In this document: positions 1 to 64,000 of the stretch, piece after piece
Position numbering within the stretch: position 1 is the stretch's first letter
How the letters are laid out: the number at the start of each line of letters is the position of its first letter
NCBI GenBank assembly: GCA_965223545.1
Contig: OZ245006.1
Coordinates: 960,001 to 1,024,000 of the forward strand
Source of the DNA: Planctomycetota bacterium
GTDB lineage: Bacteria; Planctomycetota; UBA1135; UBA2386
DNA length: 64,000 bases
Direction: 5' to 3'
The notes under the pieces: generated by a model
Told to the model about the DNA's origin: nothing
What the model saw: only the letters and a program-made list of their open reading frames with translations
Database searches by the model: none
Translations under genes and position numbers: made by a program

Positions 1-1
1 C

Positions 2-307
2 CCCGAGCGGCGCTTCGCGCTCCTGCTGGGCGTGCCCGACGCGCAGCGCAGCGTGATCCACTACGCGCTGCCGCCGGGCTTTGCTCCGGTCGAGATTCCG
101 CCGCCGGTGGAGCTGCGCGCGCCGTTCGGCTCCTACGTGCAGCGCGCCTCGCTGGTCGATGGCGAGCTGCGCGTCGAGCGCACGCGCACGCTGGACGTCA
201 ACCGCATCGAGCCGGCGGAGTATCCGGAGTTTCGCGAGTTCATCCAACGGATCGGGCGCGCCGACGAGCGACGGATACTGATCGAGAAGCGGGGAGGACG
301 ACCGTGA
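2..307 (+). CDS. C-terminal end (partial) of DUF3857/DUF3858-type transglutaminase-like protein
   Basis: Frame open from window start. Ends ...LPPG...FGSY...RI.PAEYPEFREF, similar to the C-terminus of the next gene; GTGA overlap with it. Confidence 0.7.
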   Translation, partial: PERRFALLLGVPDAQRSVIHYALPPGFAPVEIPPPVELRAPFGSYVQRASLVDGELRVERTRTLDVNRIEPAEYPEFREFIQRIGRADERRILIEKRGGRP

Positions 308-3300
308 TGGGATGCAGGATTGACTGCGCTGGTCGGGCGCGACTGGGCGCGCTCGCACTCGGTGCGCTCGTGGCGTCCGCTGCCACCACCCAGCAGCCGG
401 CGACCACGGCGGGCGCCGACGCGGCCCCCGCCATCGCCGATACGCTGCTCGAGGCCTTCGTGCCACGAGTGGACGACCCCGGCGACCGTGCGCTGGCCCT
501 GCTGCGCACGGCGGCGACCCACGCCGCCCACCCGGCCTCCGCCCTGTTGATCGACGCCGCCCGCCGCGTCTCCGAGCAGGCGCACGGCCGCGACCGCCTG
601 CTGGGCGCGGTCGACAACTACCTCGGCGCACAGCCGCACGGCCTCGGCCACGCCGCGGCCCTCGGCCTCCGCACCAGCCTGCTGCTGCGCGCGGGGCGGC
701 GCGGGGCAGAGCTCGAGGATCCACACGGCGACGTCGCCGAACCCCTGCTGGCAGTCGGCCCCTTCGGTGACGAAGGCGACCACTACGGCGGTGTGCCGTT
801 CGCACCGGAGCTCCGGTTTCCCGACCCGGACACACCGCTGCCCGGTCGTTTCGGCGCGGTGAAGCCGCGCGTCGTGGAGCGCGCCCGGCTGCGGTCCACG
901 CTCGATCTGGCACCGGACGGCCCACACGCCGAGGGCTGCCACTACGGCTTGCACCAGCTGCACGCCGAGACCGCGTCGCCTTGCTTCGTCGAGGTGCGCA
1001 GCAGCGGCTCGTTCGAGCTGTTCGTCAACGGCGAGCTCGTCCGGGCTGTCGACCGCGCGGTCCAGCGCGCGGCCAACGTACAGCGGTTGCCGGCCATGCT
1101 GCGCGCGGGCGTCAACCTCGTCCTGGTCAAGACCACGACCAACCGCCGCTCTACCATCGGCCTGCGCTACCTCGACGGAGCCGGGCGACCGCTGGCGACC
1201 ATTCGCACGCTGGCCCCCGACACGGTGCGGCAACCCGGCGCACCGGCGGGCCCACCGGCGGAGCTGTCGGAGTTCGTCGACGGCACCGAGAGCTTGGCGC
1301 GGGCGGGCATGCGCAGCGAAGGCACCCAGCGCCGACGACTGCTGTTGGCCGCCATCCTCGCCGCGCAGCAAGACCGGGACCACGACCGCGCGATGCCTTG
1401 GCTCGCCGCGCTGGAGCAAGACCCACCGCAGACGCCGCGCCTGATCCTCGCCCATGCGCGCGCGCTGGACGGCGCCGATTGGTTGCCGGCGGAGCTGCGC
1501 AACGCCCGGGCGCGCGCGCTGCGGCGTGGGTTGCCGGCCACCGCCGCCGACGGTCACCACGCCACGCTCGAACGCGCCCGCGCGCTGGACAACCAGGACC
1601 GCGGCGAGGACGCGATCCGGCTCTTGCAGCGCCGCGTCGCCGACGGCCACGCCGGCCCGGAGACCTTCGACCAGCTGTACCGCATCCTGCAGCGGCTGCG
1701 CTTCACCGCCGATGCCGAAGCGCTGCTCGCGCCGTGGCGGGAGCGCTGGCCGGCCGACGTGCGACCGGTGCTCGCCGCGGTCTCGGCGCGCAGGAGGGGC
1801 GGCGACATGGCCGGCGCGCTGGCGCTCGCCCGCGAGGCCAACGCCACCGCGCCGCACCCGGCGCTGCGGCGCTCGGTCCTCGATCTCGCCTCGGACCTGG
1901 GCCAGGCCGAGCTGGCGCTGGCCCAGCTCGAGCCGCTGTTCGAGAACGACCCGACGGGCGCTGCCGCGTTGCAAGCCCGCGCCGAGACCTTGGCTCGCCT
2001 GGGCCGCGACGCCGACGCGGCGGCCGTGGATGCGACGCTGATCGACCACCCCGCGCTCGATGCGCGGAGCGCGCGCGACATCGCCGCCCGATGCCTGCTG
2101 CGCGACGACCGCGACGGTGCACAACGCGCCCTGGCGCGCGTCCTGCAGCTGTCCCCCGGCGACGCCGCCGCGCGGCGCACGGCGGCGATGCTCACCGGCG
2201 ACGACGCATTCGCCGAGCTCGCACCGTTTCGCCGTGACGCCGACGAGATCTTGGCCGGCTTTCGCGCGAGCGACCGCGAGCGGGGGGCGTCGTCGTCGCT
2301 GGTCCTCGACCAGATGATCGTGCGCGTGTTCGACGACGGCTCGGCCGTCGAAGAGGTCCACCAGATCCGCCGCATCAACGATCTCCGCGGCGTCGAGCTC
2401 TACCAGGAGGCGCGCAACGCGGCCAACGCCGCCGAGGTCCTGCGGTTGCGCACCGTCGGCACCGACGGCGAGAGCTACGTGCCGCACCGCGTGGCGCGCA
2501 GCTACGGCATGCCGCGGCTCGAGCCGGGTGCGTTCATCGAAGAACGCTACCGCAACTACGAAGCCGCCCCCGGCGCATCGCCATGGCGGGCGACCGAGTT
2601 CTACTTCCGCAGCACCGACGAGCCGTTCTTGCTCACCGAGCTGGTGATGATCTTGCCGGAAGAGCACCAGGGACGGTTTCGCACCCGCAACATGCCGGCG
2701 CCAACGGAAGTGCAGGAGCTCGACGGCGGCCTCCGGGCCTTCGTCTTTCGCATGACCGACGTACCGCGGCTGCCGAGCGAGCGCAGGGCACCGCCCATCG
2801 ACGAGCTAGTGCCGATCGTCACCTTCGGCGAGGATGCGAACCCCGATGCCGCCGCCCGCGCGGCGTATCGCACCGCCGAGCGCCGCGCGATTCCCGATCC
2901 AACCATCCGCGCCAAGGCGGCCGAGCTCACCCTGGGTGTGCAGGGCGACACCGCCAAGGCCGCCGCCATCTACCGCTACGCGCAGGAGCAGATCGCCGAC
3001 GGCGGCAGCACCGACCCGACCGAGATCGTGCTGACCGGCCGCGGGCAGCGGTTCTTCGCCATCACAGCGCTGCTGCGCGCCGCCAGCGTGCCGTTCGACC
3101 ACGCGCGCACCGAGGACGTCCACGCGCGGTTTCTCGACAGCGGTCCGCCGCTGTTCCTCGGCGAGGAGGAGTACCGCATCCCCGCGCTGCGCGTGACCCC
3201 CACCGACGGTGCGGTCTTCTGGCTGTTCGCCGACAGTCCACGCCACTATCCCAGCGGCGCCATCCCCGCCGAGCGGTTTGCCGCGCGCGCGCTCTTGCTG

Positions 3301-3987
3301 CGCGCTGGCGGCGGCGAGCCGACGCGGCTCCCCGACGGAGACGCGGCGGCGGAGTCCGGCTACGACGTGCGCGGCACCCTCGCACTGACCGAGGACGGCA
3401 CCGCGGAGCTGCGTGCCGAGGCCACGCTGCGCGGGGTGATCGCCTACGGGGCCTCGAGCCGCATCGCGACGCTGGAGGAGAGCACCCAGCAGATCGTGGC
3501 GCGCCAGCTGGCGGGGCAGGTGTTCGACGGATGGAGCCTCGGCGAAGTCGAGCTGACCGGCCTCGACGCCGGCGCGCGGATCGGCGCGCGCGTGGTGGTC
3601 TCTCAGCGCGACGCGCTCAGCACGGCGGGCGAGGAGCTCCTGCTGCGACTGCCGTTCCCCCCGATCGAGTTCTCGGCCGGCCTCGGCGACCGCGCCCAGC
3701 GCCATCTACCGCTGGTGCTGACCGATCTGCAGAGCAGCTCATGGGAAGTGACGGTGTCGCCCGCACCCCACTTTCGCCTGCTCGAGCTGCCCACGCCCGT
3801 GCGCCTGCAGCACGCGCTGGTGGATTTCTATCTCGGCGTGGAGCGCGATGGCGACACCGTGCGGCTGCGCCGCGAGCTCGTGCTGCGACCCGGCCGCGTG
3901 CCGGCCAGCCAGTTTGCCGAGTGGCTCGACCTCCTGCGTCGCCTCGATCTCGCCGAGCAGCAGACGCTGCGGTTGCAGCGGCGCTGA
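304..3987 (+). CDS. Secreted TPR-like / DUF3857 transglutaminase-like domain protein
   Basis: 1227 aa. Signal-like N-terminus, helical TPR-like middle, DUF3857-like segment (VFDDGS..EEVHQIRRI, MPRLEPGAFIE) and C-terminal beta domain. Confidence 0.75.
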   Translation: MMGCRIDCAGRARLGALALGALVASAATTQQPATTAGADAAPAIADTLLEAFVPRVDDPGDRALALLRTAATHAAHPASALLIDAARRVSEQAHGRDRLLGAVDNYLGAQPHGLGHAAALGLRTSLLLRAGRRGAELEDPHGDVAEPLLAVGPFGDEGDHYGGVPFAPELRFPDPDTPLPGRFGAVKPRVVERARLRSTLDLAPDGPHAEGCHYGLHQLHAETASPCFVEVRSSGSFELFVNGELVRAVDRAVQRAANVQRLPAMLRAGVNLVLVKTTTNRRSTIGLRYLDGAGRPLATIRTLAPDTVRQPGAPAGPPAELSEFVDGTESLARAGMRSEGTQRRRLLLAAILAAQQDRDHDRAMPWLAALEQDPPQTPRLILAHARALDGADWLPAELRNARARALRRGLPATAADGHHATLERARALDNQDRGEDAIRLLQRRVADGHAGPETFDQLYRILQRLRFTADAEALLAPWRERWPADVRPVLAAVSARRRGGDMAGALALAREANATAPHPALRRSVLDLASDLGQAELALAQLEPLFENDPTGAAALQARAETLARLGRDADAAAVDATLIDHPALDARSARDIAARCLLRDDRDGAQRALARVLQLSPGDAAARRTAAMLTGDDAFAELAPFRRDADEILAGFRASDRERGASSSLVLDQMIVRVFDDGSAVEEVHQIRRINDLRGVELYQEARNAANAAEVLRLRTVGTDGESYVPHRVARSYGMPRLEPGAFIEERYRNYEAAPGASPWRATEFYFRSTDEPFLLTELVMILPEEHQGRFRTRNMPAPTEVQELDGGLRAFVFRMTDVPRLPSERRAPPIDELVPIVTFGEDANPDAAARAAYRTAERRAIPDPTIRAKAAELTLGVQGDTAKAAAIYRYAQEQIADGGSTDPTEIVLTGRGQRFFAITALLRAASVPFDHARTEDVHARFLDSGPPLFLGEEEYRIPALRVTPTDGAVFWLFADSPRHYPSGAIPAERFAARALLLRAGGGEPTRLPDGDAAAESGYDVRGTLALTEDGTAELRAEATLRGVIAYGASSRIATLEESTQQIVARQLAGQVFDGWSLGEVELTGLDAGARIGARVVVSQRDALSTAGEELLLRLPFPPIEFSAGLGDRAQRHLPLVLTDLQSSSWEVTVSPAPHFRLLELPTPVRLQHALVDFYLGVERDGDTVRLRRELVLRPGRVPASQFAEWLDLLRRLDLAEQQTLRLQRR

Positions 3988-4021
3988 GCCGTAGCCGACC
4001 GCCTGCTCGCGGACCGGCTGC

Positions 4022-6487
4022 TCACAACGCGATCTGGTTGAGCTGACCGGGGACCAAGACGATCTCCCGTCGCTCCACCTCCTCGCCGTCCCGCAGGTAG
4101 ACGAGCCAGCGGGCACGCTCACTGATCGCGAACTCACCCGACGGCTTGCCTTCCAGCGGCAACCAGTTCTTGGGCACCATGTCGCCCTCGGTCATGATCC
4201 ACATGGGCACGAGCCGGTCCTCTGCATCGTGCACGACCAACGCGTCCGCGCGCACGCTTCCCGCGCCTTCGAGGAATCGGATGCGGCAACGCGCGTCGGC
4301 GCGCAGCTCGACCTCCTCCTGGTCGGCAAACGACTCGACCTCGTGAAAGATGCCGATGACCGGGTCGCCGGTCAGCCCGATCCAACACTGGCCACGGCGC
4401 GGCACGTCGGCCAACGCGAAGCGCCCCTCGGCATCCGTGACCACGCTGCGCTCGACCCTCGCCTGACCGCCCATGCCGGGGAGCAGCTGGAGAACCGGGG
4501 AGACCGTGACGCCCGCCAGCGGTTGGCCAGAACGCGACAGCACCCGGCCGCGCAGACTCTCGCGCATCGCATCGCTCGGGATGACGATGTCGACGCCGCG
4601 CCGTCCCGCCTCGATGGGCTCGGTGCTGATCGCGAGCAGCGTGCGTGGGTCCCAGGCCGTCAGCCGGTAGCTCTGCGGACGCAACCCCCGCACCTCGAAG
4701 CGACCGTCGGCGTGCAGCGGAAACGCCTCGATGGGCTTGACGTCGCCCAAGCCGGCGGCGAGCTGCTCGGCCGTCGCGTCCGGCTGCCGGCCGTAGATCA
4801 TCGCCCCGTCGCGCAACGCCACGAAGAACCCCGTCGCGGCGCGGCCGTCGGCGTGCCGCACGGTGCCACTGATGGCCAGGGGCTCGCCCCCGAGAGCGAC
4901 GCGAAGTCGCTCTGGCCTGCCCTCCTCTTCCCATATGGCGCGACTGTAGTCCCGCACGAACGGCTGATGCCCGGGGGCGACGGCGACCATGCGCAGCTGG
5001 CTCTCGCGCCGGGTCGGCCAGTCGCATTCGAAATGCCCCGCGCTGTCGGAATGAGTGCGGGCACGGCCCCAGACGACTTCGGCACCCTCGACGGCCGCGC
5101 CGTTCTGGTCCACGACGACGCCGCGCAGCCGGTCCGGCCACGCGCGGCGCAACACGACCTGCATGGACAGGTCCCCGGCTTGCGGAACCGGCGCGTCGTG
5201 AGGGTGGTAGCCGAGGTGAGACACGCCGATGCGCGCGTCGCGAGCGGCGGGGACCGCAGGAAACGAGAAACCGCCGTCGGAGTCGGTACGGGCACTGACG
5301 CCCGAGTACGCCAGGTGCTGCTCGAGGGACTCCGGAAACAGGGAGAGCTCGCGCGCCTCGACGGCGACCGTGACCTCGGCGAGGGGCTGGCCATGCGCAT
5401 CGACCACGCGGCCCGCGAGTGCCACGGCGGGGACCACGACGATCGTCGCGTGCCGCGACGCATCGAGATGAGGCCAGGCGCGCAGGGTGATCCAAGCCTC
5501 GTCGACCGCGATCACCGCGAGCTTCTCGGCACCATCACCGCTCTTGTCGTCCGGCGGCAACCGCAGCTCGAAACGCCCGCCGTCCGCGCTCACCACCGTG
5601 CCCGTGGGCGGCGACCCCCGCGACCATCCCACTGCGATCCCGGCCAGCGGCAGACCCCGCTCATCGAGCACCTGCCCGCGCAGCACCGACCGCGGCTGGT
5701 CGGTCGCTGGCGACGGAACGTCTCGCTCGACCACGCTGCGGTCGGGCGAGGTGGTGGCCTCGCCCCGCCTCGGTTCCGCTCCCGCCACCATCGCCCCCGG
5801 CGCGGCAAACGCGGCCTCCGCTGCCGCCGGCGCATCGACCGGCGCCGAGGACACCCACCAGATCGCGGCCGCGAGACCGACCACGGCCAGCGTCGCGGCG
5901 GACTTCGTTCCCGTACCCATTCCCACGAGCATTCCTCCGTTCAAGAGCAACGACGCGAATGCCAGCGCACCGCCACGGCGCGCGTCGGGTTCGGTCGAGA
6001 CGAGCCGCGCACGGAGCTTGGCCAAGCCGCGCTGCACGCGAGAGCGCACCGCCGAAGCGGAGACGCCCTGCGCCCGCGCGATCTCGACCGCCGTGCGGCG
6101 CTCGACGTAGCGCCACCACAAGGTCGAGCGGAAGGGCTCGTCGAGCTCCTTCAGGGCTTGGACCAAGCGCCCGCGAAGCTGCAGGTCGGCGGCGATCTCA
6201 TCCGTCGACCGCAGTGCTTCGTGAGCCGCCGCGCAGCGCTCGTGGCGCCGCCGCCGCGCGTCCTGCAGCCGCTGGCGCAGCGCGAAGTGGCGCGCCACCG
6301 TCCCGAGCCACCCGCGCGGGTTGCTCCGATCGGCCGGCGGGCGCTGCAGCGCCTTGAGCCAGGTCTGCTGCAACACGTCGTCGGCCGCGTGCTCGTCGCC
6401 GACCAAGCCGCGGACGATGCCGCGGAGCCAATCGCCGTGGGTCAGGAGTTCTTCCAGCCCAGTCGTCGGCACCCTCGCGTCGGTCAT
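4022..6487 (-). CDS. ECF sigma-70 factor fused to TM segment and carboxypeptidase-regulatory-like repeats
   Basis: Region 2 (ADDVLQQTWLKAL, RGWLGTVAR) and region 4 (EIARAQGVSASAVRSRVQRGL), hydrophobic segment, then repeated G.V.D..G.P...TD..G.F motifs. Confidence 0.85.
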   Translation of the reverse strand: MTDARVPTTGLEELLTHGDWLRGIVRGLVGDEHAADDVLQQTWLKALQRPPADRSNPRGWLGTVARHFALRQRLQDARRRRHERCAAAHEALRSTDEIAADLQLRGRLVQALKELDEPFRSTLWWRYVERRTAVEIARAQGVSASAVRSRVQRGLAKLRARLVSTEPDARRGGALAFASLLLNGGMLVGMGTGTKSAATLAVVGLAAAIWWVSSAPVDAPAAAEAAFAAPGAMVAGAEPRRGEATTSPDRSVVERDVPSPATDQPRSVLRGQVLDERGLPLAGIAVGWSRGSPPTGTVVSADGGRFELRLPPDDKSGDGAEKLAVIAVDEAWITLRAWPHLDASRHATIVVVPAVALAGRVVDAHGQPLAEVTVAVEARELSLFPESLEQHLAYSGVSARTDSDGGFSFPAVPAARDARIGVSHLGYHPHDAPVPQAGDLSMQVVLRRAWPDRLRGVVVDQNGAAVEGAEVVWGRARTHSDSAGHFECDWPTRRESQLRMVAVAPGHQPFVRDYSRAIWEEEGRPERLRVALGGEPLAISGTVRHADGRAATGFFVALRDGAMIYGRQPDATAEQLAAGLGDVKPIEAFPLHADGRFEVRGLRPQSYRLTAWDPRTLLAISTEPIEAGRRGVDIVIPSDAMRESLRGRVLSRSGQPLAGVTVSPVLQLLPGMGGQARVERSVVTDAEGRFALADVPRRGQCWIGLTGDPVIGIFHEVESFADQEEVELRADARCRIRFLEGAGSVRADALVVHDAEDRLVPMWIMTEGDMVPKNWLPLEGKPSGEFAISERARWLVYLRDGEEVERREIVLVPGQLNQIAL

Positions 6488-6541
6488 TTGATTGGGGAAT
6501 CCCGGCCAGGAGAAAGCGTCTCCGAATTTTGCGACATCGAG

Positions 6542-6560
6542 AGTACGGAGCCTGGCTCCA
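6542..6560. repeat. REP-like palindrome AGTACGGAGCCTGGCTCCA; empty IS110 target
   Basis: GGAGCC-T-GGCTCC at 6547-6559 is identical to the site reconstructed from the flanks of IS110 at 53438-55082. Confidence 0.7.
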
Positions 6561-6656
6561 TTCCATCACCTCCGCCGCAACCAACGCCAACTCGCCGAGC
6601 AAATGGCCGAGTGCGTGCCTCTGGCCCGAACAACAGCGCGGCGGCTTCCTCCTTAC

Positions 6657-8132
6657 TCAGCCGCGCAGGCGGCGGACGGCATCCATCAGGTCCACGACGG
6701 TCGTCAGCTTGGCGCGCACCTTGCCGGCGGCCTCGCCGCGCTCGCGCTCGTAGGCGTCGAGGCGCAACCAGTCGTCGTAGCTGACGTAGTCGACTCCGCG
6801 CTGGTGGAGCAGGGCGGGCACGCTTTCCGCATCGTCCGGCGGCAGCGGGTCGGCATCGCCTGTGGTGGCGACGTCGGCGAGCAGGGCCTGCACGGTGAGC
6901 TTGGAGTCCGGGCTGTTGGTGCCGATCAGGCCGGTCGGGCCGCGCTTGGCCCAACCCACCACGTACTCGAAGGGCCGCACCGCGCCGCCGGGCGCGTCGA
7001 GCACTCGACCGTCGGCGTTGGGGATGACGCCAGCGCGTGCATCGAAGGGAACCCCCTCGATCGGGATACCTCGGTAGCCGATGGCCCGGAACACGAGCTG
7101 GACCTCCTCGGTCGAGAATCGCTCGGTGGCGCGCGGGCGCGGCGTGCCGTCCTCGGCGGCGTACAGCTCGTTGTGCTGCAAGCGAATGCCGCTCACCCGC
7201 CCCTCGTTGCCGAGGATCTCGACGGGCGAGATCAAGAACTGACACCGCACGCGGCGCGGTGCTCCAGCGGGCGGTCGCAGACTCGCCTCGCGCAAGTAGC
7301 GCACGTTGCGCTGCGCCGCGCGCGGCGCAGCCGTCTCCAGCCACTGCTGCGACACCGGATCGAGCTCCATCGCCGCAGCATCGACCTGAAGCTCGGCCCC
7401 TTCGACGGCGCCGACCTCCTCGATCTCCTTCGGCGAGAACGCCGCCTGCGCCGGGCCGCGGCGCCCGAGCAGCAGCACCTCGCGCACCCTGCTCCGCCGC
7501 AGCGCGTCGAGGGCGTGCTCGGCGATGTCGGTCGCGGCGAGCGCGTCCGGCGGCGACACCAGGATGCGGGTGACGTCCATCGCGACGTTGCCGTTGCCGA
7601 CGACCGCGACCCGCTCCGCCCCTTCCAACCCGAACTCACGATCGGAGAAATCCGGATGGCCGTTGTACCAGCCGACGAAAGACGTCGCCGAGTGCGAGCC
7701 GGTGAGATCCTCGCCCCCGATCCCCATCGCCCGATCGCTCTCGTTGCCGACCGCGTAGATCAGCGCGTCGTAGCGCGAACGCAGCTCGTCGACCTGCACG
7801 TCACCACCGAGCCGAACGTTGCCGAAGAAACGAAAGCGCGGATCGGCCGCGGTCTTCTCGTAGACCTTGACCACCGACTTGATCTTCTGGTGGTCGGGCG
7901 CCACACCGCCGCGCACGAGCCCGTACGGGGTCGGCAGCCGGTCGAAGACATCACAGCGCACCACCAATTCCGCCGCCTTGAACAGGGCTTCCACGGCGTA
8001 GAACGCCGATGGTCCCGAGCCGATCACCGCGACTCGCAGCGGCCGTTCGGCAGTCCCAAGCGGGCCGCCGGCATCTCCGACGCGCGTGCTGTTGGATCCA
8101 CTCAAGCTACATCTGTCCTGGCCCGTGGCCAC
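6657..8132 (-). CDS. Ferredoxin--NADP(+) reductase (adrenodoxin reductase/FprA type)
   Basis: VAVIGSGPS, PYGLVRGGVAPDH, FVGWYNGHP, GNGNVAMD, GWAKRGPTGLIGTN. Confidence 0.92.
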   Translation of the reverse strand: MATGQDRCSLSGSNSTRVGDAGGPLGTAERPLRVAVIGSGPSAFYAVEALFKAAELVVRCDVFDRLPTPYGLVRGGVAPDHQKIKSVVKVYEKTAADPRFRFFGNVRLGGDVQVDELRSRYDALIYAVGNESDRAMGIGGEDLTGSHSATSFVGWYNGHPDFSDREFGLEGAERVAVVGNGNVAMDVTRILVSPPDALAATDIAEHALDALRRSRVREVLLLGRRGPAQAAFSPKEIEEVGAVEGAELQVDAAAMELDPVSQQWLETAAPRAAQRNVRYLREASLRPPAGAPRRVRCQFLISPVEILGNEGRVSGIRLQHNELYAAEDGTPRPRATERFSTEEVQLVFRAIGYRGIPIEGVPFDARAGVIPNADGRVLDAPGGAVRPFEYVVGWAKRGPTGLIGTNSPDSKLTVQALLADVATTGDADPLPPDDAESVPALLHQRGVDYVSYDDWLRLDAYERERGEAAGKVRAKLTTVVDLMDAVRRLRG

Positions 8133-8230
8133 CTATCCGCGTTGCACCCGTGCGGCGCAACGGCCATGCGCACCGGGATGGGGATAGCCTAACGGCGTCC
8201 GACGCGGAGATGAACCCGGTAGCCCTCGGC

Positions 8231-9826
8231 TCACTTGAGCCGGTACAGCCACGCCTCGCGCACGCGCCAGCGCACGCCGCGATGCGTGCGCAGCTCGACC
8301 TCGAGCTCCGGCACGCGGGTTCGCGGGAAGCCCGACAGGAAGCGCTCGAGCGCCGGGTTGGTCGGTGCCGGCAGGTAGCCGCCGTCGACCGGGCCGTCGG
8401 TCCGCAGCCACAGGTAGCGCACCGCCGGGGCAGCCGTGGCGCCCAGCGCACGCGCCGCCAAACCGCTGTCGGTCAGTGGCTGCAGCCAAACTCGGTGTGA
8501 GGTCAGGTAGTAGGTGTACAGCAGGGGGCAATTGTGAGCGACGACACAATCGCCGACCACCGTACCATCCTCGCCGCGCACTTCACTCGCATCGGTGAGG
8601 ACTGCTCCGACATCGCGGTAGAACGTCGTCGAGGTCTCGCGCCACTGCTCTTGGCTCTGCCAACCCGCCGCAGCGGCCAGCACCAGCAATGCCAAGCCGG
8701 GCACGACCCGGGGCATCCAACGCGCCGCCGCCGCCGCCAGGTGCGCCGCTGCCACAGCCCACAACGGACCGAAGTAGTACCAAAAGTGCAGGTGGATGCG
8801 CGCGTGCTCGGCGAAGGTGCCGACGTGCAGGACGCCCGGCAGCAAGAGCGCGAGCGCGACGCGCGGCGCGCGGCGCAGCAGCACGGGCACGCCGAGCGCG
8901 CCCGCGACCAACGCGGGCACGGTGAAGTCGATGCCCGAGAACTCCAAGCCGGCGCGCAGCACAGCGCTCATCTCGGGCCGCGCCAGAATGGTCACTTCGA
9001 CCAGCTCACCGACGCTGTGGCCGGTCTCCAGGTCGGGGTTGAAGCGGGGATTGGCGGTGGCCCATGCCCGCCAGGCGAGGATCGAGCCGAGCGCGGCCAG
9101 GCTCGCGGTCGCCGGCAACCACAGCCGCCGTATCCAGTCCCTCGGACCGCCGCGCACGACCAAGGGCAGCAAGGCCGCGCAGAACCAGACGAACGGCCAG
9201 TCCATCCAGGGCCCGAAGTAGGCGGCCAGGCCCTGCACGATCCGCCAGCGGGTGCGCAGAGCGCCGGTGGTCTCGCCCGCGCGCACCGTCGCAAGCACCA
9301 ACCACAGCCCACACGGGATCACGGTCAGCTCAAGCGAGGCCTGACAAAACAGCTGGCTGACGGGGAACTGCGCGAACAAGAGCGCGCCCCCGAACGCCCA
9401 ACCCGCGGCGAGACTGCGCCGCAACAGCCGGTAGATCGCCAGCGTGGCCAGCCCCAGCCCCACCACGGTCGGCAGCCGCAACTGCCACTCCTCGGTGCCG
9501 AACGCGCCCGCCAACCAGAAGTGACCGGGCGGGTGGTTTTGATACAGCGCGGCGTCGTACGGCGTCGCCGGCAGCTGCGGCCACAGCGGCATGCCGCGCA
9601 GCTCCCAGAAGCCGAACCGCTCGAAGCACTGCGCGAACAGACCGTAGTAGACGCCCGCGGTGTGATCGGTGGAGGTCAGCGGCACCGCCATCCACGGCAA
9701 CACCGTGCCCGAGGAGAGCAGGACGAGCGCCACCATGGCGCACACGTCGCGCGCGCCGAACGGAGCGCCCGGCAGCGCGGTTGGTCGGTCGGACGACGGC
9801 ATCGACCGGTGCAGAAATAAGGCCAA
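8231..9826 (-). CDS. ArnT/PMT-like (GT39/GT83) membrane glycosyltransferase
   Basis: Polytopic membrane protein with YQNHPPG and EWQLRLP motifs; start uncertain. Confidence 0.7.
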   Translation of the reverse strand: MALFLHRSMPSSDRPTALPGAPFGARDVCAMVALVLLSSGTVLPWMAVPLTSTDHTAGVYYGLFAQCFERFGFWELRGMPLWPQLPATPYDAALYQNHPPGHFWLAGAFGTEEWQLRLPTVVGLGLATLAIYRLLRRSLAAGWAFGGALLFAQFPVSQLFCQASLELTVIPCGLWLVLATVRAGETTGALRTRWRIVQGLAAYFGPWMDWPFVWFCAALLPLVVRGGPRDWIRRLWLPATASLAALGSILAWRAWATANPRFNPDLETGHSVGELVEVTILARPEMSAVLRAGLEFSGIDFTVPALVAGALGVPVLLRRAPRVALALLLPGVLHVGTFAEHARIHLHFWYYFGPLWAVAAAHLAAAAARWMPRVVPGLALLVLAAAAGWQSQEQWRETSTTFYRDVGAVLTDASEVRGEDGTVVGDCVVAHNCPLLYTYYLTSHRVWLQPLTDSGLAARALGATAAPAVRYLWLRTDGPVDGGYLPAPTNPALERFLSGFPRTRVPELEVELRTHRGVRWRVREAWLYRLK

Positions 9827-9899
9827 CGACGCCAGCGGTCACCACTGCGCGAGAATTGTTGCCGCGCCTCCGCGGACCGCACGCGTATCGTGGCAGCCC

Positions 9900-11015
9900 A
9901 TGCCCGCCCCGCCACGCAGAAGTGCGCTGTTCGCCAGCGCGCTGTTCGCCGCCGCCGGCTGCAGCACGCTGCCGGCGCCCGCTCGCTTCGGCCTGACCTC
10001 GGACCAACGTGAGATCACCGTGTACACGCTGACCAACACCCGTGGCATGCGCGCGCGGGTCATCACCCTCGGCGCCACCCTCACCGAGCTCTGGGTGCCC
10101 GATCGGGACGGCGAGCTCGCCGACGTCGTGCTCGGCTACGACAGCGTGGCGCCCTACGAGGAGAACCCGTCCTACTTCGGCTGCACGACCGGACGGGTCT
10201 GCAACCGCATCGCGAACGGACGCTTTTCGCTCGACGGGACCGAGTACCAGCTCGCCACCAACAACGGCGACAACCACCTGCACGGCGGCGGACCGCGCGC
10301 CCTCCACCGCGTGGTCTGGGATGCGACCCCGGTGCAGCACGCCGCCGGAGAAGCGGTGCGCTTCACCTACACGAGCGCCGACGGCGAAGAGGGCTACCCG
10401 GGCAACCTGTCGGTCGCGGTGACCTACGTGCTGACCGAAGCAGGCCTGCGGCTCGAGTACGAGGCGCACACCGACCGCGCCACGCCGGTCAACTTGACGC
10501 ATCACTCGTACTTCAACCTCGCCGGCGCCGGCCGCGGCAACATCCTGGACCACACGCTGCGGATCGCGGCCGCGCGCTACACGCCGACCGACGCGGGCCT
10601 GGTGCCGACCGGCGAGATCCGCTCGGTCGCCGACTCGGCCTTCGACTTCCGCCGGCCAACCCCGATCGGCGCGCGCATCGCCGGCGTCGAGGGTGGCTAC
10701 GACCTCAACTACGTGCTCGACCGCGCCGATCCCGACGGCGAGGGGCTGGCGCTGGCCGCCGAAGCGCACCACCCCGGCAGCGGCCGCGTGCTGACCATCC
10801 ACACCACCGAGCCCGGCGTGCAGTTCTACTCGGGCAACTTCCTGGACGGCAGCTTGGTCGGCAAGCACGGCGGTGGCTACCCACGGCACGCGGGCTTCTG
10901 CCTCGAGCCCCAGCACTTCCCGGACGCGGTCAACCAACCGGCCTTCCCGTCGGTGATCCTCGCGCCCGGCGACGTCTATCGTCAGATCAGCGTCTACCGG
11001 TTCGGCACGCGCTGA
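9900..11015 (+). CDS. galM: Aldose 1-epimerase (galactose mutarotase), probable lipoprotein
   Basis: GRVCNRIA, NHLHGG, EEGYPGNL, NLTHHSYFNL, GFCLEPQHFPDA; lipobox-like AAGC. Confidence 0.93.
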   Translation: MPAPPRRSALFASALFAAAGCSTLPAPARFGLTSDQREITVYTLTNTRGMRARVITLGATLTELWVPDRDGELADVVLGYDSVAPYEENPSYFGCTTGRVCNRIANGRFSLDGTEYQLATNNGDNHLHGGGPRALHRVVWDATPVQHAAGEAVRFTYTSADGEEGYPGNLSVAVTYVLTEAGLRLEYEAHTDRATPVNLTHHSYFNLAGAGRGNILDHTLRIAAARYTPTDAGLVPTGEIRSVADSAFDFRRPTPIGARIAGVEGGYDLNYVLDRADPDGEGLALAAEAHHPGSGRVLTIHTTEPGVQFYSGNFLDGSLVGKHGGGYPRHAGFCLEPQHFPDAVNQPAFPSVILAPGDVYRQISVYRFGTR

Positions 11016-11017
11016 CT

Positions 11018-11619
11018 CTCAGCGCGGCCGAGGCCGCAACCAAACACGGAGCATTCCGCGACCCGAGCGTCGGTCGCGGGTCCGGCGGTCGCCGGCGGCC
11101 GCGCTGAGCCCAGAGGCCAGTGTTGTCTTCGAGCCTCCGGGAGTTGCGTTGTCGAAGTTCCAGCGGCATCGAGCCTTCCGAAAGGTTGTCGCCGCGCGAA
11201 GATTTGCGGACCCTGAGGCTCAGCGCGGCCACGGCCGCAACCAAACTCGGATGCCGCTTTTCCCGGAGCGGCTTGGAAGGTCCGACGCATCCGCCGCCGC
11301 GCTGAGCCCGGAGGCACTGTCTCTCCGAGCCTCCGGCGCGGCGGCGACGTTGCCAAGTCGGCGACGTCGCCTCGAGAATGTTGTCGAAGCTCGAAGATTC
11401 GAGGCGCCGGAGGCTCAGCGCGGCCGAGGCCGCAACCAAACACGGAGCATTCCGCGACCCGAGCGTCGGTCGCGGGTCCGGCGGTCGCCGGCGGCCGCGC
11501 TGAGCCCGGAGGCCAGTGTTGTCTTCGAGCCTCCGGGAGCTGCGGTATCGAAGTCCCGGCGACGACGGGCCTTCCGAAAGGTTGTTGCCGCTCGAACATT
11601 CTCGGACCCCGAGGCTCAG
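11018..11619. repeat. Tandem array of three ~200-bp hairpin-rich REP/BIME-like units
   Basis: CTCAGCGCGGCC-NN-GGCCGCAACCAAA at 11018, 11219 and 11414; CTCAGCGCG again at 11615. Units 1 and 3 near-identical. Confidence 0.9.
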
Positions 11620-12683
11620 CGCGCCTCGTACAGCGACGCGCTGTCGACGATGCGCGGCCCGTCCGCGTCCATGCGAGCGTGCTTGGAGGGATAGATCGCC
11701 GCCGCCCCCATCTGCCCGGCCTTGTTGATGGCGTAGAAGTTGACCTGGAAGTTCGGCCGCCCGGAATCGTCGAGCAACCGCGCCACCCGCGTCATCCGCG
11801 CGATCCGGCGGCAGGCCGCGAGACACGCATCGGTCGGCGACTTGCCCTGCGCCATGTGGTGCACGATGGTCGAGGCACCGTTGCTCAAGATCACCGCCTC
11901 ACCGCGGCCGGTCGACCCGGCGACGCCGTGGTCATTGTCGACGTAGTTGCCGCAACCCAGCAGCGGCGAGTCGCCGACCCGGCCGGGGATCTTGTAGGCC
12001 AGCCCCGACGTGGTCGTCACGCCGCCGATGTCGCCGCTGGCATCCACGCAACCGAGATGGATCGTCCCGGTCGGCCGCGGCCCGCCGCGCTTGCCGCCGG
12101 CCGGCACCGCCCCATCGGGGGAGCCGCCGGGGGAGCCATCGCTGGGCAGCGCGTTCTCCTCCGGTGAGATCCAATCATCGCGGTTCGACATCGACTGCTT
12201 CCACCGCAGCCAAGCCCGGCGCGCACGCTCGGTGAGCAGGTTCTCCTCCTGAAAGCCGTGCGCGCGCGCGAAGCGCAGGGCGCCCTCGCCGACCAGCAGG
12301 ACGTGGTCGGTCGTGCGCAGCACGCGCAGGGCCACCTGCGCCGGGTTCTTGATGTTGCGCAGGCTCGCCACCGCGCCGCCGAGGCCGGTCGGGCCGTCCA
12401 TCGCGCACGCGTCGAGCTCGACGACGCCGTCCTCGTTGGGCAGCCCTCCGTAGCCGACGGTCATGTCGTCGGGATCGTTCTCGACGACCTCGACCCCCGC
12501 CACTGCCGCCTCGACCGGCGTCGCCCCCTCGAGCACCTTGCCGACGGCGATCTCCACCGCGCGGATGCCGTTGCGGCTGGAGATCGCGACGGGATCGCGC
12601 AACCGGCGCGGCTGGATGTGGATGCGGGGCAGGGCGGCGCCCGCCGCGGCGGCCCCCAAGAACGAACGACGTGAGACGGCCAT
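11616..12683 (-). CDS. N(4)-(beta-N-acetylglucosaminyl)-L-asparaginase (Ntn-hydrolase), Tat substrate
   Basis: SRRSFL Tat motif, VGYGGLPNEDG, GTIHLG, TTTSG, GRVGDSP, STGRGE. Confidence 0.88.
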   Translation of the reverse strand: MAVSRRSFLGAAAAGAALPRIHIQPRRLRDPVAISSRNGIRAVEIAVGKVLEGATPVEAAVAGVEVVENDPDDMTVGYGGLPNEDGVVELDACAMDGPTGLGGAVASLRNIKNPAQVALRVLRTTDHVLLVGEGALRFARAHGFQEENLLTERARRAWLRWKQSMSNRDDWISPEENALPSDGSPGGSPDGAVPAGGKRGGPRPTGTIHLGCVDASGDIGGVTTTSGLAYKIPGRVGDSPLLGCGNYVDNDHGVAGSTGRGEAVILSNGASTIVHHMAQGKSPTDACLAACRRIARMTRVARLLDDSGRPNFQVNFYAINKAGQMGAAAIYPSKHARMDADGPRIVDSASLYEAR

Positions 12684-12763
12684 GCCCCGATCTAACGGGC
12701 TGCGGGGGGCACCGCGCAAGCCCACCGCGGATTGGCGCGCCGAGGGGCGATTGGAGCCGTGGT

Positions 12764-12798
12764 GTCGTCGCCGCTCGAAGATTCTCGGCCCCCGACGC

Positions 12799-12802
<4 letters not shown>
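12764..12802. repeat. Partial copy of the ~200-bp repeat unit end
   Basis: 34/39 identical to 11581-11619; its terminal CTCAG contains the mtnP stop codon. Confidence 0.75.
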
Positions 12803-13668
<866 letters not shown>

Positions 13669-13755
13669 GAACCTCGGGAGAGGGAAAGGGAGGCGAACGG
13701 GAAGACGGGCATCTTTCGGCCCGGGGCGCGCCGAGACAAGGGCGCGCGGCCAAGT

Positions 13756-14988
13756 TCACGCCTCTCGTGACCGCGCCTGCCGATCCGCCGGCGGCGGCCC
13801 AGAACGACGCCGACCGCCCGAGCGAGCGACCGCGGTGCCGGCCACCAGCCGCTTGATCACCAGCGTCGCGTAGCTGCCGCGGGGCAGACCGAAGCGCACC
13901 ACGACCTTGCGCCGGCCCGGCTCGAACTCGTCGGCGAGCGTCTCCGACAGCTCGAACCCCGTCGGCCGCACCACGACGGCGCGCGGCTCGGCGCGCAGCT
14001 GCAGGCCCGCCATCGGCGGCACCGCGAAGCGCCGCGCGAACCCTTGCTCGCGCAACACCGCGACCAACGCGCGCTCGTACTCGGCGTCGCCGTCCTCGCC
14101 GTCCGGCGCGAACAGCGGCGCGTCGAGCTGCTCCAGGCGGCGGATCAGCGCCGGCGCCGGCCGCTCCCACGCCAGCAACCGACCGGAAAGCGTGTCCAGC
14201 ATCGCGCCCCGGCGCAGCACGCCGCGCAGCATGCCGTCGATCGCCCGGTTCCACAGCCAGCTCTGGTAGGCGTACGCGTGGATCAGCTTGGTGCGCGTCG
14301 GCACCAGCAGCAGCGCGCCGCGGAAGTCGCGCGGCTGCGCGCGCAAGTGCTGCAGCACGCGGCCGTAGAACGGCCCGCGCGCGATGCGGGCGCAGACGTC
14401 CCAATCGCCCCAGTGCGTGGCCAGCAGACGCTTGAGCTTGACGTCGCCGCCGCGGGCCTGCTCGGAGGGCTGCGCCAACAGCTGCCGCAGCGCGGTCTCG
14501 TAGTCACCGCGCAGCACGGCGCGCATCAAGAAGCCCTGGCCGTGCGCCAGACAGCCGAAGCGCTGGTCGTCGAAGTAGTTGGGCAGCCCGTCCTGCACCA
14601 CGCCGGCGGCATTGGCACGCAGCCGCAAGAGCTCGTCCTGGCCGAGATCGCGCAGCACGATCTCGAACGAGTTGCCGCGGCTCATCCGGCTGTTGATCGG
14701 CCGGTCCGAACGCGCCACGAACGACACCGAGAGCCCGCGCTCGCGGTGGTCGAGGCGGCGGCCGCGGATCGAGATCCACTGCTCGGTGCGCCCCTGCCGA
14801 TCCTTGAGCCCGGCGAACGCCAGTGCGTCGCGCGGCACGCCGGCCAGCTTGGCGACGCGCGCCAACGCCTGGTGCGTGTCCAGCTTCTCCTTGCGCAGCA
14901 GGTGCACGAAGTACTCGCCCCCGTCGACGCGCGGAAACACCAGCTCCTCGCGCACGCGGAAGTCACGGGGAACGGTTTTCAGCTTCAC
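13756..14988 (-). CDS. truD: tRNA pseudouridine(13) synthase TruD
   Basis: DFRVRE, FAGLKDR, GNSFEIVLR, PNYFDDQRFG, AYQSWLWN, LPRGSYAT. Confidence 0.92.
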   Translation of the reverse strand: MKLKTVPRDFRVREELVFPRVDGGEYFVHLLRKEKLDTHQALARVAKLAGVPRDALAFAGLKDRQGRTEQWISIRGRRLDHRERGLSVSFVARSDRPINSRMSRGNSFEIVLRDLGQDELLRLRANAAGVVQDGLPNYFDDQRFGCLAHGQGFLMRAVLRGDYETALRQLLAQPSEQARGGDVKLKRLLATHWGDWDVCARIARGPFYGRVLQHLRAQPRDFRGALLLVPTRTKLIHAYAYQSWLWNRAIDGMLRGVLRRGAMLDTLSGRLLAWERPAPALIRRLEQLDAPLFAPDGEDGDAEYERALVAVLREQGFARRFAVPPMAGLQLRAEPRAVVVRPTGFELSETLADEFEPGRRKVVVRFGLPRGSYATLVIKRLVAGTAVARSGGRRRSGPPPADRQARSREA

Positions 14989-15065
14989 GGCAGGGAGCGG
15001 GGCTGGGGCGACAAGGCTGGGGCGACGGGACAGAGGCGACGGGGCGGGAGCGGCGGACGGAGCGG

Positions 15066-16082
15066 TCAGCGCGGCGCGAACTTGCGCAGCTTGTCCAGCA
15101 CCCGCGTCAGCGCAGCCGGCAGCGGAGCGCTGGCGCGCACCACGCTACCAGACGAGCCCGGCGACGGCACTGCGATCGAGACGGCGTGCAGGAACATCCG
15201 CGACAACAACGGCGTCTCGGCGACGCCCCGGCGCAGCTTGAAGCCCGGTTTGATGTCCGACAGCAGCAGGGCGCGGCGGCCGCCGTAGTCGGGATCGCCG
15301 ATGATGCCGTGGCCCGCGGCGGCGAGGTGCACGCGGATCTGATGGCTCCGGCCGGTGCGCGGCCGCGCGGCGACCAGCGTGTAGCGCTGGAACCGCTCGA
15401 GCCGCTCGACGTCGGTGTGCGCGCTGCGCGCCCCCTTGCTGTCTGGATCGACGACGCGGATCCGCCCGGGCCGGCGCCGGTCCGGCCCGAGCGAGCGCCG
15501 CAGCGCCATCTCCGGCCGCAGCAGCTCACCGAAGACCAGGGCCTGATACTCCTTCTCGACCTCGCCGGCCCGGAACGCGCGGTCCATCGCGCGCGCCGCC
15601 GCCAAGCCCTTGGCCAGCACGAGACAGCCCGAAGTGCCCGCATCCAAGCGATGCACGATGCGCAGATCGTCGTCGGGCCGCAGCGCGGTCAGCTCGCCGT
15701 GCACGCCGCGGTACTTACCGGCGCGGTCGGGCACGGTCGGCATGCCCGCCGGCTTGTCGACCACCAGCAGATCGTCGTCCTCGTAGAGGACGTCCAGCGC
15801 CCCCGTTTCCGCTCGCGTTCGCGCGGGCACCGACGCCGCGGCGAAGCGCAGCTCGACGACATCGCTGACCGCGAGCCGCGCCTGGGGCTGGGTCGGCTCA
15901 CCGTTGACCGTCACCGTCGCCGCGCGGATCGCCCGCCGCAAAAAGCGGCGGTCGGCGGTCGGAAACCGCCGCGCGAGGACGTCCTCGACGCGGATGCGCC
16001 GGTCCTCGGGCTCGATGAACAACCGCTGGACAACGGCCGGCAGCGCGGCGCCGGCGCCCGATCCCGGGGCGCGCCGGCTCAC
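15066..16082 (-). CDS. RluA/RluD-family pseudouridine synthase
   Basis: S4-like N-terminus, VDKPAG, HRLDAGTSG, TGRSHQIRVH, LHA. Confidence 0.92.
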   Translation of the reverse strand: MSRRAPGSGAGAALPAVVQRLFIEPEDRRIRVEDVLARRFPTADRRFLRRAIRAATVTVNGEPTQPQARLAVSDVVELRFAAASVPARTRAETGALDVLYEDDDLLVVDKPAGMPTVPDRAGKYRGVHGELTALRPDDDLRIVHRLDAGTSGCLVLAKGLAAARAMDRAFRAGEVEKEYQALVFGELLRPEMALRRSLGPDRRRPGRIRVVDPDSKGARSAHTDVERLERFQRYTLVAARPRTGRSHQIRVHLAAAGHGIIGDPDYGGRRALLLSDIKPGFKLRRGVAETPLLSRMFLHAVSIAVPSPGSSGSVVRASAPLPAALTRVLDKLRKFAPR

Positions 16083-17212
16083 CGGTTGCGGTTCAGCCGC
16101 CGCACCAACGCCTTGAGCTCCCCGATCTCCTCGCGCAGCGCACGCACCTCGTCGCGCAAGCGCGTCATCTCGGCCTGCTCCATCTCGGCGGTCTCGGTCT
16201 CGGCACCGCGCCGGGTCTCACCGATCGCCCGGCGGATCCGCTCGGCGGCACTCGGGCGCGACGTCGGCCGCGACTCGGCGCGCACTTCGCCCGCCGCATC
16301 GTGCTCCTCTTCGTGCCCTGCCTCGTGCTCGCCCTCGGGCTCCTCTTCGACGATCTCCTCCGGCTCCTCGGGCTCGTCCGCGACCTCGGCCTCGGTGACG
16401 TCATCGAGCGCGACCATCGGCGCGCCGGCCGTGCCCAGGGTCAACGGGAGGCGGCGGGTACCGCCGTCGCGGCGCACGACGACGCGCACCACCTGGCCCG
16501 GGCGCAGCTCGGCCAACGCCTTCTCCAGGTCGGCGGTCGAGCGGATCTCGGCGCGACCGAGACCGACCATGGCATCACCGTCGCGCATCCCGGCGCGCGC
16601 TGCCGGGCTGCCCTCCACCACTTCGTCGATCTGCACGGCGCCATCGCCGTCGACGACCCGCACCCCGATGAAGGGCCGGCCACCGCTCTCGACGCGCGCG
16701 GTCGGCATCAGGCGGCGCACCCTCTCGCCGCGCGGAGCCGCCTCGGCGACGGCTTCCTCGGCGGCGGCCTCTTCGGCGGCGGCTTCCTCGGCGGCGGCTT
16801 CCTCAGCGACCGGCGCCGCCACTGCCTCTTGTGGCGCGTCTTCCGTCTCGGTGGCGGTCTCCTCGGCCTCCTCCGCGTCGGCCGGCGGCGGCACGACGTC
16901 CGGCCGCTTGCCGAGGACCACCGCCAGCGTGTGCTCGGTGCCGTCTCGCCGCAGGCGCAGCACGACCCGGTCCCCCGCGTTGTGGCTGCCGATCGCCTCG
17001 CGGAACTCGTCGACCTTCGGCGTCTCGCGATCGCCGACCGCGATGAGCTGGTCACCGGCGCGGATCCCGGCCTTGGCGGCGGCGGTATCCGAGATCACGC
17101 TCTGCACGATGGCAGGGCCGCTCTCGGGGAGGTAGACCCCGAGAAAGCCATCGCCGGCGAGCACGCCGAGCAACAGCAGGAGGGGGAGAGAAAGCGCGGA
17201 AGGAACGCTCAT
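16079..17212 (-). CDS. Secreted tandem-PDZ domain protein with acidic linkers and C-terminal coiled coil
   Basis: Signal peptide; GFLGV and PFIGV PDZ starts; A..AG.R.GD motifs; GTGA overlap with RluA gene. Confidence 0.8.
   Translation of the reverse strand: MSVPSALSLPLLLLLGVLAGDGFLGVYLPESGPAIVQSVISDTAAAKAGIRAGDQLIAVGDRETPKVDEFREAIGSHNAGDRVVLRLRRDGTEHTLAVVLGKRPDVVPPPADAEEAEETATETEDAPQEAVAAPVAEEAAAEEAAAEEAAAEEAVAEAAPRGERVRRLMPTARVESGGRPFIGVRVVDGDGAVQIDEVVEGSPAARAGMRDGDAMVGLGRAEIRSTADLEKALAELRPGQVVRVVVRRDGGTRRLPLTLGTAGAPMVALDDVTEAEVADEPEEPEEIVEEEPEGEHEAGHEEEHDAAGEVRAESRPTSRPSAAERIRRAIGETRRGAETETAEMEQAEMTRLRDEVRALREEIGELKALVRRLNRNR
16736..16806 (-). repeat. 15-bp coding tandem repeat (EEAAA)n
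   Basis: Repeated (G)GCTTCCTCGGCGGC units encoding AEEAAAEEAAAEEAAAEEAVAEA. Confidence 0.8.
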
Positions 17213-17426
17213 TTGGAGATGCTCGTGGGGAGGATGAACGGAGGGGCACGCGGCCCTGACGGGGCCATGCGCGGCTGGCCGTAGAATATCCGCGCTCGGC
17301 GAGAACTTCCGCGCCGCGCTGCCGGCGGTCGGATCTCATGCCGGGGGCCGGCCACGGCGCCGCTCCCCGGTCGGCCCGCGCCACCGACGGGTCGGGCCCG
17401 CCGACTGCTGCCGGATGGCGAGCGAA

Positions 17427-17816
17427 TTACGCCCGGCGCGGGGACGGCGGCGCCGATGGGCCGACCATCGCGACCAGACGCCGGCCGAGCACGACCTCGA
17501 CCCGCAGCACGGCCGCGCCGCGCAGCAGGCGCACGCGCACACGATCGCCGACGATCGACCGCCGGATCTCCGCGGCGAGCTGCTCGGGCTCGCGCACCCG
17601 CACGCCGCCGAGCGCCACGATGTGGTCGCCGGCTTGGAGCCCGGCGGCCGCGGCCGGCGAGCCCGGCACGACCTCACCGATGCGCACGCCGTCGACGTCC
17701 GGGTCCAGCATCACCCCCAGCCAACCGCGCTGCGACCCGGCGGGGAGCGCGCCCAAGAGGGCGGTGCACAGAACCGAAATCACGGCGTGGGCGGGCATCG
17801 GACTGCCGATTGGCAT
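17427..17816 (-). CDS. Small secreted single-PDZ protein
   Basis: Signal-like N-terminus, GWLGV, VVPGSPAAAAGLQAGD. Confidence 0.75.
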   Translation of the reverse strand: MPIGSPMPAHAVISVLCTALLGALPAGSQRGWLGVMLDPDVDGVRIGEVVPGSPAAAAGLQAGDHIVALGGVRVREPEQLAAEIRRSIVGDRVRVRLLRGAAVLRVEVVLGRRLVAMVGPSAPPSPRRA

Positions 17817-17855
17817 CGGCGACGCGGCGATCTCGGCTTGACTCAGGATCTCGCC

Positions 17856-17884
17856 TTGACGCGCGGCATCGGACTCCCTATCTC
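17856..17884 (+). promoter_or_regulatory. Putative sigma70 promoter of tRNA-Glu
   Basis: TTGACG-N17-TATCTC about 30 bp upstream of the tRNA. Confidence 0.5.
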
Positions 17885-17915
17885 ATGCACGTCGGCCTGA
17901 AACGCCGCTGCAAGC

Positions 17916-17991
17916 GCCCCGTTCGTCTAGCGGCCTAGGATACATGGTTCTCATCCATGTGACACGGGTTCGAGTCCCGTACGGGGTACCA
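17916..17991 (+). tRNA. tRNA-Glu(CTC)
   Basis: Acceptor GCCCCGT/ACGGGGT plus ACCA; anticodon arm CATGG-TTCTCAT-CCATG; T-arm GGTTCGAGTCC; 76 nt. Confidence 0.97.
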
Positions 17992-17993
17992 AT

Positions 17994-18030
17994 GGGCGGG
18001 GCGAGCCGAGCTCGCCCCGCCCGATCTTTG
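17994..18030 (+). terminator. Hairpin terminator after tRNA
   Basis: GGGCGGGGCGAGC-CGA-GCTCGCCCCGCCC followed by GATCTTT. Confidence 0.65.
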
Positions 18031-18076
18031 CCGCCGGCGCCGCCGGCGGCGCACGTTTGACCCGCGGACGACCCGC

Positions 18077-19153
18077 TTGGCCTGGCTCGGCAGACAAGAC
18101 CTGGAAGACCGCGAGCACCGCACGCTGCACCGGTTCGCCACCCTCAGCGACCGGGCGGGCGGCCGCCGGCTCGACGAGCCGGAGGACCCGATCCGCACGG
18201 CGTTTCAGCGCGACCGCGACCGCATCATCCACTGCACCGCGTTTCGCCGCCTGCAGCACAAGACGCAGGTGATGGCCGCGTTCGAGGGCGACCACTACCG
18301 CAGCCGCATGACCCACTCGCTCGAGGTCGCCCAGCTGGCGCGCGGCGTGGCGCACGCGCTGCGGCTCAACGCCGACCTCGCCGAGGCGGTCGCGCTGGCG
18401 CACGACCTGGGCCACCCGCCGTTCGGGCACGTCGGCGAGGACGGCCTGGCGGAGCGGATGGCGACGCACGGTGGGTTTCGCCACAACGCTCAGGGTGCGC
18501 GAATCGTCGACTGCCTGGAGGATCCCTACGCGCACGGCTTCGGCCTCAACCTCACCCTGGTGGTGCGGCAGTCGCTGCTCAAGGGGCCGGTGCCGGACGG
18601 CTTTCCGCTGAGCGCGGACCTGCACACCGGACGCGAGCTGCCACTCGAGGCGCAGGTCGTCGACCGCTGCGACAAGATCGCCTACCTGTGCCACGACCTC
18701 GACGACGGCTTGCGCGCCGGCGCCTTCACCGAGGCCGATGCGGCCGGCCTGCGCCTCTGGCAGCGCGCGGCGCAACGCTGCGCCTCACCCGTCACCGCGC
18801 GGATCGTCAGCGACATGATCGCGATCCTCGTCCACGACCTGATCGAGACCACCGCGACGCGGCTCGACGCGGCGACGACCAGCCCACGCCCCGCCCACTC
18901 CGCCGAGGTCACCGTGCTGACCGACGAGCTGCAGCGCTTCCTGCGGACCGAGTTCTACCGCTCGCGCATGGTGCTCGAACGCATGCAGCACGGCGTCGAG
19001 CAGCTGTGCGCCGTGTTCGACGCCCTGCTGGCCAAGCCCGAGGGCCTGCCGGCCAAGGCCCGCGCGCGCCTGACGCGGGATGGGTTGGAACGGACCGTGT
19101 GCGACCACGTCGCCGGCATGACCGACCGCTATCTGGTGCGCCAGCCGACGTAG
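18077..19153 (+). CDS. dgt: Deoxyguanosinetriphosphate triphosphohydrolase (HD family)
   Basis: FQRDRDRI, FRRLQHKTQV, RMTHSLEV, AHDLGHPPFGH, DKIAYLCHDLDD, AGMTD. Confidence 0.92.
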   Translation: MAWLGRQDLEDREHRTLHRFATLSDRAGGRRLDEPEDPIRTAFQRDRDRIIHCTAFRRLQHKTQVMAAFEGDHYRSRMTHSLEVAQLARGVAHALRLNADLAEAVALAHDLGHPPFGHVGEDGLAERMATHGGFRHNAQGARIVDCLEDPYAHGFGLNLTLVVRQSLLKGPVPDGFPLSADLHTGRELPLEAQVVDRCDKIAYLCHDLDDGLRAGAFTEADAAGLRLWQRAAQRCASPVTARIVSDMIAILVHDLIETTATRLDAATTSPRPAHSAEVTVLTDELQRFLRTEFYRSRMVLERMQHGVEQLCAVFDALLAKPEGLPAKARARLTRDGLERTVCDHVAGMTDRYLVRQPT

Positions 19154-19185
19154 AGCCGCGAAGGCGAGCGCCGGCCTTCAAGCGT

Positions 19186-20319
19186 TCAAGCGCCGCCGGG
19201 AGCCAACCGCGCGATCGCCGCCAGGACCTGCCCGGGCTCGATCCGCTGCTGGCAGTGTGGATCGACCGCGCAGGTCGGTAGATAGCAGCACAGACAGTCG
19301 AGCCCCTCGGGCACGATCTTCTCGCCGCGGCCGAACAGCTCGATCTCGGCGCTCGAGGTCGGGCCGAACAAGGCCACCACCGGCACCTTGCGCGCGGTGG
19401 CGACGTGCAGCGCGAAGGTGTCGCCGGTGACCACGACCGCGCACATCTCGAGCATCGCGGCGAAGCGGCGCACCGAGTGGCTGGTGCCGGCGTCGAACAC
19501 CGGCAGCGCCGAGGTCGCGGCCAACAGCCGCTCGTGGCGATCGCGCTCTTCCGGACCGCCGAGCAGCAGCATGCCCATGCCCCGCGCCGCCACCCGGTGC
19601 GCCAGCTCGATCTGGTGGTCCAACGTCCACTGCTTGCGCTCCCAGCGGCCGCCGGCCCCGGTGTTGAGGCCGACCAGGGGCCCGTCGAACGGCAGGGCCG
19701 CGCGGTAGGCGCGGCCGTTGGCGGCATCGGCGTCCCCCGGCTCGAGAATCGGCTCGGCGACGTGCGCGGGCGACACCTCCAACACGGCGGCGATGCGGGC
19801 CTGATAGGTCTGCTGGTTCTGCTTCTTGCGGGCGTCCGACAGCCCCATGGCCAGCCACTCCTCGGCGCCGGCCGACAGCGCGAGCACCCGGCCCTTCGCG
19901 TCCATCGAGAAGCCGCGCCGTTCGCGCCCGCGGGCGGCGGCGGCCAGCACCGCGGCGTCCGGGTCGGCATCCGGACACAACACCGCGTCGAACTCTTCGA
20001 CCGCGAGGCGCGCCGCGGTGCGCGCGTCGGCAGTGGTCAGCACCTCGTCGACCATGGGGTTGCCGGGAAACAGCGCCGCCGCGCCCGGCGCCGTCAGCCA
20101 GGTCACCTTGGCGCGCGGAAACGCCGCGTGGATCGCCGGCAACAGCGACGTCGTGCGCAGCACGTCGCCGAGGGCGGCCAGCTTGACCACGAGCACCCGG
20201 TGCTCCACCGGGTCGTAGTCGTCGGTGCACGTCCCGCAGGTGACGCCGGTGCGCTTGTGCGGCGCGCACGGGCGATCCCAGCGAAAGTGGCGACAGTCAG
20301 GCTTGCGTTCCTCGGACAT
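19186..20319 (-). CDS. GT9 (heptosyltransferase-like) glycosyltransferase
   Basis: KLAALGDVL, KQW, VTGDTFALHVA, ALFGPT; ATG at MSEERKPDC. Confidence 0.88.
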   Translation of the reverse strand: MSEERKPDCRHFRWDRPCAPHKRTGVTCGTCTDDYDPVEHRVLVVKLAALGDVLRTTSLLPAIHAAFPRAKVTWLTAPGAAALFPGNPMVDEVLTTADARTAARLAVEEFDAVLCPDADPDAAVLAAAARGRERRGFSMDAKGRVLALSAGAEEWLAMGLSDARKKQNQQTYQARIAAVLEVSPAHVAEPILEPGDADAANGRAYRAALPFDGPLVGLNTGAGGRWERKQWTLDHQIELAHRVAARGMGMLLLGGPEERDRHERLLAATSALPVFDAGTSHSVRRFAAMLEMCAVVVTGDTFALHVATARKVPVVALFGPTSSAEIELFGRGEKIVPEGLDCLCCYLPTCAVDPHCQQRIEPGQVLAAIARLAPGGA

Positions 20320-21412
20320 TCCGCTCCGCGACCAGACGCGAGAAGAGGGCCTCCATTCTTTCGGCCATCGCGGTGTGCGCGAACAAGCGACGGGTGCGGG
20401 CCGCGCCGGCGGCACCCGCCGCCGCCCGCCAGCCGCCATCGGCGAGCGCCTGGGCCAGCGCCTCGGTGAGCGCGCCGGCTTCGCCCGGCGGGACCACCAG
20501 CCCGGTGCTGCGATGTTCGACGATCTCGGGCAGGCCACCGACCGCGCTGACCACCAGGGGCAGGCCGGCGGCGCTGGCCTCGAGACACGCGTTGCTCAGG
20601 CCCTCGTTGTACGAAGGCATACAGAAGAGGTCGCTGGCGGCGTAGAGCGCGGCCACCGGCTTGACGGCGCCCGGCAGCCGCACCACTTCCCGCAGGCCAG
20701 CGCGCTCGACGCGCCGCTCGAGCTCGGCATGGTCCGCCCCGGTCCCGGCCAGCACGACGACCAGGTTCGGGAACTTCCCGACCAGCGCCGCCGCTGCCTC
20801 GATCAGCAGCCGCTGGCCCTTGCGCGGCCGCAGGGTCGCCGCGCAGCTGACCACCAGCGCGTCCTCGGCCAGCCCGAGGCCGGCGCGGGCGGTGCTCGCG
20901 TCGGGCAGCGAGGCCCACGGCGCCATGTCGATGCCCTCGTGGATCAGGCTGACGCGGTCGGCCGGCACCCCCGCCGCCAGCACCGCGCGCCGCACCGATT
21001 CGCAGTTGGCGACGGTGTGGTCGACCAACCGCCGGTAGCGACCGCCGTGCAGCCGCCCGGGCCGGATCGGGTAGTCGATCCGCCGCGTGGTCACGCGGAC
21101 GGGGACCGTCTCGCGACGGGCAAACCAACCGCCCCACAACAGCGACCGGCCGCAGCCGAAGTGCAGCACGTCCGGCTGCGCGCGCCGCACCGCCGCGCGC
21201 AGCGTCGCCGCGGTGCGCGGCCGCAGCGGGCGCCGCAAGTCGACCTCGACCACCGGGGCGGCGATGCGCCGCGCAACGCCTTCGAAGTCCGCGCCCGGCG
21301 CCAGCACGAAGTGGTTGTCGTGGCCGCGCGCGTGCAGGTGCTCGACCAGGTGCTGCAGCTGCACCTCGCCGCCGGAGAAGCCGCGTTCGGCGAGGACGTG
21401 CTGCACCCGCAT
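20297..21412 (-). CDS. GT4 glycosyltransferase
   Basis: SGGE, KGQ, PSYNEGLSNACLEA, VGGLPE. Confidence 0.88.
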   Translation of the reverse strand: MRVQHVLAERGFSGGEVQLQHLVEHLHARGHDNHFVLAPGADFEGVARRIAAPVVEVDLRRPLRPRTAATLRAAVRRAQPDVLHFGCGRSLLWGGWFARRETVPVRVTTRRIDYPIRPGRLHGGRYRRLVDHTVANCESVRRAVLAAGVPADRVSLIHEGIDMAPWASLPDASTARAGLGLAEDALVVSCAATLRPRKGQRLLIEAAAALVGKFPNLVVVLAGTGADHAELERRVERAGLREVVRLPGAVKPVAALYAASDLFCMPSYNEGLSNACLEASAAGLPLVVSAVGGLPEIVEHRSTGLVVPPGEAGALTEALAQALADGGWRAAAGAAGAARTRRLFAHTAMAERMEALFSRLVAERNVRGTQA

Positions 21413-21423
21413 CGCGGCGCTCG

Positions 21424-22500
21424 TCAGGAGCTCGACGTCAGCGACGAAGCCAAGCGCTGCACGCCCTGGCGCAGCGCACTCGGCGGCGGCGGCTCCGCCA
21501 CCGGCACCCGGGCGGTGCCGAGCAGCTCGAGGATGCGCGCCACCCGGTGGTGGTACTGGTGTGCGTCCATCACCAGCTCGTGGCCCTGCCGGGCGATGCG
21601 GGCGCGGGCCGCGGGGTCCGCGAGGTAGCGGCCGATGACCTCGACGCACTCGTCGACGTCACGGTACCACGCCAGGTGCTCGCCGTCGGTGAACACCGTC
21701 TCCAAGCCCGGCACGTAGTGCGTCACGTGGAAGCCACCGCACGCCAACGTCAAGAACGTCCGGTTGCTGAAGTAGAGCGGATCGTCGTTGAACTGGTTGA
21801 GCCCGAGGACGACGCGCGAGCTGGCGCACAGCCGCCGCAGGCCGCGGTTGGCGACCGCCGGCCGCACGCGCACCGAGTCCGCCCACGGTGCCCACGCATC
21901 GGTGACGCCGAACACCTCGGTGTCGAAGTGCTGGCTCAGGCGCTGCACGAACCGCGCGCGGTCGCCGTGCCGGCCCGGCCCACCGACGAACACCACATCC
22001 CGCTCGGGCTCGCGGGGCGGCGCCGGGAAGTGGTAGCGCGGCGAGAACCCGCTCATCAAGAACACCGCCTGGCTGACCCCCTGCTGGTGCAGAGCGTCGC
22101 GGTGCGCCGGGTTGCTGACACAGACCAGCCGTGCCTGGCGCATGTAGTCGACCATCTCGGGGTCGAGATGATCGAAGCGCTCCTCGATCCACAGCACGAC
22201 CGGCGTCCGGCCCGTGATCTCGCCCAGCAGCGGCGCCGGCAGGTCCTGGCAGAACACCAGCACCAGATCCGGCCGGAAGCTCTCGTAGACGCGACGCGCC
22301 CGCCGCATGGCGCGTTCGCCGCCGAACCACCGCCGCTGGGTCGCCATGTTGACCCAGCGCACCTGGAGGCCGTGGCCGCGCAGGGCGTCGACCAGCCCGC
22401 CGGTACACCGGCTGCGCGACATGCTCTTGCCAAAGAACAGGACTCGACGCGGCGCCCCGGAGGCTGCGCTGGCTTGGGGCTGGAGCTTGTTCAGTGGCAT
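21424..22500 (-). CDS. CgeB/YkvP-like glycosyltransferase
   Basis: DVVFVG, VLGLN, SNRTFLTLACGGF, IARQG...HQYHHR. Confidence 0.8.
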   Translation of the reverse strand: MPLNKLQPQASAASGAPRRVLFFGKSMSRSRCTGGLVDALRGHGLQVRWVNMATQRRWFGGERAMRRARRVYESFRPDLVLVFCQDLPAPLLGEITGRTPVVLWIEERFDHLDPEMVDYMRQARLVCVSNPAHRDALHQQGVSQAVFLMSGFSPRYHFPAPPREPERDVVFVGGPGRHGDRARFVQRLSQHFDTEVFGVTDAWAPWADSVRVRPAVANRGLRRLCASSRVVLGLNQFNDDPLYFSNRTFLTLACGGFHVTHYVPGLETVFTDGEHLAWYRDVDECVEVIGRYLADPAARARIARQGHELVMDAHQYHHRVARILELLGTARVPVAEPPPPSALRQGVQRLASSLTSSS

Positions 22501-22518
22501 GGGGGTCGATCCGGGTGT

Positions 22519-23547
22519 TCAGCCAGGACAGTCTCCGTGTACCCGGACACCGCCTCTCGATAACTTGCGAAACCGCTCGTACCCCTCCAGCAAAATCGGC
22601 GCCTCGCGGGGCAGGACCACCTCACGGTTCGACGGTGGAATATAGACCGAGCCGTGGCCGGGAAGCCACAACCACTTGAGCAACAAGGCCCCGAGCACCG
22701 GCGGCCGCCCGTCCAGCACCTCGAGCGTGCGGTCGCCGACCCACAGCCGCCGCAGCTCGGGGCCGCCCTCGACCCAGCGGCCGCCGCCGGCCGCCGCCCG
22801 CCGCCGATACTCCCGACCGCACCAGCGCAGGCGCCGTTCGAACTCGGTGCTGTCGCGAAAGCACCGCCGCACGCGCTGCAGCGGCGCACGCCGCGCCAGC
22901 TCCTCGCCGTGGCGTCGCGCGCTGGCGACCTCGGCCTCGGCAAAGCCCGCCGCGGTCAGCGCCGGCGCGAGCTGGGGCCGCTGCTCCAGCAGCTTGCCGA
23001 GCAACGCCACGCGCGTGCGCGCACCGAGGCCGGGCCGGCACTGGCGCGCCGACTGGAGATCCAACACCGCCACGCCGCCATCGCGCAGCGCGACGAAGTT
23101 GGCCGGATGCAGGTCGGGATGGTGGATGCCGGCCTCGACCAGCGCCTTGGTCGCGGCCGCGACGGCATCCGCTGCGGGCCGTGCGTCGGGATCGACCGGC
23201 AGCGCCGCGGTGACCAGCAGCGAGCGGTACGGCAGCAGCCGGCGCCGCGCGCCGCGCGCGGAAAGCACGGCCGGGCAGCACACCCCAGCGCGGCGCACGG
23301 CATCGAGCATGCGGGCCTCGTGCGGACCAGGCAACGCGCGCAGTAGATAGCGGATGCGGTCGCGCAGGCGGGGAAACGCCATCCACTTCGCGTAGGCACT
23401 CCCCGCGTCCGGCAACGCCCCCCGGGCCACCGCGCGCACGCGCCGGACCTGCACCGCCGTCAGTCCTGCGGGCATCGCGTCGGGCGCCGCGCAGACCGCG
23501 CGCCACCACGTTGCCAAGCAATCGCGATCGGCGGCGCTCAGCGACAC
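22519..23547 (-). CDS. LPS kinase (Kdo/WaaP/InaA-like)
   Basis: YAK, HEARML, HHPDLHPANF, VLDL kinase motifs inside an LPS operon; GTG start inferred. Confidence 0.7.
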   Translation of the reverse strand: MSLSAADRDCLATWWRAVCAAPDAMPAGLTAVQVRRVRAVARGALPDAGSAYAKWMAFPRLRDRIRYLLRALPGPHEARMLDAVRRAGVCCPAVLSARGARRRLLPYRSLLVTAALPVDPDARPAADAVAAATKALVEAGIHHPDLHPANFVALRDGGVAVLDLQSARQCRPGLGARTRVALLGKLLEQRPQLAPALTAAGFAEAEVASARRHGEELARRAPLQRVRRCFRDSTEFERRLRWCGREYRRRAAAGGGRWVEGGPELRRLWVGDRTLEVLDGRPPVLGALLLKWLWLPGHGSVYIPPSNREVVLPREAPILLEGYERFRKLSRGGVRVHGDCPG

Positions 23548-24716
23548 CCGGCCCGCTCCCAGAGCTCGCCGTAGAACGCGCGCAACCGCCGCGCGGCCGC
23601 CACCGGGTCCATCGCGCCCACCGCCTTCGCCCGGGCGCGCGCGCCGGTCTGCTGGCGCGCCGCCGGCTCCTCGACCAAGCGCGCGAGCGCCGCGGCGACC
23701 GCCCCGGGCTCCTCGTCGCAGACCACCCCACACGGGGTCTCGCCGTCCGCGTCGAGGATCGCCGGCAGCATGCCGCGCCGCGTCGCCACCACCGGCAGGC
23801 CGTGCGCCATCGCTTCGCGCACCGCGCGGCAGGTGCCGTCCGAGCCGGGCACCAAGAACACGAACTGATCCAGCGCCGCCAGCGCGGCGCGGTACTGGCC
23901 GTCGTACAGATAGCCCGGCAGCGAGACGTGGTCGGCGAGGCCGAGGCGCGTGATCGGCTCCTGCACCAGGCGGCGCGTGTCCTCTTCGTTGCCCCGGCCC
24001 AGCAGCACGAAGTGGACGTGTGGGTGGCGCGCGACCAGGTCTTGCGCGACTTCCCACAACAACTCGAATCGACGGTGCGGCTGAATCCGCGCGGTGATGC
24101 CGATCGCCACCGCTTCCTGCGGGATCCCCAGGGCGTCCCGCGTCGCCCGGCGCCGCTCGCCGTCCTCCACCAGTTCGACCGGCTCGACCGGCGGCTCCTG
24201 CACCAGCACCGAGGACGAGGGGAGCCCCAACCGCTGGACCACTTCGCGGCCGCAGGCCGCGGTCGGCGCCACGACGCCATCGGTGCGGCGCAGGGCCATC
24301 CGCAACCGCCAGTCGCGGCGCGGCGGCCGCGGTTCGTACAGACTGCGCACCACCACGACGCGGCGCGGCACCGCCCGCCGCGCCAGCGCGGCGAGCAGGT
24401 GGTCGCCGAGCAGGTGCGTGTGCAGCAGATCGAAGTCACCGCGCTGCAGGCGGCGGCGCAGCGCGCGGACATCGCGCAGCAGCGACGGCGGGTGGAAGTG
24501 CTTGCGCAGACTCAGATCCCCGGTCACCGGCATGTGGCTGCGCGCAAGCTCGCGCCGCATGCGGTGCTCGGCGCCGGGCAGCGTCCACTGCGCCTGCGCG
24601 AACACCACGTCGGCGCCCAGCGCGCGCAGCCGCACCGCGCAGCGGATCGCCGGATCCGCCGGCCCGGTCCACTTGTAGTTCGAGAACAGGTGCAGGACGC
24701 GCAGGTCGGAGCTCAC
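23538..24716 (-). CDS. GT4 glycosyltransferase
   Basis: LRVLHL..KWTGPA, REAMAHGLPVV; GTGA overlap with upstream GT2. Confidence 0.85.
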   Translation of the reverse strand: MSSDLRVLHLFSNYKWTGPADPAIRCAVRLRALGADVVFAQAQWTLPGAEHRMRRELARSHMPVTGDLSLRKHFHPPSLLRDVRALRRRLQRGDFDLLHTHLLGDHLLAALARRAVPRRVVVVRSLYEPRPPRRDWRLRMALRRTDGVVAPTAACGREVVQRLGLPSSSVLVQEPPVEPVELVEDGERRRATRDALGIPQEAVAIGITARIQPHRRFELLWEVAQDLVARHPHVHFVLLGRGNEEDTRRLVQEPITRLGLADHVSLPGYLYDGQYRAALAALDQFVFLVPGSDGTCRAVREAMAHGLPVVATRRGMLPAILDADGETPCGVVCDEEPGAVAAALARLVEEPAARQQTGARARAKAVGAMDPVAAARRLRAFYGELWERAGCR

Positions 24717-25492
24717 GAGACCGCGCTCCGCCGCCACTCGCGCCGCAGCCGCCAGTACTTCAGCCAGTCGTAGTAGCCGGCCATCGCGCTGATCAAGAAG
24801 CCGCGCCAGCCGTCGAGAAAGCCCCGCTTGAGCAGCAGGCTCTTGACCACCACCGCCGGCGGCCGGAACAGCAGATCCAACCACGTCGCCCGCCGGCCCT
24901 GCGCGTGCAGCGCGCGCGCGGCGATCGCGGTAAAGCTGTCGATGGTGCGCAGGTGATGGCGGAAGTCGCGGTAGCTGAGGTGCTCGATCGCGCCGTCGAG
25001 GCGCACCACCTCACCATCGCCATCGACCACGACCTTGTCGTGCGGGTTGGTGCCCCCCCACCGCGCCCGGCGCCGGTCGAAGAGCCGCAGCTTGCGGTCC
25101 GGCCAAAACAACCCCCGGCGCACGACGCGGCCCAGGTAGTGGTTGCGCCGCGGCATCTCGTAGCCGGCACCGCGCAGCCCCGCCGCGCGCAGCCGCTCGA
25201 TCTCGGCGCGCAGCGCGGGCGTGACCCGCTCGTCGGCGTCCAGACACAGCACCCAGTCGTGCCGCGCGGCATCCACCGCGTTCTGCTTCTGCTCGCGGTG
25301 GCCCGGAAACGGCGCCCGCAGCGACACCCGCGCGCCGGCCTCGGCCGCCAGCTCCGCCGTCCCGTCGGTGCTGCCGCTGTCGAGCACGACGACCTCGTCG
25401 CAGAACGCGAGCGACCGCACACAGTCGACGATCCGATCCGCCTCCTGGAAGGCGATCACGCAGCCCGAGAGCGGCGTCCCGGCCTCACTCAT
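24713..25492 (-). CDS. GT2 glycosyltransferase (WaaE/KdtX-like)
   Basis: DSGSTDGT, QKQNA, CLDADE, KLRLF, GFLDG. Confidence 0.9.
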   Translation of the reverse strand: MSEAGTPLSGCVIAFQEADRIVDCVRSLAFCDEVVVLDSGSTDGTAELAAEAGARVSLRAPFPGHREQKQNAVDAARHDWVLCLDADERVTPALRAEIERLRAAGLRGAGYEMPRRNHYLGRVVRRGLFWPDRKLRLFDRRRARWGGTNPHDKVVVDGDGEVVRLDGAIEHLSYRDFRHHLRTIDSFTAIAARALHAQGRRATWLDLLFRPPAVVVKSLLLKRGFLDGWRGFLISAMAGYYDWLKYWRLRREWRRSAVS

Positions 25493-25853
25493 CACAAGCT
25501 TCCCGCTCCGCCGGGTCGCCGCCGCGCCGGCGCTCCCGCGCCATGCCCTTGGCCGCCCGGCGCACGTCCCGCTGCATGCGCAGCGCCTCGCCCTTGATCC
25601 GCGAAAGCCGCTCCTGCCACTCGTGCAGCTTGGCATCGCGATCCACCGACCGCGCCGCCGCGGCTAGGATCTTGTCGCGCTCCTCCTTGCTCACCGACAG
25701 CTTCTGGTTCAGCAAGAACTGGTTGGTGTAGCCCAAGATCCACAGCCACCGCATCTGCTCGAGCATCTCCTCGACCAGGTCGACCAGCTCAAGCTCCGCC
25801 CCGTTGAGGCCACGGCTGCGGGCGCGCTTGCTGCGATCGCGGTTCGAGGTCAT
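25485..25853 (-). CDS. Hypothetical helical protein at head of LPS operon
   Basis: Coding-like composition; overlaps GT2 start. Confidence 0.7.
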   Translation of the reverse strand: MTSNRDRSKRARSRGLNGAELELVDLVEEMLEQMRWLWILGYTNQFLLNQKLSVSKEERDKILAAAARSVDRDAKLHEWQERLSRIKGEALRMQRDVRRAAKGMARERRRGGDPAEREACDE

Positions 25854-25953
25854 CGGCGGTAGACGGTCATCAGGCGGGTCAGGGCGGGTCGGGACGTGTC
25901 GGTCCCCGCGCGACCCGCTAAGGTGCGCGGCGCCGGTCCCGCGCGATCAGCGT

Positions 25954-26313
25954 ATGCGCTGCCTCCACCTGCCTTCCACCTTTGCCGCCCTGGTGCTCAG
26001 CGCCTGCGCCCCGCCCCCCGACCCGAGCTGGAGCGAGGCTGCGCGCCGGGGAGCGCAGAGCTACCGCCTGCACTGCGCGGCGTGCCACGGGCGTGACCCG
26101 CACCGCGACGGCGACAGCGGCCCGGCGATCGCCCGCGCGAGTGGTGAGCTCTTGCGCGCGAAGGTGCTGGCGGGGACGTATCCGCCGGGGCACACGCCGC
26201 TGCGGCCGACGCGTGAGATGCCGCTGTTGCCGATGGTCGCCGAGCGCATCGACGATCTCGCGGCGTATCTGGCGGAGGTGGCGCCCCCGGGAACGGCTGG
26301 AGGAGGTCAGTGA
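25954..26313 (+). CDS. Monoheme c-type cytochrome, probable lipoprotein
   Basis: LVLSAC lipobox, CAACHG, GPAI, distal Met in EMP. Confidence 0.8.
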   Translation: MRCLHLPSTFAALVLSACAPPPDPSWSEAARRGAQSYRLHCAACHGRDPHRDGDSGPAIARASGELLRAKVLAGTYPPGHTPLRPTREMPLLPMVAERIDDLAAYLAEVAPPGTAGGGQ

Positions 26314-26339
26314 CGGCTGTCGGGGCGCGCGAGGACCGT

Positions 26340-26780
26340 CGTCAGGCAGGCCACGCGCCTACCCGAGCCAAGACAATCTTGGGCGCACCGTCACTTGACT
26401 CGATCTGGCGGGCCTTGCTCAGGTGGCCCAGTTCTCGGTCGGGAATTCGCACAAGCCGAGCTCTCCCGCCGTCCTCCTCCAGGCACGCGATCCCCTTGGG
26501 GGATTTGGTTCCGCGCACAACATGTAGCCGTGAGCAAGATCTCGCCCCGCCGAACCTTTAGCGGGACCAAATCAGTCTACTCGTTCCAAGCTGCATGGCA
26601 TGTTCGCCCTCATTCTGCCTGGCGGGTGACAGCGGGGGAGATGCCGAGGGCGAGAACCTACCGGATCTCACGGCGACGGCTTGCTCGCTTCGACACGGTC
26701 GCCATCGTGGCGAACAACTCGAGCGTTTGCAGACGTGCTTGCCGGAACAGTTACGCCGGATGTGCGCCCCCGCAGGCTTC
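26340..26780 (-). pseudogene. Degraded IS256-family transposase remnant
   Basis: Frameshifted, stop-ridden segments KSPKGIACLEED, EFPTENW..HL and IES resemble IS256 KYPKAVACLEKD / DFPAEHWKHL / IES; upstream FRQARL, VLALG, W.E...L.RRG. Confidence 0.55.
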
Positions 26781-26828
26781 ACCTACGACGCCCTCGAACG
26801 CTAGCTGCGAGACTCCACCGACGCCCGG

Positions 26829-27737
26829 TTAACGAGTCACGAGATCGACCGCGGCCTGCAGCTCATGGGCAACGTAGCCCCACTCCGTGTACCCGGAGCT
26901 GATGAACCAATTGCAAACGGCACCCAAGAAAGCCACTTTCTCCGCGTGCATGGTCTTCCACGCCAGATCCGTTCTCGGCAGGCTATCGAACGCGCTATGC
27001 AAATAGACTTTCCCCTTATGGAGAATGTGACTGCGCCCAACAAGAGAGACCGCATGAGGCCGTTCACGCAATCGGTTTCGAATCTGGTCTACCGAACCCG
27101 GTCTCCCAAACTGTTTTCGAGCGTTGGCCAGGATCGTGGCATACTGATTCAGCCTTTCCTCGCTGGGTGCGGGTGGCTCGAACTCTTCCACCACTCCTTG
27201 CTCAATGTGTTCGATCATCTCACTCGACTTGGTTGTATGATAAGCGTCCACGAGCGGGCCGAGCTGCTGCTGGAATGTTACAACGATGTCCCGTAAAGCT
27301 GCGCGCTCGTCGGCGGCAATGACCGCCCCCGCGGGATTCAAATCGCGATGCCTCAGCAGCGATGTAACCTCTACAGCGTGAGGCGCGAAACAAAAGCGCT
27401 CCGCAAGGCTCCAATCCCTTTCGCGCAAGTCTTGTTGCCCTTGCTCGTTCCGATCCGCCATGCGTACTTCGATCGCTGACACGTCGGTCGCGTCATCGAC
27501 AGTAACGCTCCCGATCTCGGCCACCGGGTTCTGCGCGGCCTTGACTGGGTGACGATCCTTCGAGTCATCGTCCCCACGGGTCGCTCCCAGCCCGCTTCGC
27601 CCACCCGTGCCAGTGCCCTCCCATTGCCGCTCGAATCCATCAGATCTTTGCGAGCCGAGCAGCCAACCGGTAACGCCCACTATCAGGACACAAAGGAACG
27701 CGGCCAGCGCCTTGCGCCGATTCCTAAACATCAGCAA
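26829..27737 (-). CDS. Hypothetical N-terminally anchored protein (paralog A2)
   Basis: Single N-terminal TM; shares VE...L.RH..LNP....I...ER..L motif with 29337-30311. Confidence 0.8.
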   Translation of the reverse strand: MLMFRNRRKALAAFLCVLIVGVTGWLLGSQRSDGFERQWEGTGTGGRSGLGATRGDDDSKDRHPVKAAQNPVAEIGSVTVDDATDVSAIEVRMADRNEQGQQDLRERDWSLAERFCFAPHAVEVTSLLRHRDLNPAGAVIAADERAALRDIVVTFQQQLGPLVDAYHTTKSSEMIEHIEQGVVEEFEPPAPSEERLNQYATILANARKQFGRPGSVDQIRNRLRERPHAVSLVGRSHILHKGKVYLHSAFDSLPRTDLAWKTMHAEKVAFLGAVCNWFISSGYTEWGYVAHELQAAVDLVTR

Positions 27738-27843
27738 ACCCCCGACGTCGCACCATGTGTGGCGGAGACCGAGTGTGGCTCTTCATCCGCATCTGCGTAC
27801 TGCTCGCTCGAGTACTGAGCTGGGCGAGATCCTGGCTTTGACT

Positions 27844-28111
27844 CTAGCAGTTCGTACACCCAAGTGCCACACTGATGTCGCCTACATAGCTGGCCGCATT
27901 GCAAGGAGCCGAGGAGTACACCGACACCACGTCAACGCTCACCTTGTTGCATTCGGAGATCGCGGCGTTGTATTTGACGACAGCGTTCGTGCAAGTGAAA
28001 GAACCCGCCGCGCTCGTGAGCCGTGCCGTGCCCGTAGGCGTGAGTGTGATGGTACCCGTGTTGGAACAAGGCTCATCCACGATGCACAAGTGCTCGTGCG
28101 GCGACACACCC
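27844..28111 (-). pseudogene. 5'-truncated Cys-rich secreted protein (paralog B2)
   Basis: 7 Cys; GSFTC, SVYSSAPC and CTNC align with GTMTC, SVYTGAGC and CTELDC of 28671-29105. The 5' part is replaced by IS110 DNA. Confidence 0.65.
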
Positions 28112-28240
28112 AACGAGGAAGGGCAAGAAGCCCGCAGCGGAAGTATTGCCAGTCGTGAAGCCCAACGCCGCCGGAATCGACATCGGCAGCCGGGAGCACT
28201 GGGTGTGCGCGGCAGCACCCGAGGGTGAGTTTCAGGTCAG
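28112..28240 (+). mobile_element. Internally deleted IS110 remnant
   Basis: 28112-28222 is 109/111 identical to revcomp 54705-54815, joined to the IS right end GGGTGAGTTTCAGGTCAG (revcomp 53438-53455). Confidence 0.9.
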
Positions 28241-28268
28241 CTGCCCCATTCACGCCCTCCGCCTCTAG

Positions 28269-28580
28269 CCCAACTTCCGCAGTTCGACGGGTCGTCACGT
28301 TGAAGAATAACGACTTACGTCGATTGGTTAGCACCACATCGCAGTCGAACGGAGTGGTGCGGGGAGAGTCTCCTGGGTAGCTGGGTGTCGAGCCGGTCGA
28401 GCAAGTGCGCCTGCGCCTCGTTGGGGGTGAGCACGCAGCGGACCCGAAGCTCGCGGCCGTCAGAAGTGGGCAGGAGCTCGTCGGCGCTCTGGACCTGACG
28501 GAGTTCCTCGAGTGCGTCGTCGAACCTCAGTGCGTCAGTGCGTGCCACAGCGCTGCTTGCACTACCCGGTCGATCTGCGC
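28269..28580 (-). mobile_element. IS1634-family transposase 3' remnant with terminal repeat
   Basis: LEELRQVQSAD.LLPTSDGRELRVRCV...AQAHLLDRL..LPRRL; end sequence AACTGCGGAAGTTGGG. Confidence 0.7.
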
Positions 28581-28670
28581 CGCCGCGACGGTGGATAGCG
28601 GGCTGGCGCCGCGCCGAGGCCAAGAATTGGCCTCAGAAATGGCGGCGCACGTGCGTACCGGAACGGTCAA

Positions 28671-29105
28671 CTAGCAATCACCGCTGCAGTCCAACTCGGT
28701 GCAAACCGCGTCAATAACCATGATGCACCTGTCACCCGTGCAACCAGCTCCTGTGTACACCGACCCCGAAACTCCGTCCCAGCAACCGCAGCCGTAACAT
28801 TCCGCTTGCAGTTTCAGCGAACCGCCGTTGCAAGTCATGGTTCCGGCGAACTGGTGACTTGCCCCTGCGAGTGTGCGGCACGTGTGCGATCGGCACTGAA
28901 TGAACTCCTCACACTCGGAGCCAAGGCACCCGCAGGTTCCGTCCCACTCCAGTTCATCGCAGATCTGCGCTCCGCCAGCGGGACAAACTCCCTCGAGCCA
29001 GACAAGCGGAGTGCCTGGCTGGCACGCAACCCCCTCACATGGAGGCCCGGAATAGGTGCCGAGCATGAAGCTCAACGCCACGGCAAACAATCTTACGAAC
29101 GTCAT
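28671..29105 (-). CDS. Small secreted Cys-rich protein (paralog B1)
   Basis: AGGAGG RBS, signal peptide, 18 Cys in about 125 mature residues. Confidence 0.85.
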   Translation of the reverse strand: MTFVRLFAVALSFMLGTYSGPPCEGVACQPGTPLVWLEGVCPAGGAQICDELEWDGTCGCLGSECEEFIQCRSHTCRTLAGASHQFAGTMTCNGGSLKLQAECYGCGCWDGVSGSVYTGAGCTGDRCIMVIDAVCTELDCSGDC

Positions 29106-29336
29106 TCGCACCTCCTAGTCATGGTGATGGGGTTGGGTTTCGATAGGGCTAGCTTGGTTACTGGGCCCAGCTCTCCGCTCTGGGTTCTTTTCCTGGGATT
29201 GCGAGTCGTCCAACACGCTGCGACCGTAACGAGACCGACGCGCAAATATGATCATCTGAATTTGCGCAGCGCGCAGCGCGACGACGCACAATCTCTAGCA
29301 GATTCTGGGTGGTGGTTGCTCCAACATCGCAGACGG

Positions 29337-30311
29337 TCAATACTTGGCTCGCAACCTCTCACCAATTGCCGAAATGAAATCAACTCTGACAGCTTCAGGC
29401 AGCGCTGTTCGCGCAACAAAGAATGCGAGCAACATCGCAGATTGCTCAACAACGATATAGTCGCGAATCCCATATGCCTCCATTGTCAGAGGCATTTGCG
29501 TGAGTTCGGCTGCAAACACCTTGTCTCCACTGATCAACCATTTGGCCAGCTTCTTTCCAGGGAAGGCGATCTCTGGATCCTCGATTCGAGCCACCACGTT
29601 GACGGGAGGCGGAGGATTGGGCCCATCCAACTGCACACGCAGCTTCCGAGCAACCTCCTCTATCCTATCTCGGCGCTGCCGCAAACGCTCCGCTGCGGGA
29701 GCGGTAAGGGTCTGAACGTAGGATTCGTAGGATAACACATCTGCGTCGCTTACAAGCGATCTGCCGGAATCTATCAACGCCGAAAACTCTCGCTCGCTGA
29801 TGACTCTTCGAAGCTCGTCACACTTCCGCAGGAGATGCTGATACTTCTCTACGAGCAAGGTCAGGCCGTCACGCTCTGACGAAGGAATATATTGATCCTG
29901 GGGATTCAATAGGGTATGGCGGAAAAGCAAGTCGGGCTCCACCATCGCCGCGCGCCCATACAGGTAATCTGGAATCGAAAAGGTGGCCCGACGAAGAGCT
30001 TGCCATGCGTCATCCTTTTCCTCAGGCCCCATACCGGGCTTGCCGACAATGCCAGTATCGAGTGCGTTGCTGACATCGACGTTGCCGGTCTCTGTCGCGA
30101 GCGCGCTAATGGCCTGCCATTCTTCTGCCAACTCATCTCTCAGTCGGCGAGAGTCCTGCGCACTCAATGCTAGGGGCAACCCGCTGCCCTCCTCAACGCT
30201 CTGCTCAACCCGGTCCTCGGCGTTGCTACGTCGCAAAGCAGTCCATGTCCAGCCTCCAACAAACGCTGCGGCCAGTAGAACTGCCAGTCTCAAGACACTT
30301 GCTTTAGACAT
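29337..30311 (-). CDS. Hypothetical N-terminally anchored protein (paralog A1)
   Basis: 324 aa, N-terminal TM, LFRHTLLNP motif shared with 26829-27737. Confidence 0.8.
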   Translation of the reverse strand: MSKASVLRLAVLLAAAFVGGWTWTALRRSNAEDRVEQSVEEGSGLPLALSAQDSRRLRDELAEEWQAISALATETGNVDVSNALDTGIVGKPGMGPEEKDDAWQALRRATFSIPDYLYGRAAMVEPDLLFRHTLLNPQDQYIPSSERDGLTLLVEKYQHLLRKCDELRRVISEREFSALIDSGRSLVSDADVLSYESYVQTLTAPAAERLRQRRDRIEEVARKLRVQLDGPNPPPPVNVVARIEDPEIAFPGKKLAKWLISGDKVFAAELTQMPLTMEAYGIRDYIVVEQSAMLLAFFVARTALPEAVRVDFISAIGERLRAKY

Positions 30312-30636
30312 CTACACACTCTGGAAAATCGCGATCGACGAAAGCACATCGGCGAAAGCACGTTGGGGTCGCCCTTCGATTTCAAGATGAGGCCTTGCCG
30401 GTGACTGGGGCACGGATGCAGTGACGGGGCGACCTGAATCACGGGCTGGATAACTCACGGTGACGGATTCGGAGATCTTGAGAATGGAATCCCGAAGCGC
30501 CGCCTCTCCGATGAATTCTGGCGATCTCACTGGCTTATTGGCTAACAGGTTAAACTCTAGACGAGCAGTCTTGGCCGGTCTTTTTTTTTATCGGGGACTC
30601 TCGGTCGCAACCAGAGTAACGGGAGGTTGTTCGGAC

Positions 30637-31131
30637 ATGAAACCCGACCGTCGAGAACTTCCATGGCGCGTGTACGCAGAGGACTACCTTGCCCTCCTCG
30701 GGTTCGCGCGGGCTGCAGCCACTCACGCCGGCGAGGGGACCCGACTGGACCCCGGCGACATTCTCCACGAAGCCATTCGCCGACAGGTCGTGGCAAATCG
30801 CACATTCAAGGACAGGGAACACTGCATCGCTGCGCTGAGGACCGTGATGCGGTCGGTGTGTGCCAACGAGGCACGTCGACGACGGTTCGTCGGTGGCGAC
30901 GACGTCGCGCGCGTCGCTGGTCCCGACCCCTTCCCAGAATCAGCAGTTGCCGAAGCCCTGGCATGGTTACGCGATCGCGATGCTCGGCTCGCGCAGCTGG
31001 TGGAGCAGTGCCTTCGCACGGGCGAGAGACCCAGCGAAGCTGCGGGAGACATGGGTGTGGCGGCCTCTACTGCTCGGCACTGGTGGGCCCAGGCCCTGGC
31101 GGAGCTGCGGAAGCACTTCAGCGACCACTGA
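30637..31131 (+). CDS. ECF-type sigma factor (TIGR02999-like, divergent)
   Basis: GGAGG RBS; LDPGDILHEA, DREH..AALRTVMR..NEARRR, EALAWL..DARLAQLVE, EAA..MGV...T....W..A...L. Confidence 0.75.
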   Translation: MKPDRRELPWRVYAEDYLALLGFARAAATHAGEGTRLDPGDILHEAIRRQVVANRTFKDREHCIAALRTVMRSVCANEARRRRFVGGDDVARVAGPDPFPESAVAEALAWLRDRDARLAQLVEQCLRTGERPSEAAGDMGVAASTARHWWAQALAELRKHFSDH

Positions 31132-31288
31132 GATCGCGCCGCAACCGAGCGGCGAAGGCAACCAGGGCTCAGACCGAGTGCTCACGCCGTTTGGTCGGGT
31201 GAGGGAGCAGCTCACCTGCAGCTGCATCGGTCGTCGAACGCACCACTCCGCCCTCGCACCAATCCCCACCCCACGCTCCAATGCCGCG

Positions 31289-32062
31289 ATGGCCCGCGAC
31301 GAACTGGACCGCCTGCTCGACGTGATCGCCCGGCTGCGCGCGCCCGACGGCTGTCCGTGGGACCGCGAGCAGACCGAGGTCAGCATGGCCCCGCACCTGC
31401 TCGAGGAGGCCTACGAAGCCGTCGAGGCGCTGCAGGCCGGGGATCCCGCCGCGGCGGCCGAGGAGCTCGGGGACGTGTTGATGAACGTGCTGATGATCGC
31501 GCAGATCGCGGGCGAGGCCGGCCGCTACGACGCCGGGGCGGTGGCGGGTGGTATCGCCGACAAGCTGGTCCGCCGGCACCCGCACGTGTTCGGCGGCACG
31601 GTCGCCGGCGACGCGGACACCGTGCTGCGCAACTGGGAGGCGATCAAGAAGGAGGAGGCGCCGGACGGGAAACGCAAGGGCGCGCTGGACGGCGTGCCGG
31701 ACGCGCTTCCGGCGCTACAGAAGGCGCTGCGGGTCGGGGAGAAGGCCGCCCGCACCGGGTTCGATTGGCCGGAGCAGAGTGGCGCGCGCGCGAAGCTCGA
31801 CGAGGAGCTGGGCGAGCTCGATGCGGCGCTGGCCGGCGGCGATCAGGCCGCCGCCGAGGCCGAGCTCGGCGACGTGCTGTTCAGCGTCGTCAACGTCGCC
31901 CGCCATGCGGGCATCAACCCCGAGATGGCGCTGCGCGCGACCGTGCAGCGCTTCATGGCGCGGTTCGCGCGCGTCGAGGCGCAGCTCGGCGCGGGTATGG
32001 CCGACGCCAGCTTGGCCGAGATGGAAGCGGCGTGGCAGGCGGCGAAGGAGTCGGAGCGCTGA
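31289..32062 (+). CDS. mazG: Nucleoside triphosphate pyrophosphohydrolase MazG
   Basis: LRAPDGCPWDREQT, EEAYE, EELGDVL, KLVRRHPHVF, GFDW, ELGDVLF. Confidence 0.95.
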   Translation: MARDELDRLLDVIARLRAPDGCPWDREQTEVSMAPHLLEEAYEAVEALQAGDPAAAAEELGDVLMNVLMIAQIAGEAGRYDAGAVAGGIADKLVRRHPHVFGGTVAGDADTVLRNWEAIKKEEAPDGKRKGALDGVPDALPALQKALRVGEKAARTGFDWPEQSGARAKLDEELGELDAALAGGDQAAAEAELGDVLFSVVNVARHAGINPEMALRATVQRFMARFARVEAQLGAGMADASLAEMEAAWQAAKESER

Positions 32063-34170
32063 GCGGCACCGCGCGGTTTCGGATCGCGATCGCCGCCATT
32101 CTCGCCGCCCACCTAGCGGTGTTGGCCGTGCTGGCACACGTCACGCCGTGGACCACCGACGAGGGCAGCTACCTCGCCGCGGGGATGGCGCTGCGGCAGG
32201 AGCTGCGCTTCGACGCGTTCAGCACGATCCTGCACGGCCCACTGCCGTTCTACAGCAACCAGCTGTGCTTCCCCGAGGGCGTGGCGGCCACGCCCGAGGC
32301 GGTGATCGCGCACAAGCTCGACGCCCGCCTCGGCATGCTGCCGCTCGCTGCGCTCGCCGCCATCGGCACCGCGCTGCTGGCGCGAACCTGGTTCGGTCGC
32401 CGCGCCGCGCTGGGCGCGCTGGTGCTGCACACGACCAACCCGATCGTGCTCGGCCACGGCTGCTTGATCACCGCCGACATGGCGCTCACCGCGGCGTGGG
32501 TGTGGCTCGCGCTGGCGGCGGTCTTCTACCTGCGCGCGCCGGGCGCCGGGCGCGCAGCCCTGGTCGGCGTCGCGCTGGGGACCGCGCTGGCGACGAAGTA
32601 CCTGGCGCTGTTCGCGCTCCCGGCGCTGGCGATCACCTTTGCCGGCAGCGCGCTGTTCGGCGCGAACGCGACCACCCCCATCGCCCACCGGCTGCGGACC
32701 CTGCTGCTGTCGGCCGCGGTGTGCGCCACGGTCGCACTGGGCACGCTGCACGCCTGCTACGGCTTCCGCGCCGGCGGCTACGCGCTGCGGCCGCCAGCTC
32801 CGGGCGCGCAGCACGCCCCACAGGACCCCGACGCCGGCGCACTGAGCTCGACCTTCCGCGGCCTGGTGGAAACACCGGGCGCCGCCGCCGCGCTGTCGCT
32901 GCTGCCCGCGCCCTGGGTGCGCGGCGTCGACTACCAGAAGTTCTACAGCGAGGCCGGCGGCACCTCGACGCTGGGCGAGCGCGTCGGCCCCGGCTTTGCC
33001 AGCTACTTCGCCGTGGCGCTCGGCAGCAAGCTGCCGCTGGTCATGCTGGCACTGCTCGCCGCCGGCCTCGCCCTGCGGCGGCCGCGCTGGCCCCCGCACG
33101 CCGGCCTGCTGCTCGCCTGCATGATCGGCGTGCCGGCGGTCTATCTCTCGATCGGCACCGCGCTGCAGATCGGCGTGCGCTATCTGCTGCCGATCCTGCC
33201 ACTGTTGGCGATCCTCGGCGGCCGCGCCATCGCGCGGTGGAGTGCGGCGCCGGCCGGCCGCTGGGGATTGGCGGTCGCCGCGGTGGTGCTGCTGGCGGAA
33301 GTCGGCACCAGCTGGCCGCGCTACGTCGGCGCGTTCAACCCCCTGTTCCGCGCCCAGCCGTATCTGCTGTTCGCCGACTCGAACCTCGATTGGCGCAGCA
33401 GCTGGGAGCCCGACCACGACGACCGGACCCTGGCACAGCGCTACCCGCAGAGCGCAGCCCTGCCCCCCACCGGCGGGCCCCGGTTCGGCACGATCCGCGC
33501 GCGCGGCCTCGACCTCTCCCGCCCGGATCCCCGCGACCCCTCCCGCGTGCACCACTGGCTGCGGCGCTTCGCGCCGATCGACCGGCTCGGCGCGAACTAC
33601 GTGTTCGCCGTCGACGACGCCGCGTTCGCCGCCGCCATCGATCTCGGCGGTCCCGACGAAGACGCCCGCGGCGTCCTCGAGCTGGCGATCGCCCGGCTTG
33701 GGGCCGGCGACGTCGAGGGAGCCGAGGCGCTGCTGCACACCTGCACCGACCCGGACACCGCGATCGTCGCTCGCCTCGCGCAAGACCTGGCGGCCGCCCC
33801 CCCACTGCCCGGCCGCGCCCTGCACACCTGGCTGTCGCTCGGCCGCGCCGACCTGGTGCTGGCGGCGCCGGCGGCGCCCGAAGGCCTCCGCGCGCACGCC
33901 CACCTCGCCCGCGGCGAGCCGGACCGCGCCGCGGCGCTCCTGCGCGCGGTCGAGGAGCAGCGCCCGCTCACCATCGACGAGGTCATGCTGCTGGCCAGCA
34001 GTCTCGCGCCGAGCGCGCCGGAGCAGGCCAGCGCGGTCCTGACGCGGCACCGCCCGCCCGACGGCAGCCCCCTGCGGGCCGCCTACGACGCGCTCGAGCG
34101 CCAGCTGCGGGATGCCACCCAGGCGGTCCGACTGCTGCAGCGAGACGCCGGCGGGGCCGACCCGCGCTGA
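32059..34170 (+). CDS. ArnT-like (GT39/GT83) membrane glycosyltransferase with C-terminal helical domain
   Basis: TTDEGSY, HGPLP, LITADM, ALATKY, GVRYLLP, DSNLDW; start uncertain (CTG 32059 or GTG 32032). Confidence 0.8.
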   Translation: MSGTARFRIAIAAILAAHLAVLAVLAHVTPWTTDEGSYLAAGMALRQELRFDAFSTILHGPLPFYSNQLCFPEGVAATPEAVIAHKLDARLGMLPLAALAAIGTALLARTWFGRRAALGALVLHTTNPIVLGHGCLITADMALTAAWVWLALAAVFYLRAPGAGRAALVGVALGTALATKYLALFALPALAITFAGSALFGANATTPIAHRLRTLLLSAAVCATVALGTLHACYGFRAGGYALRPPAPGAQHAPQDPDAGALSSTFRGLVETPGAAAALSLLPAPWVRGVDYQKFYSEAGGTSTLGERVGPGFASYFAVALGSKLPLVMLALLAAGLALRRPRWPPHAGLLLACMIGVPAVYLSIGTALQIGVRYLLPILPLLAILGGRAIARWSAAPAGRWGLAVAAVVLLAEVGTSWPRYVGAFNPLFRAQPYLLFADSNLDWRSSWEPDHDDRTLAQRYPQSAALPPTGGPRFGTIRARGLDLSRPDPRDPSRVHHWLRRFAPIDRLGANYVFAVDDAAFAAAIDLGGPDEDARGVLELAIARLGAGDVEGAEALLHTCTDPDTAIVARLAQDLAAAPPLPGRALHTWLSLGRADLVLAAPAAPEGLRAHAHLARGEPDRAAALLRAVEEQRPLTIDEVMLLASSLAPSAPEQASAVLTRHRPPDGSPLRAAYDALERQLRDATQAVRLLQRDAGGADPR

Positions 34171-34321
34171 CGGACCGCCGCCGCGCCGTCGGCGGCCCGA
34201 CGCACCGTCGGCGCGCCGACGGCCGTCGATCGCCCGACGGCGCCGGGGCCGACAGCCCGACACCCTCCTAACCAACTTGCCAACGCTGGTTTAGGTCACA
34301 CTCAAGAAGTTCCACGCCCAG

Positions 34322-34337
34322 TGGCACGCGATTCGCA
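34322..34337 (+). promoter_or_regulatory. Candidate sigma54 (-24/-12) promoter
   Basis: TGGCACGCGATTCGCA, with GG-N10-GC spacing. Confidence 0.55.
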
Positions 34338-34347
34338 CCCCAGTCCG

Positions 34348-34550
34348 TCGGTGGAAAATGCAACGGGCCGACGGCCCGGTGGCAGGGATCTCGCCCGATG
34401 GGCCGCGTGCCCATCGGGCGGCTCCGTTTCCTCCAACCGCCAGCGCGCGAACGCTCGCCGGCCCCACACACCTTCGTCCCTCGAGGACACCCACACACCT
34501 GACGCTCGGACAGACCACATTGTGGCGCTGTCCGAGCGTTGCGCTTTTTC
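34348..34550 (+). ncRNA. Candidate structured small RNA
   Basis: Follows the sigma54-like promoter; several hairpins, two CCCACACACCT motifs, terminal 12-bp stem (34502-34539) and T-run. Confidence 0.4.
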
Positions 34551-34584
34551 CGGCGCACCATGCGCGCGGCGGAAGCGCCACTCG

Positions 34585-36243
34585 TCACATCCGCCGGTAG
34601 CGCGGGCCGCTGCCGCCCTCGCGGGGAGTCCAGCGCGGCCCCAGCACATCGGTCGCCTTGCAGTCGACGCAGTTGGGGGCGTTGATCTGCAGTGCGCCGT
34701 CGACGACCTCGTACACGCTCGCCGGGCACATCGCCTCGTAGAACCGCGCGACCTCGGGCGGCACTTCCCCCCCGACCTCGAGGTGGCTGGGGATGGTGTC
34801 GCGGGTGGCGTTGCCCGACTTGAAGACCGCGTCGACCTTGCTGAACGTCAAGACGCCGTCCGCCGGCGCAGCGGCCGCGGCGCCACCGGCCCGCTTGGCC
34901 TCGGCGGCGTCTTCCTCGACCGCGACGCGCCCCCCGAGCAGGCGCCCACCGCTCGCAGTCATCAGCGCCGCCTTGAGCCCGCCGCGGAAGAAGCCGCTCT
35001 TGAACGCCAACCGCATGTTGCGGGTCTTGTGCAGGTCTTCGGTCACGTAGGACGCCTTGCACAGCCGGTCGTACTCGGCGAGCTTGCCCGCCGAAGGATC
35101 GTCGGCGACCAACGCCGTGTAGATCGCGCGCGCCGCGTAGATCCCGGACTGGATCGCGTAGTGGATCCCCTTCAGCGAGGGAACGTCGACGAAGCCGGCG
35201 CTGTCGCCCAGCACGACGCAGCCATCGCCGGAGCGGCGCTCGGCCAGCGAGTAGTAGCCGCCTTCCGGAATCGTCTTCGCACCCCACTCGAGCAGCTCGC
35301 CGCCATCGAGCACACCGCGGAACAGCGGGTGCTGCTTCATGCGCTGCAGCAGCGCGTGCACGTCCAACCCGGCGTCCTTGTAGTCCAGCCCGACGACCAA
35401 GCCCAACGCCACCAGGTTGGGCTCGAGCGGATACATGAAGCTGCCGCCGAACGCATCGCGCGGCAGCGGCCACCCCATGGTGTGCACCACGTCCTGCAGC
35501 GGCTTGCCGGTCTGCCACAGCTCCTTGACGCCGAGCGCGAAGATCTGCGGGTTGGGCGCGGCGATCCCCTGCCACTGCTCCCAGGCCTGGGCCAGCAGGC
35601 CGCGCGTGCCCTCGGACAAGGCGACGACCTTGGCCGACAGGTCGGTGGGCGGCTCGTAGTTGCCGCCCTGGTTGCCGTCCCGATCCAGCCCCATCGGCGT
35701 GGTGCGCACGCCGACCACGCGCTGGCCGTCGACCAACAGGGACGCCGCCGGAAACCCGGTGAAGACGTTGACGCCCGCGGCCTCGGCGCGCTCGCCCATC
35801 CACTGCACGACCTCGCAGATCGAGGCGACGTAGTTGCCCTTGTTGTGCATCGTCGGCGGCGTCGGAATGCGCAGCGCCCGCTTCTCGGTCAGCATGTAGA
35901 CCGACTCGCGGTCGACGCGGGTGCGGAACGGAAAGTCGGCGTCGGTGAGATCGGGGAACAGCTCGCGCAGCGCGCGCGGGTTGACCACCGCCCCCGACAG
36001 ATTGTGCTGGCCTAGCGACTCGGCCTTCTCCAACACGCCGATCTCGACCTCGCCCGGGCCGTCGCCGCGCTCGTTGCCGATCTTCACCAAGCGCGCCAGC
36101 TCGATCGCGCCCGCCAGGCCGGCGGGGCCGGCACCGACGAACAGGACGTCCATCGGCACGCCGTCCTCGGACGGCGCCTCGTTGAGGATCAGTCGATCGA
36201 GGGGCAGCGCGGGCTGGTGCTTGGCGGGGACGATCTGGGCCAT
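34585..36243 (-). CDS. Electron transfer flavoprotein-ubiquinone oxidoreductase
   Basis: VGAGPAGL, LSGAV, LGVKELW, GAKTIPEGG, GDSAGFV..LKGIHYAI, CPASVYE..NCVDCK. Confidence 0.92.
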   Translation of the reverse strand: MAQIVPAKHQPALPLDRLILNEAPSEDGVPMDVLFVGAGPAGLAGAIELARLVKIGNERGDGPGEVEIGVLEKAESLGQHNLSGAVVNPRALRELFPDLTDADFPFRTRVDRESVYMLTEKRALRIPTPPTMHNKGNYVASICEVVQWMGERAEAAGVNVFTGFPAASLLVDGQRVVGVRTTPMGLDRDGNQGGNYEPPTDLSAKVVALSEGTRGLLAQAWEQWQGIAAPNPQIFALGVKELWQTGKPLQDVVHTMGWPLPRDAFGGSFMYPLEPNLVALGLVVGLDYKDAGLDVHALLQRMKQHPLFRGVLDGGELLEWGAKTIPEGGYYSLAERRSGDGCVVLGDSAGFVDVPSLKGIHYAIQSGIYAARAIYTALVADDPSAGKLAEYDRLCKASYVTEDLHKTRNMRLAFKSGFFRGGLKAALMTASGGRLLGGRVAVEEDAAEAKRAGGAAAAAPADGVLTFSKVDAVFKSGNATRDTIPSHLEVGGEVPPEVARFYEAMCPASVYEVVDGALQINAPNCVDCKATDVLGPRWTPREGGSGPRYRRM

Positions 36244-36274
36244 CGGAGCACCGTACGGCGCGCTTCCCGCGTTT

Positions 36275-37012
36275 TCACCCTCGAGGTAGCGGCGGCGGGC
36301 CGGCACGGCGCGCGCGCAGCAAGCGCCGCGCGGTGCGCGCCAGGTGGCGCACGCCGGGAGTCCGGTCGATCCACTGTGGGGTGATGTCGCTGTGCGAGCT
36401 GCGCTGGCCGCCAAGGCTGGGGGTGGCGATCACCGTGCGCACGTCCGGATTGCGCGCGCGGAAGGTCGACAACGCGCCGTCGAGGTGCATCGGCCCGCCG
36501 TCCGGATGCCCGCGCGGGCGCTCCAGCATGGCCGCCATCGCCTCGATGAGCCGCTCGAGCAACCCTCGCCTCACCGCGTAGAAGTGGGTGGTCAAGACCG
36601 GCCCCTCCCACTGGCGGAAGCCGATCCCATCGCCACCCGCGGCACCGTCGACCGGCACCGGGTGGCCGAGATAGGCGAGGTCCCAATCGACCTCTGCCAA
36701 CACCTCGACCACGGCGTCGAGACCACCGGCCAGCTGTGGTGCCAGCTCGAGGTCGTCTTCGATCATCAGCAAGTGCTCGACGTCGAGGTCGCGCGCGCTG
36801 CGCCACGCCTGCAGGTGGCTCAGAAAGCAACCGCGGGCGCCGACGCTCTCGAAGTCACCCGCACTCGGCGGCCGGATCGCCGGGAAGATCTCGACCGCGC
36901 CGGGGCACAACGCCATGTCCGCGCGTTCCAGCTCGGCGGCGATCTCTGCCCGGCGGTCGGCCCGCTCGGGCAGATTGACGACGAACGTGCGCTGAAAGTA
37001 CTCGTGCGACAA
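36275..37012 (-). CDS. GT25-family glycosyltransferase
   Basis: VVNLPERADRR, GARGCFLSH, MIEDD, QRSSHSDI. Confidence 0.85.
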   Translation of the reverse strand: MSHEYFQRTFVVNLPERADRRAEIAAELERADMALCPGAVEIFPAIRPPSAGDFESVGARGCFLSHLQAWRSARDLDVEHLLMIEDDLELAPQLAGGLDAVVEVLAEVDWDLAYLGHPVPVDGAAGGDGIGFRQWEGPVLTTHFYAVRRGLLERLIEAMAAMLERPRGHPDGGPMHLDGALSTFRARNPDVRTVIATPSLGGQRSSHSDITPQWIDRTPGVRHLARTARRLLRARRAGPPPLPRG

Positions 37013-37114
37013 GGCGGACTCCTGCCTCCTCGTCGATCACCCTCCACGCCGGGCTGAGGACACCGTCTCGAATCGAGCCACCGCCGGCCAACGACACCGC
37101 CCCCCCGAGGTCGC

Positions 37115-38464
37115 TCAGGGCTCACCAAGCACCCTTGCCGCCGCCGCCAACACGCGCCGGTTCCAGTCGGTCGCGGCGGCGCGGACCCCCAACCTCCGAA
37201 AGTCCGCGGGCCGGCGCGCGACGACGACATCGGGCAGCACCCCCCGCCCCTGCACCGCCCGCCCGCCCGCGTCCGCGATGCGGCGCGCGCCAAAGGTCAG
37301 CACCGAGCCGTCCGGCCCACTGACCCGTTCCACCATGGCCTCCGCGCCGGCCGTGCGCTCGCCGACCACCAGCGCGCGCCCCTCGTTCTGCAGCACGCGG
37401 GTGAAGTGCTCGGCCGCACTCGCGGTCTGGGCGTCGACCAGGATCGCCAACCGCCCGCGGAACGGCCGCTCGCGCACCGGCACGCGCCAGGTGGCGAAGC
37501 GCTCGCGGCGCACCAGCCCCCCCAACCACTCCTCGACGTCCGAGTCGCTGACCAGCGTGGCCTCGGCGGCGAGAAAGCGCCCCAGGGTGTGCGCCATCAG
37601 CTCGGAGCGGCCACCGGGGTTGCCGCGCAGGTCGAGGATCAGCGCACGCCACGCCAACACCGCGTCGATCTGCCGGTCCAGCACCTGGCCGGCGCGCTCG
37701 ACGTCGCCGTCTTCGGCGCCGTCTTCGACGATGCGACCGGGCGCGAAGCTCGAGATGGCCAACACCGGCACGCCGGCGACCTCTCCCTCGCCGCGCACCT
37801 CGACCGACCAAAACGCGCCGCGCGCCGCCTCGTCGGCGGCGCGCTCCGGCCGGCGCAACCCGTGGCGCGACTCGGTGCCGTCGCTCCAGCGCAGCTCGAG
37901 GTCGGCGATCGAGCCGGGGCGCCCGCGCAACAGATGACGCACCAACGACGGCACCACCGGGTACCCCTCAACCCGAATGAGCCGGGGCAAGCGCGCCGCC
38001 TCACCACTCAGATGGTCCGGCGCGGCCGGCGCCGCCCCCTGCGGCCAGCTCGCGACGTGCGTGTCCCGTCCGATCGACACCAGCTGGAATCCGCGCCGGT
38101 GTTCCAGCGAAGTCACGGCGACGCCATCGACCTCCACCATGCGGTCCGGCGGCAGCTGCAGACTGACGTGGGGATCCTCGAGCTGACTCAACAGACCGGC
38201 GAACCCGCGGTAGAAGTCGATCACCGAGTCCCCGGCAACCGCCACGTCGCGCAGCCGCGCGACCTGCTCCTGCCACGCGGCCCGGCGCCCGGCGAAGAAG
38301 GGATAGTCGCGGGCCAACACCGCCGCGTAGTGCTCGATGGTGCGCAGCCGGAGCTGGTCTTCCGCCGACAGAGCCGACACGTGGCACCCCGCGGCGCTGA
38401 AGAGGACCGCCAACAGGGCCGCGGCGCGGGCCCGCCACCGAAGCCCGCGACGGCGGCGCCTCAC
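37115..38464 (-). CDS. S41-family peptidase, probable lipoprotein
   Basis: LEDPH, LDLRGNPGG, TASAAE, GERTAG, GVLPD; AAGC lipobox; GTGA overlap. Confidence 0.85.
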   Translation of the reverse strand: MRRRRRGLRWRARAAALLAVLFSAAGCHVSALSAEDQLRLRTIEHYAAVLARDYPFFAGRRAAWQEQVARLRDVAVAGDSVIDFYRGFAGLLSQLEDPHVSLQLPPDRMVEVDGVAVTSLEHRRGFQLVSIGRDTHVASWPQGAAPAAPDHLSGEAARLPRLIRVEGYPVVPSLVRHLLRGRPGSIADLELRWSDGTESRHGLRRPERAADEAARGAFWSVEVRGEGEVAGVPVLAISSFAPGRIVEDGAEDGDVERAGQVLDRQIDAVLAWRALILDLRGNPGGRSELMAHTLGRFLAAEATLVSDSDVEEWLGGLVRRERFATWRVPVRERPFRGRLAILVDAQTASAAEHFTRVLQNEGRALVVGERTAGAEAMVERVSGPDGSVLTFGARRIADAGGRAVQGRGVLPDVVVARRPADFRRLGVRAAATDWNRRVLAAAARVLGEP

Positions 38465-39714
38465 CCGGAGCTTCCCGCCGCGCGCGCCAGGTCGTCGGCA
38501 AACAGCTCGAGCGCGCTGAGCACCGGCGCCGCCGCCATCTCGATCAGCGAGCAGCGCCCCTTGCCGCGGGCGAACGCCGCCAGCTTCTGCAGCTTCTCCG
38601 CGTAACCAGGTCCCCGGCCGTCGGCGACGCCGCGCAGCACGTGCACCATCTGGTTGGTCTCCATCCGACACGGCGGGCACTGGCCGCACTGCTCGTCCAT
38701 GAAGAACTGCGCGATCTCCAGGATCCGCGGCAGCGGGTCCTCGCCCTCCTCGACGAAGCTCACGCCGCCGCACCCGAGCGTGCCGCCGAGTTCCGCGAGC
38801 CGGGCGTGATCCATCGGCGTGTCGAGATGTTCGGCGGCCAGGAAGCGGCACGACAGTGCCGGCAAGATCGCGCGCAACGGCCGGCCGCTGCGCGGCCCAC
38901 CACCACAGCCGTAGATCAGCTCGCGGAAGGTGGCGCCGAAGGGCAGCTCGTACACACCCGGCCGGGCGACCCGCTCGCCCAACGTGAAGAGCATCGTGCC
39001 CGCACTGCCCTCGGTGCCGATCGCGCGGTAGGCGTCGGCGCCGTGGCGCACGATCCACGGCACGTGCGCCAGCGTCTCGACGTTGTTCACCGTCGTCGGC
39101 CGGCCGAACAGCCCGGCCTCGCCCGGATACGGCGGCTTGGCCCGCGGCAGCGCCGGCCGTCCCTCGATCGACTCGAGCGCCGCGGTCTCCTCGCCGGCGA
39201 CGTAGGTGGTCGGCGCGCGGTGGATGCGGATCTCGAACGCGAACCGGCCCTCGAACGCTTCGCCGCCGAGCACGCCGGCGGCCTCCGCCTCGGCGATCGC
39301 GTCCTGCGCCGCAGCCAAGGGCGCCTGCATGTCCTCGATCAGGTAGAGGTAGCCGACGCGCGCGCCCGTGGCCAAACCACACAGCGCCATGCCCTCGAGC
39401 ACCGCGTGCGGGTAGTGCGCCACGAGATACTTGTCCTTGTCGCTGCCCGGCTCGTGCTCGCCACCATTGGCGACCACGTAGCGCTCGCCCCCGTCGCGAT
39501 CCTGCGCCGCGGCCAAGCCCCACTTGCGCGCCACCGGGAACGATGCACCGCCGCGCCCACGCAGCCCGGCCGCCGCGACCGCCTCGAGCACCGCGCCGCC
39601 GGCGCCCTCATCCACCGCACGCCGCAGCGCCTCGTAGCCGCCGCGCTGGCGGTAGGCCTCGAGATCCTGGCGCGCCGATCCATCGAGTCCGGTCAGCAGA
39701 ATGCGAGTCGACAC
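38461..39714 (-). CDS. NuoF/HoxF-like NADH-binding flavo-iron-sulfur subunit (stand-alone)
   Basis: GLRGRGGASFP, ANGGEHEPGSDKD, YVAGEETA, VNNVETL, CGQCPPCR..C. Confidence 0.88.
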   Translation of the reverse strand: MSTRILLTGLDGSARQDLEAYRQRGGYEALRRAVDEGAGGAVLEAVAAAGLRGRGGASFPVARKWGLAAAQDRDGGERYVVANGGEHEPGSDKDKYLVAHYPHAVLEGMALCGLATGARVGYLYLIEDMQAPLAAAQDAIAEAEAAGVLGGEAFEGRFAFEIRIHRAPTTYVAGEETAALESIEGRPALPRAKPPYPGEAGLFGRPTTVNNVETLAHVPWIVRHGADAYRAIGTEGSAGTMLFTLGERVARPGVYELPFGATFRELIYGCGGGPRSGRPLRAILPALSCRFLAAEHLDTPMDHARLAELGGTLGCGGVSFVEEGEDPLPRILEIAQFFMDEQCGQCPPCRMETNQMVHVLRGVADGRGPGYAEKLQKLAAFARGKGRCSLIEMAAAPVLSALELFADDLARAAGSSG

Positions 39715-39802
39715 GACGCCCTTTTTGACGCATGGGCGCACCGGGTGCAACCGGGATCGGCGTGCGACCGCAAAGGCCGCTCGTGCTATGGTGCGCGCTT
39801 CG

Positions 39803-41875
39803 ATGCGCATCGGCATGGTCAGCACCGAAGTCGCCGGCTACCGCGGCGGCGGCATCGGCACGCACGTGGTCGAGGCGGCGACCGCGCTGACGGGGGCGGG
39901 TCACGAATGCTGGCTGTTCACCGCGCCGCTCGAGGGCGAGGCCGGCGCCGCGCTGCGCCGGCACCCGTCGTTCGCGCGGGTCGAGTTCGTCGGCGAGGGC
40001 CTGCCGCCCGACCAGCGCCTGCCCTACCGGATCAGCAACCACGCGGTCGAGCACGCCACCCGCGTGCACTACCAAGTGCTCGCCGCGGGTGTGCCGTTCG
40101 ACTACATCGAAGTGGCGGACTTCGGCGCCGAGGCGAGCGTGCTGATCGCCGAGCAGCGGATGTTCCGCACGCACGGCGACGCCGTCGTCGCGCTGGTGCT
40201 GCACTCACCCTCCGAGGTCTGCTACCGGTTCAACCGGCAATCGCACTGGCGGACGCCGGCCGTGCAGGAGGTGATCGCCCTCGAGCATCAGGCGATCCGC
40301 CACGCGCCGGTGCTGCTGTCGCCGTCGCGTCGATTGGGAGACATGGTCGCGGAGCGCCTGGACCTCGACCGCGGCCGCATCGGTGAGCTGCGGCCGCCGA
40401 TGCGCCCCGTCGCGCAGCCGCCCGACCCGCCCGCCGCGGCGGCGGCGCTCGCGGACTTGGACTTCGTGTTCTTTGGCCGCCTCGAGCCGCGCAAGGGACT
40501 GACCACGCTGCTCGACGCGTTCGCACAGCTGCCGGAGCTCCGGTTGGACATCATCGGCCCGGACAGCACCGGCGGACCGTTCGCCGACAGCTACGCCGCG
40601 CACTTGGCCGCCCGGTTGCCGGCCAACGTCACGCTCCGCCAACCGCTCGCCCGCGACGCGATGCTGCAGCGCATCGCGCAGGCCGACGTCTGCGTGCTGC
40701 CCTCGCCTTGGGACAACTGGCCCAACACCTGCGTCGAGGCGATGGCGCACCGGCGCGTCGTCCTGGGCGGCCGCAACGGCGGCATGGCGGAGATGATCGA
40801 GCCGGGGGTCAGCGGGTTCTTGTTCGACGGCGGCGATGCCGGCGACTTGGTGCGCTGCATCCGCGACGAGCTGGGCAGTGCGCTCGACCGCCTGAGCGCC
40901 ATCGGCAACGCCGCACAGCGGCGCATCCGCGCCCTGACCGAGCCCAAGCGCTACGTGCACGCGGTCGAGACCATCGTGCGGGGCAATCGCTCCGACCGCG
41001 CCCCGGCGGCGGTGCAGGCGCCGCCGGCCATCGCTCTGGTCGTCACCGATCAGGGCCGGCCGCGCGAAGCCCTGCAGACCACGCTCGCCTCGGTGGCCGC
41101 GCTGCGCGCACCGCCGGCTGACGTGGTGATCGCCTGCCGTCCGCAGCACGAGTCGCTGGCGAGGGGGGCTCGCATGCGAACGTTGACGGGGGCGTGGCCG
41201 ACCAGAGCGGCGGCGCGCAATGATGCCGTCGCGGAAACGAAGGCCGATCTCGTCGTCTTCCTGCACGCGGGTGATCTCGTTGTCCCGGAGTGCCTGGCCG
41301 TGCTCACCGACGTGGCGCAACGCTTTCCGGCGGCGGCGTTGCTCGCTGCACAGTCGCACGTTTTGCACGCGGGCACTCTGCACGGCGTGCTCAATCCGAT
41401 CCCGATCGAGCCCGGCACCGAGATCTCGGCGTACCAGTTCGCGCACCGCGCCATCGCCGTGCGGCGCTCCGCCTGGCAAGACCACGGTCTTTGCTTCGAC
41501 GCGCGGATCGATCGCTACTGCGAGTGGGGTCTGCGGCTCGACGCGCGGCGCGCGGGTCTCGTCGAGGAGATCGTGCCCCGCATCCTGTTCCACCACGAAC
41601 AGCCCGAAGAACCAACCGAGCGCGAGGCGGCGCTGCGCGAGCACCTCTCGCTGCTCGGGCTCTTGGTCGAGCACCACATGGACACCACCGAGGCCGAACG
41701 CGCGCGCCTCACCGCCGCCATCCACGCCTGGGGACTCGGCGCCCTGCACGTGGCGTTTGCCCCGGACCTCGTCGCGATGCAGGACCCGCTCGAACGGCTG
41801 CACGACGTGCTCGCCCGCGAGGCCGACGAAGACGGCGCGCGCCGCTGGCGCCTGCCGTGGTCGCGCCGCCGGTGA
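39803..41875 (+). CDS. GT4 + degenerate GT2 fusion glycosyltransferase
   Basis: GGIGT, FGRLEPRKG, PSPWDNWPNTCVEAM; C-terminal AAARN...VFLHAGD. Confidence 0.82.
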   Translation: MRIGMVSTEVAGYRGGGIGTHVVEAATALTGAGHECWLFTAPLEGEAGAALRRHPSFARVEFVGEGLPPDQRLPYRISNHAVEHATRVHYQVLAAGVPFDYIEVADFGAEASVLIAEQRMFRTHGDAVVALVLHSPSEVCYRFNRQSHWRTPAVQEVIALEHQAIRHAPVLLSPSRRLGDMVAERLDLDRGRIGELRPPMRPVAQPPDPPAAAAALADLDFVFFGRLEPRKGLTTLLDAFAQLPELRLDIIGPDSTGGPFADSYAAHLAARLPANVTLRQPLARDAMLQRIAQADVCVLPSPWDNWPNTCVEAMAHRRVVLGGRNGGMAEMIEPGVSGFLFDGGDAGDLVRCIRDELGSALDRLSAIGNAAQRRIRALTEPKRYVHAVETIVRGNRSDRAPAAVQAPPAIALVVTDQGRPREALQTTLASVAALRAPPADVVIACRPQHESLARGARMRTLTGAWPTRAAARNDAVAETKADLVVFLHAGDLVVPECLAVLTDVAQRFPAAALLAAQSHVLHAGTLHGVLNPIPIEPGTEISAYQFAHRAIAVRRSAWQDHGLCFDARIDRYCEWGLRLDARRAGLVEEIVPRILFHHEQPEEPTEREAALREHLSLLGLLVEHHMDTTEAERARLTAAIHAWGLGALHVAFAPDLVAMQDPLERLHDVLAREADEDGARRWRLPWSRRR

Positions 41876-41882
41876 CGGTCGG

Positions 41883-43298
41883 TCAGGGGCGCCGTTGCAG
41901 CCGGAGCTCGAGCGTCTCCCCGGGCCAGACCCGCTGCGGCGACGGTGCCACCAACCCGTGGCGCGCCCAGCGGAATGCGGGTTGGACCGACACCTGGTAC
42001 TCCGCGGGCAGCAGACCTCGGGCGACGAACCGACCCTCGCCGTCGATGTCCACGTGGCGCGGCACCGGGCCGCCGCCCCCACCTGCCCATTCGAGCACCA
42101 CCTTGGACTCGGTTGCCGGTCGCCCGTCGGGTAGCCGCACTCGACCCCGCACCACGCCGGCGGCCGACCGCACCCGCACGGCGACGGGTGTCACTCCCCC
42201 CGCCACGACCGTCACCGGCGCCAACGGCCAGACCGCGTAGGGCTGGTCTTCCGCTAGAGTCGGACTGAGGTCATAGGTGCCGGGATCGGCAACGCACTCG
42301 GCGCCCGGAACATCCCCCGACTTGCGCATCCGCAGCCGCGCGGAGATGAGCGCGTCGCCTTCGGCCGAACGCCCGGCCAAGCGCAACGAGAAGCCGGGCT
42401 GCACCATACCGTCGATGGAGAACTGCACGCGGCCGCGCCGCTGCAACAGAAACGTCTCGCGGTGGACGGTGTCGACTCCCAACGACACCACGCGACTCGA
42501 AGGCTCCGGCAGCATCCAGCCAAAGCTCTGGTTGCCGTGCACGACCGCGACCCCCACCGGACCCGCCGGCAGCCGGTCGACGCGGACCGTGCCCCGCGCG
42601 TCGGTGCGCGGCAGCGACTCCCACCGCAGCGGACGGCGCCGGCGATCGACGATCTCGCGAACGCGCTCGCGCGGCTCGTCCGGCAGCAGCACCGTCATCC
42701 GCGGCATCGGCACCGCCGGCAGCTCGGTGTCGCCTGGCGCGCCGAAGTGCACGACCACCGAAAGGTCGGGCACCGGCGCACCGGTGTCATCGACGGCCGC
42801 CACCACCATCGACGAGCTCCGCCGCCGCAGCACGACTTGCACGGGGTCGCGGCCCGTCGGTGCGGCGCTGCAGTCCACCAGCTCCTCGGTGAATGCGGGG
42901 GCGTCGGCGGCCAATGGGTTGGCCAGGAGCCACACCGGATCGAGAGCCAACGGGATGCGGCACAGGCCGTCCGGTCCGGTGCGCCTGCGCGCCACCGGCT
43001 GCGCGGCGTCGGCGCCGAACACTTCGACACCGATCCCCGCAAGCGGCTGCCGTTGCGCGTCGCAAACCGACACCACGAACTCGGCGCCGCCGAGATCGCG
43101 ACGTCCTTGCAGCTCCGGCACCGCACGCTCGGTCCCCCCCGCCACCTGCGACGGCCTTGCCGCGGACTCGCTGCGTTGACCGGAGCTTCGCTCGGGACCC
43201 GCCGGCGGAACGATGGCAATCGTCGAGCAGCGGGACACTCCGGCGAGAATCAGCAGCCCCGCGCCCAGCAGAGCGACCGACCACCGCACACGGCTCAC
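41883..43298 (-). CDS. Membrane-anchored carboxypeptidase-regulatory-like domain protein
   Basis: N-terminal TM; repeated V.D..G.P / TD..G motifs; start inferred. Confidence 0.7.
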   Translation of the reverse strand: MSRVRWSVALLGAGLLILAGVSRCSTIAIVPPAGPERSSGQRSESAARPSQVAGGTERAVPELQGRRDLGGAEFVVSVCDAQRQPLAGIGVEVFGADAAQPVARRRTGPDGLCRIPLALDPVWLLANPLAADAPAFTEELVDCSAAPTGRDPVQVVLRRRSSSMVVAAVDDTGAPVPDLSVVVHFGAPGDTELPAVPMPRMTVLLPDEPRERVREIVDRRRRPLRWESLPRTDARGTVRVDRLPAGPVGVAVVHGNQSFGWMLPEPSSRVVSLGVDTVHRETFLLQRRGRVQFSIDGMVQPGFSLRLAGRSAEGDALISARLRMRKSGDVPGAECVADPGTYDLSPTLAEDQPYAVWPLAPVTVVAGGVTPVAVRVRSAAGVVRGRVRLPDGRPATESKVVLEWAGGGGGPVPRHVDIDGEGRFVARGLLPAEYQVSVQPAFRWARHGLVAPSPQRVWPGETLELRLQRRP

Positions 43299-43393
43299 AC
43301 CGACCTCGACCGCATGACACCACGAGGATACCGCAGGTTGGGAAACCCACCCGAACGTTCCCCACCGAGCGGCAGCGCGGTAGCGTCGCCGCC

Positions 43394-44308
43394 GTGCATC
43401 CAACGCCCGTCGAGGTCCGCGGCCTGGCCAAGTCGTACGGGGCACACGTCGCTCTACGCGGCCTCGATCTCGCCGTGCCGCGCGGCGCGGTCTACGGCTT
43501 TCTCGGCCCCAACGGCGCCGGCAAGACCACCGCGCTGCGCATCCTGCTCGGCTTGCTGCGCGCCGACTCCGGCAGCGCCACGGTGCTCGGCCACGACTGC
43601 TGGCGCGAGGGATCCGCGCTGCGCGCGCACGTCGGCAGCCTGGCCGGCGATGTGCGCCTGCCCGGCTGGATGCGCGGGCGCGACGCGCTGCACTACTGCG
43701 GGGCGGCGCGCGGCGTCGAACTGCGCAGTCCGGGAGCGGCGCTGGCCGAGCGCCTCGACCTCGACCTCGACGTCGCGGTGCAGGACATGTCGCGCGGCAT
43801 GCGGCAGAAGCTCGGCCTGATCGCAGCGCTGGCACCAGCGCCCGCGGTGCTGATCCTCGACGAGCCGACCGGCGGGCTCGACCCGATCGCGCAACGCCGC
43901 TTGGCCGAGATCCTGCGCGAGCGCGCCGGCGGCGGCGCCACGGTGCTGTTCTCGAGCCACGTGCTGAGCGAGGTGCAGGAGCTCTGCGATCGGGTCGCGA
44001 TCCTGCGGCGCGGTGCCCTGGTCGCCGACGAGGCGCTGGCGAGCTTGCGCGCGCGGGCGCCGCGCAGCGTGACCGTGCGCTTCGCCGGACCCGCCCCCGA
44101 CCGATGGCCGGAGTGCCTGCACCGTTCCCCGGGCGCCGTGGATGGCGACGCCAACGTCTGGCACGCCGACCTCGCCGCGCCGCCCGCGGCGCTGATCGAG
44201 TGGCTCGGTGGCCAGCGCATCGACGACCTGGAGCTCGCGCCACCGGACCTCGACCGTTTGTTTCACGCCTACTACGACGAGGCTCTCGACCCGGGGTCCG
44301 AAGCGTGA
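43394..44308 (+). CDS. ABC transporter ATP-binding protein
   Basis: GPNGAGKTT, SRGMRQK, LILDEPT, SSH. Confidence 0.93.
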   Translation: MHPTPVEVRGLAKSYGAHVALRGLDLAVPRGAVYGFLGPNGAGKTTALRILLGLLRADSGSATVLGHDCWREGSALRAHVGSLAGDVRLPGWMRGRDALHYCGAARGVELRSPGAALAERLDLDLDVAVQDMSRGMRQKLGLIAALAPAPAVLILDEPTGGLDPIAQRRLAEILRERAGGGATVLFSSHVLSEVQELCDRVAILRRGALVADEALASLRARAPRSVTVRFAGPAPDRWPECLHRSPGAVDGDANVWHADLAAPPAALIEWLGGQRIDDLELAPPDLDRLFHAYYDEALDPGSEA

Positions 44309-45117
44309 ACCGCGGCCTCTGGTTCAAGGCGTGGCGCGAGACCCGCATCACCACCGCACTGTTCGCGGCGGCCGCGTTCGCCATGCACCTGGCGCTCGCG
44401 CTGGTGCTGCCGACCTTCTTGAGCGAAGGCCTCGGCGCGCTGGTGCAGGCCGCCCCCTTCCGCGCGGTGATCCGCGCGCTGGTCGGTCCCGCCGGCGATC
44501 AGTTCGGGCCGCAGGTGCTGGTCTCGCTCGCCTGGATCCACCCGGTCGTGCTGACCATCCTGTGGGCGCACGCGGTGGTGCTCGCCGCGCGGCTCCCGGC
44601 CGAGATCGAACGCGGCACGATCGACTTCACCCTGGGCGTGCCGGTCTCGCGCGCACAGGTGATCCTCACCGAGGTCCTGGTGTGGGCCGTCGGGGCGTGC
44701 CTGCTGCTGGCTGCCGAGCTCGGTGGCCACCTGCTCGGCCGCGCACTGGTCGAGCCGCCGTCGGTGCCGACAGCGTGGCAGCTCACTGCCGTATTGGCCA
44801 ACCAGCTGGCGCTGGTGGCGGCGGTGGCGGGCGCCGCGTTCTTCATCGCCGCGCGCAGCGAGCGCCGCGGCCGCGCCACCGGCGCCGCATTCGCCCTGCT
44901 GCTGGCGGCGTTCTTCTGGCACGTGCTCGGTCAGTTTTGGCGCCCGGCCGGCGACCTCGCGTTCTTGGGACCGATGCACTGGTATCGGCCACCCGAGCTG
45001 CTGGCGGAGGGAGCCGCGTTCCCGTGGGCGGCCATCGCGGTGCTGGGCACCACAGCGCTGATCGCTTTCGCCGCCGCGGTCCGCACTTTTGACCGACGCA
45101 ACATCAACACCCTGTGA
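44305..45117 (+). CDS. ABC-2 type permease
   Basis: Multiple TM segments, EIERGT...P.SR; GTGA overlap. Confidence 0.88.
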   Translation: MNRGLWFKAWRETRITTALFAAAAFAMHLALALVLPTFLSEGLGALVQAAPFRAVIRALVGPAGDQFGPQVLVSLAWIHPVVLTILWAHAVVLAARLPAEIERGTIDFTLGVPVSRAQVILTEVLVWAVGACLLLAAELGGHLLGRALVEPPSVPTAWQLTAVLANQLALVAAVAGAAFFIAARSERRGRATGAAFALLLAAFFWHVLGQFWRPAGDLAFLGPMHWYRPPELLAEGAAFPWAAIAVLGTTALIAFAAAVRTFDRRNINTL

Positions 45118-45185
45118 GGGCGAACAGCGCGCGAGGAGGCGCGATACACTGGGCCGACACATTGGGCCCACCCAAGGAGCTCGAC

Positions 45186-47726
45186 ATGCTGCAGGCACTC
45201 GCCGTGACGCCTCTGGTCCTCTCCGCGGCAGCGATTCTCGCCGGCGGTTCCGCCGCGGCGCAGCGCCCGCTGCTGTCTCCGCCGAGCGCCATGCTCCCCA
45301 CGATCGCCAAGAACACCGCCGCGATTGTCGCCGGCGACCTCGACGGCGACGGTGACCTCGACGCCTACACCGCTGCCGGCGAAATCTACCTGAATGCCGG
45401 ACACGCGAGCTTCGTCGCGCGACGGGCGCTGGGCGCGACGTCGGGATTGTCAGGGACTGCGACAGCGCTGGCCGACGTCGACGGCGACGGCGACCTCGAC
45501 GCCCTGACTGCCACCCGGAGTGGGCGCAACCTCCTCTACCTGAACGACGGCACCGGCACGTTCACCAATGCAACCAACAGGATGCCGGCGGACTCGCACG
45601 ACTCCCGCGGCGTGGTCGCGGCCGACTTCGACGGCGACGGTGACGTCGACGCGGTGTTCGGCAACACCGGCACGTTCTTCGGCTTGGACGCGCAGACGCG
45701 GCTCTACCTGAACGACGGTACCGGCACCTTCACCGACGCCACGCAAGGGCGCATGCCGCAGGACTCCGACTCGACGACTTCACTCGCCGCCGGCGATGTG
45801 GATGGCGATGGCGACGTCGACGTCGTGGTCGGCAACGAGCACTTCGGCCAGGTCGCGCAGAACCGGCTGTACTTGAACGACGGCAGCGGCGTGTTCCGCG
45901 ATGCGACGGCGACCTCGATGCCACCGGTCAACCTCAGGACGTTCTCCGTGGCGCTGGGTGACGCCGACGGAGACGGCGACCTCGACCTGTTCACCGGCAA
46001 CAGCAACCGCCCCAACCGGTTCTACCGCAACGACGGCGCCGGCGTCTTCGCCGAGGTCGCGAGCAGCTTTTCGATGCGCTCGGAGTCCACCGCGTCGGTT
46101 CAACTCGGCGACGTGGACGGCGACGGCGACCTCGACGCATTGGTCGCCAACGCGATCCACCCCAACCGGCTCTTCCTCAATGACGGCAGCGGCGGGTTCA
46201 CCCAGGTCGGCGCGCCGACGTTCGTCGAAGACGAGGACCCTAGCCAGAGCGCCGTCCTCGCCGATTTCGACGGCGATGGCGACACCGACATCATCATCGG
46301 CAACACCGGCGGGGACCGTCTCTACCTCAACGACGGCAGCGGCGCCTTCGCCGACCCGGACCGCACGCGAATTCCGGCCGACTCGGCCACCACGTCAGCG
46401 GTCGCGGCAGCCGACTTGAACGGCGACCACTTCGTGGACGTGGTGCTCGGCCACGACTTCGGCGAGCGGACGCGACTCTATCTCAACACGGGCGACGGCG
46501 GCTTCATCGACGCGACCGACAACTTGCCGTTCGACAACGATTTCACCGACGCGGTCGTGCTGGGCGACGTCGACGGCGATCGCGATTCCGACGTCCTGAT
46601 CGCCAACTGCTGCGGCCAGCCGATGCGGCTCTACCTCAACAACGGTCTGGGCGTGTTCTCCGACGCGACCGGCACGCGGTTGCCGTCGGGCACCGGCAGC
46701 ACACAAGAGCTGGTGCTCGGCGATCTCGACGGCGACCGGGACCCGGACGTGTGGTACGTCAACCTCGGGCGCAACGGCGTCCTGATCAACGGTGGAAACG
46801 GCGTCTTCACCAACGAGTCCAACGCCCGTCTACCGCCGATCGGCGCCAGCACGCTGACCGGCGCGCTGCTGGACGTGGATGGCGACGGTGACCTCGACGC
46901 GTTCTCCGGCAACACCAACTTCGAGCAGGATCGACTCTACCTCAACGACGGCGAGGGCTTCTTCACGGACGTCACCGATACGCACCTGCCGGTCGACAGC
47001 TCGTTCACCTTCCAGTCGGCAGTGGGCGACGTCGACGCGGACGGCGACGCCGACTTGATGCTGGGCGGGGGCGGCTCGCAGACGCGGCTCTACCTCAACG
47101 ACGGCAGCGGTGTGTTTCAGGACGCCACGGCGACCAACGTCCCGGCCGACGGCCTGACCGCCATGTCCCTGTCGTTGCGAGACTTCGACAACGACGGTGA
47201 TCTGGACGCGTTCATCGGCACGCTGTCCGGCGGCGACGCCCTGTACGAGAACGACGGAGCCGGCGTGTTTCGCGACGCGTCGGCCGACCTCCTGGAATCC
47301 GTATCGGGCAACTTCGCCACGGCCGCGGGCGACTTCGATGCCGATGGCGATGTCGACCTCTTCGTCGCCTCATCCGCGCAGAACTCGGCCTACCTCAACC
47401 GCCTCCGGCAGCTCGAAGTCCGCGCGTTGCCGCGCATCGGCCGCCCGCTCGACTTCGACCTGTCCGGCCCGGAGGGCGGCAGCTGGACCCTCTTCGCGGC
47501 CACCGCCGCGGTCCGCCTACCGACGCCGTTCGGTGCGCTGCGCCTCGACCCGGCCACGATCGTCGCCGCCGGCGCCGGCGCGCTCGACGGCAATGGCCAC
47601 GGAGGGTTGGGATTCGTCGTGCCGGCCCTGCCGGCAGCCGTCGGCACGACGGTCTACTGGCAAGCGGTCGTGGGTACGCCGTTCGCGCTGACCAACCTCG
47701 AGCCGACCACGTTCACCGGCTACTGA
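45186..47726 (+). CDS. Secreted FG-GAP/VCBS repeat protein
   Basis: AAGGAG RBS, signal peptide, about 14 GDxDGDGDxD...LYLNDG.G.F repeats. Confidence 0.92.
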   Translation: MLQALAVTPLVLSAAAILAGGSAAAQRPLLSPPSAMLPTIAKNTAAIVAGDLDGDGDLDAYTAAGEIYLNAGHASFVARRALGATSGLSGTATALADVDGDGDLDALTATRSGRNLLYLNDGTGTFTNATNRMPADSHDSRGVVAADFDGDGDVDAVFGNTGTFFGLDAQTRLYLNDGTGTFTDATQGRMPQDSDSTTSLAAGDVDGDGDVDVVVGNEHFGQVAQNRLYLNDGSGVFRDATATSMPPVNLRTFSVALGDADGDGDLDLFTGNSNRPNRFYRNDGAGVFAEVASSFSMRSESTASVQLGDVDGDGDLDALVANAIHPNRLFLNDGSGGFTQVGAPTFVEDEDPSQSAVLADFDGDGDTDIIIGNTGGDRLYLNDGSGAFADPDRTRIPADSATTSAVAAADLNGDHFVDVVLGHDFGERTRLYLNTGDGGFIDATDNLPFDNDFTDAVVLGDVDGDRDSDVLIANCCGQPMRLYLNNGLGVFSDATGTRLPSGTGSTQELVLGDLDGDRDPDVWYVNLGRNGVLINGGNGVFTNESNARLPPIGASTLTGALLDVDGDGDLDAFSGNTNFEQDRLYLNDGEGFFTDVTDTHLPVDSSFTFQSAVGDVDADGDADLMLGGGGSQTRLYLNDGSGVFQDATATNVPADGLTAMSLSLRDFDNDGDLDAFIGTLSGGDALYENDGAGVFRDASADLLESVSGNFATAAGDFDADGDVDLFVASSAQNSAYLNRLRQLEVRALPRIGRPLDFDLSGPEGGSWTLFAATAAVRLPTPFGALRLDPATIVAAGAGALDGNGHGGLGFVVPALPAAVGTTVYWQAVVGTPFALTNLEPTTFTGY

Positions 47727-47727
47727 A

Positions 47728-49158
47728 TCAGCGCACCGGACCCAGCCAGCGCCGAAAGATCTCGCCGACATCGACCCCGGTCACCTCCTCGCACGAGGCC
47801 GGCAGTCGGTCGAGGTCGAGGGGGCGCTCGGCGCCCTCGACCATCAGGCGGCGCACCAGGTCGGCCAAGGACTTCTCGCCGCCGGTCGCCGCGCGGATCG
47901 CTTCGTCGATCTCGAAGGCCATGAGGCCGCCCCGCGCGAACACGTTGCGCCCGGTGCGAAAGTCCTGCGCATAGCGCGTGCTCGCGATGCGCGACACCTC
48001 GGCGAGCGGCAGCGCGTTGAGAAACGCAGGCGAACCCCGCAGCGGAATCCTGAAGCGGCGCCGGACCAGCTCCTGCCGGAAGCCGTCGCCCATCCCGCCC
48101 TCCTCGGCCAGCGCGGCCGCCGCGACGTACTGACCCCACCCCTCGCTGAACCAGATCGAATCGAGGACCGGCGACACCTCCCAGCAAAACGGGAAGTACC
48201 CGGGGCCGGCGCATCGCTTGGGGATCCACGAGTGCGCCATGTGGTGCGCCAGGTTGTAGAGGCCACGCCGCCCGCCGCCCTCCGCTGTGAGCACCATGCT
48301 CGTGTCGGCGAAGATGGTGCAGCTCTCCATGTGCTCCATGGAGAAGCCGTAGCCGTGCTCGGGCGAACGCGGCACGACGAACTCGGCGTGCACCGTGTAG
48401 CGCTTCATCGGCGCGCCGTCGAAGTACGCCGTCAGCGCATCCAACGCCACCACCGCCTGCTGGCCCAAAGCCTCGATCGCCGACGGCGCCTCCGCGTACT
48501 GGACGACGAACAGCGGCACGCTCGCTTGGAACGCGCGCACCTCGATATCGGGCCCCATGATCAGCTGGCTGTCGGCGAGGCCGTAGTAGTCCCTCGCCCT
48601 TGCCGTCGCCGCGCCGCGGCCGGGCTCCGCCTGCGGCGCCAGCGTCGACAGCACCGGCCAGTCGTCGGGGCCACGCGCCACCAGCTCGACCGGCCGGCTC
48701 TCGAATCCCTCGGCGAACGCGAACACCGAGTAGCCGAGCAGGCCCAGATAGCCGGGCCGCGCCTTGGAGGAATCCGCCGCCGTCAGGATCTCCAGCTCTT
48801 GCGCGTCGACGTCGACGGCGTAGCGCACGCGGCGCGCCGCCGCAGGTCCACGACCGAGCTGCCAACGCGGGCCGTCGGCGTCCTTTGCTACTTCGAGGGC
48901 GCGCCCCTCCGCGTCGAAGGCCAAGGGGTCGCGCACCCAGCGATCGTAGGGAACGTCGCCGTAGCCCATCGGCACGGCGCGCGGCATCACCAGCACCCGA
49001 GCCGGTTGGGGTAGCGTCATTTCCACCACCACCCGGCCGTGGACCGCGGGGTCGTAGTCGAGCCGGTAGCGGATTTGCGCCGGGCTGCGCGCGCTCAGCA
49101 CGCCACTGACCAACGCGGCGACGAGTGCGGCGAGCGCGAGAGGCTTGGGGCAAGGCAT
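47728..49158 (-). CDS. M61-like metallopeptidase homolog (HHxxH variant)
   Basis: LADSQL, SMEH, AHHMAHSW.PKR, WFSEG. Confidence 0.75.
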   Translation of the reverse strand: MPCPKPLALAALVAALVSGVLSARSPAQIRYRLDYDPAVHGRVVVEMTLPQPARVLVMPRAVPMGYGDVPYDRWVRDPLAFDAEGRALEVAKDADGPRWQLGRGPAAARRVRYAVDVDAQELEILTAADSSKARPGYLGLLGYSVFAFAEGFESRPVELVARGPDDWPVLSTLAPQAEPGRGAATARARDYYGLADSQLIMGPDIEVRAFQASVPLFVVQYAEAPSAIEALGQQAVVALDALTAYFDGAPMKRYTVHAEFVVPRSPEHGYGFSMEHMESCTIFADTSMVLTAEGGGRRGLYNLAHHMAHSWIPKRCAGPGYFPFCWEVSPVLDSIWFSEGWGQYVAAAALAEEGGMGDGFRQELVRRRFRIPLRGSPAFLNALPLAEVSRIASTRYAQDFRTGRNVFARGGLMAFEIDEAIRAATGGEKSLADLVRRLMVEGAERPLDLDRLPASCEEVTGVDVGEIFRRWLGPVR

Positions 49159-49256
49159 GCGTCGCCCCCAACATATCGGCGATGGAGCGCGGGCGGGCCA
49201 CCGCCGCGCCATCGACACCCGGTGAAGCGCAGGCCCGGCGCGCGTAACGTGTCGCC

Positions 49257-50288
49257 ATGAACTTGCAGGACAAAGTCGCGCTGGTCGCCGGCGCGACGCG
49301 CGGCGCCGGCCGCGGCATCGCCCGCGCCCTCGGCGAAGCGGGCGCGGTGGTCTACTGCACCGGGCGCAGCAGCCGCGGCGGCGACGTCGATCCCAAGCGG
49401 CCCGAGACGATCGAGGAGACCGCCGAGCTGGTCGATACCGCTGGCGGCCGCGGGATTCCGGTGCGCGTCGACCACACCGACGAGGCGGCGGTCGAGACGC
49501 TGTTCGCCCGCGTGCGCGACGACCACGGCCGGCTCGATCTCCTGGTCAACGACATCTGGGGCGGCGACGCGCTCACCGAGTGGGGTGTGCCCTTCTGGCT
49601 GGCCGACGTCGGGCAGGGGTTCACGATGATGGAGCGCGCCATCCACACGCACATCATCACCAGCCGGCACGGCGTTCCGCTGATGCTCGACGGCGAGGGC
49701 GGGCTGGTCGTCGAGCTCACCGACGGCGCGTTCTACGGCTACCGCGGCCAGCTGTTCTACGACCTGTGCAAGATGTCGGTGATCCGGCTCGCGTACGCGA
49801 TGGCGGTCGAGCTCGAAGACCAGCCGATCACCGCGGTGGCGATCACGCCCGGCTTTCTGCGCTCGGAGGCCGTGCTCGACCACTTTGGCGTCGAGGAAGA
49901 CAACTGGCGCGACGCGATCGCCAAGGACCCCCACTTCGCGGAGTCCGAGACGCCGCTCTTGGTCGGGCGCGCGATCGCCGCGCTCGCCGCGGATCCCGAT
50001 GTGCGGCGCTACAACGGCCAGGTGCTGGCGAGCTGGGACGTCACCAGGCACTACGGCATCACCGACGTCGACGGCCGACGACCCCACTGGGACGAGCATC
50101 TCGACGGCGCGATCGAAGAGCTGTTGGAACGCGACGCACCGAGCGCCGACGACTTGATGCTGCTCGGGTTTCGGCGTTCGCAGCTGGACTTCGACGCGGG
50201 GCGCGCGGCGCAGCGCGCGCGCATCGATGCGTTTCTCGAGCGACACCGGCGTGCGGCGGGCGGTGGCTCGGCCGCGGCCGATCAGTGA
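49257..50288 (+). CDS. SDR-family oxidoreductase
   Basis: AGATRGAGRG, LVND, YDLCK, PGFLRSE. Confidence 0.9.
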   Translation: MNLQDKVALVAGATRGAGRGIARALGEAGAVVYCTGRSSRGGDVDPKRPETIEETAELVDTAGGRGIPVRVDHTDEAAVETLFARVRDDHGRLDLLVNDIWGGDALTEWGVPFWLADVGQGFTMMERAIHTHIITSRHGVPLMLDGEGGLVVELTDGAFYGYRGQLFYDLCKMSVIRLAYAMAVELEDQPITAVAITPGFLRSEAVLDHFGVEEDNWRDAIAKDPHFAESETPLLVGRAIAALAADPDVRRYNGQVLASWDVTRHYGITDVDGRRPHWDEHLDGAIEELLERDAPSADDLMLLGFRRSQLDFDAGRAAQRARIDAFLERHRRAAGGGSAAADQ

Positions 50289-52648
50289 GCGGCGTGTTGC
50301 AGGACGAGCCGGTAGTCGTCCGCGTCCGTCGCCAACGGGACCGCGCCGCGCAGCGACCCATCGCCAGTGCGCAGGGTCACGGCCGCGCGGCGAATGGCGA
50401 GCGACACTCCGTCCGCCAAGGAGTCCCAGCTTTGGCGCCAGGCCGCCAGGACGACGCCAGCGGCGTCGACCGTTTCTAGCGGAACGGCGGAGGGCGTGGC
50501 GCCGCGCTCGCCCATCTCCGCCCGCAGCCGCACCACGCGTGTCGGCGGCACGTCCAGCTGGAGGTGCTGGACCGCGCCGGGGCCGAGCTCGACCTGCGCG
50601 ACCAGGTGGGGCACGCGTTCACCGGCAACCTCGACGCGGTAGCGGCCCGGCCCGAGCGGCGGATCGCGCATCGCGGGGCCGCTGCCGAAGACCAGCGTCG
50701 AGCCGGCGTCGCCGCGGCACAGACCGACGCGGCGTCCCCGGTCGAAGGCGGCGGCCGCAACCTTGCCGCGGAGGTCGGCGCCCGAGAGCGCGATGGTCAG
50801 AGTGACCGGCTCCGGGATGCGCACCGCGTGCGCGGCCTCCGAGTCAGCGCGGATCGGGACAACGGCGCGCACCGGCGGCGCCCCCGGCACCACGACGCGG
50901 ACCTCGGTGTCGCCTTCGTAGAGCGGGCCGATGCGCTGGGGCTGCACCGGTGCCAACGCCATCGACTTCAACCAGCGGGCGCCGATGTTGACCAGCACGA
51001 CCTGGCCCCCGGTGAAGGCGCGGCCGTCCTCGTGCGCCACGTCGAGCACCAACCAACCGTCGCCGCGCGGCGGCACCGGCAAGTGCAGTTGCAGTTCCGG
51101 GTCGCCTGGGCGCACCTCTTCGGCGAGCACGCACTGGATGTTGGCTCCTTCGTACGGCAGGGCGCCGAGCGCGTAGGGCAGCAGCGGGCAATCCTCGAAC
51201 TCGAAGCGGCCGGCCGCGTCGGTCTCGGTGCGGAACCTCTGCGGCGAGGCCATCAGGTGCACTTCCCAGTTGGCGGCGGGGGTGCCGTCGGCGTGCGCGA
51301 GAGTACCAGCGATTCCGCCGCGTGCCGACTCGGCATCGAGTTCGAGATCCCACACCGCACGCTCACCGGCGACCAACATCAGCTGCTCGCGGTGCAGGCG
51401 GCTGTCCGCGAGCCCGGCAGTCGCGCTGCAGCGACCCGCTGGCAGCGCATCGAGCGAGAATGCACCGTCGGCGTCGGTCGCGGTCGCGCGCCACCACGCG
51501 GTTCCCGCCGCGTCGGCGGCGCCGCGCACGGTGATGCGGACACCGGCGAGCGGGCGGCCGTCGCGGCGCACCACGCCAGCCAGCACCGCGCCCGGCGTCA
51601 GCTCGATGCGCAGCGTGGTCTCGGCTCCGGCGGCCAGCGCGAACGCCGCAGTCGCCGGCGCCCAGCCCGCCGCGGTCACGCGCACGCTGCCGCGACCGGC
51701 GGGGATGCCGTGCGCGACGAACGCGCCATTCTCATCGGTACTGGTCGACACGCACGGCAGCGCCGTGGCGGAGCCGTAGGTCGCGTCGGTCGGATCCGGT
51801 GTCCCCGGCAGATCGTCGGCGCGCACCGAGACCTCGATGCGCGCCGCGGCGAGCGGTTGCCCGGCCGCGGTCACGACACCGCGCACCACTCCGGGCGTCG
51901 CTCCGAGGACGAGGCGCACCGGAGTCGCGCCGTGCACGTCGGCGATCCGGCCGACCATGCGCGACGGCGCCCAGCCGGGGGCGCGGGCGTGTAGGTAGGC
52001 GCCGGGTTGCCACAGGCGCACGGCGAACGCGCCGGCCGCATCGGTCCGCGCGACGCAGGCCTCGTCGCGCAGGCTGTCGTCATTCGGGGTGGCAATCACT
52101 TCTGCGCCGGCGACGCCGCGGCCGCTGGCGTCGACGACTTCGCCGAGGATGCGCGGGCCGCGCGCGAGCTCGATGCGCACGCGCTGCGTTCCCGCGGGCA
52201 GATGCCCGCGCCAGGCCAGTGGTTCGATCGCGTAGTCGCCGGGCGAGAGATCGTCGAAGCGTGCGATACCCCTCGCGTCGGTGCGCGCTCTGAGCGGCGC
52301 CGGGGCAGAGTGATCGAGCGGCTGCAAGCGCACGGCGTAGTCCGGCACCGGACTGCCATCGATCGCTGCGTAGAGCTCGAGCTCGAGGTGCGCGGTCGGC
52401 GTGGAGACGGGGGTTGCCGGCCTGGCCGGCGCCGTCGAGACGGCGGCAGGCTCCGCTATCGATCTGGGCGAAGCGGCGGCCGGCACTTCTGGCTCTTGCG
52501 CCGGGTCCGCGGCCGGAGCGTTCACCGCGAGAACGGGCGGCGCGGCCGGGCGGGGCAGGGCCAGCACCGCGAGGGCGCAGGCGAGGGGCGCCAGGCCCCA
52601 CCACGCGAGCCGCCTGCGCCGACGAGACCTTGCCACCGGCGTTTCCAT
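50282..52648 (-). CDS. Membrane-anchored carboxypeptidase-regulatory-like repeat protein
   Basis: N-terminal TM; repeated G.V....G.P / TD..G.F motifs. Confidence 0.78.
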   Translation of the reverse strand: METPVARSRRRRRLAWWGLAPLACALAVLALPRPAAPPVLAVNAPAADPAQEPEVPAAASPRSIAEPAAVSTAPARPATPVSTPTAHLELELYAAIDGSPVPDYAVRLQPLDHSAPAPLRARTDARGIARFDDLSPGDYAIEPLAWRGHLPAGTQRVRIELARGPRILGEVVDASGRGVAGAEVIATPNDDSLRDEACVARTDAAGAFAVRLWQPGAYLHARAPGWAPSRMVGRIADVHGATPVRLVLGATPGVVRGVVTAAGQPLAAARIEVSVRADDLPGTPDPTDATYGSATALPCVSTSTDENGAFVAHGIPAGRGSVRVTAAGWAPATAAFALAAGAETTLRIELTPGAVLAGVVRRDGRPLAGVRITVRGAADAAGTAWWRATATDADGAFSLDALPAGRCSATAGLADSRLHREQLMLVAGERAVWDLELDAESARGGIAGTLAHADGTPAANWEVHLMASPQRFRTETDAAGRFEFEDCPLLPYALGALPYEGANIQCVLAEEVRPGDPELQLHLPVPPRGDGWLVLDVAHEDGRAFTGGQVVLVNIGARWLKSMALAPVQPQRIGPLYEGDTEVRVVVPGAPPVRAVVPIRADSEAAHAVRIPEPVTLTIALSGADLRGKVAAAAFDRGRRVGLCRGDAGSTLVFGSGPAMRDPPLGPGRYRVEVAGERVPHLVAQVELGPGAVQHLQLDVPPTRVVRLRAEMGERGATPSAVPLETVDAAGVVLAAWRQSWDSLADGVSLAIRRAAVTLRTGDGSLRGAVPLATDADDYRLVLQHAAH

Positions 52649-52700
52649 GTTCTGGACATCGGCTGCCGCGGCCGGCCGCTGTAGGTATCCTCGGCCGCCA

Positions 52701-53384
<684 letters not shown>

Positions 53385-53449
53385 GCCGGGCTTCCGTGGC
53401 GCGCGGCCGATGCGGCGCGGATGTGATGCGTGGGAGCCTGACCTGAAAC

Positions 53450-54832
53450 TCACCCAGCCTCGGCGATCGGTATGAGCTTGTACCCGAGGGATTTAGCGTT
53501 CTGTCGGAGTCCGACGATGCGTCGCTGGGTGAAGCGCTCCTCGTAGGCCTTGGCGCCTTCGTCTACGTAGTCCTGGCCGAACTTCAGCATGCGGTAGATG
53601 AGCAGGGCCAGTTTGCGGGCGATGGCAAAGATGGCGACGTTGCCGTCCTTCGCGCGGGCGATCTTGCGGAAGTGTGCGCCGAGAGCTGTCTGAGTACGTT
53701 GGAGGGACAGGGCGGCCATCCGGAGGACCGTGGCGATCCTGCTGACCGCGATGTTGTTGCGGTGCTTCTTGATGCGCTTTCCACCCGAGACGGCTTGACG
53801 TGGGCACAGGCGTAGCCAGGAGACGAAGTGCTTCTCGGTCGGGAAAGCTTCGAGGTCGTAGCCGACCTCGGTGAGCACGATCATGGCCGTGCTCGGGCTG
53901 ATACCGTCGATTCGCGTGAGATCACACCCGACGAGCCGGCAGAGGGCATCGCGAAGCTCCCGGCCGCCCTTCGTTCGGATGCTCCTCTCCTTGCGGGGGT
54001 CTGGATGCTCGGGGACGTCGGCCGTCTTGGCTTCCTCCGGTTGCAGGTCCTCGATCATCGCCATCAATCGCTTCTCGACCGACTCGATCTCGTGGTCGGT
54101 GTGCTCGAGCATCCGCAAGCCCGAAGCGAGAGTGAAGATGTGCTCCTCGATCCAGGTCCCTTGCAAGTGATCCGCGAGCTCCTTCTCGGAGATCTTGCAG
54201 CGCGGATCACGCAGTCTGGCGAGCGCTCGAGGGTCGCGTTCACCAGCGAGAATCGCGCGGATGATCGCGAGGCCGGTCTTGCCGGTGATGTCCGTTACCG
54301 CGCGATGGATCGCCACGTTCATCTGATCCAGTGACCGCTGCATCAACTGCGTGTGGCGCGTGCGCTGCGCGATCAAAGACGCGGCATGGCGTTGCAGGGT
54401 CCGCAACGCACAGATGTCCTTCGGAGGCCGGAACGAAGCGCGAATGAGGCCATAGGTGTGTAGCTTCTGCAGCCAACTGCAATCGCTGGCATCGGACTTG
54501 GAGCGGCCCGGCACGTTCTTCACCTCGCGGGCATTCGCGAGGATGACCTCGAAGCCTCTCGACTCGAGTAGCTCGTAGACGGGAATCCAGTAGACATAGG
54601 TGCTCTCCATCGCGACGGATCGCACTCCGAGCTCCTCCAGCCAGTCCGCGAGCGCCTCTAGCTGGGGCGTCGTCGTTCCGAATCGCTTGATCGGACGACT
54701 GCCGTCGGGTGCTGCTGCGCACACCCAGTGCTCGCGGCTGCCGATGTCGATTCCGGCGGCGTTGGGCTTCACGACTGGCAATACTTCCGCTGCGGGCTTC
54801 TTGCCCTTCCTCGTTCTGCTCTTCCCAGCCAT
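53450..54832 (-). CDS. IS110-family transposase/recombinase
   Basis: DEDD residues in GIDIG, AMEST and KSDASD; IDGI; catalytic Ser region SGGK; AIARKLA. Confidence 0.95.
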   Translation of the reverse strand: MAGKSRTRKGKKPAAEVLPVVKPNAAGIDIGSREHWVCAAAPDGSRPIKRFGTTTPQLEALADWLEELGVRSVAMESTYVYWIPVYELLESRGFEVILANAREVKNVPGRSKSDASDCSWLQKLHTYGLIRASFRPPKDICALRTLQRHAASLIAQRTRHTQLMQRSLDQMNVAIHRAVTDITGKTGLAIIRAILAGERDPRALARLRDPRCKISEKELADHLQGTWIEEHIFTLASGLRMLEHTDHEIESVEKRLMAMIEDLQPEEAKTADVPEHPDPRKERSIRTKGGRELRDALCRLVGCDLTRIDGISPSTAMIVLTEVGYDLEAFPTEKHFVSWLRLCPRQAVSGGKRIKKHRNNIAVSRIATVLRMAALSLQRTQTALGAHFRKIARAKDGNVAIFAIARKLALLIYRMLKFGQDYVDEGAKAYEERFTQRRIVGLRQNAKSLGYKLIPIAEAG

Positions 54833-54854
54833 ACTTCATCCTCATTGTTGTGGT

Positions 54855-55007
54855 GGGCCCGGCCCGAGGCGGCGATCAAACGAATCTGACCTGCGGGAGT
54901 GGGCACGGCGACGTGCCCCTCACCAGTGAAGGATGGCCAACTCGGACCCAGACTGGCTCTGGGGCAAACGTGCTCCAGTGGCTATTGGGGGCGTAGCTGC
55001 CGGGCCC
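54855..55007 (-). ncRNA. Putative IS110 bridge/seek RNA
   Basis: Closed by a 9-bp stem (54855-54863 / 54999-55007); contains target- and donor-matching segments. Confidence 0.65.
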
Positions 55008-55083
55008 CTCACACGTTCCCCTCCCCCTTCCTCAGCGGCTAGTTTCCTGCCCTGAAGGGCCGACAAATCTGCCGGGGCAGGAC

Positions 55084-55115
55084 TGGCTCCGTACTTTCAT
55101 GGCTCCGTACTTTCA
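55084..55115. repeat. Perfect 16-bp tandem duplication TGGCTCCGTACTTTCA
   Basis: 55084-55099 equals 55100-55115. Confidence 0.9.
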
Positions 55116-55448
55116 GTATGGCGAGTCCAGCATCTGCCAGAGGATGTCCTCGACGTCGGGCTCGACCTTGCCGGTCAGCCGGGCGACGGGCTCGGCCTCG
55201 CCCTTGATGTGGGCGACGATGTCGGGCAGATCGGCTTCGGTGACTTCGCTGTAGAAGATCCGGTCGGGGTAGAGGGTGACGTTGACGGCGTGCTCGCAGC
55301 CGCCGAAGCAGGGGTAGCGCCGCAGCCGCACCCGCTCTTCGTCGGGGTCGATCTCCTGCAGCATCTCCTTGAGCTTGTCGTGCAAGTCGCCGGAACCGCG
55401 CTCGGTGCAGTCCCCACCTTCGCACACGTAGCAGAGTCGTTCGGTCAT
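55113..55448 (-). CDS. Thioredoxin-like [2Fe-2S] ferredoxin
   Basis: VCEGGDC...CFGGC..VTLYPD..Y..V; directly downstream of boxB. Confidence 0.85.
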   Translation of the reverse strand: MTERLCYVCEGGDCTERGSGDLHDKLKEMLQEIDPDEERVRLRRYPCFGGCEHAVNVTLYPDRIFYSEVTEADLPDIVAHIKGEAEPVARLTGKVEPDVEDILWQMLDSPY

Positions 55449-55482
55449 TGGGCTCGTGGGTGGCTAAAGCGCCGGTGCGCGA

Positions 55483-56898
55483 TCAGTGGAACTTGACGTA
55501 CTCGAACTCGAACGGCTGGTCGTTGACGCCGCGGGCGGGCGGCGCGATCCAGTTGGCGATCTTGCCGGGCTCGTGCACCTTGACCATGCACGCCTTGACG
55601 TAGTCGCGATCGGCCTGGCTCGGCAGCCACTGCTCGATCCCCTTGGCGAACGCCTCGGCGCTGATCGGCTCGCCCTGTGGGTTGAAGTGGTGGCCGGCGT
55701 AGATGCCCTGCTGGCGGTTGAAGCGCTGGCTCGGCAGGGTGACCACCGCGTCGAGGTCGAGCCGCTTGAGGTCGCGGTTCCAGCGGTCGACGATCCGCTT
55801 GCAGTCGGCGACGTAGTTGTCCAAGAGCAGCGCGTTCATCGCCCGGCGCAGCGGGATCTCGCGCTCGACCAGGCGGCCGTCCTCGGGCACCACGGTCTTG
55901 TAGTTGGCCTGCAGCGCGGTCGGGTCCTTGTAGACACCGTCGCCCTCGCGATAGCGGCCCTTGAGGCCCGAGGCGAACGACTCGGCGGCGTTGGTCGAGT
56001 CCTCGCCGCCAAACAGGTCCATCGACGCCGACGCCCAGTAGTTGATGTAGCGCTGCACGATGTCGAGCGGGATCGCGCCCTGGCTGCGCGGGTCGACGCC
56101 GTCGCGCATCAGCTCGGCGGCGCGCTTGATGATGCGACCGATGCCGTTCTCACCGGTCTGCATGTGGAACGCCTCCTCCGCCAGCATGAACTGCGTGGTG
56201 CGGGCGAGGGGGTCGAAGCTGCTCTCGGCCAAAGCCGCCAGCTGGTACTTGCCGTCGCGGTCGGTGAACGTCGTGAAGGCGAAGAAGTCGAGCCAGGTCT
56301 CGATCGGGTTGTTGAACGCCTGCAGGATCCGCGGGTGGTCCTCGTTGCCGCTGCGGCGCTCGAGCAGCGCCTCGGCCTCATCGCGGCCGTCCGCGCCGAA
56401 GTGCGTGTGCAGCAGGTAGACCATCGCCCACAGGTGGCGCCCCTCCTCGACGTTGACCTGGAACACGTTGCGCAGGTCGTAGAGCGACGGCGCGGTGTGG
56501 CCGAGCAAACGCTGCTGCTCGACCGACGCGGGCTCGGTGTCGCCTTGCGTGACGATCAACCGGCGCAGGCGGTTGCGCATCTCGCCCGGCACCTCGTCCC
56601 ACACCGGCTCACCGATCGAGTCGCCGAAATGGATCTTGCGGTCCTCGACCGCGTCGGCGAGGAAGATGCCCCACCGATAGTCCGGCATCTTGACGTAGTC
56701 GTAGTGCGCCCAGCCGCCCTTGCCGACGCCGATCGCCGTGCGCAGATAGATCTGGTCCTGCTTGAAGTCGCTCGGCCCCATCTCGTTCCACCAGTCGAGA
56801 TAGCTCGGCTGCCACTTCTCGAGCGCGCGGCACAGCCGCTTGTTCTCGCGCAGGTTGACGTTGTTGGGGATCTTGGCTTCCAGGTCGACGGCGCTCAT
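55483..56898 (-). CDS. boxB: Benzoyl-CoA 2,3-epoxidase diiron subunit
   Basis: KIPNNVNL, VKMPDYRWGI, QGDTEPASVEQQR, VEEGRHLWAM, DRDGKYQL, EEAFHM. Confidence 0.96.
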   Translation of the reverse strand: MSAVDLEAKIPNNVNLRENKRLCRALEKWQPSYLDWWNEMGPSDFKQDQIYLRTAIGVGKGGWAHYDYVKMPDYRWGIFLADAVEDRKIHFGDSIGEPVWDEVPGEMRNRLRRLIVTQGDTEPASVEQQRLLGHTAPSLYDLRNVFQVNVEEGRHLWAMVYLLHTHFGADGRDEAEALLERRSGNEDHPRILQAFNNPIETWLDFFAFTTFTDRDGKYQLAALAESSFDPLARTTQFMLAEEAFHMQTGENGIGRIIKRAAELMRDGVDPRSQGAIPLDIVQRYINYWASASMDLFGGEDSTNAAESFASGLKGRYREGDGVYKDPTALQANYKTVVPEDGRLVEREIPLRRAMNALLLDNYVADCKRIVDRWNRDLKRLDLDAVVTLPSQRFNRQQGIYAGHHFNPQGEPISAEAFAKGIEQWLPSQADRDYVKACMVKVHEPGKIANWIAPPARGVNDQPFEFEYVKFH

Positions 56899-56899
56899 C

Positions 56900-58528
56900 T
56901 CAGGTCCTCTTCCAATCGAATCGGGCGGTCTCGGGCTTGCCGTAGCACACCAGCGCGCCGTCCTCGCCGACGGCGTTGGGACGGCTGAATATCCAGTTCT
57001 GCCAGGCGGTCAGCCGGCCGAAGATCTTCGAATCGCAGGTCTCGCCGCCGGCGAAGCGCAGCGAGGCCTCCATGCCGGTCAGCGCATCCGGACTGAGCGA
57101 GGCGCGCTCCTCGATGGCGATGCGCACCTCGTCCTCCCAGTCGATGTCGTCGGCGAGCACGGTGACCAACCCCAGCTCGTCGGCACCGGCCGCGTCGACG
57201 CGCGGCCGCTCGGCGGCGAGCTGCGCGGCGCGCTCGGGCTCGGCCAAGAAGCGGCTCTGCAGGCGCGTGAGGCCATTGCTCATCGGCAGCGCGCCGGCAC
57301 TGAGCGGCCCAACGGCGAAGTGCACCGGGTGGTCGGGGTCGTCGAGCGCGTAGACCCGGTCGCCGGCCAACGCCAGCTCCAAGAACAGGCCGGCCATGCA
57401 GCTCTCGGCGTCGGCGATCGCGAAGAAGCTGCGCGCGGTGAGCTCGTAGCGGCGCGCCACCCGGGCCCACAGCAGCAGGATCTCGTTGCACAACCAGTGG
57501 TCGCGGTTGTCCAGCAGCGTCTGCTCGACGGCAAGCAGCGCGTCGATGTCGCCGCGCGGGTGCAGCAACACCAAGCCGTGCTCCTGATAGCCGAAGCGAA
57601 GCTGGCACAGCGCGTCGTCGAGCTCGCGGGCGAACTGCAGCGCCCAGCTTCGATCGCCGGCGGCGAGGTAGGCGGCGCCGTCCGCGGGCTGCTCACCCGT
57701 CGGGCCGCGCACCTCCAGCCGCACGGTGCGGCCATCGGCGTCGAAGCGCAGCGCCACGTGCTCGTACTCGAGACCATCCTCGGTCTGCTTCGGCCGGATC
57801 GGTGACAGCTCGATGCCCGACTCCGCCCGCACCGGGTGCTCTGCGGCGAGCGCGGTGGCGCGCTGGGCGACGCCCTCGTCGAACTTGGAGCGCGGCCAGA
57901 AGCCGTCGATCAAACCCCACTGCACCGCGCGCTTGCCCTTGACGCCCTCGGCCAGCGTCGAGAACACGTCGGCGCGGTCGCGGCGGATCTTGCGCTTGTC
58001 GACCAGCCGCGTCAGCCCCCCGGTGCCCGGCAGCACGCCGAGCAGCGAGACCTCGGGCAGGGACACCGCGCTGTTGCCGTCCTCGATGAGGTAGATCTCA
58101 TCGCAGGCGATGGCCAGCTCGTAGCCGCCGCCCGCGCACGGGCCGTTGAGCGCGGCGATGAACTTCACCCCCGAGTGCCGGCTGGCGTCCTCGATGCCGC
58201 AGCGCGTCTCGTTGGTGAACTTGCAGAAGTTGACTTTGAACGGGTGCGGCGAGCTCGCCAGCATGTTGATGTTGGCACCGGCACAGAACACGCGGTCGGT
58301 GTCGCTGGTGACCACCACCGTGTTGACCTCGGGGTGCTCGAAGCGGATCCGCTGGATCGCGTCCGCCAGCTCGAGGTCGACGCCGAGGTCGTACGAGTTC
58401 AGCTTGAGCTCGTAGCCGTCGCCGTAGGGGTGGGACGGGTCGACGGCCATCGCCAGTCTGGCGATCGGACCGTCGAAGCTCAGGTTCCAGTGGTGGTACT
58501 GATCGGGATGCCGGTTGAGATCGATCAT
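56900..58528 (-). CDS. boxC: 2,3-epoxybenzoyl-CoA dihydrolase
   Basis: KLNSYDLGVD, QRIRFEHPEV, KVNFCKFTNETR, PDALTGMEA, GRLTAWQNWIF. Confidence 0.95.
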   Translation of the reverse strand: MIDLNRHPDQYHHWNLSFDGPIARLAMAVDPSHPYGDGYELKLNSYDLGVDLELADAIQRIRFEHPEVNTVVVTSDTDRVFCAGANINMLASSPHPFKVNFCKFTNETRCGIEDASRHSGVKFIAALNGPCAGGGYELAIACDEIYLIEDGNSAVSLPEVSLLGVLPGTGGLTRLVDKRKIRRDRADVFSTLAEGVKGKRAVQWGLIDGFWPRSKFDEGVAQRATALAAEHPVRAESGIELSPIRPKQTEDGLEYEHVALRFDADGRTVRLEVRGPTGEQPADGAAYLAAGDRSWALQFARELDDALCQLRFGYQEHGLVLLHPRGDIDALLAVEQTLLDNRDHWLCNEILLLWARVARRYELTARSFFAIADAESCMAGLFLELALAGDRVYALDDPDHPVHFAVGPLSAGALPMSNGLTRLQSRFLAEPERAAQLAAERPRVDAAGADELGLVTVLADDIDWEDEVRIAIEERASLSPDALTGMEASLRFAGGETCDSKIFGRLTAWQNWIFSRPNAVGEDGALVCYGKPETARFDWKRT

Positions 58529-58641
58529 GCTGGGGGTTCGCCGAGGGCCGAAGGGTGGCGGTCGGGACCATCTTCTTATCCCATCCGCGCGACAAAAACA
58601 GCAACATATCGCAGATACTCGGCAAGCGCCGCCCAGAATCG

Positions 58642-58655
58642 TGCATGATACTGCA
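58642..58655. promoter_or_regulatory. Putative BoxR/BzdR operator TGCA-N6-TGCA
   Basis: TGCATGATACTGCA between divergent boxC and boxR; degenerate second box AGCA-N6-CGCA at 58600-58613. Confidence 0.7.
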
Positions 58656-58658
58656 TCC

Positions 58659-59414
58659 GTGACCACTTCGCTCGCCCAGCACCTCGGCGCCACCGTCCGC
58701 GCGCTGCGCAAGGCGCGGCGCTGGCCGCGCCGCGAGCTCGCCGCCGCGACCGGCATCTCCGAGCGGTTCTTGGCCGACATCGAGGCCGGCCGGGGCAACC
58801 CGTCGCTGCAGCGGTTGGCCGAGCTGGCGGCCGCCCTCGGCACGACACCCGCCGCCCTGCTCTCCGCGCCCGTCTCCGAGCGCCGCGACACGATCGCACT
58901 CCTCGGCCTGCGCGGCGCCGGCAAGAGCACCATCGGCCGGCTGCTGTCCGAGCGACTGGGCTGCGCGCTCGTCGAGCTCGACGGCCACGTCGAGAGCGCC
59001 GCCGGCCTCACCTTGACCGAGCTGTTCCAGCTGCACGGCGAGGCCTACTTCCGCCGGCTCGAGGGCGAGGCACTGACGGCCTTGCTGGCCGAGCCCGGGC
59101 CACGCGTGCTCGCCACCGGCGGCGGCGTCGTGCAGACGCCATCGACCTTCGAGCGCCTCCAACGACACACGCACACCGTTTGGCTGCAGGCCTCACCCGA
59201 AGACCACTGGACGCGCGTGATCGCCCAGGGTGACACCCGGCCGATGGCCGACAACGCGCAGGCCTTCGGCGATCTGTGCGCGATCCTCGCCGAGCGCGAG
59301 CAGCGCTACCGACAAGCGCACATGATCGTCACCACTTCCGACCGGAACGCGGACGAGGTCGCCGACGAGCTGGCGCTGCACTTCGCCTACCTGAGGGCAG
59401 AGGAGCGGCAGTGA
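58659..59414 (+). CDS. boxR: BzdR/BoxR-type regulator (XRE HTH + shikimate-kinase-like domain)
   Basis: SERFLADIEAGRGNPSL; GLRGAGKSTIG; ATGGG; RVIAQGDTRPM; divergent from boxCB. Confidence 0.88.
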   Translation: MTTSLAQHLGATVRALRKARRWPRRELAAATGISERFLADIEAGRGNPSLQRLAELAAALGTTPAALLSAPVSERRDTIALLGLRGAGKSTIGRLLSERLGCALVELDGHVESAAGLTLTELFQLHGEAYFRRLEGEALTALLAEPGPRVLATGGGVVQTPSTFERLQRHTHTVWLQASPEDHWTRVIAQGDTRPMADNAQAFGDLCAILAEREQRYRQAHMIVTTSDRNADEVADELALHFAYLRAEERQ

Positions 59415-59980
59415 GCGACGACGGGGCGCTGCGCCGCGCGCTGGGACCGGCGATCGGCGCGTGGCGGTCGCGGCCCCGCATGCGCGACGCCGCGGTGCTG
59501 GTGCCGCTGGTGCGGGACGCCGGCCAGGACTGGCTTCTGCTGACCCAGCGCCGCGCCGACCTGCGCAACCACGGCGGCCAGATGTCGTTCCCCGGCGGCA
59601 GCCGCGACGGCGACGAGAACGCCCTCGAGTGCGCGCTGCGCGAGACCCACGAGGAGATCGGCGCCGCCCCCGACCACGTCGACGTGCTCGGGCGACTCGA
59701 CGACATCGCGACGACGGAGCGCTTCGCGGTGGCGGCCTTCGTCGGCCGGCTCGGCGCCCTCGATGGCCTGCGCCCCGACCCGAACGAGGTCGAGGCGCTG
59801 GTGCCGATCCCCGTTGCCGAGCTGCGCCGCGCCGAGCGCTGGGAGTGGCGGCCGTGGCGGCGCCGCAACGGCGTCGTCGTGCAAGTGCCCCACTTCGCGC
59901 ACGACGGCTACATGCTCTGGGGGATGAGCGGCTGGCTCACACAGCAGCTGCTGCAGCGCTGGTTCGGAGAGGCGGAGTAG
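59411..59980 (+). CDS. Nudix CoA pyrophosphatase
   Basis: AAVLV, LLTQRRADLRNHGGQMSFPGG, ALRETHEEIG, LWG; GTGA overlap with boxR. Confidence 0.88.
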   Translation: MSDDGALRRALGPAIGAWRSRPRMRDAAVLVPLVRDAGQDWLLLTQRRADLRNHGGQMSFPGGSRDGDENALECALRETHEEIGAAPDHVDVLGRLDDIATTERFAVAAFVGRLGALDGLRPDPNEVEALVPIPVAELRRAERWEWRPWRRRNGVVVQVPHFAHDGYMLWGMSGWLTQQLLQRWFGEAE

Positions 59981-60006
59981 GCGGAGGAGTCAGCGGGCCG
60001 GTTCGC

Positions 60007-61539
60007 CTACACGTCGATGCGCAGCCACAGGCCTTCGCCGCCCCCGGTCGCACTCCACGACGAATCACCTTCGTGCTCGGCCAACGCGGCATCGATCCAG
60101 CCGACGAGGCCGGGAATCGCGCCCATCATCGGCACCGCCTCGCGGAACCGCCGCAGCACACGGCCGCGGCCCACGACCGTCTTGTGGCGGCCATCGCTGC
60201 GCAACCCACTCCGCCCACCCGCCGCCAGACAGGCGCGCAGCATCGCGGCGCCGCGCTCGTCCGGCGGCGCCAACAGCACGACGTCGCGCAGCGCGGTGAC
60301 GTGCATTTGCTCGACCCCACCGTCGACCACCGTCATCACGCCAGGACCGAGCTCCGCCGCCGGGCGAAGCTCGACGTCGGCGCCCGCAGCACACGCTGCG
60401 CGCAACGCCTCCACGACTGGCGCGGACTCGAGCACACCGACGCCCACGACCGCGCCCAGGGAGCCACTCGCGGCGATCAACGGGTCATCGCCACCCAGCT
60501 GCGCGGCGACGAACAGCTGTCCGGTCGCATAACCGTCGACGAGCTCCGACAACGGTAGGGCACGGCACCAACCCCACGGCGCCTGCCGGCCCTGCGGCGT
60601 CAGCATCTCCACCAGCAGGTCACTGTGCCAGGCCAACCGACCGACATCGATCTGCAGCGCGGTGTAGTCGGTGGCGGTCTCGGGCACCCAGCCCAGGATG
60701 TCGAGGGCGGCGACCTCGCGCGGGATCAGCGCACCGAGCCAACCGGAACCGACGCGCACGTCGGCAAACAACTCCAGCTGCTCCCCCCCGTCGCGGCGGC
60801 GGAGGCGACCGGCCACGCCGGCGAACCGCGGGCCGACAATCCACGGCAATGCCACCGACCACGCCCACTCAGCCGGCGTCAGCCCCCGCGCCCGCAACAC
60901 GAAGCCCAGGTCGCCACCGGACGCCGCCGCGCGCAGCGCGCGCTCGGCCGGCGACGCGCGGCGCTGGTAGCGGACAAAGCCCGCCATCACCGCGGCGGGG
61001 TCGCCAAAGTGCTCGGCCGGCGCGAGCCACCACTCGACCATGCCGTCGCGCTCGGCCGACAGCGCGGTCCAGACCTCTCTGTGCCGGAGCGCGAAGCGGC
61101 GATACTCAGCGCCGTCGAGCTCCACCGCGGCAGCCTCCTCCACCGTTCCGCCCGCCGCCCCCCACAGCAACCGCCAGGTGCCCTCGCCACCGACCGGCAT
61201 CGTCAGGCGCAGCACCGGAACAGTCTGGCCGAGCGCGACCCGAAGCAGACCGACGTCGAGCTGCATGGGGAACCGCATCGCTGCGATCCACGGCTTGACT
61301 CCGGGCGCCGGAACGCCCGGGCGCTGCACCGATTCCAAGACATGCCGCAGAACGGCGCGCAGCCACGCGGGGCGCAGCGCCTCCGCCCGCTCGACGCGCA
61401 ACTCGGCGAGCGGGTAGACCACGGCGTGCGGAGCAGCCTGCGCGGCCATCTTCGGGACCGGCCCCATCACCGCCGCGCACGCCGGCACCGCCCACCACCA
61501 CCGCGCCACCAGCACGCGCCCCACTGTAGCACCGAACAC
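60007..61539 (-). CDS. Hypothetical secreted protein
   Basis: Long ORF filling the gap between convergent/divergent neighbours; start uncertain. Confidence 0.55.
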   Translation of the reverse strand: MFGATVGRVLVARWWWAVPACAAVMGPVPKMAAQAAPHAVVYPLAELRVERAEALRPAWLRAVLRHVLESVQRPGVPAPGVKPWIAAMRFPMQLDVGLLRVALGQTVPVLRLTMPVGGEGTWRLLWGAAGGTVEEAAAVELDGAEYRRFALRHREVWTALSAERDGMVEWWLAPAEHFGDPAAVMAGFVRYQRRASPAERALRAAASGGDLGFVLRARGLTPAEWAWSVALPWIVGPRFAGVAGRLRRRDGGEQLELFADVRVGSGWLGALIPREVAALDILGWVPETATDYTALQIDVGRLAWHSDLLVEMLTPQGRQAPWGWCRALPLSELVDGYATGQLFVAAQLGGDDPLIAASGSLGAVVGVGVLESAPVVEALRAACAAGADVELRPAAELGPGVMTVVDGGVEQMHVTALRDVVLLAPPDERGAAMLRACLAAGGRSGLRSDGRHKTVVGRGRVLRRFREAVPMMGAIPGLVGWIDAALAEHEGDSSWSATGGGEGLWLRIDV

Positions 61540-61603
61540 GGAACGCACGCGCCCCGGCGCGCTTTCTTGTCGCCGTTCAGCACGACCGGACACCGAGGCG
61601 ACC

Positions 61604-63811
61604 ATGCGTATCGTTCCAGCTGTCACGCTGGCGGTGGCCGCCAGCGCTGTTCCCATCCCCGCGCAACCCGCGCGCCCCCTGCCACTCGATCTGGTGCCGA
61701 TCCACACGCGCGCACCGGATGCCGCCTCCGGCCACTACGGCACCTGGGCAGCGGGCCCCGACTACAAAGTCAGCTTCGGCGCGGAGGTCGCGTTCTACCC
61801 CGTGCTCGGCCGCGAGGCCCCCCGCAGTCTGCCGCTCCGCTGGCGCACCGAAGCGATCCTGGTCGGCGCCCAACCCTGGGCCGATGCCTCGAACGGCGTG
61901 CCGACGTGGCACGACGACTGGCGCTTCGAGCTGCGGCGCGGGGCCGTGACCGAGGCGTACGACGTCCTCGAAGAGGGGGTCGAGCAGACGTTCGTGCTGC
62001 ACGAGGCGCCCGGCCCCGGTGCGCTGCGCATCGTCGGCAGACTGACGACCGACCTCGACGCACCACCCCGGTCGGCACGGCACGGCGCGCTGTCGTTTGC
62101 CGACGACCGCGGCCGGGCGATCGTCGACTACGGCGCCGCGATCGCCTTCGACGCCGCGGGCCGGCGGACAAGCATGACGACGGCCTGGGACGGCGAGCGC
62201 GTGACGCTCGGGCTGAGCGCCGCGTGGCTCGCTGACGCGACCTACCCCGTGGTCGTCGATCCGCTCTTGGCATCGAACGTGGTCGCGACTGGGGCCGATC
62301 CCGTCGTGTCGACGTCGACGGTGCGCAACCCGGCGACGCATGTCTCGCTGATCGCCTACAGCCGTTCGGTCTCGCGCCTCGACGACGATCTCTACATCCG
62401 CACGGCAAACGACGGCTACACGCAGTCGGTCCTGGTGTTCACCGACCTCAACGCGTCGTACTCGTCCGGGCACGCACAGTGCGCGATGGCGGGCGGCGCC
62501 AACGCGTACGTCGTGGTGCACCAGCGCTCTTCCAGCACCGGCAGCGCGGTCATCGCACACGTCATGGCGGCGAACAACCCGGCGAACTACACGGTGGTGC
62601 CGATCCCGACGCCGCGCGGCGCCAGCGACCGCGCGCCGTCGGTCGGCGGCAACTCGGGCACGTCGCCGCGCATGACGGCGCACGCTCTGGTCTCCTGGTC
62701 ACGCACCGATGCCAGCGGCGCGGTGCAGGTGTGGGCCGCGGGCATCGATGCCCTGACGGGGACTTTGCGCACACCGGTCGCGATCCAGCCCTCGCCGGGA
62801 GTCCAACAAGAGCCGTGCGTCAACCGGTGGAGCGACGGCTCCGGGCCCTGGCTCGTGGCATGGATGGAGCGCAGCAATGCCCGGACGCCCTACGCGGTCT
62901 ACGCGCGGCAGGTGTTCGGCAGCGGTCAGCTCGGCTCCACCGTGTCGATCGGCGCGGCGAGGAATCCGAGCATGCACCACACGTATCCCCTCGTGGCCGG
63001 CCAAGGCGGCCGCTACCTGTTCGCGTGGACTGAGGCGACCAACAGCGGCGCCGGCACTCCCAGCTTCGGCGACCACGTCGCGGTGCAGCGCGTCGACTGG
63101 CCCGAAACGTCGGGTGCGCGGCCGTCGCTCAAGCTCGAACGGGCAATCGCAACCTCGCGGACCGGTGGCACACTCTGGCTCGGCAGCACGCGCGGGATCG
63201 CCTACGACCGCGACACCCAGTCGCACTGGACGCTCGCGTATCGAGACACCACCGACGACGTCGGCGTGGTCCGCGTCGGTTACTCGGGCGGCGTCGTCGA
63301 GCGCGACAACCTGGCCGACGCCTACGACCCCAGCGTCGAGTACAACCCGACCAGCCACGAGTACCAGCTGGTCGCCGCGGCTGCGGGCGGCACCAACACG
63401 CTCTTGGGGCAGCGCTGGCTCTACATGACCACCGCGCTGGCGAACGGCTACGGCACGGGCTGCATCGGCCGCATCATCGCCAACAACCGCGGCCCGGTGG
63501 CGGCGCCGTTCGCCGGCTCGGAGTTCTTCTCGGTCGAGCTGCGCCGGGGCGCCACCAATCAGCCCACCGCGCTCTACGTGGCCGGCGCCGCGGGGCGCCC
63601 GTTGCCCATCAGCGCGGGGTGCACGCTGCACTTGCCGCTGGCCGGCATGGTGCTCGCGGCCGCCGGCAGCGCGGACCCTTCGGGCAACTTCGCGGTCCCG
63701 GTGCCGCTTCCCGACGTGCCGCTGGTGACCGGCGATGCGTACTGGCAGTTCTTCCAGCTGGTCTCGGGCCAGATCCGCTCGACCAGCGGGTTGCACACGG
63801 CCGTGCACTGA
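61604..63811 (+). CDS. Hypothetical secreted protein (735 aa)
   Basis: Signal peptide; GVEQTF and YPVVVDP N-domain; beta-rich middle; C-terminal YGTGC...YWQ domain. Confidence 0.82.
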   Translation: MRIVPAVTLAVAASAVPIPAQPARPLPLDLVPIHTRAPDAASGHYGTWAAGPDYKVSFGAEVAFYPVLGREAPRSLPLRWRTEAILVGAQPWADASNGVPTWHDDWRFELRRGAVTEAYDVLEEGVEQTFVLHEAPGPGALRIVGRLTTDLDAPPRSARHGALSFADDRGRAIVDYGAAIAFDAAGRRTSMTTAWDGERVTLGLSAAWLADATYPVVVDPLLASNVVATGADPVVSTSTVRNPATHVSLIAYSRSVSRLDDDLYIRTANDGYTQSVLVFTDLNASYSSGHAQCAMAGGANAYVVVHQRSSSTGSAVIAHVMAANNPANYTVVPIPTPRGASDRAPSVGGNSGTSPRMTAHALVSWSRTDASGAVQVWAAGIDALTGTLRTPVAIQPSPGVQQEPCVNRWSDGSGPWLVAWMERSNARTPYAVYARQVFGSGQLGSTVSIGAARNPSMHHTYPLVAGQGGRYLFAWTEATNSGAGTPSFGDHVAVQRVDWPETSGARPSLKLERAIATSRTGGTLWLGSTRGIAYDRDTQSHWTLAYRDTTDDVGVVRVGYSGGVVERDNLADAYDPSVEYNPTSHEYQLVAAAAGGTNTLLGQRWLYMTTALANGYGTGCIGRIIANNRGPVAAPFAGSEFFSVELRRGATNQPTALYVAGAAGRPLPISAGCTLHLPLAGMVLAAAGSADPSGNFAVPVPLPDVPLVTGDAYWQFFQLVSGQIRSTSGLHTAVH

Positions 63812-63819
63812 GACGTCCG

Positions 63820-63885
63820 GGACCCGCGCCCCACGCTCGGGTCGCGGAACGCTCCGTGTTTGGTTGCGGCCTCGGCCGCGCTGAG
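63820..63885 (-). repeat. Inverted copy of the 5' part of the 11018 repeat unit
   Basis: 63/66 identical to revcomp of 11018-11083; lies just after the stop of the 735-aa gene. Confidence 0.9.
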
Positions 63886-64000
63886 ACATCCTTCGGCCCA
63901 CATGACCCGGGCAGCGGGTGGGCCTCGCCGGAGGATCACCGGACGCGCGTCATCTGCGCAGCCAACGGGGAACCGGCAACCGCAAACGCGCTCTGCCCTA

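Follow-up and report, generated by a model that had tools for sequence, protein, structure and literature searches.

A highly divergent two-gene module in uncultured Planctomycetota pairs a membrane-anchored protein with a secreted cysteine-rich partner

Secreted bacteriocins and periplasm-acting effectors have membrane-tethered immunity proteins. Lif/LipH foldases are composed of an inner-membrane anchor, a flexible linker and a helical domain, and lie adjacent to the secreted lipase. Disulfide-dense secreted toxins are considered mostly eukaryotic. For polymorphic toxins, PMC3482391 gives as a hallmark that C-terminal toxin tips are also found as stand-alone cassettes.

In this study, we analyzed a window of 64,000 nucleotides (the whole stretch of DNA under analysis) from a Planctomycetota bacterium (contig OZ245006.1, positions 960,001 to 1,024,000), in which a pair of uncharacterized gene families, here called A (membrane-anchored) and B (secreted and Cys-rich), had been described. 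All four ORFs were found where the preliminary description placed them: read along the minus strand, A1 comes first, followed by B1, IS debris, B2 and A2. The features of the region are as follows.

26643..26756, no strand assigned: end of an IS66-type element with 8 other copies, at the downstream edge of the island
26829..27731, minus strand: A2, intact A-family protein of 300 aa beside its broken B partner
27844..28111, minus strand: B2, 88-aa 3' remnant of a B gene with 7 Cys; pseudogene
28112..28225, no strand assigned: end of an IS110-type element with 23 other copies in the genome, replacing the 5' part of B2
28223..28640, no strand assigned: IS with its middle deleted and both ends kept (blastn and tblastn against its own genome)
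28671..29105, minus strand: B1, intact, 144 aa, secreted, 18 Cys, predicted all-beta; candidate toxin
29337..30311, minus strand: A1, 324 aa, with an N-terminal membrane anchor, a linker and a predicted domain of ~230 aa; candidate immunity protein
30637..31131, plus strand: divergent ECF sigma factor (PF07638, E 1.7e-5; TIGR02999, E 2.7e-9, below cut-off)

The A/B block is a low-GC island (55-63% vs ~72% GC). Neither this low GC nor the ECF gene at 30637..31131, for which an alternative start at GTG 30460 is possible, was part of the preliminary description. The IS at 28223..28640 has eight full copies elsewhere in the genome, and the B gene at C1:6913.5 kb (L134) is also truncated by an end of this IS. 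Contigs from run X1 match the region and show no differences in its unique parts; in run X4 (66% read), A1-B1-ECF is identical, and the missing cover over A2/B2 in that run carries no information.

It had been proposed that the module is present twice. Both families do occur at both sites, but the second B is only a remnant: B2, first listed as a gene, has no start codon and no signal peptide, its 5' end having been replaced by the IS110-type end and the deleted IS. B1 is the secreted protein that was claimed, a 144-aa ORF with a signal peptide, 18 Cys and an AGGAGG ribosome-binding site, and A2 spans 300 aa from ATG 27731 or 302 aa if TTG 27737 is taken as start. A1 and A2 are indeed distant paralogs (BLASTP E 1e-5, 28% over 156 aa), and the C-terminal motifs quoted for them line up in the A-family alignment. 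The relatedness of B1 and B2 is not significant in pairwise comparison (E 0.079), but a leave-one-out B profile places both in one family, with 37.1 bits for B1 and 31.2 bits for B2, scores that 0 of 200 composition-preserving shuffles reached. Gene order is opposite between the modules (A1-B1 vs B2-A2). Judging from alignments in which A1 and A2 are 19-22% identical, the two modules are not a recent duplication.

Both families are unnamed and highly divergent. Family A, represented by 523 clusters at 50% identity, has a membrane anchor, a linker and a predicted coiled-coil domain; its members share a mean identity of 17% and no conserved Cys, and one variant (L396) has a lipoprotein-like start. 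The A1 model (pLDDT 91, pTM 0.80) predicts an RHxxLNP cap, an antiparallel coiled coil and a beta-hairpin tip. Family B, with a mean identity of 21%, has a signal peptide, mostly 8-14 Cys (counted in the last 125 aa) and a predicted all-beta structure (pLDDT 74), and its conservation is limited to Cys, Gly and one Pro, with no recognizable catalytic residue. Word-indexed homolog searches were insensitive (2, 4 and 3 matches), and a scan of genome contigs with A1 as query gave no match. Three SppA false matches (L278-L280), L172, L394 and many weak N-terminal-only matches were dropped.

The preliminary description recognized neither family, and neither matched any characterized family in the sequence and structure libraries used here. 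No match was found in Pfam among 30 A or 20 B members, in NCBIfam for A1, A2 and B1, among PDB sequences below E 0.6 for A or B, by Foldseek against PDB at E 0.001 for A or B models, or in BFVD for the B model, and ESM Atlas gave no usable match for B1. A wide structure comparison (VIA, 48,161 chains) gave a best Z of 7.5 for A, to a FAT domain (rmsd 4.2, 111 aligned), with none at Z of at least 8; a second VIA comparison gave a best Z of 6.0 for A. For the B model, the best Z among the 48,161 chains was 3.4, and no chain reached 5. This weak B list, which we do not count as evidence, includes Cry37Aa1 (Z 3.3) and several beta sheets of the pore-forming and secretin types. The lack of fold matches for A and B does not prove new folds. 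Full-text literature searches listed no paper on the A/B pair.

Two family assignments for A were not supported by profile searches. As a member of the CnrX/Spy/CpxP/ZraP group (PF13801, PF07813), 0 of 30 A core members matched at E 0.5, full-length A1 reached E 0.65 over its N-terminal part only, and hhalign comparison with 11 Metal_resist members did not exceed 14%. As a lipase-specific foldase, no such Pfam match was present in the 30 A and 20 B members, nor a lipase match among B.

A and B form a real two-gene module shared across uncultured Planctomycetota. Among 112 A genes with at least 900 nt of flank, 65 had a same-strand B neighbor and 47 had no B. Across all 135 A, same-strand B was present in 74, downstream in 38 and upstream in 36. 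Conversely, 75 of 78 unique B adjoin an A and two are second B genes in A-B-B arrays, so that 77 of 78 lie in an A locus by profile; the remaining one (L061) has an anchored, A-like neighbor. Linkage of A and B in Planctomycetota is strong, and it passed held-out tests. A held-out B search found an adjacent A at 7 of 8 new B matches, and a held-out A search in other families found an adjacent B at 10 of 17 new true A matches, against a background of ~0.02 per 3.4 kb and against 3 of 83 control loci. Six further B-first loci (L296, L326-L329, L331) all had an adjacent anchored gene, though at two of them (L327, L328) the partner scored no better than shuffles when the A profile was built without it. 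Co-divergence of A and B, calculated without the close duplicate L143, was weak, with a Mantel rho of 0.106 that 5 of 999 permutations equaled or exceeded. Neighbors of the loci vary, with transposases frequent among them. The strong linkage, the held-out tests and the uncharacterized families support the earlier suggestion of a diversifying cognate pair in Planctomycetota.

Decay of the pair is one-sided. Among 72 pairs off contig edges, B was broken beside an intact A in 14, A was broken beside an intact B in one and both were broken in two (binomial P 3.8e-6 length-weighted, 4.9e-4 vs 50:50). This count is based on assembled genomes found mostly via A, with a heuristic for A intactness and kin that are not independent; a false 'broken' call (L079) was removed. 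The present genome has five B genes, three of which are broken while the adjacent A is intact.

We also detected a probable B domain at the end of an Rhs-like protein. It makes up the C-terminal 217 aa of a 2172-aa protein with a signal peptide, directly after an Rhs-core match (TIGR03696, E 2.7e-4, below the family cut-off). On a B profile not trained on it, this tip scored 31.8 bits, compared with a best of 11.0 in 500 shuffles, none of which reached it, and 3.1 when reversed; hhalign of the B alignment against the tip gave 1.6% probability. Of its two nearest outside matches, one is a stand-alone B with an anchored A-like gene next to it. The gene following the Rhs-B protein is not an A. 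No B or A match was found at 60 other Rhs loci, and no Rhs core was found in the genome carrying the locus described here.

Among the three functions offered in the preliminary description, toxin/immunity fits best, because orphan A is common, orphan B is nearly absent, B decays 14:1 and one B domain appears to be an Rhs tip; receptor/ligand and chaperone fit less well. We regard it as an even call that B is a secreted disulfide-locked toxin that attacks competing bacteria at their envelope, with A as the periplasmic immunity protein against it. B would be exported by Sec, oxidized in the periplasm and then released or handed to neighboring cells. With conservation restricted to Cys, Gly and one Pro, B appears to lack an enzyme active site; its target would be the periplasm or the inner membrane, where it probably acts by binding or by damaging the membrane. 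Membrane-tethered A, on its flexible linker, would grip its own B, probably via the variable tip and the coiled coil. Cells may gather foreign A/B cassettes as low-GC islets, in which loss of B would be tolerated and loss of A beside a live B would not, leaving orphan A as retained, slowly decaying immunity. In this genome, three of the cassettes may be driven by a divergent ECF sigma factor. Several observations run against B being a toxin: it has neither a recognizable catalytic residue nor a toxin fold match (best Z 3.4), gene order is free, the Rhs link is a single protein, co-divergence of the two families is weak, and A-ECF fusions (4 of 110 A entries) suit a sensor.

Such a sensor role is the core of an alternative that we consider unlikely, in which B is a secreted identity or signaling ligand and A its cognate periplasmic receptor, signaling to ECF sigma factors directly when fused to them and otherwise via another partner, with orphan A as eavesdropping receptors. 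The A domain is the outer part of ECF sigma plus membrane helix fusions (L017, L104, L109; L103 looks degenerate), and three A/B loci of this genome face mutually closest ECF paralogs, the two closest to the gene at 30637..31131 having tblastn E 1.7e-17 and 7e-17. In addition, the predicted A helices can be superposed on almost all of CnrX, an anchored periplasmic sensor (2y39; Z 5.9, rmsd 4.3, 107 of 110 residues), although this match ranks 33rd among generic helical bundles, within the noise for helical models, and hhalign does not support it. Just 19 of the 110 A entries have a sigma-like neighbor or fusion, the one at L128 being a FliA-type gene, and ~7 residues precede the anchor in A1, a stretch too short for a classical anti-sigma domain. 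On these two grounds, A does not fit the anti-sigma factor of an ECF pair, and both also weaken the receptor proposal. Loss of a ligand with its receptor kept would also yield one-sided decay, but signaling leaves unexplained why breaks in A hardly ever occur next to an intact B.

It is less probable still that A is a dedicated inner-membrane-tethered, Lif-like foldase or maturation factor and B its disulfide-rich client, serving in adhesion or structure outside the cell. The anchor, long linker and helical domain, with a secreted client encoded next door, follow the Lif layout, B almost never occurs without an A-like neighbor, and crude flags marked orphan A as broken more often (12 of 47) than paired A (3 of 72). 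However, breaks would then be expected more on the longer A gene, opposite to the 14:1 count unless unfolded B is harmful. Further, ~40% of A genes stand alone, most of them intact, A offers no conserved Cys, and the B domain of the Rhs-like protein has no adjoining A, though an A/B pair is present elsewhere in that genome. The least probable reading is that the two proteins are subunits of a variable surface or envelope structure, such as a phage- or grazer-facing decoy, with neither toxicity nor signaling. Both are exported and hypervariable and lie in low-GC islets; however, no pilus, secretion or S-layer gene is consistently near A/B loci, and the many intact orphan A would not be expected of an obligate heterodimer.

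If the toxin and immunity roles are true, hundreds of cognate pairs at ~20% identity would amount to a natural collection of stable mini-protein scaffolds, each with its matched binder. They would also represent a new antibacterial mechanism directed at the envelope and offer a first way into competition or self-recognition among large uncultured planctomycete lineages. B1/A1, an intact pair, is small enough for direct testing. More speculatively, and in our opinion doubtfully, planctomycete kin-level conflict could involve a large new repertoire of venom-like, disulfide-locked beta proteins with a new fold, and cognate membrane-tethered coiled-coil binders with another new fold; coupled to ECF sigma factors, the binder would serve to sense attack, and the toxin domain would also be carried by Rhs proteins.

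Compared with known systems, A resembles CnrX/Spy/CpxP/ZraP proteins in its anchor and its periplasmic long-helix hairpin flanked by short helices, with an ECF neighbor at some loci, but differs in a large alpha/beta insertion and the RHxxLNP cap; it also lacks conserved metal ligands and gave no significant profile match. With Lif/LipH it shares the anchor, linker, helical domain and adjacent secreted cognate protein, whereas the client here, B, is small, disulfide-rich and beta-structured, A is retained where that client is missing, and no foldase Pfam match was found. The small exported B with an adjacent envelope-anchored A, lipoprotein-like in L396, recalls bacteriocins and periplasmic effectors, although B is a disulfide-dense beta protein without sequence or fold match, and no ABC exporter, lysis or type VI genes recur near the loci. 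Polymorphic toxins differ in that B usually has its own signal peptide and no delivery domain, has no recognizable catalytic motif and, like A, no match to the listed toxin/immunity families in Pfam and NCBIfam; in addition, cassettes are toxin-first in PMC3482391, whereas A/B order is free (38 vs 36). As in the polymorphic toxin systems presented in PMC3482391, A/B are diversified two-gene cassettes at variable low-GC sites, with one probable B domain at an Rhs C-terminus and a surplus of kept partner genes.

The A/B pair is a real, undescribed two-gene module that is spread across the phylum; full-text literature searches listed no paper on it. In the window (G000:C1:960001-1024000 of its own genome), the genes lie in a 4.5-kb island of 55-63% GC (vs 72% in the window), with a cytochrome c gene on one side and the next high-GC gene on the other. 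GC3 was 0.59-0.73 in island genes vs 0.85-0.93 in flanking genes. The island and its neighbor comprise, in minus-strand order:

30637-31131, plus strand: ECF sigma gene, oriented away from A1
29337-30311, minus strand: A1, membrane-anchored family A protein, 324 aa
28671-29105, minus strand: B1, secreted Cys-rich family B protein, 144 aa with 18 Cys
between B1 and B2: IS debris
27844-28111, minus strand: B2, family B remnant
26829-27731, minus strand: A2, family A protein, 300 aa

The preliminary description held that the module occurs here twice. A1-B1 and A2 are intact, but B2 lacks a start codon and is cut by an IS110-type end (23 other copies), beyond which lies an 8-copy IS with an internal deletion. 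The far island edge is marked by an IS66-type end. At an island edge, ~180 nt (window 26331-26508) are 71% like C1:2347944-2348137 of the same contig. The IS110-type element that cuts B2 with its end is present as a full copy in a second lower-GC stretch (window 53001-57000), and a tRNA-Glu(CTC) gene (window 17916-17991) is located ~9 kb off the island, away from its edge. The proposed paralogy of A1 and A2 was borne out by alignment (E 1e-5). Kinship of B1 and B2 was not recovered by pairwise alignment; however, a leave-one-out B profile recovered all 16 members tested, B1 and B2 included, each above all 200 shuffles.

Seven A genes were detected in this genome: A1, A2, C1:4090344 (57% identical to A1), C1:2080694, C1:2547505, C1:6914037 and a distant one near C1:1083.4 kb, matched weakly (E 0.01) by profiles excluding that gene. 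Five of the seven have a B neighbor, of which two are intact and three broken. The A profile search yielded 523 clusters (50% identity), 384 of them with E 1e-10; two of 10 clusters looked up were named 'hypothetical protein, Planctomycetota bacterium'. A was present in 38/74 genomes of the window's family vs 5/226 in other families of the class. A shorter A subfamily, with an LNP...FF end, reaches other families of the phylum (16/301 genomes, including three false SppA matches and several training members). Among A proteins, the conserved positions comprise W, R, RHxxLNPxD, E, G, P and WF and include no Cys; a hydrophobic anchor precedes the core in 100 of 112 A. Conservation in B is limited to Cys, Gly and a single Pro. 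On average, pairs of family members are 17% identical in A and 21% identical in B.

Among all loci fetched, a same-strand B was found beside 65 of the 112 A whose flanks spanned 900 nt or more, and beside 74/135 A overall (38 downstream, 36 upstream); 77 of 78 unique B fall inside an A locus. Since A was the route to most of these loci, linkage was also examined on held-out matches, and it was upheld there. An adjacent A was found at 7/8 new B matches, the eighth having an anchored, A-like neighbor, and B was beside 10/17 new A matches in distant families (eight called by an untrained profile, two by a generic Cys rule), compared with 47 ORFs of this kind across 8.1 Mb and with 3/83 control loci. 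Six further B-first loci all had an adjacent anchored gene, with profile support above shuffles in four and absent in two. Co-variation of A and B distances was weak (rho 0.106; 5/999 permutations equally high). In the 76 of 143 candidate ORFs scanned, neighbor genes were variable, transposases were frequent and no secretion system recurred. A-B-B arrays were observed at four loci (L013, L131, L142, L165). In three genomes (L122, L128, L156), A/B cassettes directly follow flhA-flhF(-flhG), a region that may be an insertion hotspot; the L128 cassette has flhG on one side and a FliA-type sigma gene on the other.

Decay of the pair is one-sided. Among 72 A/B pairs off contig edges, in which breaks were flagged by a heuristic and 16 flagged or suspected genes were read in three frames, B was broken and A intact in 14, the reverse held in one, and both were broken in two. 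The B lesions, B2 among them, were stops, frameshifts, deletions and four IS insertions. The bias (P 3.8e-6 allowing for A being ~2x longer; 4.9e-4 vs 50:50) is inflated by ascertainment through A and by kinship. Assembly errors do not explain its direction, since they would be expected more often in the longer A. In two genomes (L118 and L160), the 5' part of B has given way to similar IS-like sequence, and an IS256-family transposase adjoins L118. Approximately 40% of A genes have no B, and these more often look broken (12 crude flags/47), as expected if protection were indispensable while a live B is adjacent and could be dispensed with later.

The sequences show the export signals, the linkage, the pattern of decay and the fusions; the function proposed for the module is probable. 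The candidate functions are told apart by the one-sided decay, by A genes that stand alone, by a B domain at the tip of an Rhs-like protein and by fusions of A to ECF sigma factors. We give about an even chance to B being exported via Sec, locked by several disulfides and harming the envelope of cells without matching A; B would not act catalytically but through binding or damage to membranes, and A, tethered in the periplasm, would capture it. What we infer here is binding of A to B, toxicity of B, the target of B and control of the module by the divergent ECF gene. A was fused behind ECF sigma factors in 4/110 entries, usually with a membrane helix between, implying that A could serve as an outside-facing domain. 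PMC7826278 ranks C-terminal extensions second in frequency among the modes of ECF regulation. The ECF fusions of A support a binding role for A, and also keep alive the rather unlikely alternative that B is a signal and A its receptor. That A is a foldase and B its client appears slightly less likely again, and a surface heterodimer of A and B is improbable. In L101:2597-4522, a 642-aa ORF carries a C-terminally fused A core, and the middle of this ORF looks redoxin-like by eye (no Pfam match at 1e-8).

The predicted A1 core (pLDDT 91, pTM 0.80) is a confident model. In it, a cap surrounds RHxxLNP; a 39-residue helix is next, then a variable alpha/beta insertion that includes a hairpin, after which a helix of 29 residues runs back and a short helix closes the C-terminus. 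The B1 model is moderate (pLDDT 74, seven strands). Neither Foldseek nor a wide structural aligner gave a significant match for A or B, and both predicted folds are apparently without a known match. CnrX overlaid weakly on A (Z 5.9, inside noise), and a profile comparison between A and 11 Metal_resist members gave a negative result. Within this order, several PF13801 (Metal_resist) proteins (L253-L262) bear an unusual group of clustered Cys on their first long helix, which suggests metal sensing.

In another planctomycete genome (G234), a divergent 2172-aa Rhs-like protein (L325:3-9375) carries a signal peptide, has no Pfam match and ends in a B domain directly after an Rhs-core match. This tip scored 31.8 bits on the B profile (positions 34-149, invariant Cys of that span aligned; 0/500 shuffles reached the score), and one of its two nearest outside matches is a stand-alone B adjoining an A-like gene. 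The hhalign match to B was weak, the following gene is not A, and the B domain was found in 0/60 other Rhs loci. The Rhs-like gene adjoins a GspD-like secretin gene, and an uncharacterized exported protein of 153 aa is encoded downstream of the Rhs-like gene. Some planctomycete Rhs tips (L334, L353, L360, L388) are Cys-rich, yet do not match the B profile.

Toxin-tip and cassette logic of polymorphic toxins is set out in PMC3482391. The fixed gene order of such systems is absent from the A/B module, and neither protein matched described toxin or immunity families in the libraries searched; for these two reasons we do not file A/B among polymorphic toxin-immunity systems. In its operation, the module would work like a polymorphic toxin-immunity cassette, and likewise like a bacteriocin with tethered immunity.

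Follow-up and report, generated by a model that had tools for sequence, protein, structure and literature searches.

The window analysed here, a stretch of 64,000 nucleotides from a Planctomycetota bacterium, carries a benzoyl-CoA epoxidation (Box) operon in a genome without BoxA, and the BoxB protein of this operon is probably reduced by a two-protein chain that runs from a NuoF-like flavoprotein to a thioredoxin-like ferredoxin and on to BoxB. In this chain, NADH would reduce the flavoprotein and the flavoprotein the ferredoxin, which is predicted to bind BoxB close to its diiron centre and would pass the electrons on. The ferredoxin may act as a shuttle, presenting one face to both partners and making two trips per turnover. 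The features concerned are the following.

56900..58528, minus strand: boxC, BoxC dihydrolase (TIGR03222, 746.6 bits; cut-off 712.3)
55483..56898, minus strand: boxB, diiron benzoyl-CoA 2,3-epoxidase of the ferredoxin-linked clade (TIGR03225, 674.1 bits; cut-off 499.1)
55113..55448, minus strand: thioredoxin-like [2Fe-2S] ferredoxin, 111 aa, predicted electron donor of BoxB (cysteines, fold, linkage and complex score)
58659..59414, plus strand: BoxR/BzdR-type regulator with HTH and shikimate-kinase-like domains (NF006015, 264.3 bits; cut-off 204; start codon estimated)
53439..55084, minus strand: IS110 element, a bystander (transposase 53450-54832; NF033542, 247.9 bits; cut-off 140)
38461..39714, minus strand: stand-alone NuoF-like FMN/[4Fe-4S] flavoprotein, likely an NADH:ferredoxin reductase (PF01512, PF10531, PF10589)
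6657..8027, minus strand: FprA/adrenodoxin-reductase-type FNR, disfavoured as the reductase (PF07992; start codon uncertain)

The spacing is 1 nt between boxC and boxB and 34 nt between boxB and the ferredoxin gene, beyond which lie the IS110 element and then, as had been read from the letters, a convergent gene, here an SDR. BoxB matches PDB 3PER with an E value of 6.6e-170, and E122, E152, H155, D213, E242 and H245 are invariant in 96 of 96 BoxB sequences; we take these six residues to be the diiron ligands, in agreement with the numbering of the 3PER match. The genome also encodes BoxD (NF008868, 633.4 bits; cut-off 444) and a benzoate-CoA ligase (TIGR02262, 560.1 bits; cut-off 375.25), the latter an enzyme for which a search had been proposed. 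The cluster would carry out O2- and NAD(P)H-dependent benzoyl-CoA epoxidation. The regulator gene, which is divergent from boxC and keeps this position in relatives, was absent from the sequence-only reading.

That reading described a boxC-boxB-ferredoxin cluster without BoxA and named a bona fide boxA elsewhere as one finding that would refute its claim; none was found. In the assembly (8.1 Mb, two contigs, 91% complete), the two best matches of the BoxA profile TIGR03224, at 40.6 bits (NqrF) and 28.2 bits, stayed below its cut-off of 459.2, and a profile built from 17 BoxA sequences picked up this pair again. Among 201 genomes of the host's Planctomycetota class, 191 carry BoxB and none carries BoxA above the cut-off, in a search whose positive controls passed. 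Of a further 30 boxB carriers, 26 likewise yielded no BoxA. Being without BoxA does not set this cluster apart: as a rule, the same is true of the class and of the boxB carriers examined in Myxococcota and Acidobacteriota.

The scenario in which boxA is missing owing to a gap in the assembly or to a deletion by the IS, and the ferredoxin is a chance neighbour, might draw on the 91% completeness of the assembly and on the position of the IS110 element only 28 nt behind the ferredoxin gene, but it is hardly credible given that BoxA occurs in 0 of 201 class genomes and that all 48 genomes checked have the ferredoxin linked to boxB. The element, of which the genome holds 22 further near-full copies, is inserted midway in an intergenic palindromic repeat that is present in 85 empty copies elsewhere in the genome. 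Both palindrome halves flank it at this locus; therefore, no deletion has occurred here, as the reading had reconstructed, and boxA loss caused by the IS is rejected.

At the usual position of boxA, the open reading frame taken from sequence to encode a 111-aa thioredoxin-like [2Fe-2S] ferredoxin does so by its four cysteines and by its fold. It scores 24.3 bits with PF01257, just below the cut-off of 24.8; its closest solved structures by sequence and fold are the N-terminal domain of HydB and the Aquifex thioredoxin-like ferredoxin, and its model (pLDDT 88) superimposes on 1F37 and 1M2A with a TM score of about 0.7. The ligand pattern is C-x4-C ... C-x3-C (C9, C14, C47 and C51); across 93 homologues Cys9, Cys47 and Cys51 are invariant and Cys14 is at least 90% conserved, and all four are invariant in 34 boxB-linked copies. 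By cut-off the protein is not NuoE (TIGR01958, 21 against 142.4), and it falls below the curated subfamily cut-offs of NF041612 (32.1 against 150) and NF041613 (33.6 against 195). A conserved acidic C-terminal helix marks it as a "tailed" ferredoxin. No tailed ferredoxin was found in 251 sampled Pseudomonadota genomes, where 23 weak matches, inspected for gene context in two cases, end before this helix. The box ferredoxin is not the genome's sole thioredoxin-like ferredoxin: a second one, of the Aquifex type, lies at C1:3523302-3523709 and, like the FNR, counts against the proposed chain.

The ferredoxin is conserved beside boxB, as the proposed survey of boxB neighbourhoods showed. A close orthologue (E at most 1e-33) occurs in 50 of the 201 class genomes. 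In all 48 genomes checked, and in all 63 metagenome loci offering 400 nt or more of upstream DNA, its gene lies no more than 400 nt behind boxB. The ferredoxin-linked BoxB proteins, which come from uncultured Planctomycetota, form one clade (tree support 100), so these counts do not represent independent events. An orthologue of the NuoF-like protein is present in 47 of the 50 ferredoxin genomes, the three others being incomplete assemblies, and in 0 of the remaining 151; two weaker matches in the class are complex I NuoF. One genome of the same family, G097, has a BoxB outside the ferredoxin-linked clade and lacks both the ferredoxin and the NuoF-like gene, while one genome of another Planctomycetota class has boxC, boxB, the ferredoxin gene, a small ORF and the nuoF-like gene in one run. 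Our literature search found no paper on this arrangement.

The distance between the two partner genes varies. Where both lie on one contig (35 cases), the NuoF-like gene is downstream on the same strand in 34, within 200 nt in 6 and within 30 kb in 32; among metagenome loci, it lies within 300 nt of the ferredoxin gene in 19 of 68; of the 19 loci with a full 5 kb of downstream DNA, only 4 have it inside that distance. In the window, it is found 15.4 kb downstream on the same strand. BoxA is described as binding BoxB only transiently and being needed in small amounts (PMC4498308), which would fit a reductase gene that is free to drift. The distance in the window is also compatible with a ferredoxin that donates to BoxB but receives its electrons from the FNR at 6657 or from the cell's general pool of ferredoxins, with the NuoF-like protein doing something else, and such a route gains from the presence of the FNR in 40 of 40 genomes of family f1, the only family that it tracks, and from other lineages that do without a dedicated reductase. 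We nevertheless consider it unlikely: the FNR is missing in 11 of 11 ferredoxin genomes of f4 and f5, is present in G097, which has no ferredoxin, and by inspection never adjoins boxB (nearest about 31 kb), whereas the NuoF-like gene is found only with the ferredoxin, whose gene it overlaps or abuts in several contigs. Of the chain that had been proposed through the ferredoxin and either the NuoF-like protein or the FNR, the first reductase tracks the ferredoxin and the second is disfavoured by its distribution.

The NuoF-like protein resembles Thermus Nqo1 (E 1.9e-93) and keeps the FMN/NADH motifs GRGG, EPG and GEE together with four cluster cysteines; Cys343, Cys346, Cys349 and Cys388, the [4Fe-4S] cysteines, are invariant in 99 homologues. 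It is not complex I NuoF by cut-off (TIGR01959, 356.6 against 558.65), and the signature in place of NADEGEPG is altered in 98 of 99 members. We examined it as a complex I input module and rejected this role, as NuoD and NuoH were not found in the genome. The only other NuoF homologue of the genome is a formate dehydrogenase beta subunit, and no NuoG, hydrogenase or formate dehydrogenase subunit was found beside the gene. NADH rather than NADPH would be the donor, an assignment based on the role that we assume for the GEE glutamate in NuoF-type proteins. Bifurcating HydB proteins are marked by A/E232, M234, F367, GGPSG and extra clusters (PMC7311640). The NuoF-like family has invariant S91, K93 and Y171, GGPSG in 0 of 99 members and no extra cluster domain; this non-bifurcating pattern suggests a plain NADH:ferredoxin reductase.

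The ferredoxin is predicted to dock on BoxB beside the diiron centre. Complex prediction gave a score of 0.63, compared with 0.00 for the best of three controls, and its runs agreed in at least 59% of contacts with partner pLDDT of at least 84; among solved complexes, 116 of 157 attain the mark applied, and among mismatched pairs 2 of 215, figures that carry over only roughly to this prediction. The model was given the clade alignment, and the test can also be passed by close cousins of true partners. In the predicted complex, the cluster loops of the ferredoxin contact BoxB residues 239-251, on the diiron-ligand helix with E242 and H245. The 36-residue predicted interface holds 9 of the 27 clade-specific BoxB residues (surface exposure being ignored in this count), and its net charge on BoxB ranges from +3 to +5 within the clade, compared with -2 to +1 for 18 BoxB proteins from BoxA genomes. 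The clade also has a two-residue insertion at 320-321.

In HydB, a single chain (7Q4V_B) has counterparts of both proteins, of the ferredoxin in residues 9-92 and of the NuoF-like protein in residues 129-524, which speaks for a chain built from the two. This fusion, along with the overlapping genes of some contigs, would also suit a stable NuoE/NuoF-type heterodimer, a two-subunit BoxA from which electrons leave via the [4Fe-4S] cluster or a bound ferredoxin. The two genes are, however, often apart, with the ferredoxin gene invariably kept beside boxB; in the predicted complex the ferredoxin turns its cluster face to BoxB, and in NuoEF this face of NuoE is buried against NuoF; and no fused form was found among 91 longer candidates, although this last point is weak evidence. 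We therefore regard a stable heterodimer as quite unlikely and favour a freely shuttling ferredoxin.

BoxB can evidently draw on other donors as well: of the 191 class genomes with BoxB, 141 lack both BoxA and the ferredoxin/NuoF-like pair. No conserved redox gene was found behind boxB in the f2, f3, Myxococcota and Blastocatellia loci, and the donor search in other BoxA-less lineages saw only Aquifex-type ferredoxins elsewhere. These 141 genomes and the Myxococcota and Acidobacteriota carriers, with BoxB and neither system, lend something to the idea that BoxB is reduced by a housekeeping system and that the ferredoxin is an accessory for metallocentre assembly, reactivation or oxygen protection, as do the iron-enzyme-maintaining ferredoxins XylT and YfaE. 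This idea seems very unlikely to us, because a dedicated NADH-type flavoprotein co-occurs exactly with the ferredoxin and because this pair is also encoded near a Rieske oxygenase, whose class requires a catalytic electron chain. The latter case is a Variovorax WDL1 plasmid, in which a tailed ferredoxin and a NuoF-like gene with the same signature lie near the Rieske oxygenase; on a Rhodococcus YF3 plasmid, a more distant NuoF-like gene and a different small ferredoxin lie beside a Rieske dioxygenase.

Whether oxygenases are more generally supplied with electrons by a hitherto undescribed module of tailed ferredoxin and this NuoF subfamily, derived from complex I or hydrogenase, serving BoxB and the Variovorax Rieske enzyme and having distant members in Binatia and Gaiellales, with ferredoxins such as HEX2228788.1, MDH3442520.1 and MDX6535494.1, is in our judgement evenly balanced. 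If so, reducing a diiron centre directly would be a definite function for thioredoxin-like ferredoxins. HpoBCDF and HpdABCDE are reportedly published pyridine-ring oxygenase clusters; if either contains a NuoF-like reductase, there would be experimental precedent for the reductase half. Likening the Variovorax cluster to Ensifer HpdA proved wrong, HpdA being a molybdenum dehydrogenase.

Pathway annotation counts boxBC without boxA as incomplete, and a missing BoxA has been read as an impediment to the pathway (PMC10803450). With BoxB in 191 and BoxA in none of the 201 class genomes, counts based on boxA probably understate by far how widespread the aerobic opening of the benzoyl-CoA ring is. 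What would replace BoxA can now be named for one clade and is testable with four soluble proteins. To our knowledge, the physiological partners of thioredoxin-like [2Fe-2S] ferredoxins are largely unknown; the present work offers a concrete partner for this class and proposes that an oxygenase is served by a flavoprotein of the complex I type.

The BoxAB/BoxC/BoxD/BoxR system of Aromatoleum/Azoarcus evansii and Burkholderiales shares with the present one BoxB, BoxC, BoxD, the ligase and the regulator, all above cut-offs here, and the six BoxB iron ligands. BoxA contains FAD and two [4Fe-4S] clusters and uses NADPH (PMC4498308); here, its position is held by a [2Fe-2S] ferredoxin, boxR is divergent rather than co-directional, and BoxB has a clade-specific basic surface and the insertion at 320-321. 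The free Aquifex (1F37) and Azotobacter FeSI (5ABR) ferredoxins have the fold and cysteine spacing of the box ferredoxin, which unlike them has the extra conserved C-terminal helix and a fixed oxygenase link, and which is far under the cut-offs of fdxn_Azotob (33.6 of 195) and fdxn_Clost (32.1 of 150). It also shares its fold with NuoE and the HydB N-terminal domain but lacks the N-terminal domain of NuoE. The NuoEF, HydB, HoxF and FdsB modules have in common with the NuoF-like protein the NuoF core, the nucleotide-binding motifs and the four cluster cysteines; the latter differs in having no partner subunits beside its gene, no complex I and an altered NADEGEPG signature. In the pyridine-ring oxygenase clusters of Variovorax and Rhodococcus, the terminal enzyme is a Rieske oxygenase, not the diiron BoxB. 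Toluene 4-monooxygenase and acyl-ACP desaturase are fed by reductase-ferredoxin-hydroxylase chains with Rieske or plant-type ferredoxins and FNR-type reductases. We propose that the present system resembles them in that a free ferredoxin would shuttle single electrons to a diiron centre, and differs in drawing on a thioredoxin-fold ferredoxin and an FMN/[4Fe-4S] NuoF-type protein.

In the window, the genes for benzoyl-CoA epoxidation form a run on the minus strand, with a ferredoxin gene behind boxB and an IS110 element behind the ferredoxin:

56900-58528, minus strand, boxC (TIGR03222, 746.6 against a cut-off of 712.3)
55483-56898, minus strand, boxB (TIGR03225, 674.1 against a cut-off of 499.1)
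55113-55448, minus strand, thioredoxin-like [2Fe-2S] ferredoxin of 111 aa (weak PF01257 match)
53424-55115, IS110 with its target site

Only 1 nt separates boxC from boxB and 34 nt separate boxB from the ferredoxin gene; a BoxR/BzdR-type regulator gene is divergent from boxC. The cluster claimed by the sequence-only reading is borne out by family scores over cut-off for boxC and boxB and by four conserved cysteines (C9, C14, C47 and C51) in the ferredoxin, which carries a conserved acidic C-terminal helix and has its nearest sequence and fold matches in the N-terminal domain of HydB and in the ferredoxins of Aquifex and Azotobacter. The closest relatives are named as uncultured Planctomycetota. 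A Nudix CoA-pyrophosphatase-like gene (59411-59980) overlaps the end of boxR and was not found next to boxR in related loci. The target of the IS110, which has 22 further near-full copies in the genome (23 in all), is the midpoint of a palindromic repeat of ~30 bp, of which 85 empty copies exist; because both repeat halves flank the element, the insertion site has suffered no deletion, as had been claimed. The right half-site is tandemly duplicated at 55084-55115, the second copy including the ferredoxin stop codon, and similar half-site duplications flank other IS110 copies.

BoxA, the usual reductase of BoxB, is encoded behind boxB in 17 betaproteobacterial loci. It was not found in this genome, whose assembly is rated 91% complete: TIGR03224 (cut-off 459.2) matched only NqrF, at 40.6 bits, and a cluster motif, at 28.2 bits; a profile built from 17 betaproteobacterial BoxA sequences recovered this same pair. 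The benzoate-CoA ligase (560.1 against 375.25) and BoxD (633.4 against 444) are both encoded elsewhere in the genome. Neither NuoD nor NuoH was found in the genome, and the sole other NuoF homologue is a formate dehydrogenase component. An Na+-NQR operon lies at G000:C1:7957468-7960926 (L001), proton-pumping complex I was not found, and a second thioredoxin-like ferredoxin, of the Aquifex type, is located at C1:3523302.

A single set of 201 genomes of the class was searched for BoxB, BoxA, the ferredoxin and both candidate reductases. BoxB, present in 191 of the 201, appears core-gene-like, assemblies of 1.8-2.5 Mb included. BoxA exceeded its cut-off in 0/201, with six partial FNR-domain matches. 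Ferredoxin matches at E 1e-5 occurred in 114 genomes, 50 of which hold close orthologues (E at most 1e-33, the next matches starting only at 2e-13): 39/40 in family f1, this genome counted, 4/4 in f4, 7/7 in f5 and none in f2, f3 or f6-f8. The ferredoxin gene lies within 400 nt behind boxB in all 48 genomes with listed coordinates; two ferredoxin genomes without listed boxB coordinates fall outside this count, and one of them, G193, has the same order. In a metagenome sample (80 of 113 loci), the ferredoxin adjoins boxB in 63/63 loci with at least 400 nt upstream, and boxA occurs in 0/80. Among 30 further boxB genomes, BoxA exceeded the cut-off in four, none of them Myxococcota or Acidobacteriota. 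In a tree of 96 BoxB sequences, the 34 ferredoxin-linked ones form one branch (support 100), which indicates one origin, so that the linked cases are not independent events; the BoxB of G097, an f1 genome with neither the ferredoxin nor the NuoF-like gene, falls outside it.

Two reductases had been proposed as alternatives to BoxA, and only one tracks the ferredoxin. The FNR (6657-8027, minus strand) occurs in 41/201 genomes, including 40/40 in f1, but in 0/11 of f4 and f5. The stand-alone NuoF-like flavoprotein (38461-39714, minus strand) gave 49 matches at E 1e-90, of which 47 are orthologues, every one in a ferredoxin genome; the other two are complex I NuoF. Of the 50 ferredoxin genomes, 35 carry its gene and the ferredoxin gene on one contig and 12 on separate contigs; in three it was not found. 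Of the 35, 34 have it downstream in the same orientation, and the distance is at most 200 nt in 6, at most 2 kb in 11 and at most 30 kb in 32. It lies within 300 nt of the ferredoxin in 19/68 metagenome loci, but within 5 kb in only 4/19 with a full 5 kb downstream, which speaks against tight linkage. In one genome of another class (201-genome phylum sample), boxC, boxB, ferredoxin, an 87-aa ORF and the nuoF-like gene form a single run, with the regulator divergent. In the window, 15.4 kb of unrelated genes (39788-55084: glycosyltransferase, ABC transporter, FG-GAP protein, M61 peptidase, two SDRs and IS110) separate the ferredoxin and NuoF-like genes; the varied fillers of 0-25 kb in relatives suggest a recurrent insertion site.

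The NuoF-like protein (417 aa) matches one HydB chain in the part consecutive to that matched by the ferredoxin. Across 99 homologues, the motifs with which NuoF binds nucleotides are retained together with the four cysteines of the cluster, and NADEGEPG is replaced by a distinct signature in 98 of them. The conserved GEE glutamate, which we take to be a determinant of NADH use, suggests that the protein would use NADH. S91, K93 and Y171 are present and GGPSG is absent, a non-bifurcating pattern according to PMC7311640. The subfamily also has an extra invariant C315 and an altered SLBB loop.

Complex prediction from BoxB and ferredoxin, with a 34-row alignment each and a 2Fe-2S ligand, gave a score of 0.63 (runs 0.53, 0.72 and 0.63) against 0.00 for the best of three controls, with run-to-run contact agreement of at least 59% and partner pLDDT of at least 84; the score mark was reached by 116/157 solved complexes and 2/215 mismatched pairs, counts only approximate for this pair. 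We know of no solved BoxB-ferredoxin complex; the four BoxB structure entries listed represent one BoxB sequence. In the model, ferredoxin cluster loops 10-15 and 47-52 contact the E242- and H245-bearing helix of BoxB (239-251), and ferredoxin residues 96-111, which form the C-terminal helix, belong to the interface. The 36-residue predicted interface holds 9/27 clade-specific BoxB positions (Fisher p 6e-5), or, for variable positions only, 7/24 versus 12/224 (p 8e-4); in both tests positions are interdependent and exposure is ignored, and the model had the clade alignment as input. The BoxBs of the clade have a basic predicted interface (+3 to +5, versus -2 to +1 in 18 BoxBs from BoxA genomes), and the opposing ferredoxin face is acidic (mean -2.3). 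The modelling, as a prediction, supports binding of the ferredoxin to BoxB.

The arrangement is real and conserved. With gene content and linkage directly established and docking predicted, we infer that electrons most likely pass from NADH through the NuoF-like protein and the ferredoxin to BoxB, a mechanism we consider quite probable. Benzoate would be activated by the ligase, NADH would reduce the FMN of the NuoF-like protein, and the ferredoxin would pick up single electrons and hand two in turn to the diiron site, where O2 would yield 2,3-epoxybenzoyl-CoA for BoxC and then BoxD. The main counterweight is that BoxB occurs without BoxA and without the ferredoxin/NuoF-like pair in 141 genomes of the class and also in other phyla; hence, a generic donor to BoxB may be enough. 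In this form of the Box system, an unrelated, putative electron chain would take the place of BoxA. No publication on a substitute for BoxA or on Planctomycetota with Box genes was found, most subscription journals being outside coverage; PMC10803450 treats BoxA absence as an impediment. HpdABCDE is described as an atypical diiron monooxygenase in PMC8313251.

An Aquifex-type thioredoxin-like ferredoxin is also encoded in families f2, f7 and f8, where its neighbours are genes for enoyl-CoA hydratase, acyl-CoA dehydrogenase, a kynureninase-like protein and CoA ligase (loci L131:3698-7116, L243:677-2964, L259:1489-2549, L260:467-3290, L242 and L249). In several loci it is immediately followed by a short ferritin-like ORF, which PF05138 matched in L243 and not in L259 or L131; the two are possibly a second ferredoxin-diiron pair.

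A ferredoxin profile search returned 112 representatives at E 1e-10. Several of them are full-length and have the C-terminal helix; among the ten looked up, such sequences bear names from Binatia, Gaiellales and Deltaproteobacteria. Whether the ferredoxin and NuoF-like protein form a general electron-supply module for oxygenases we judge evenly balanced, since there is a single direct case outside the Box system. On plasmid 2 of Variovorax sp. WDL1 (L233:5735-13287), a Rieske oxygenase clusters with a tailed ferredoxin (profile probability 97.8%), genes for dihydroxypyridine degradation and a gene for a NuoF-like protein that belongs to the same subfamily, with the same signature and 39% identity. 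A Rhodococcus pyridinivorans YF3 plasmid (L265:5209-9322) has a more distant NuoF-like gene beside those for the alpha and beta subunits of a Rieske dioxygenase, together with a 71-aa ferredoxin of a different type.
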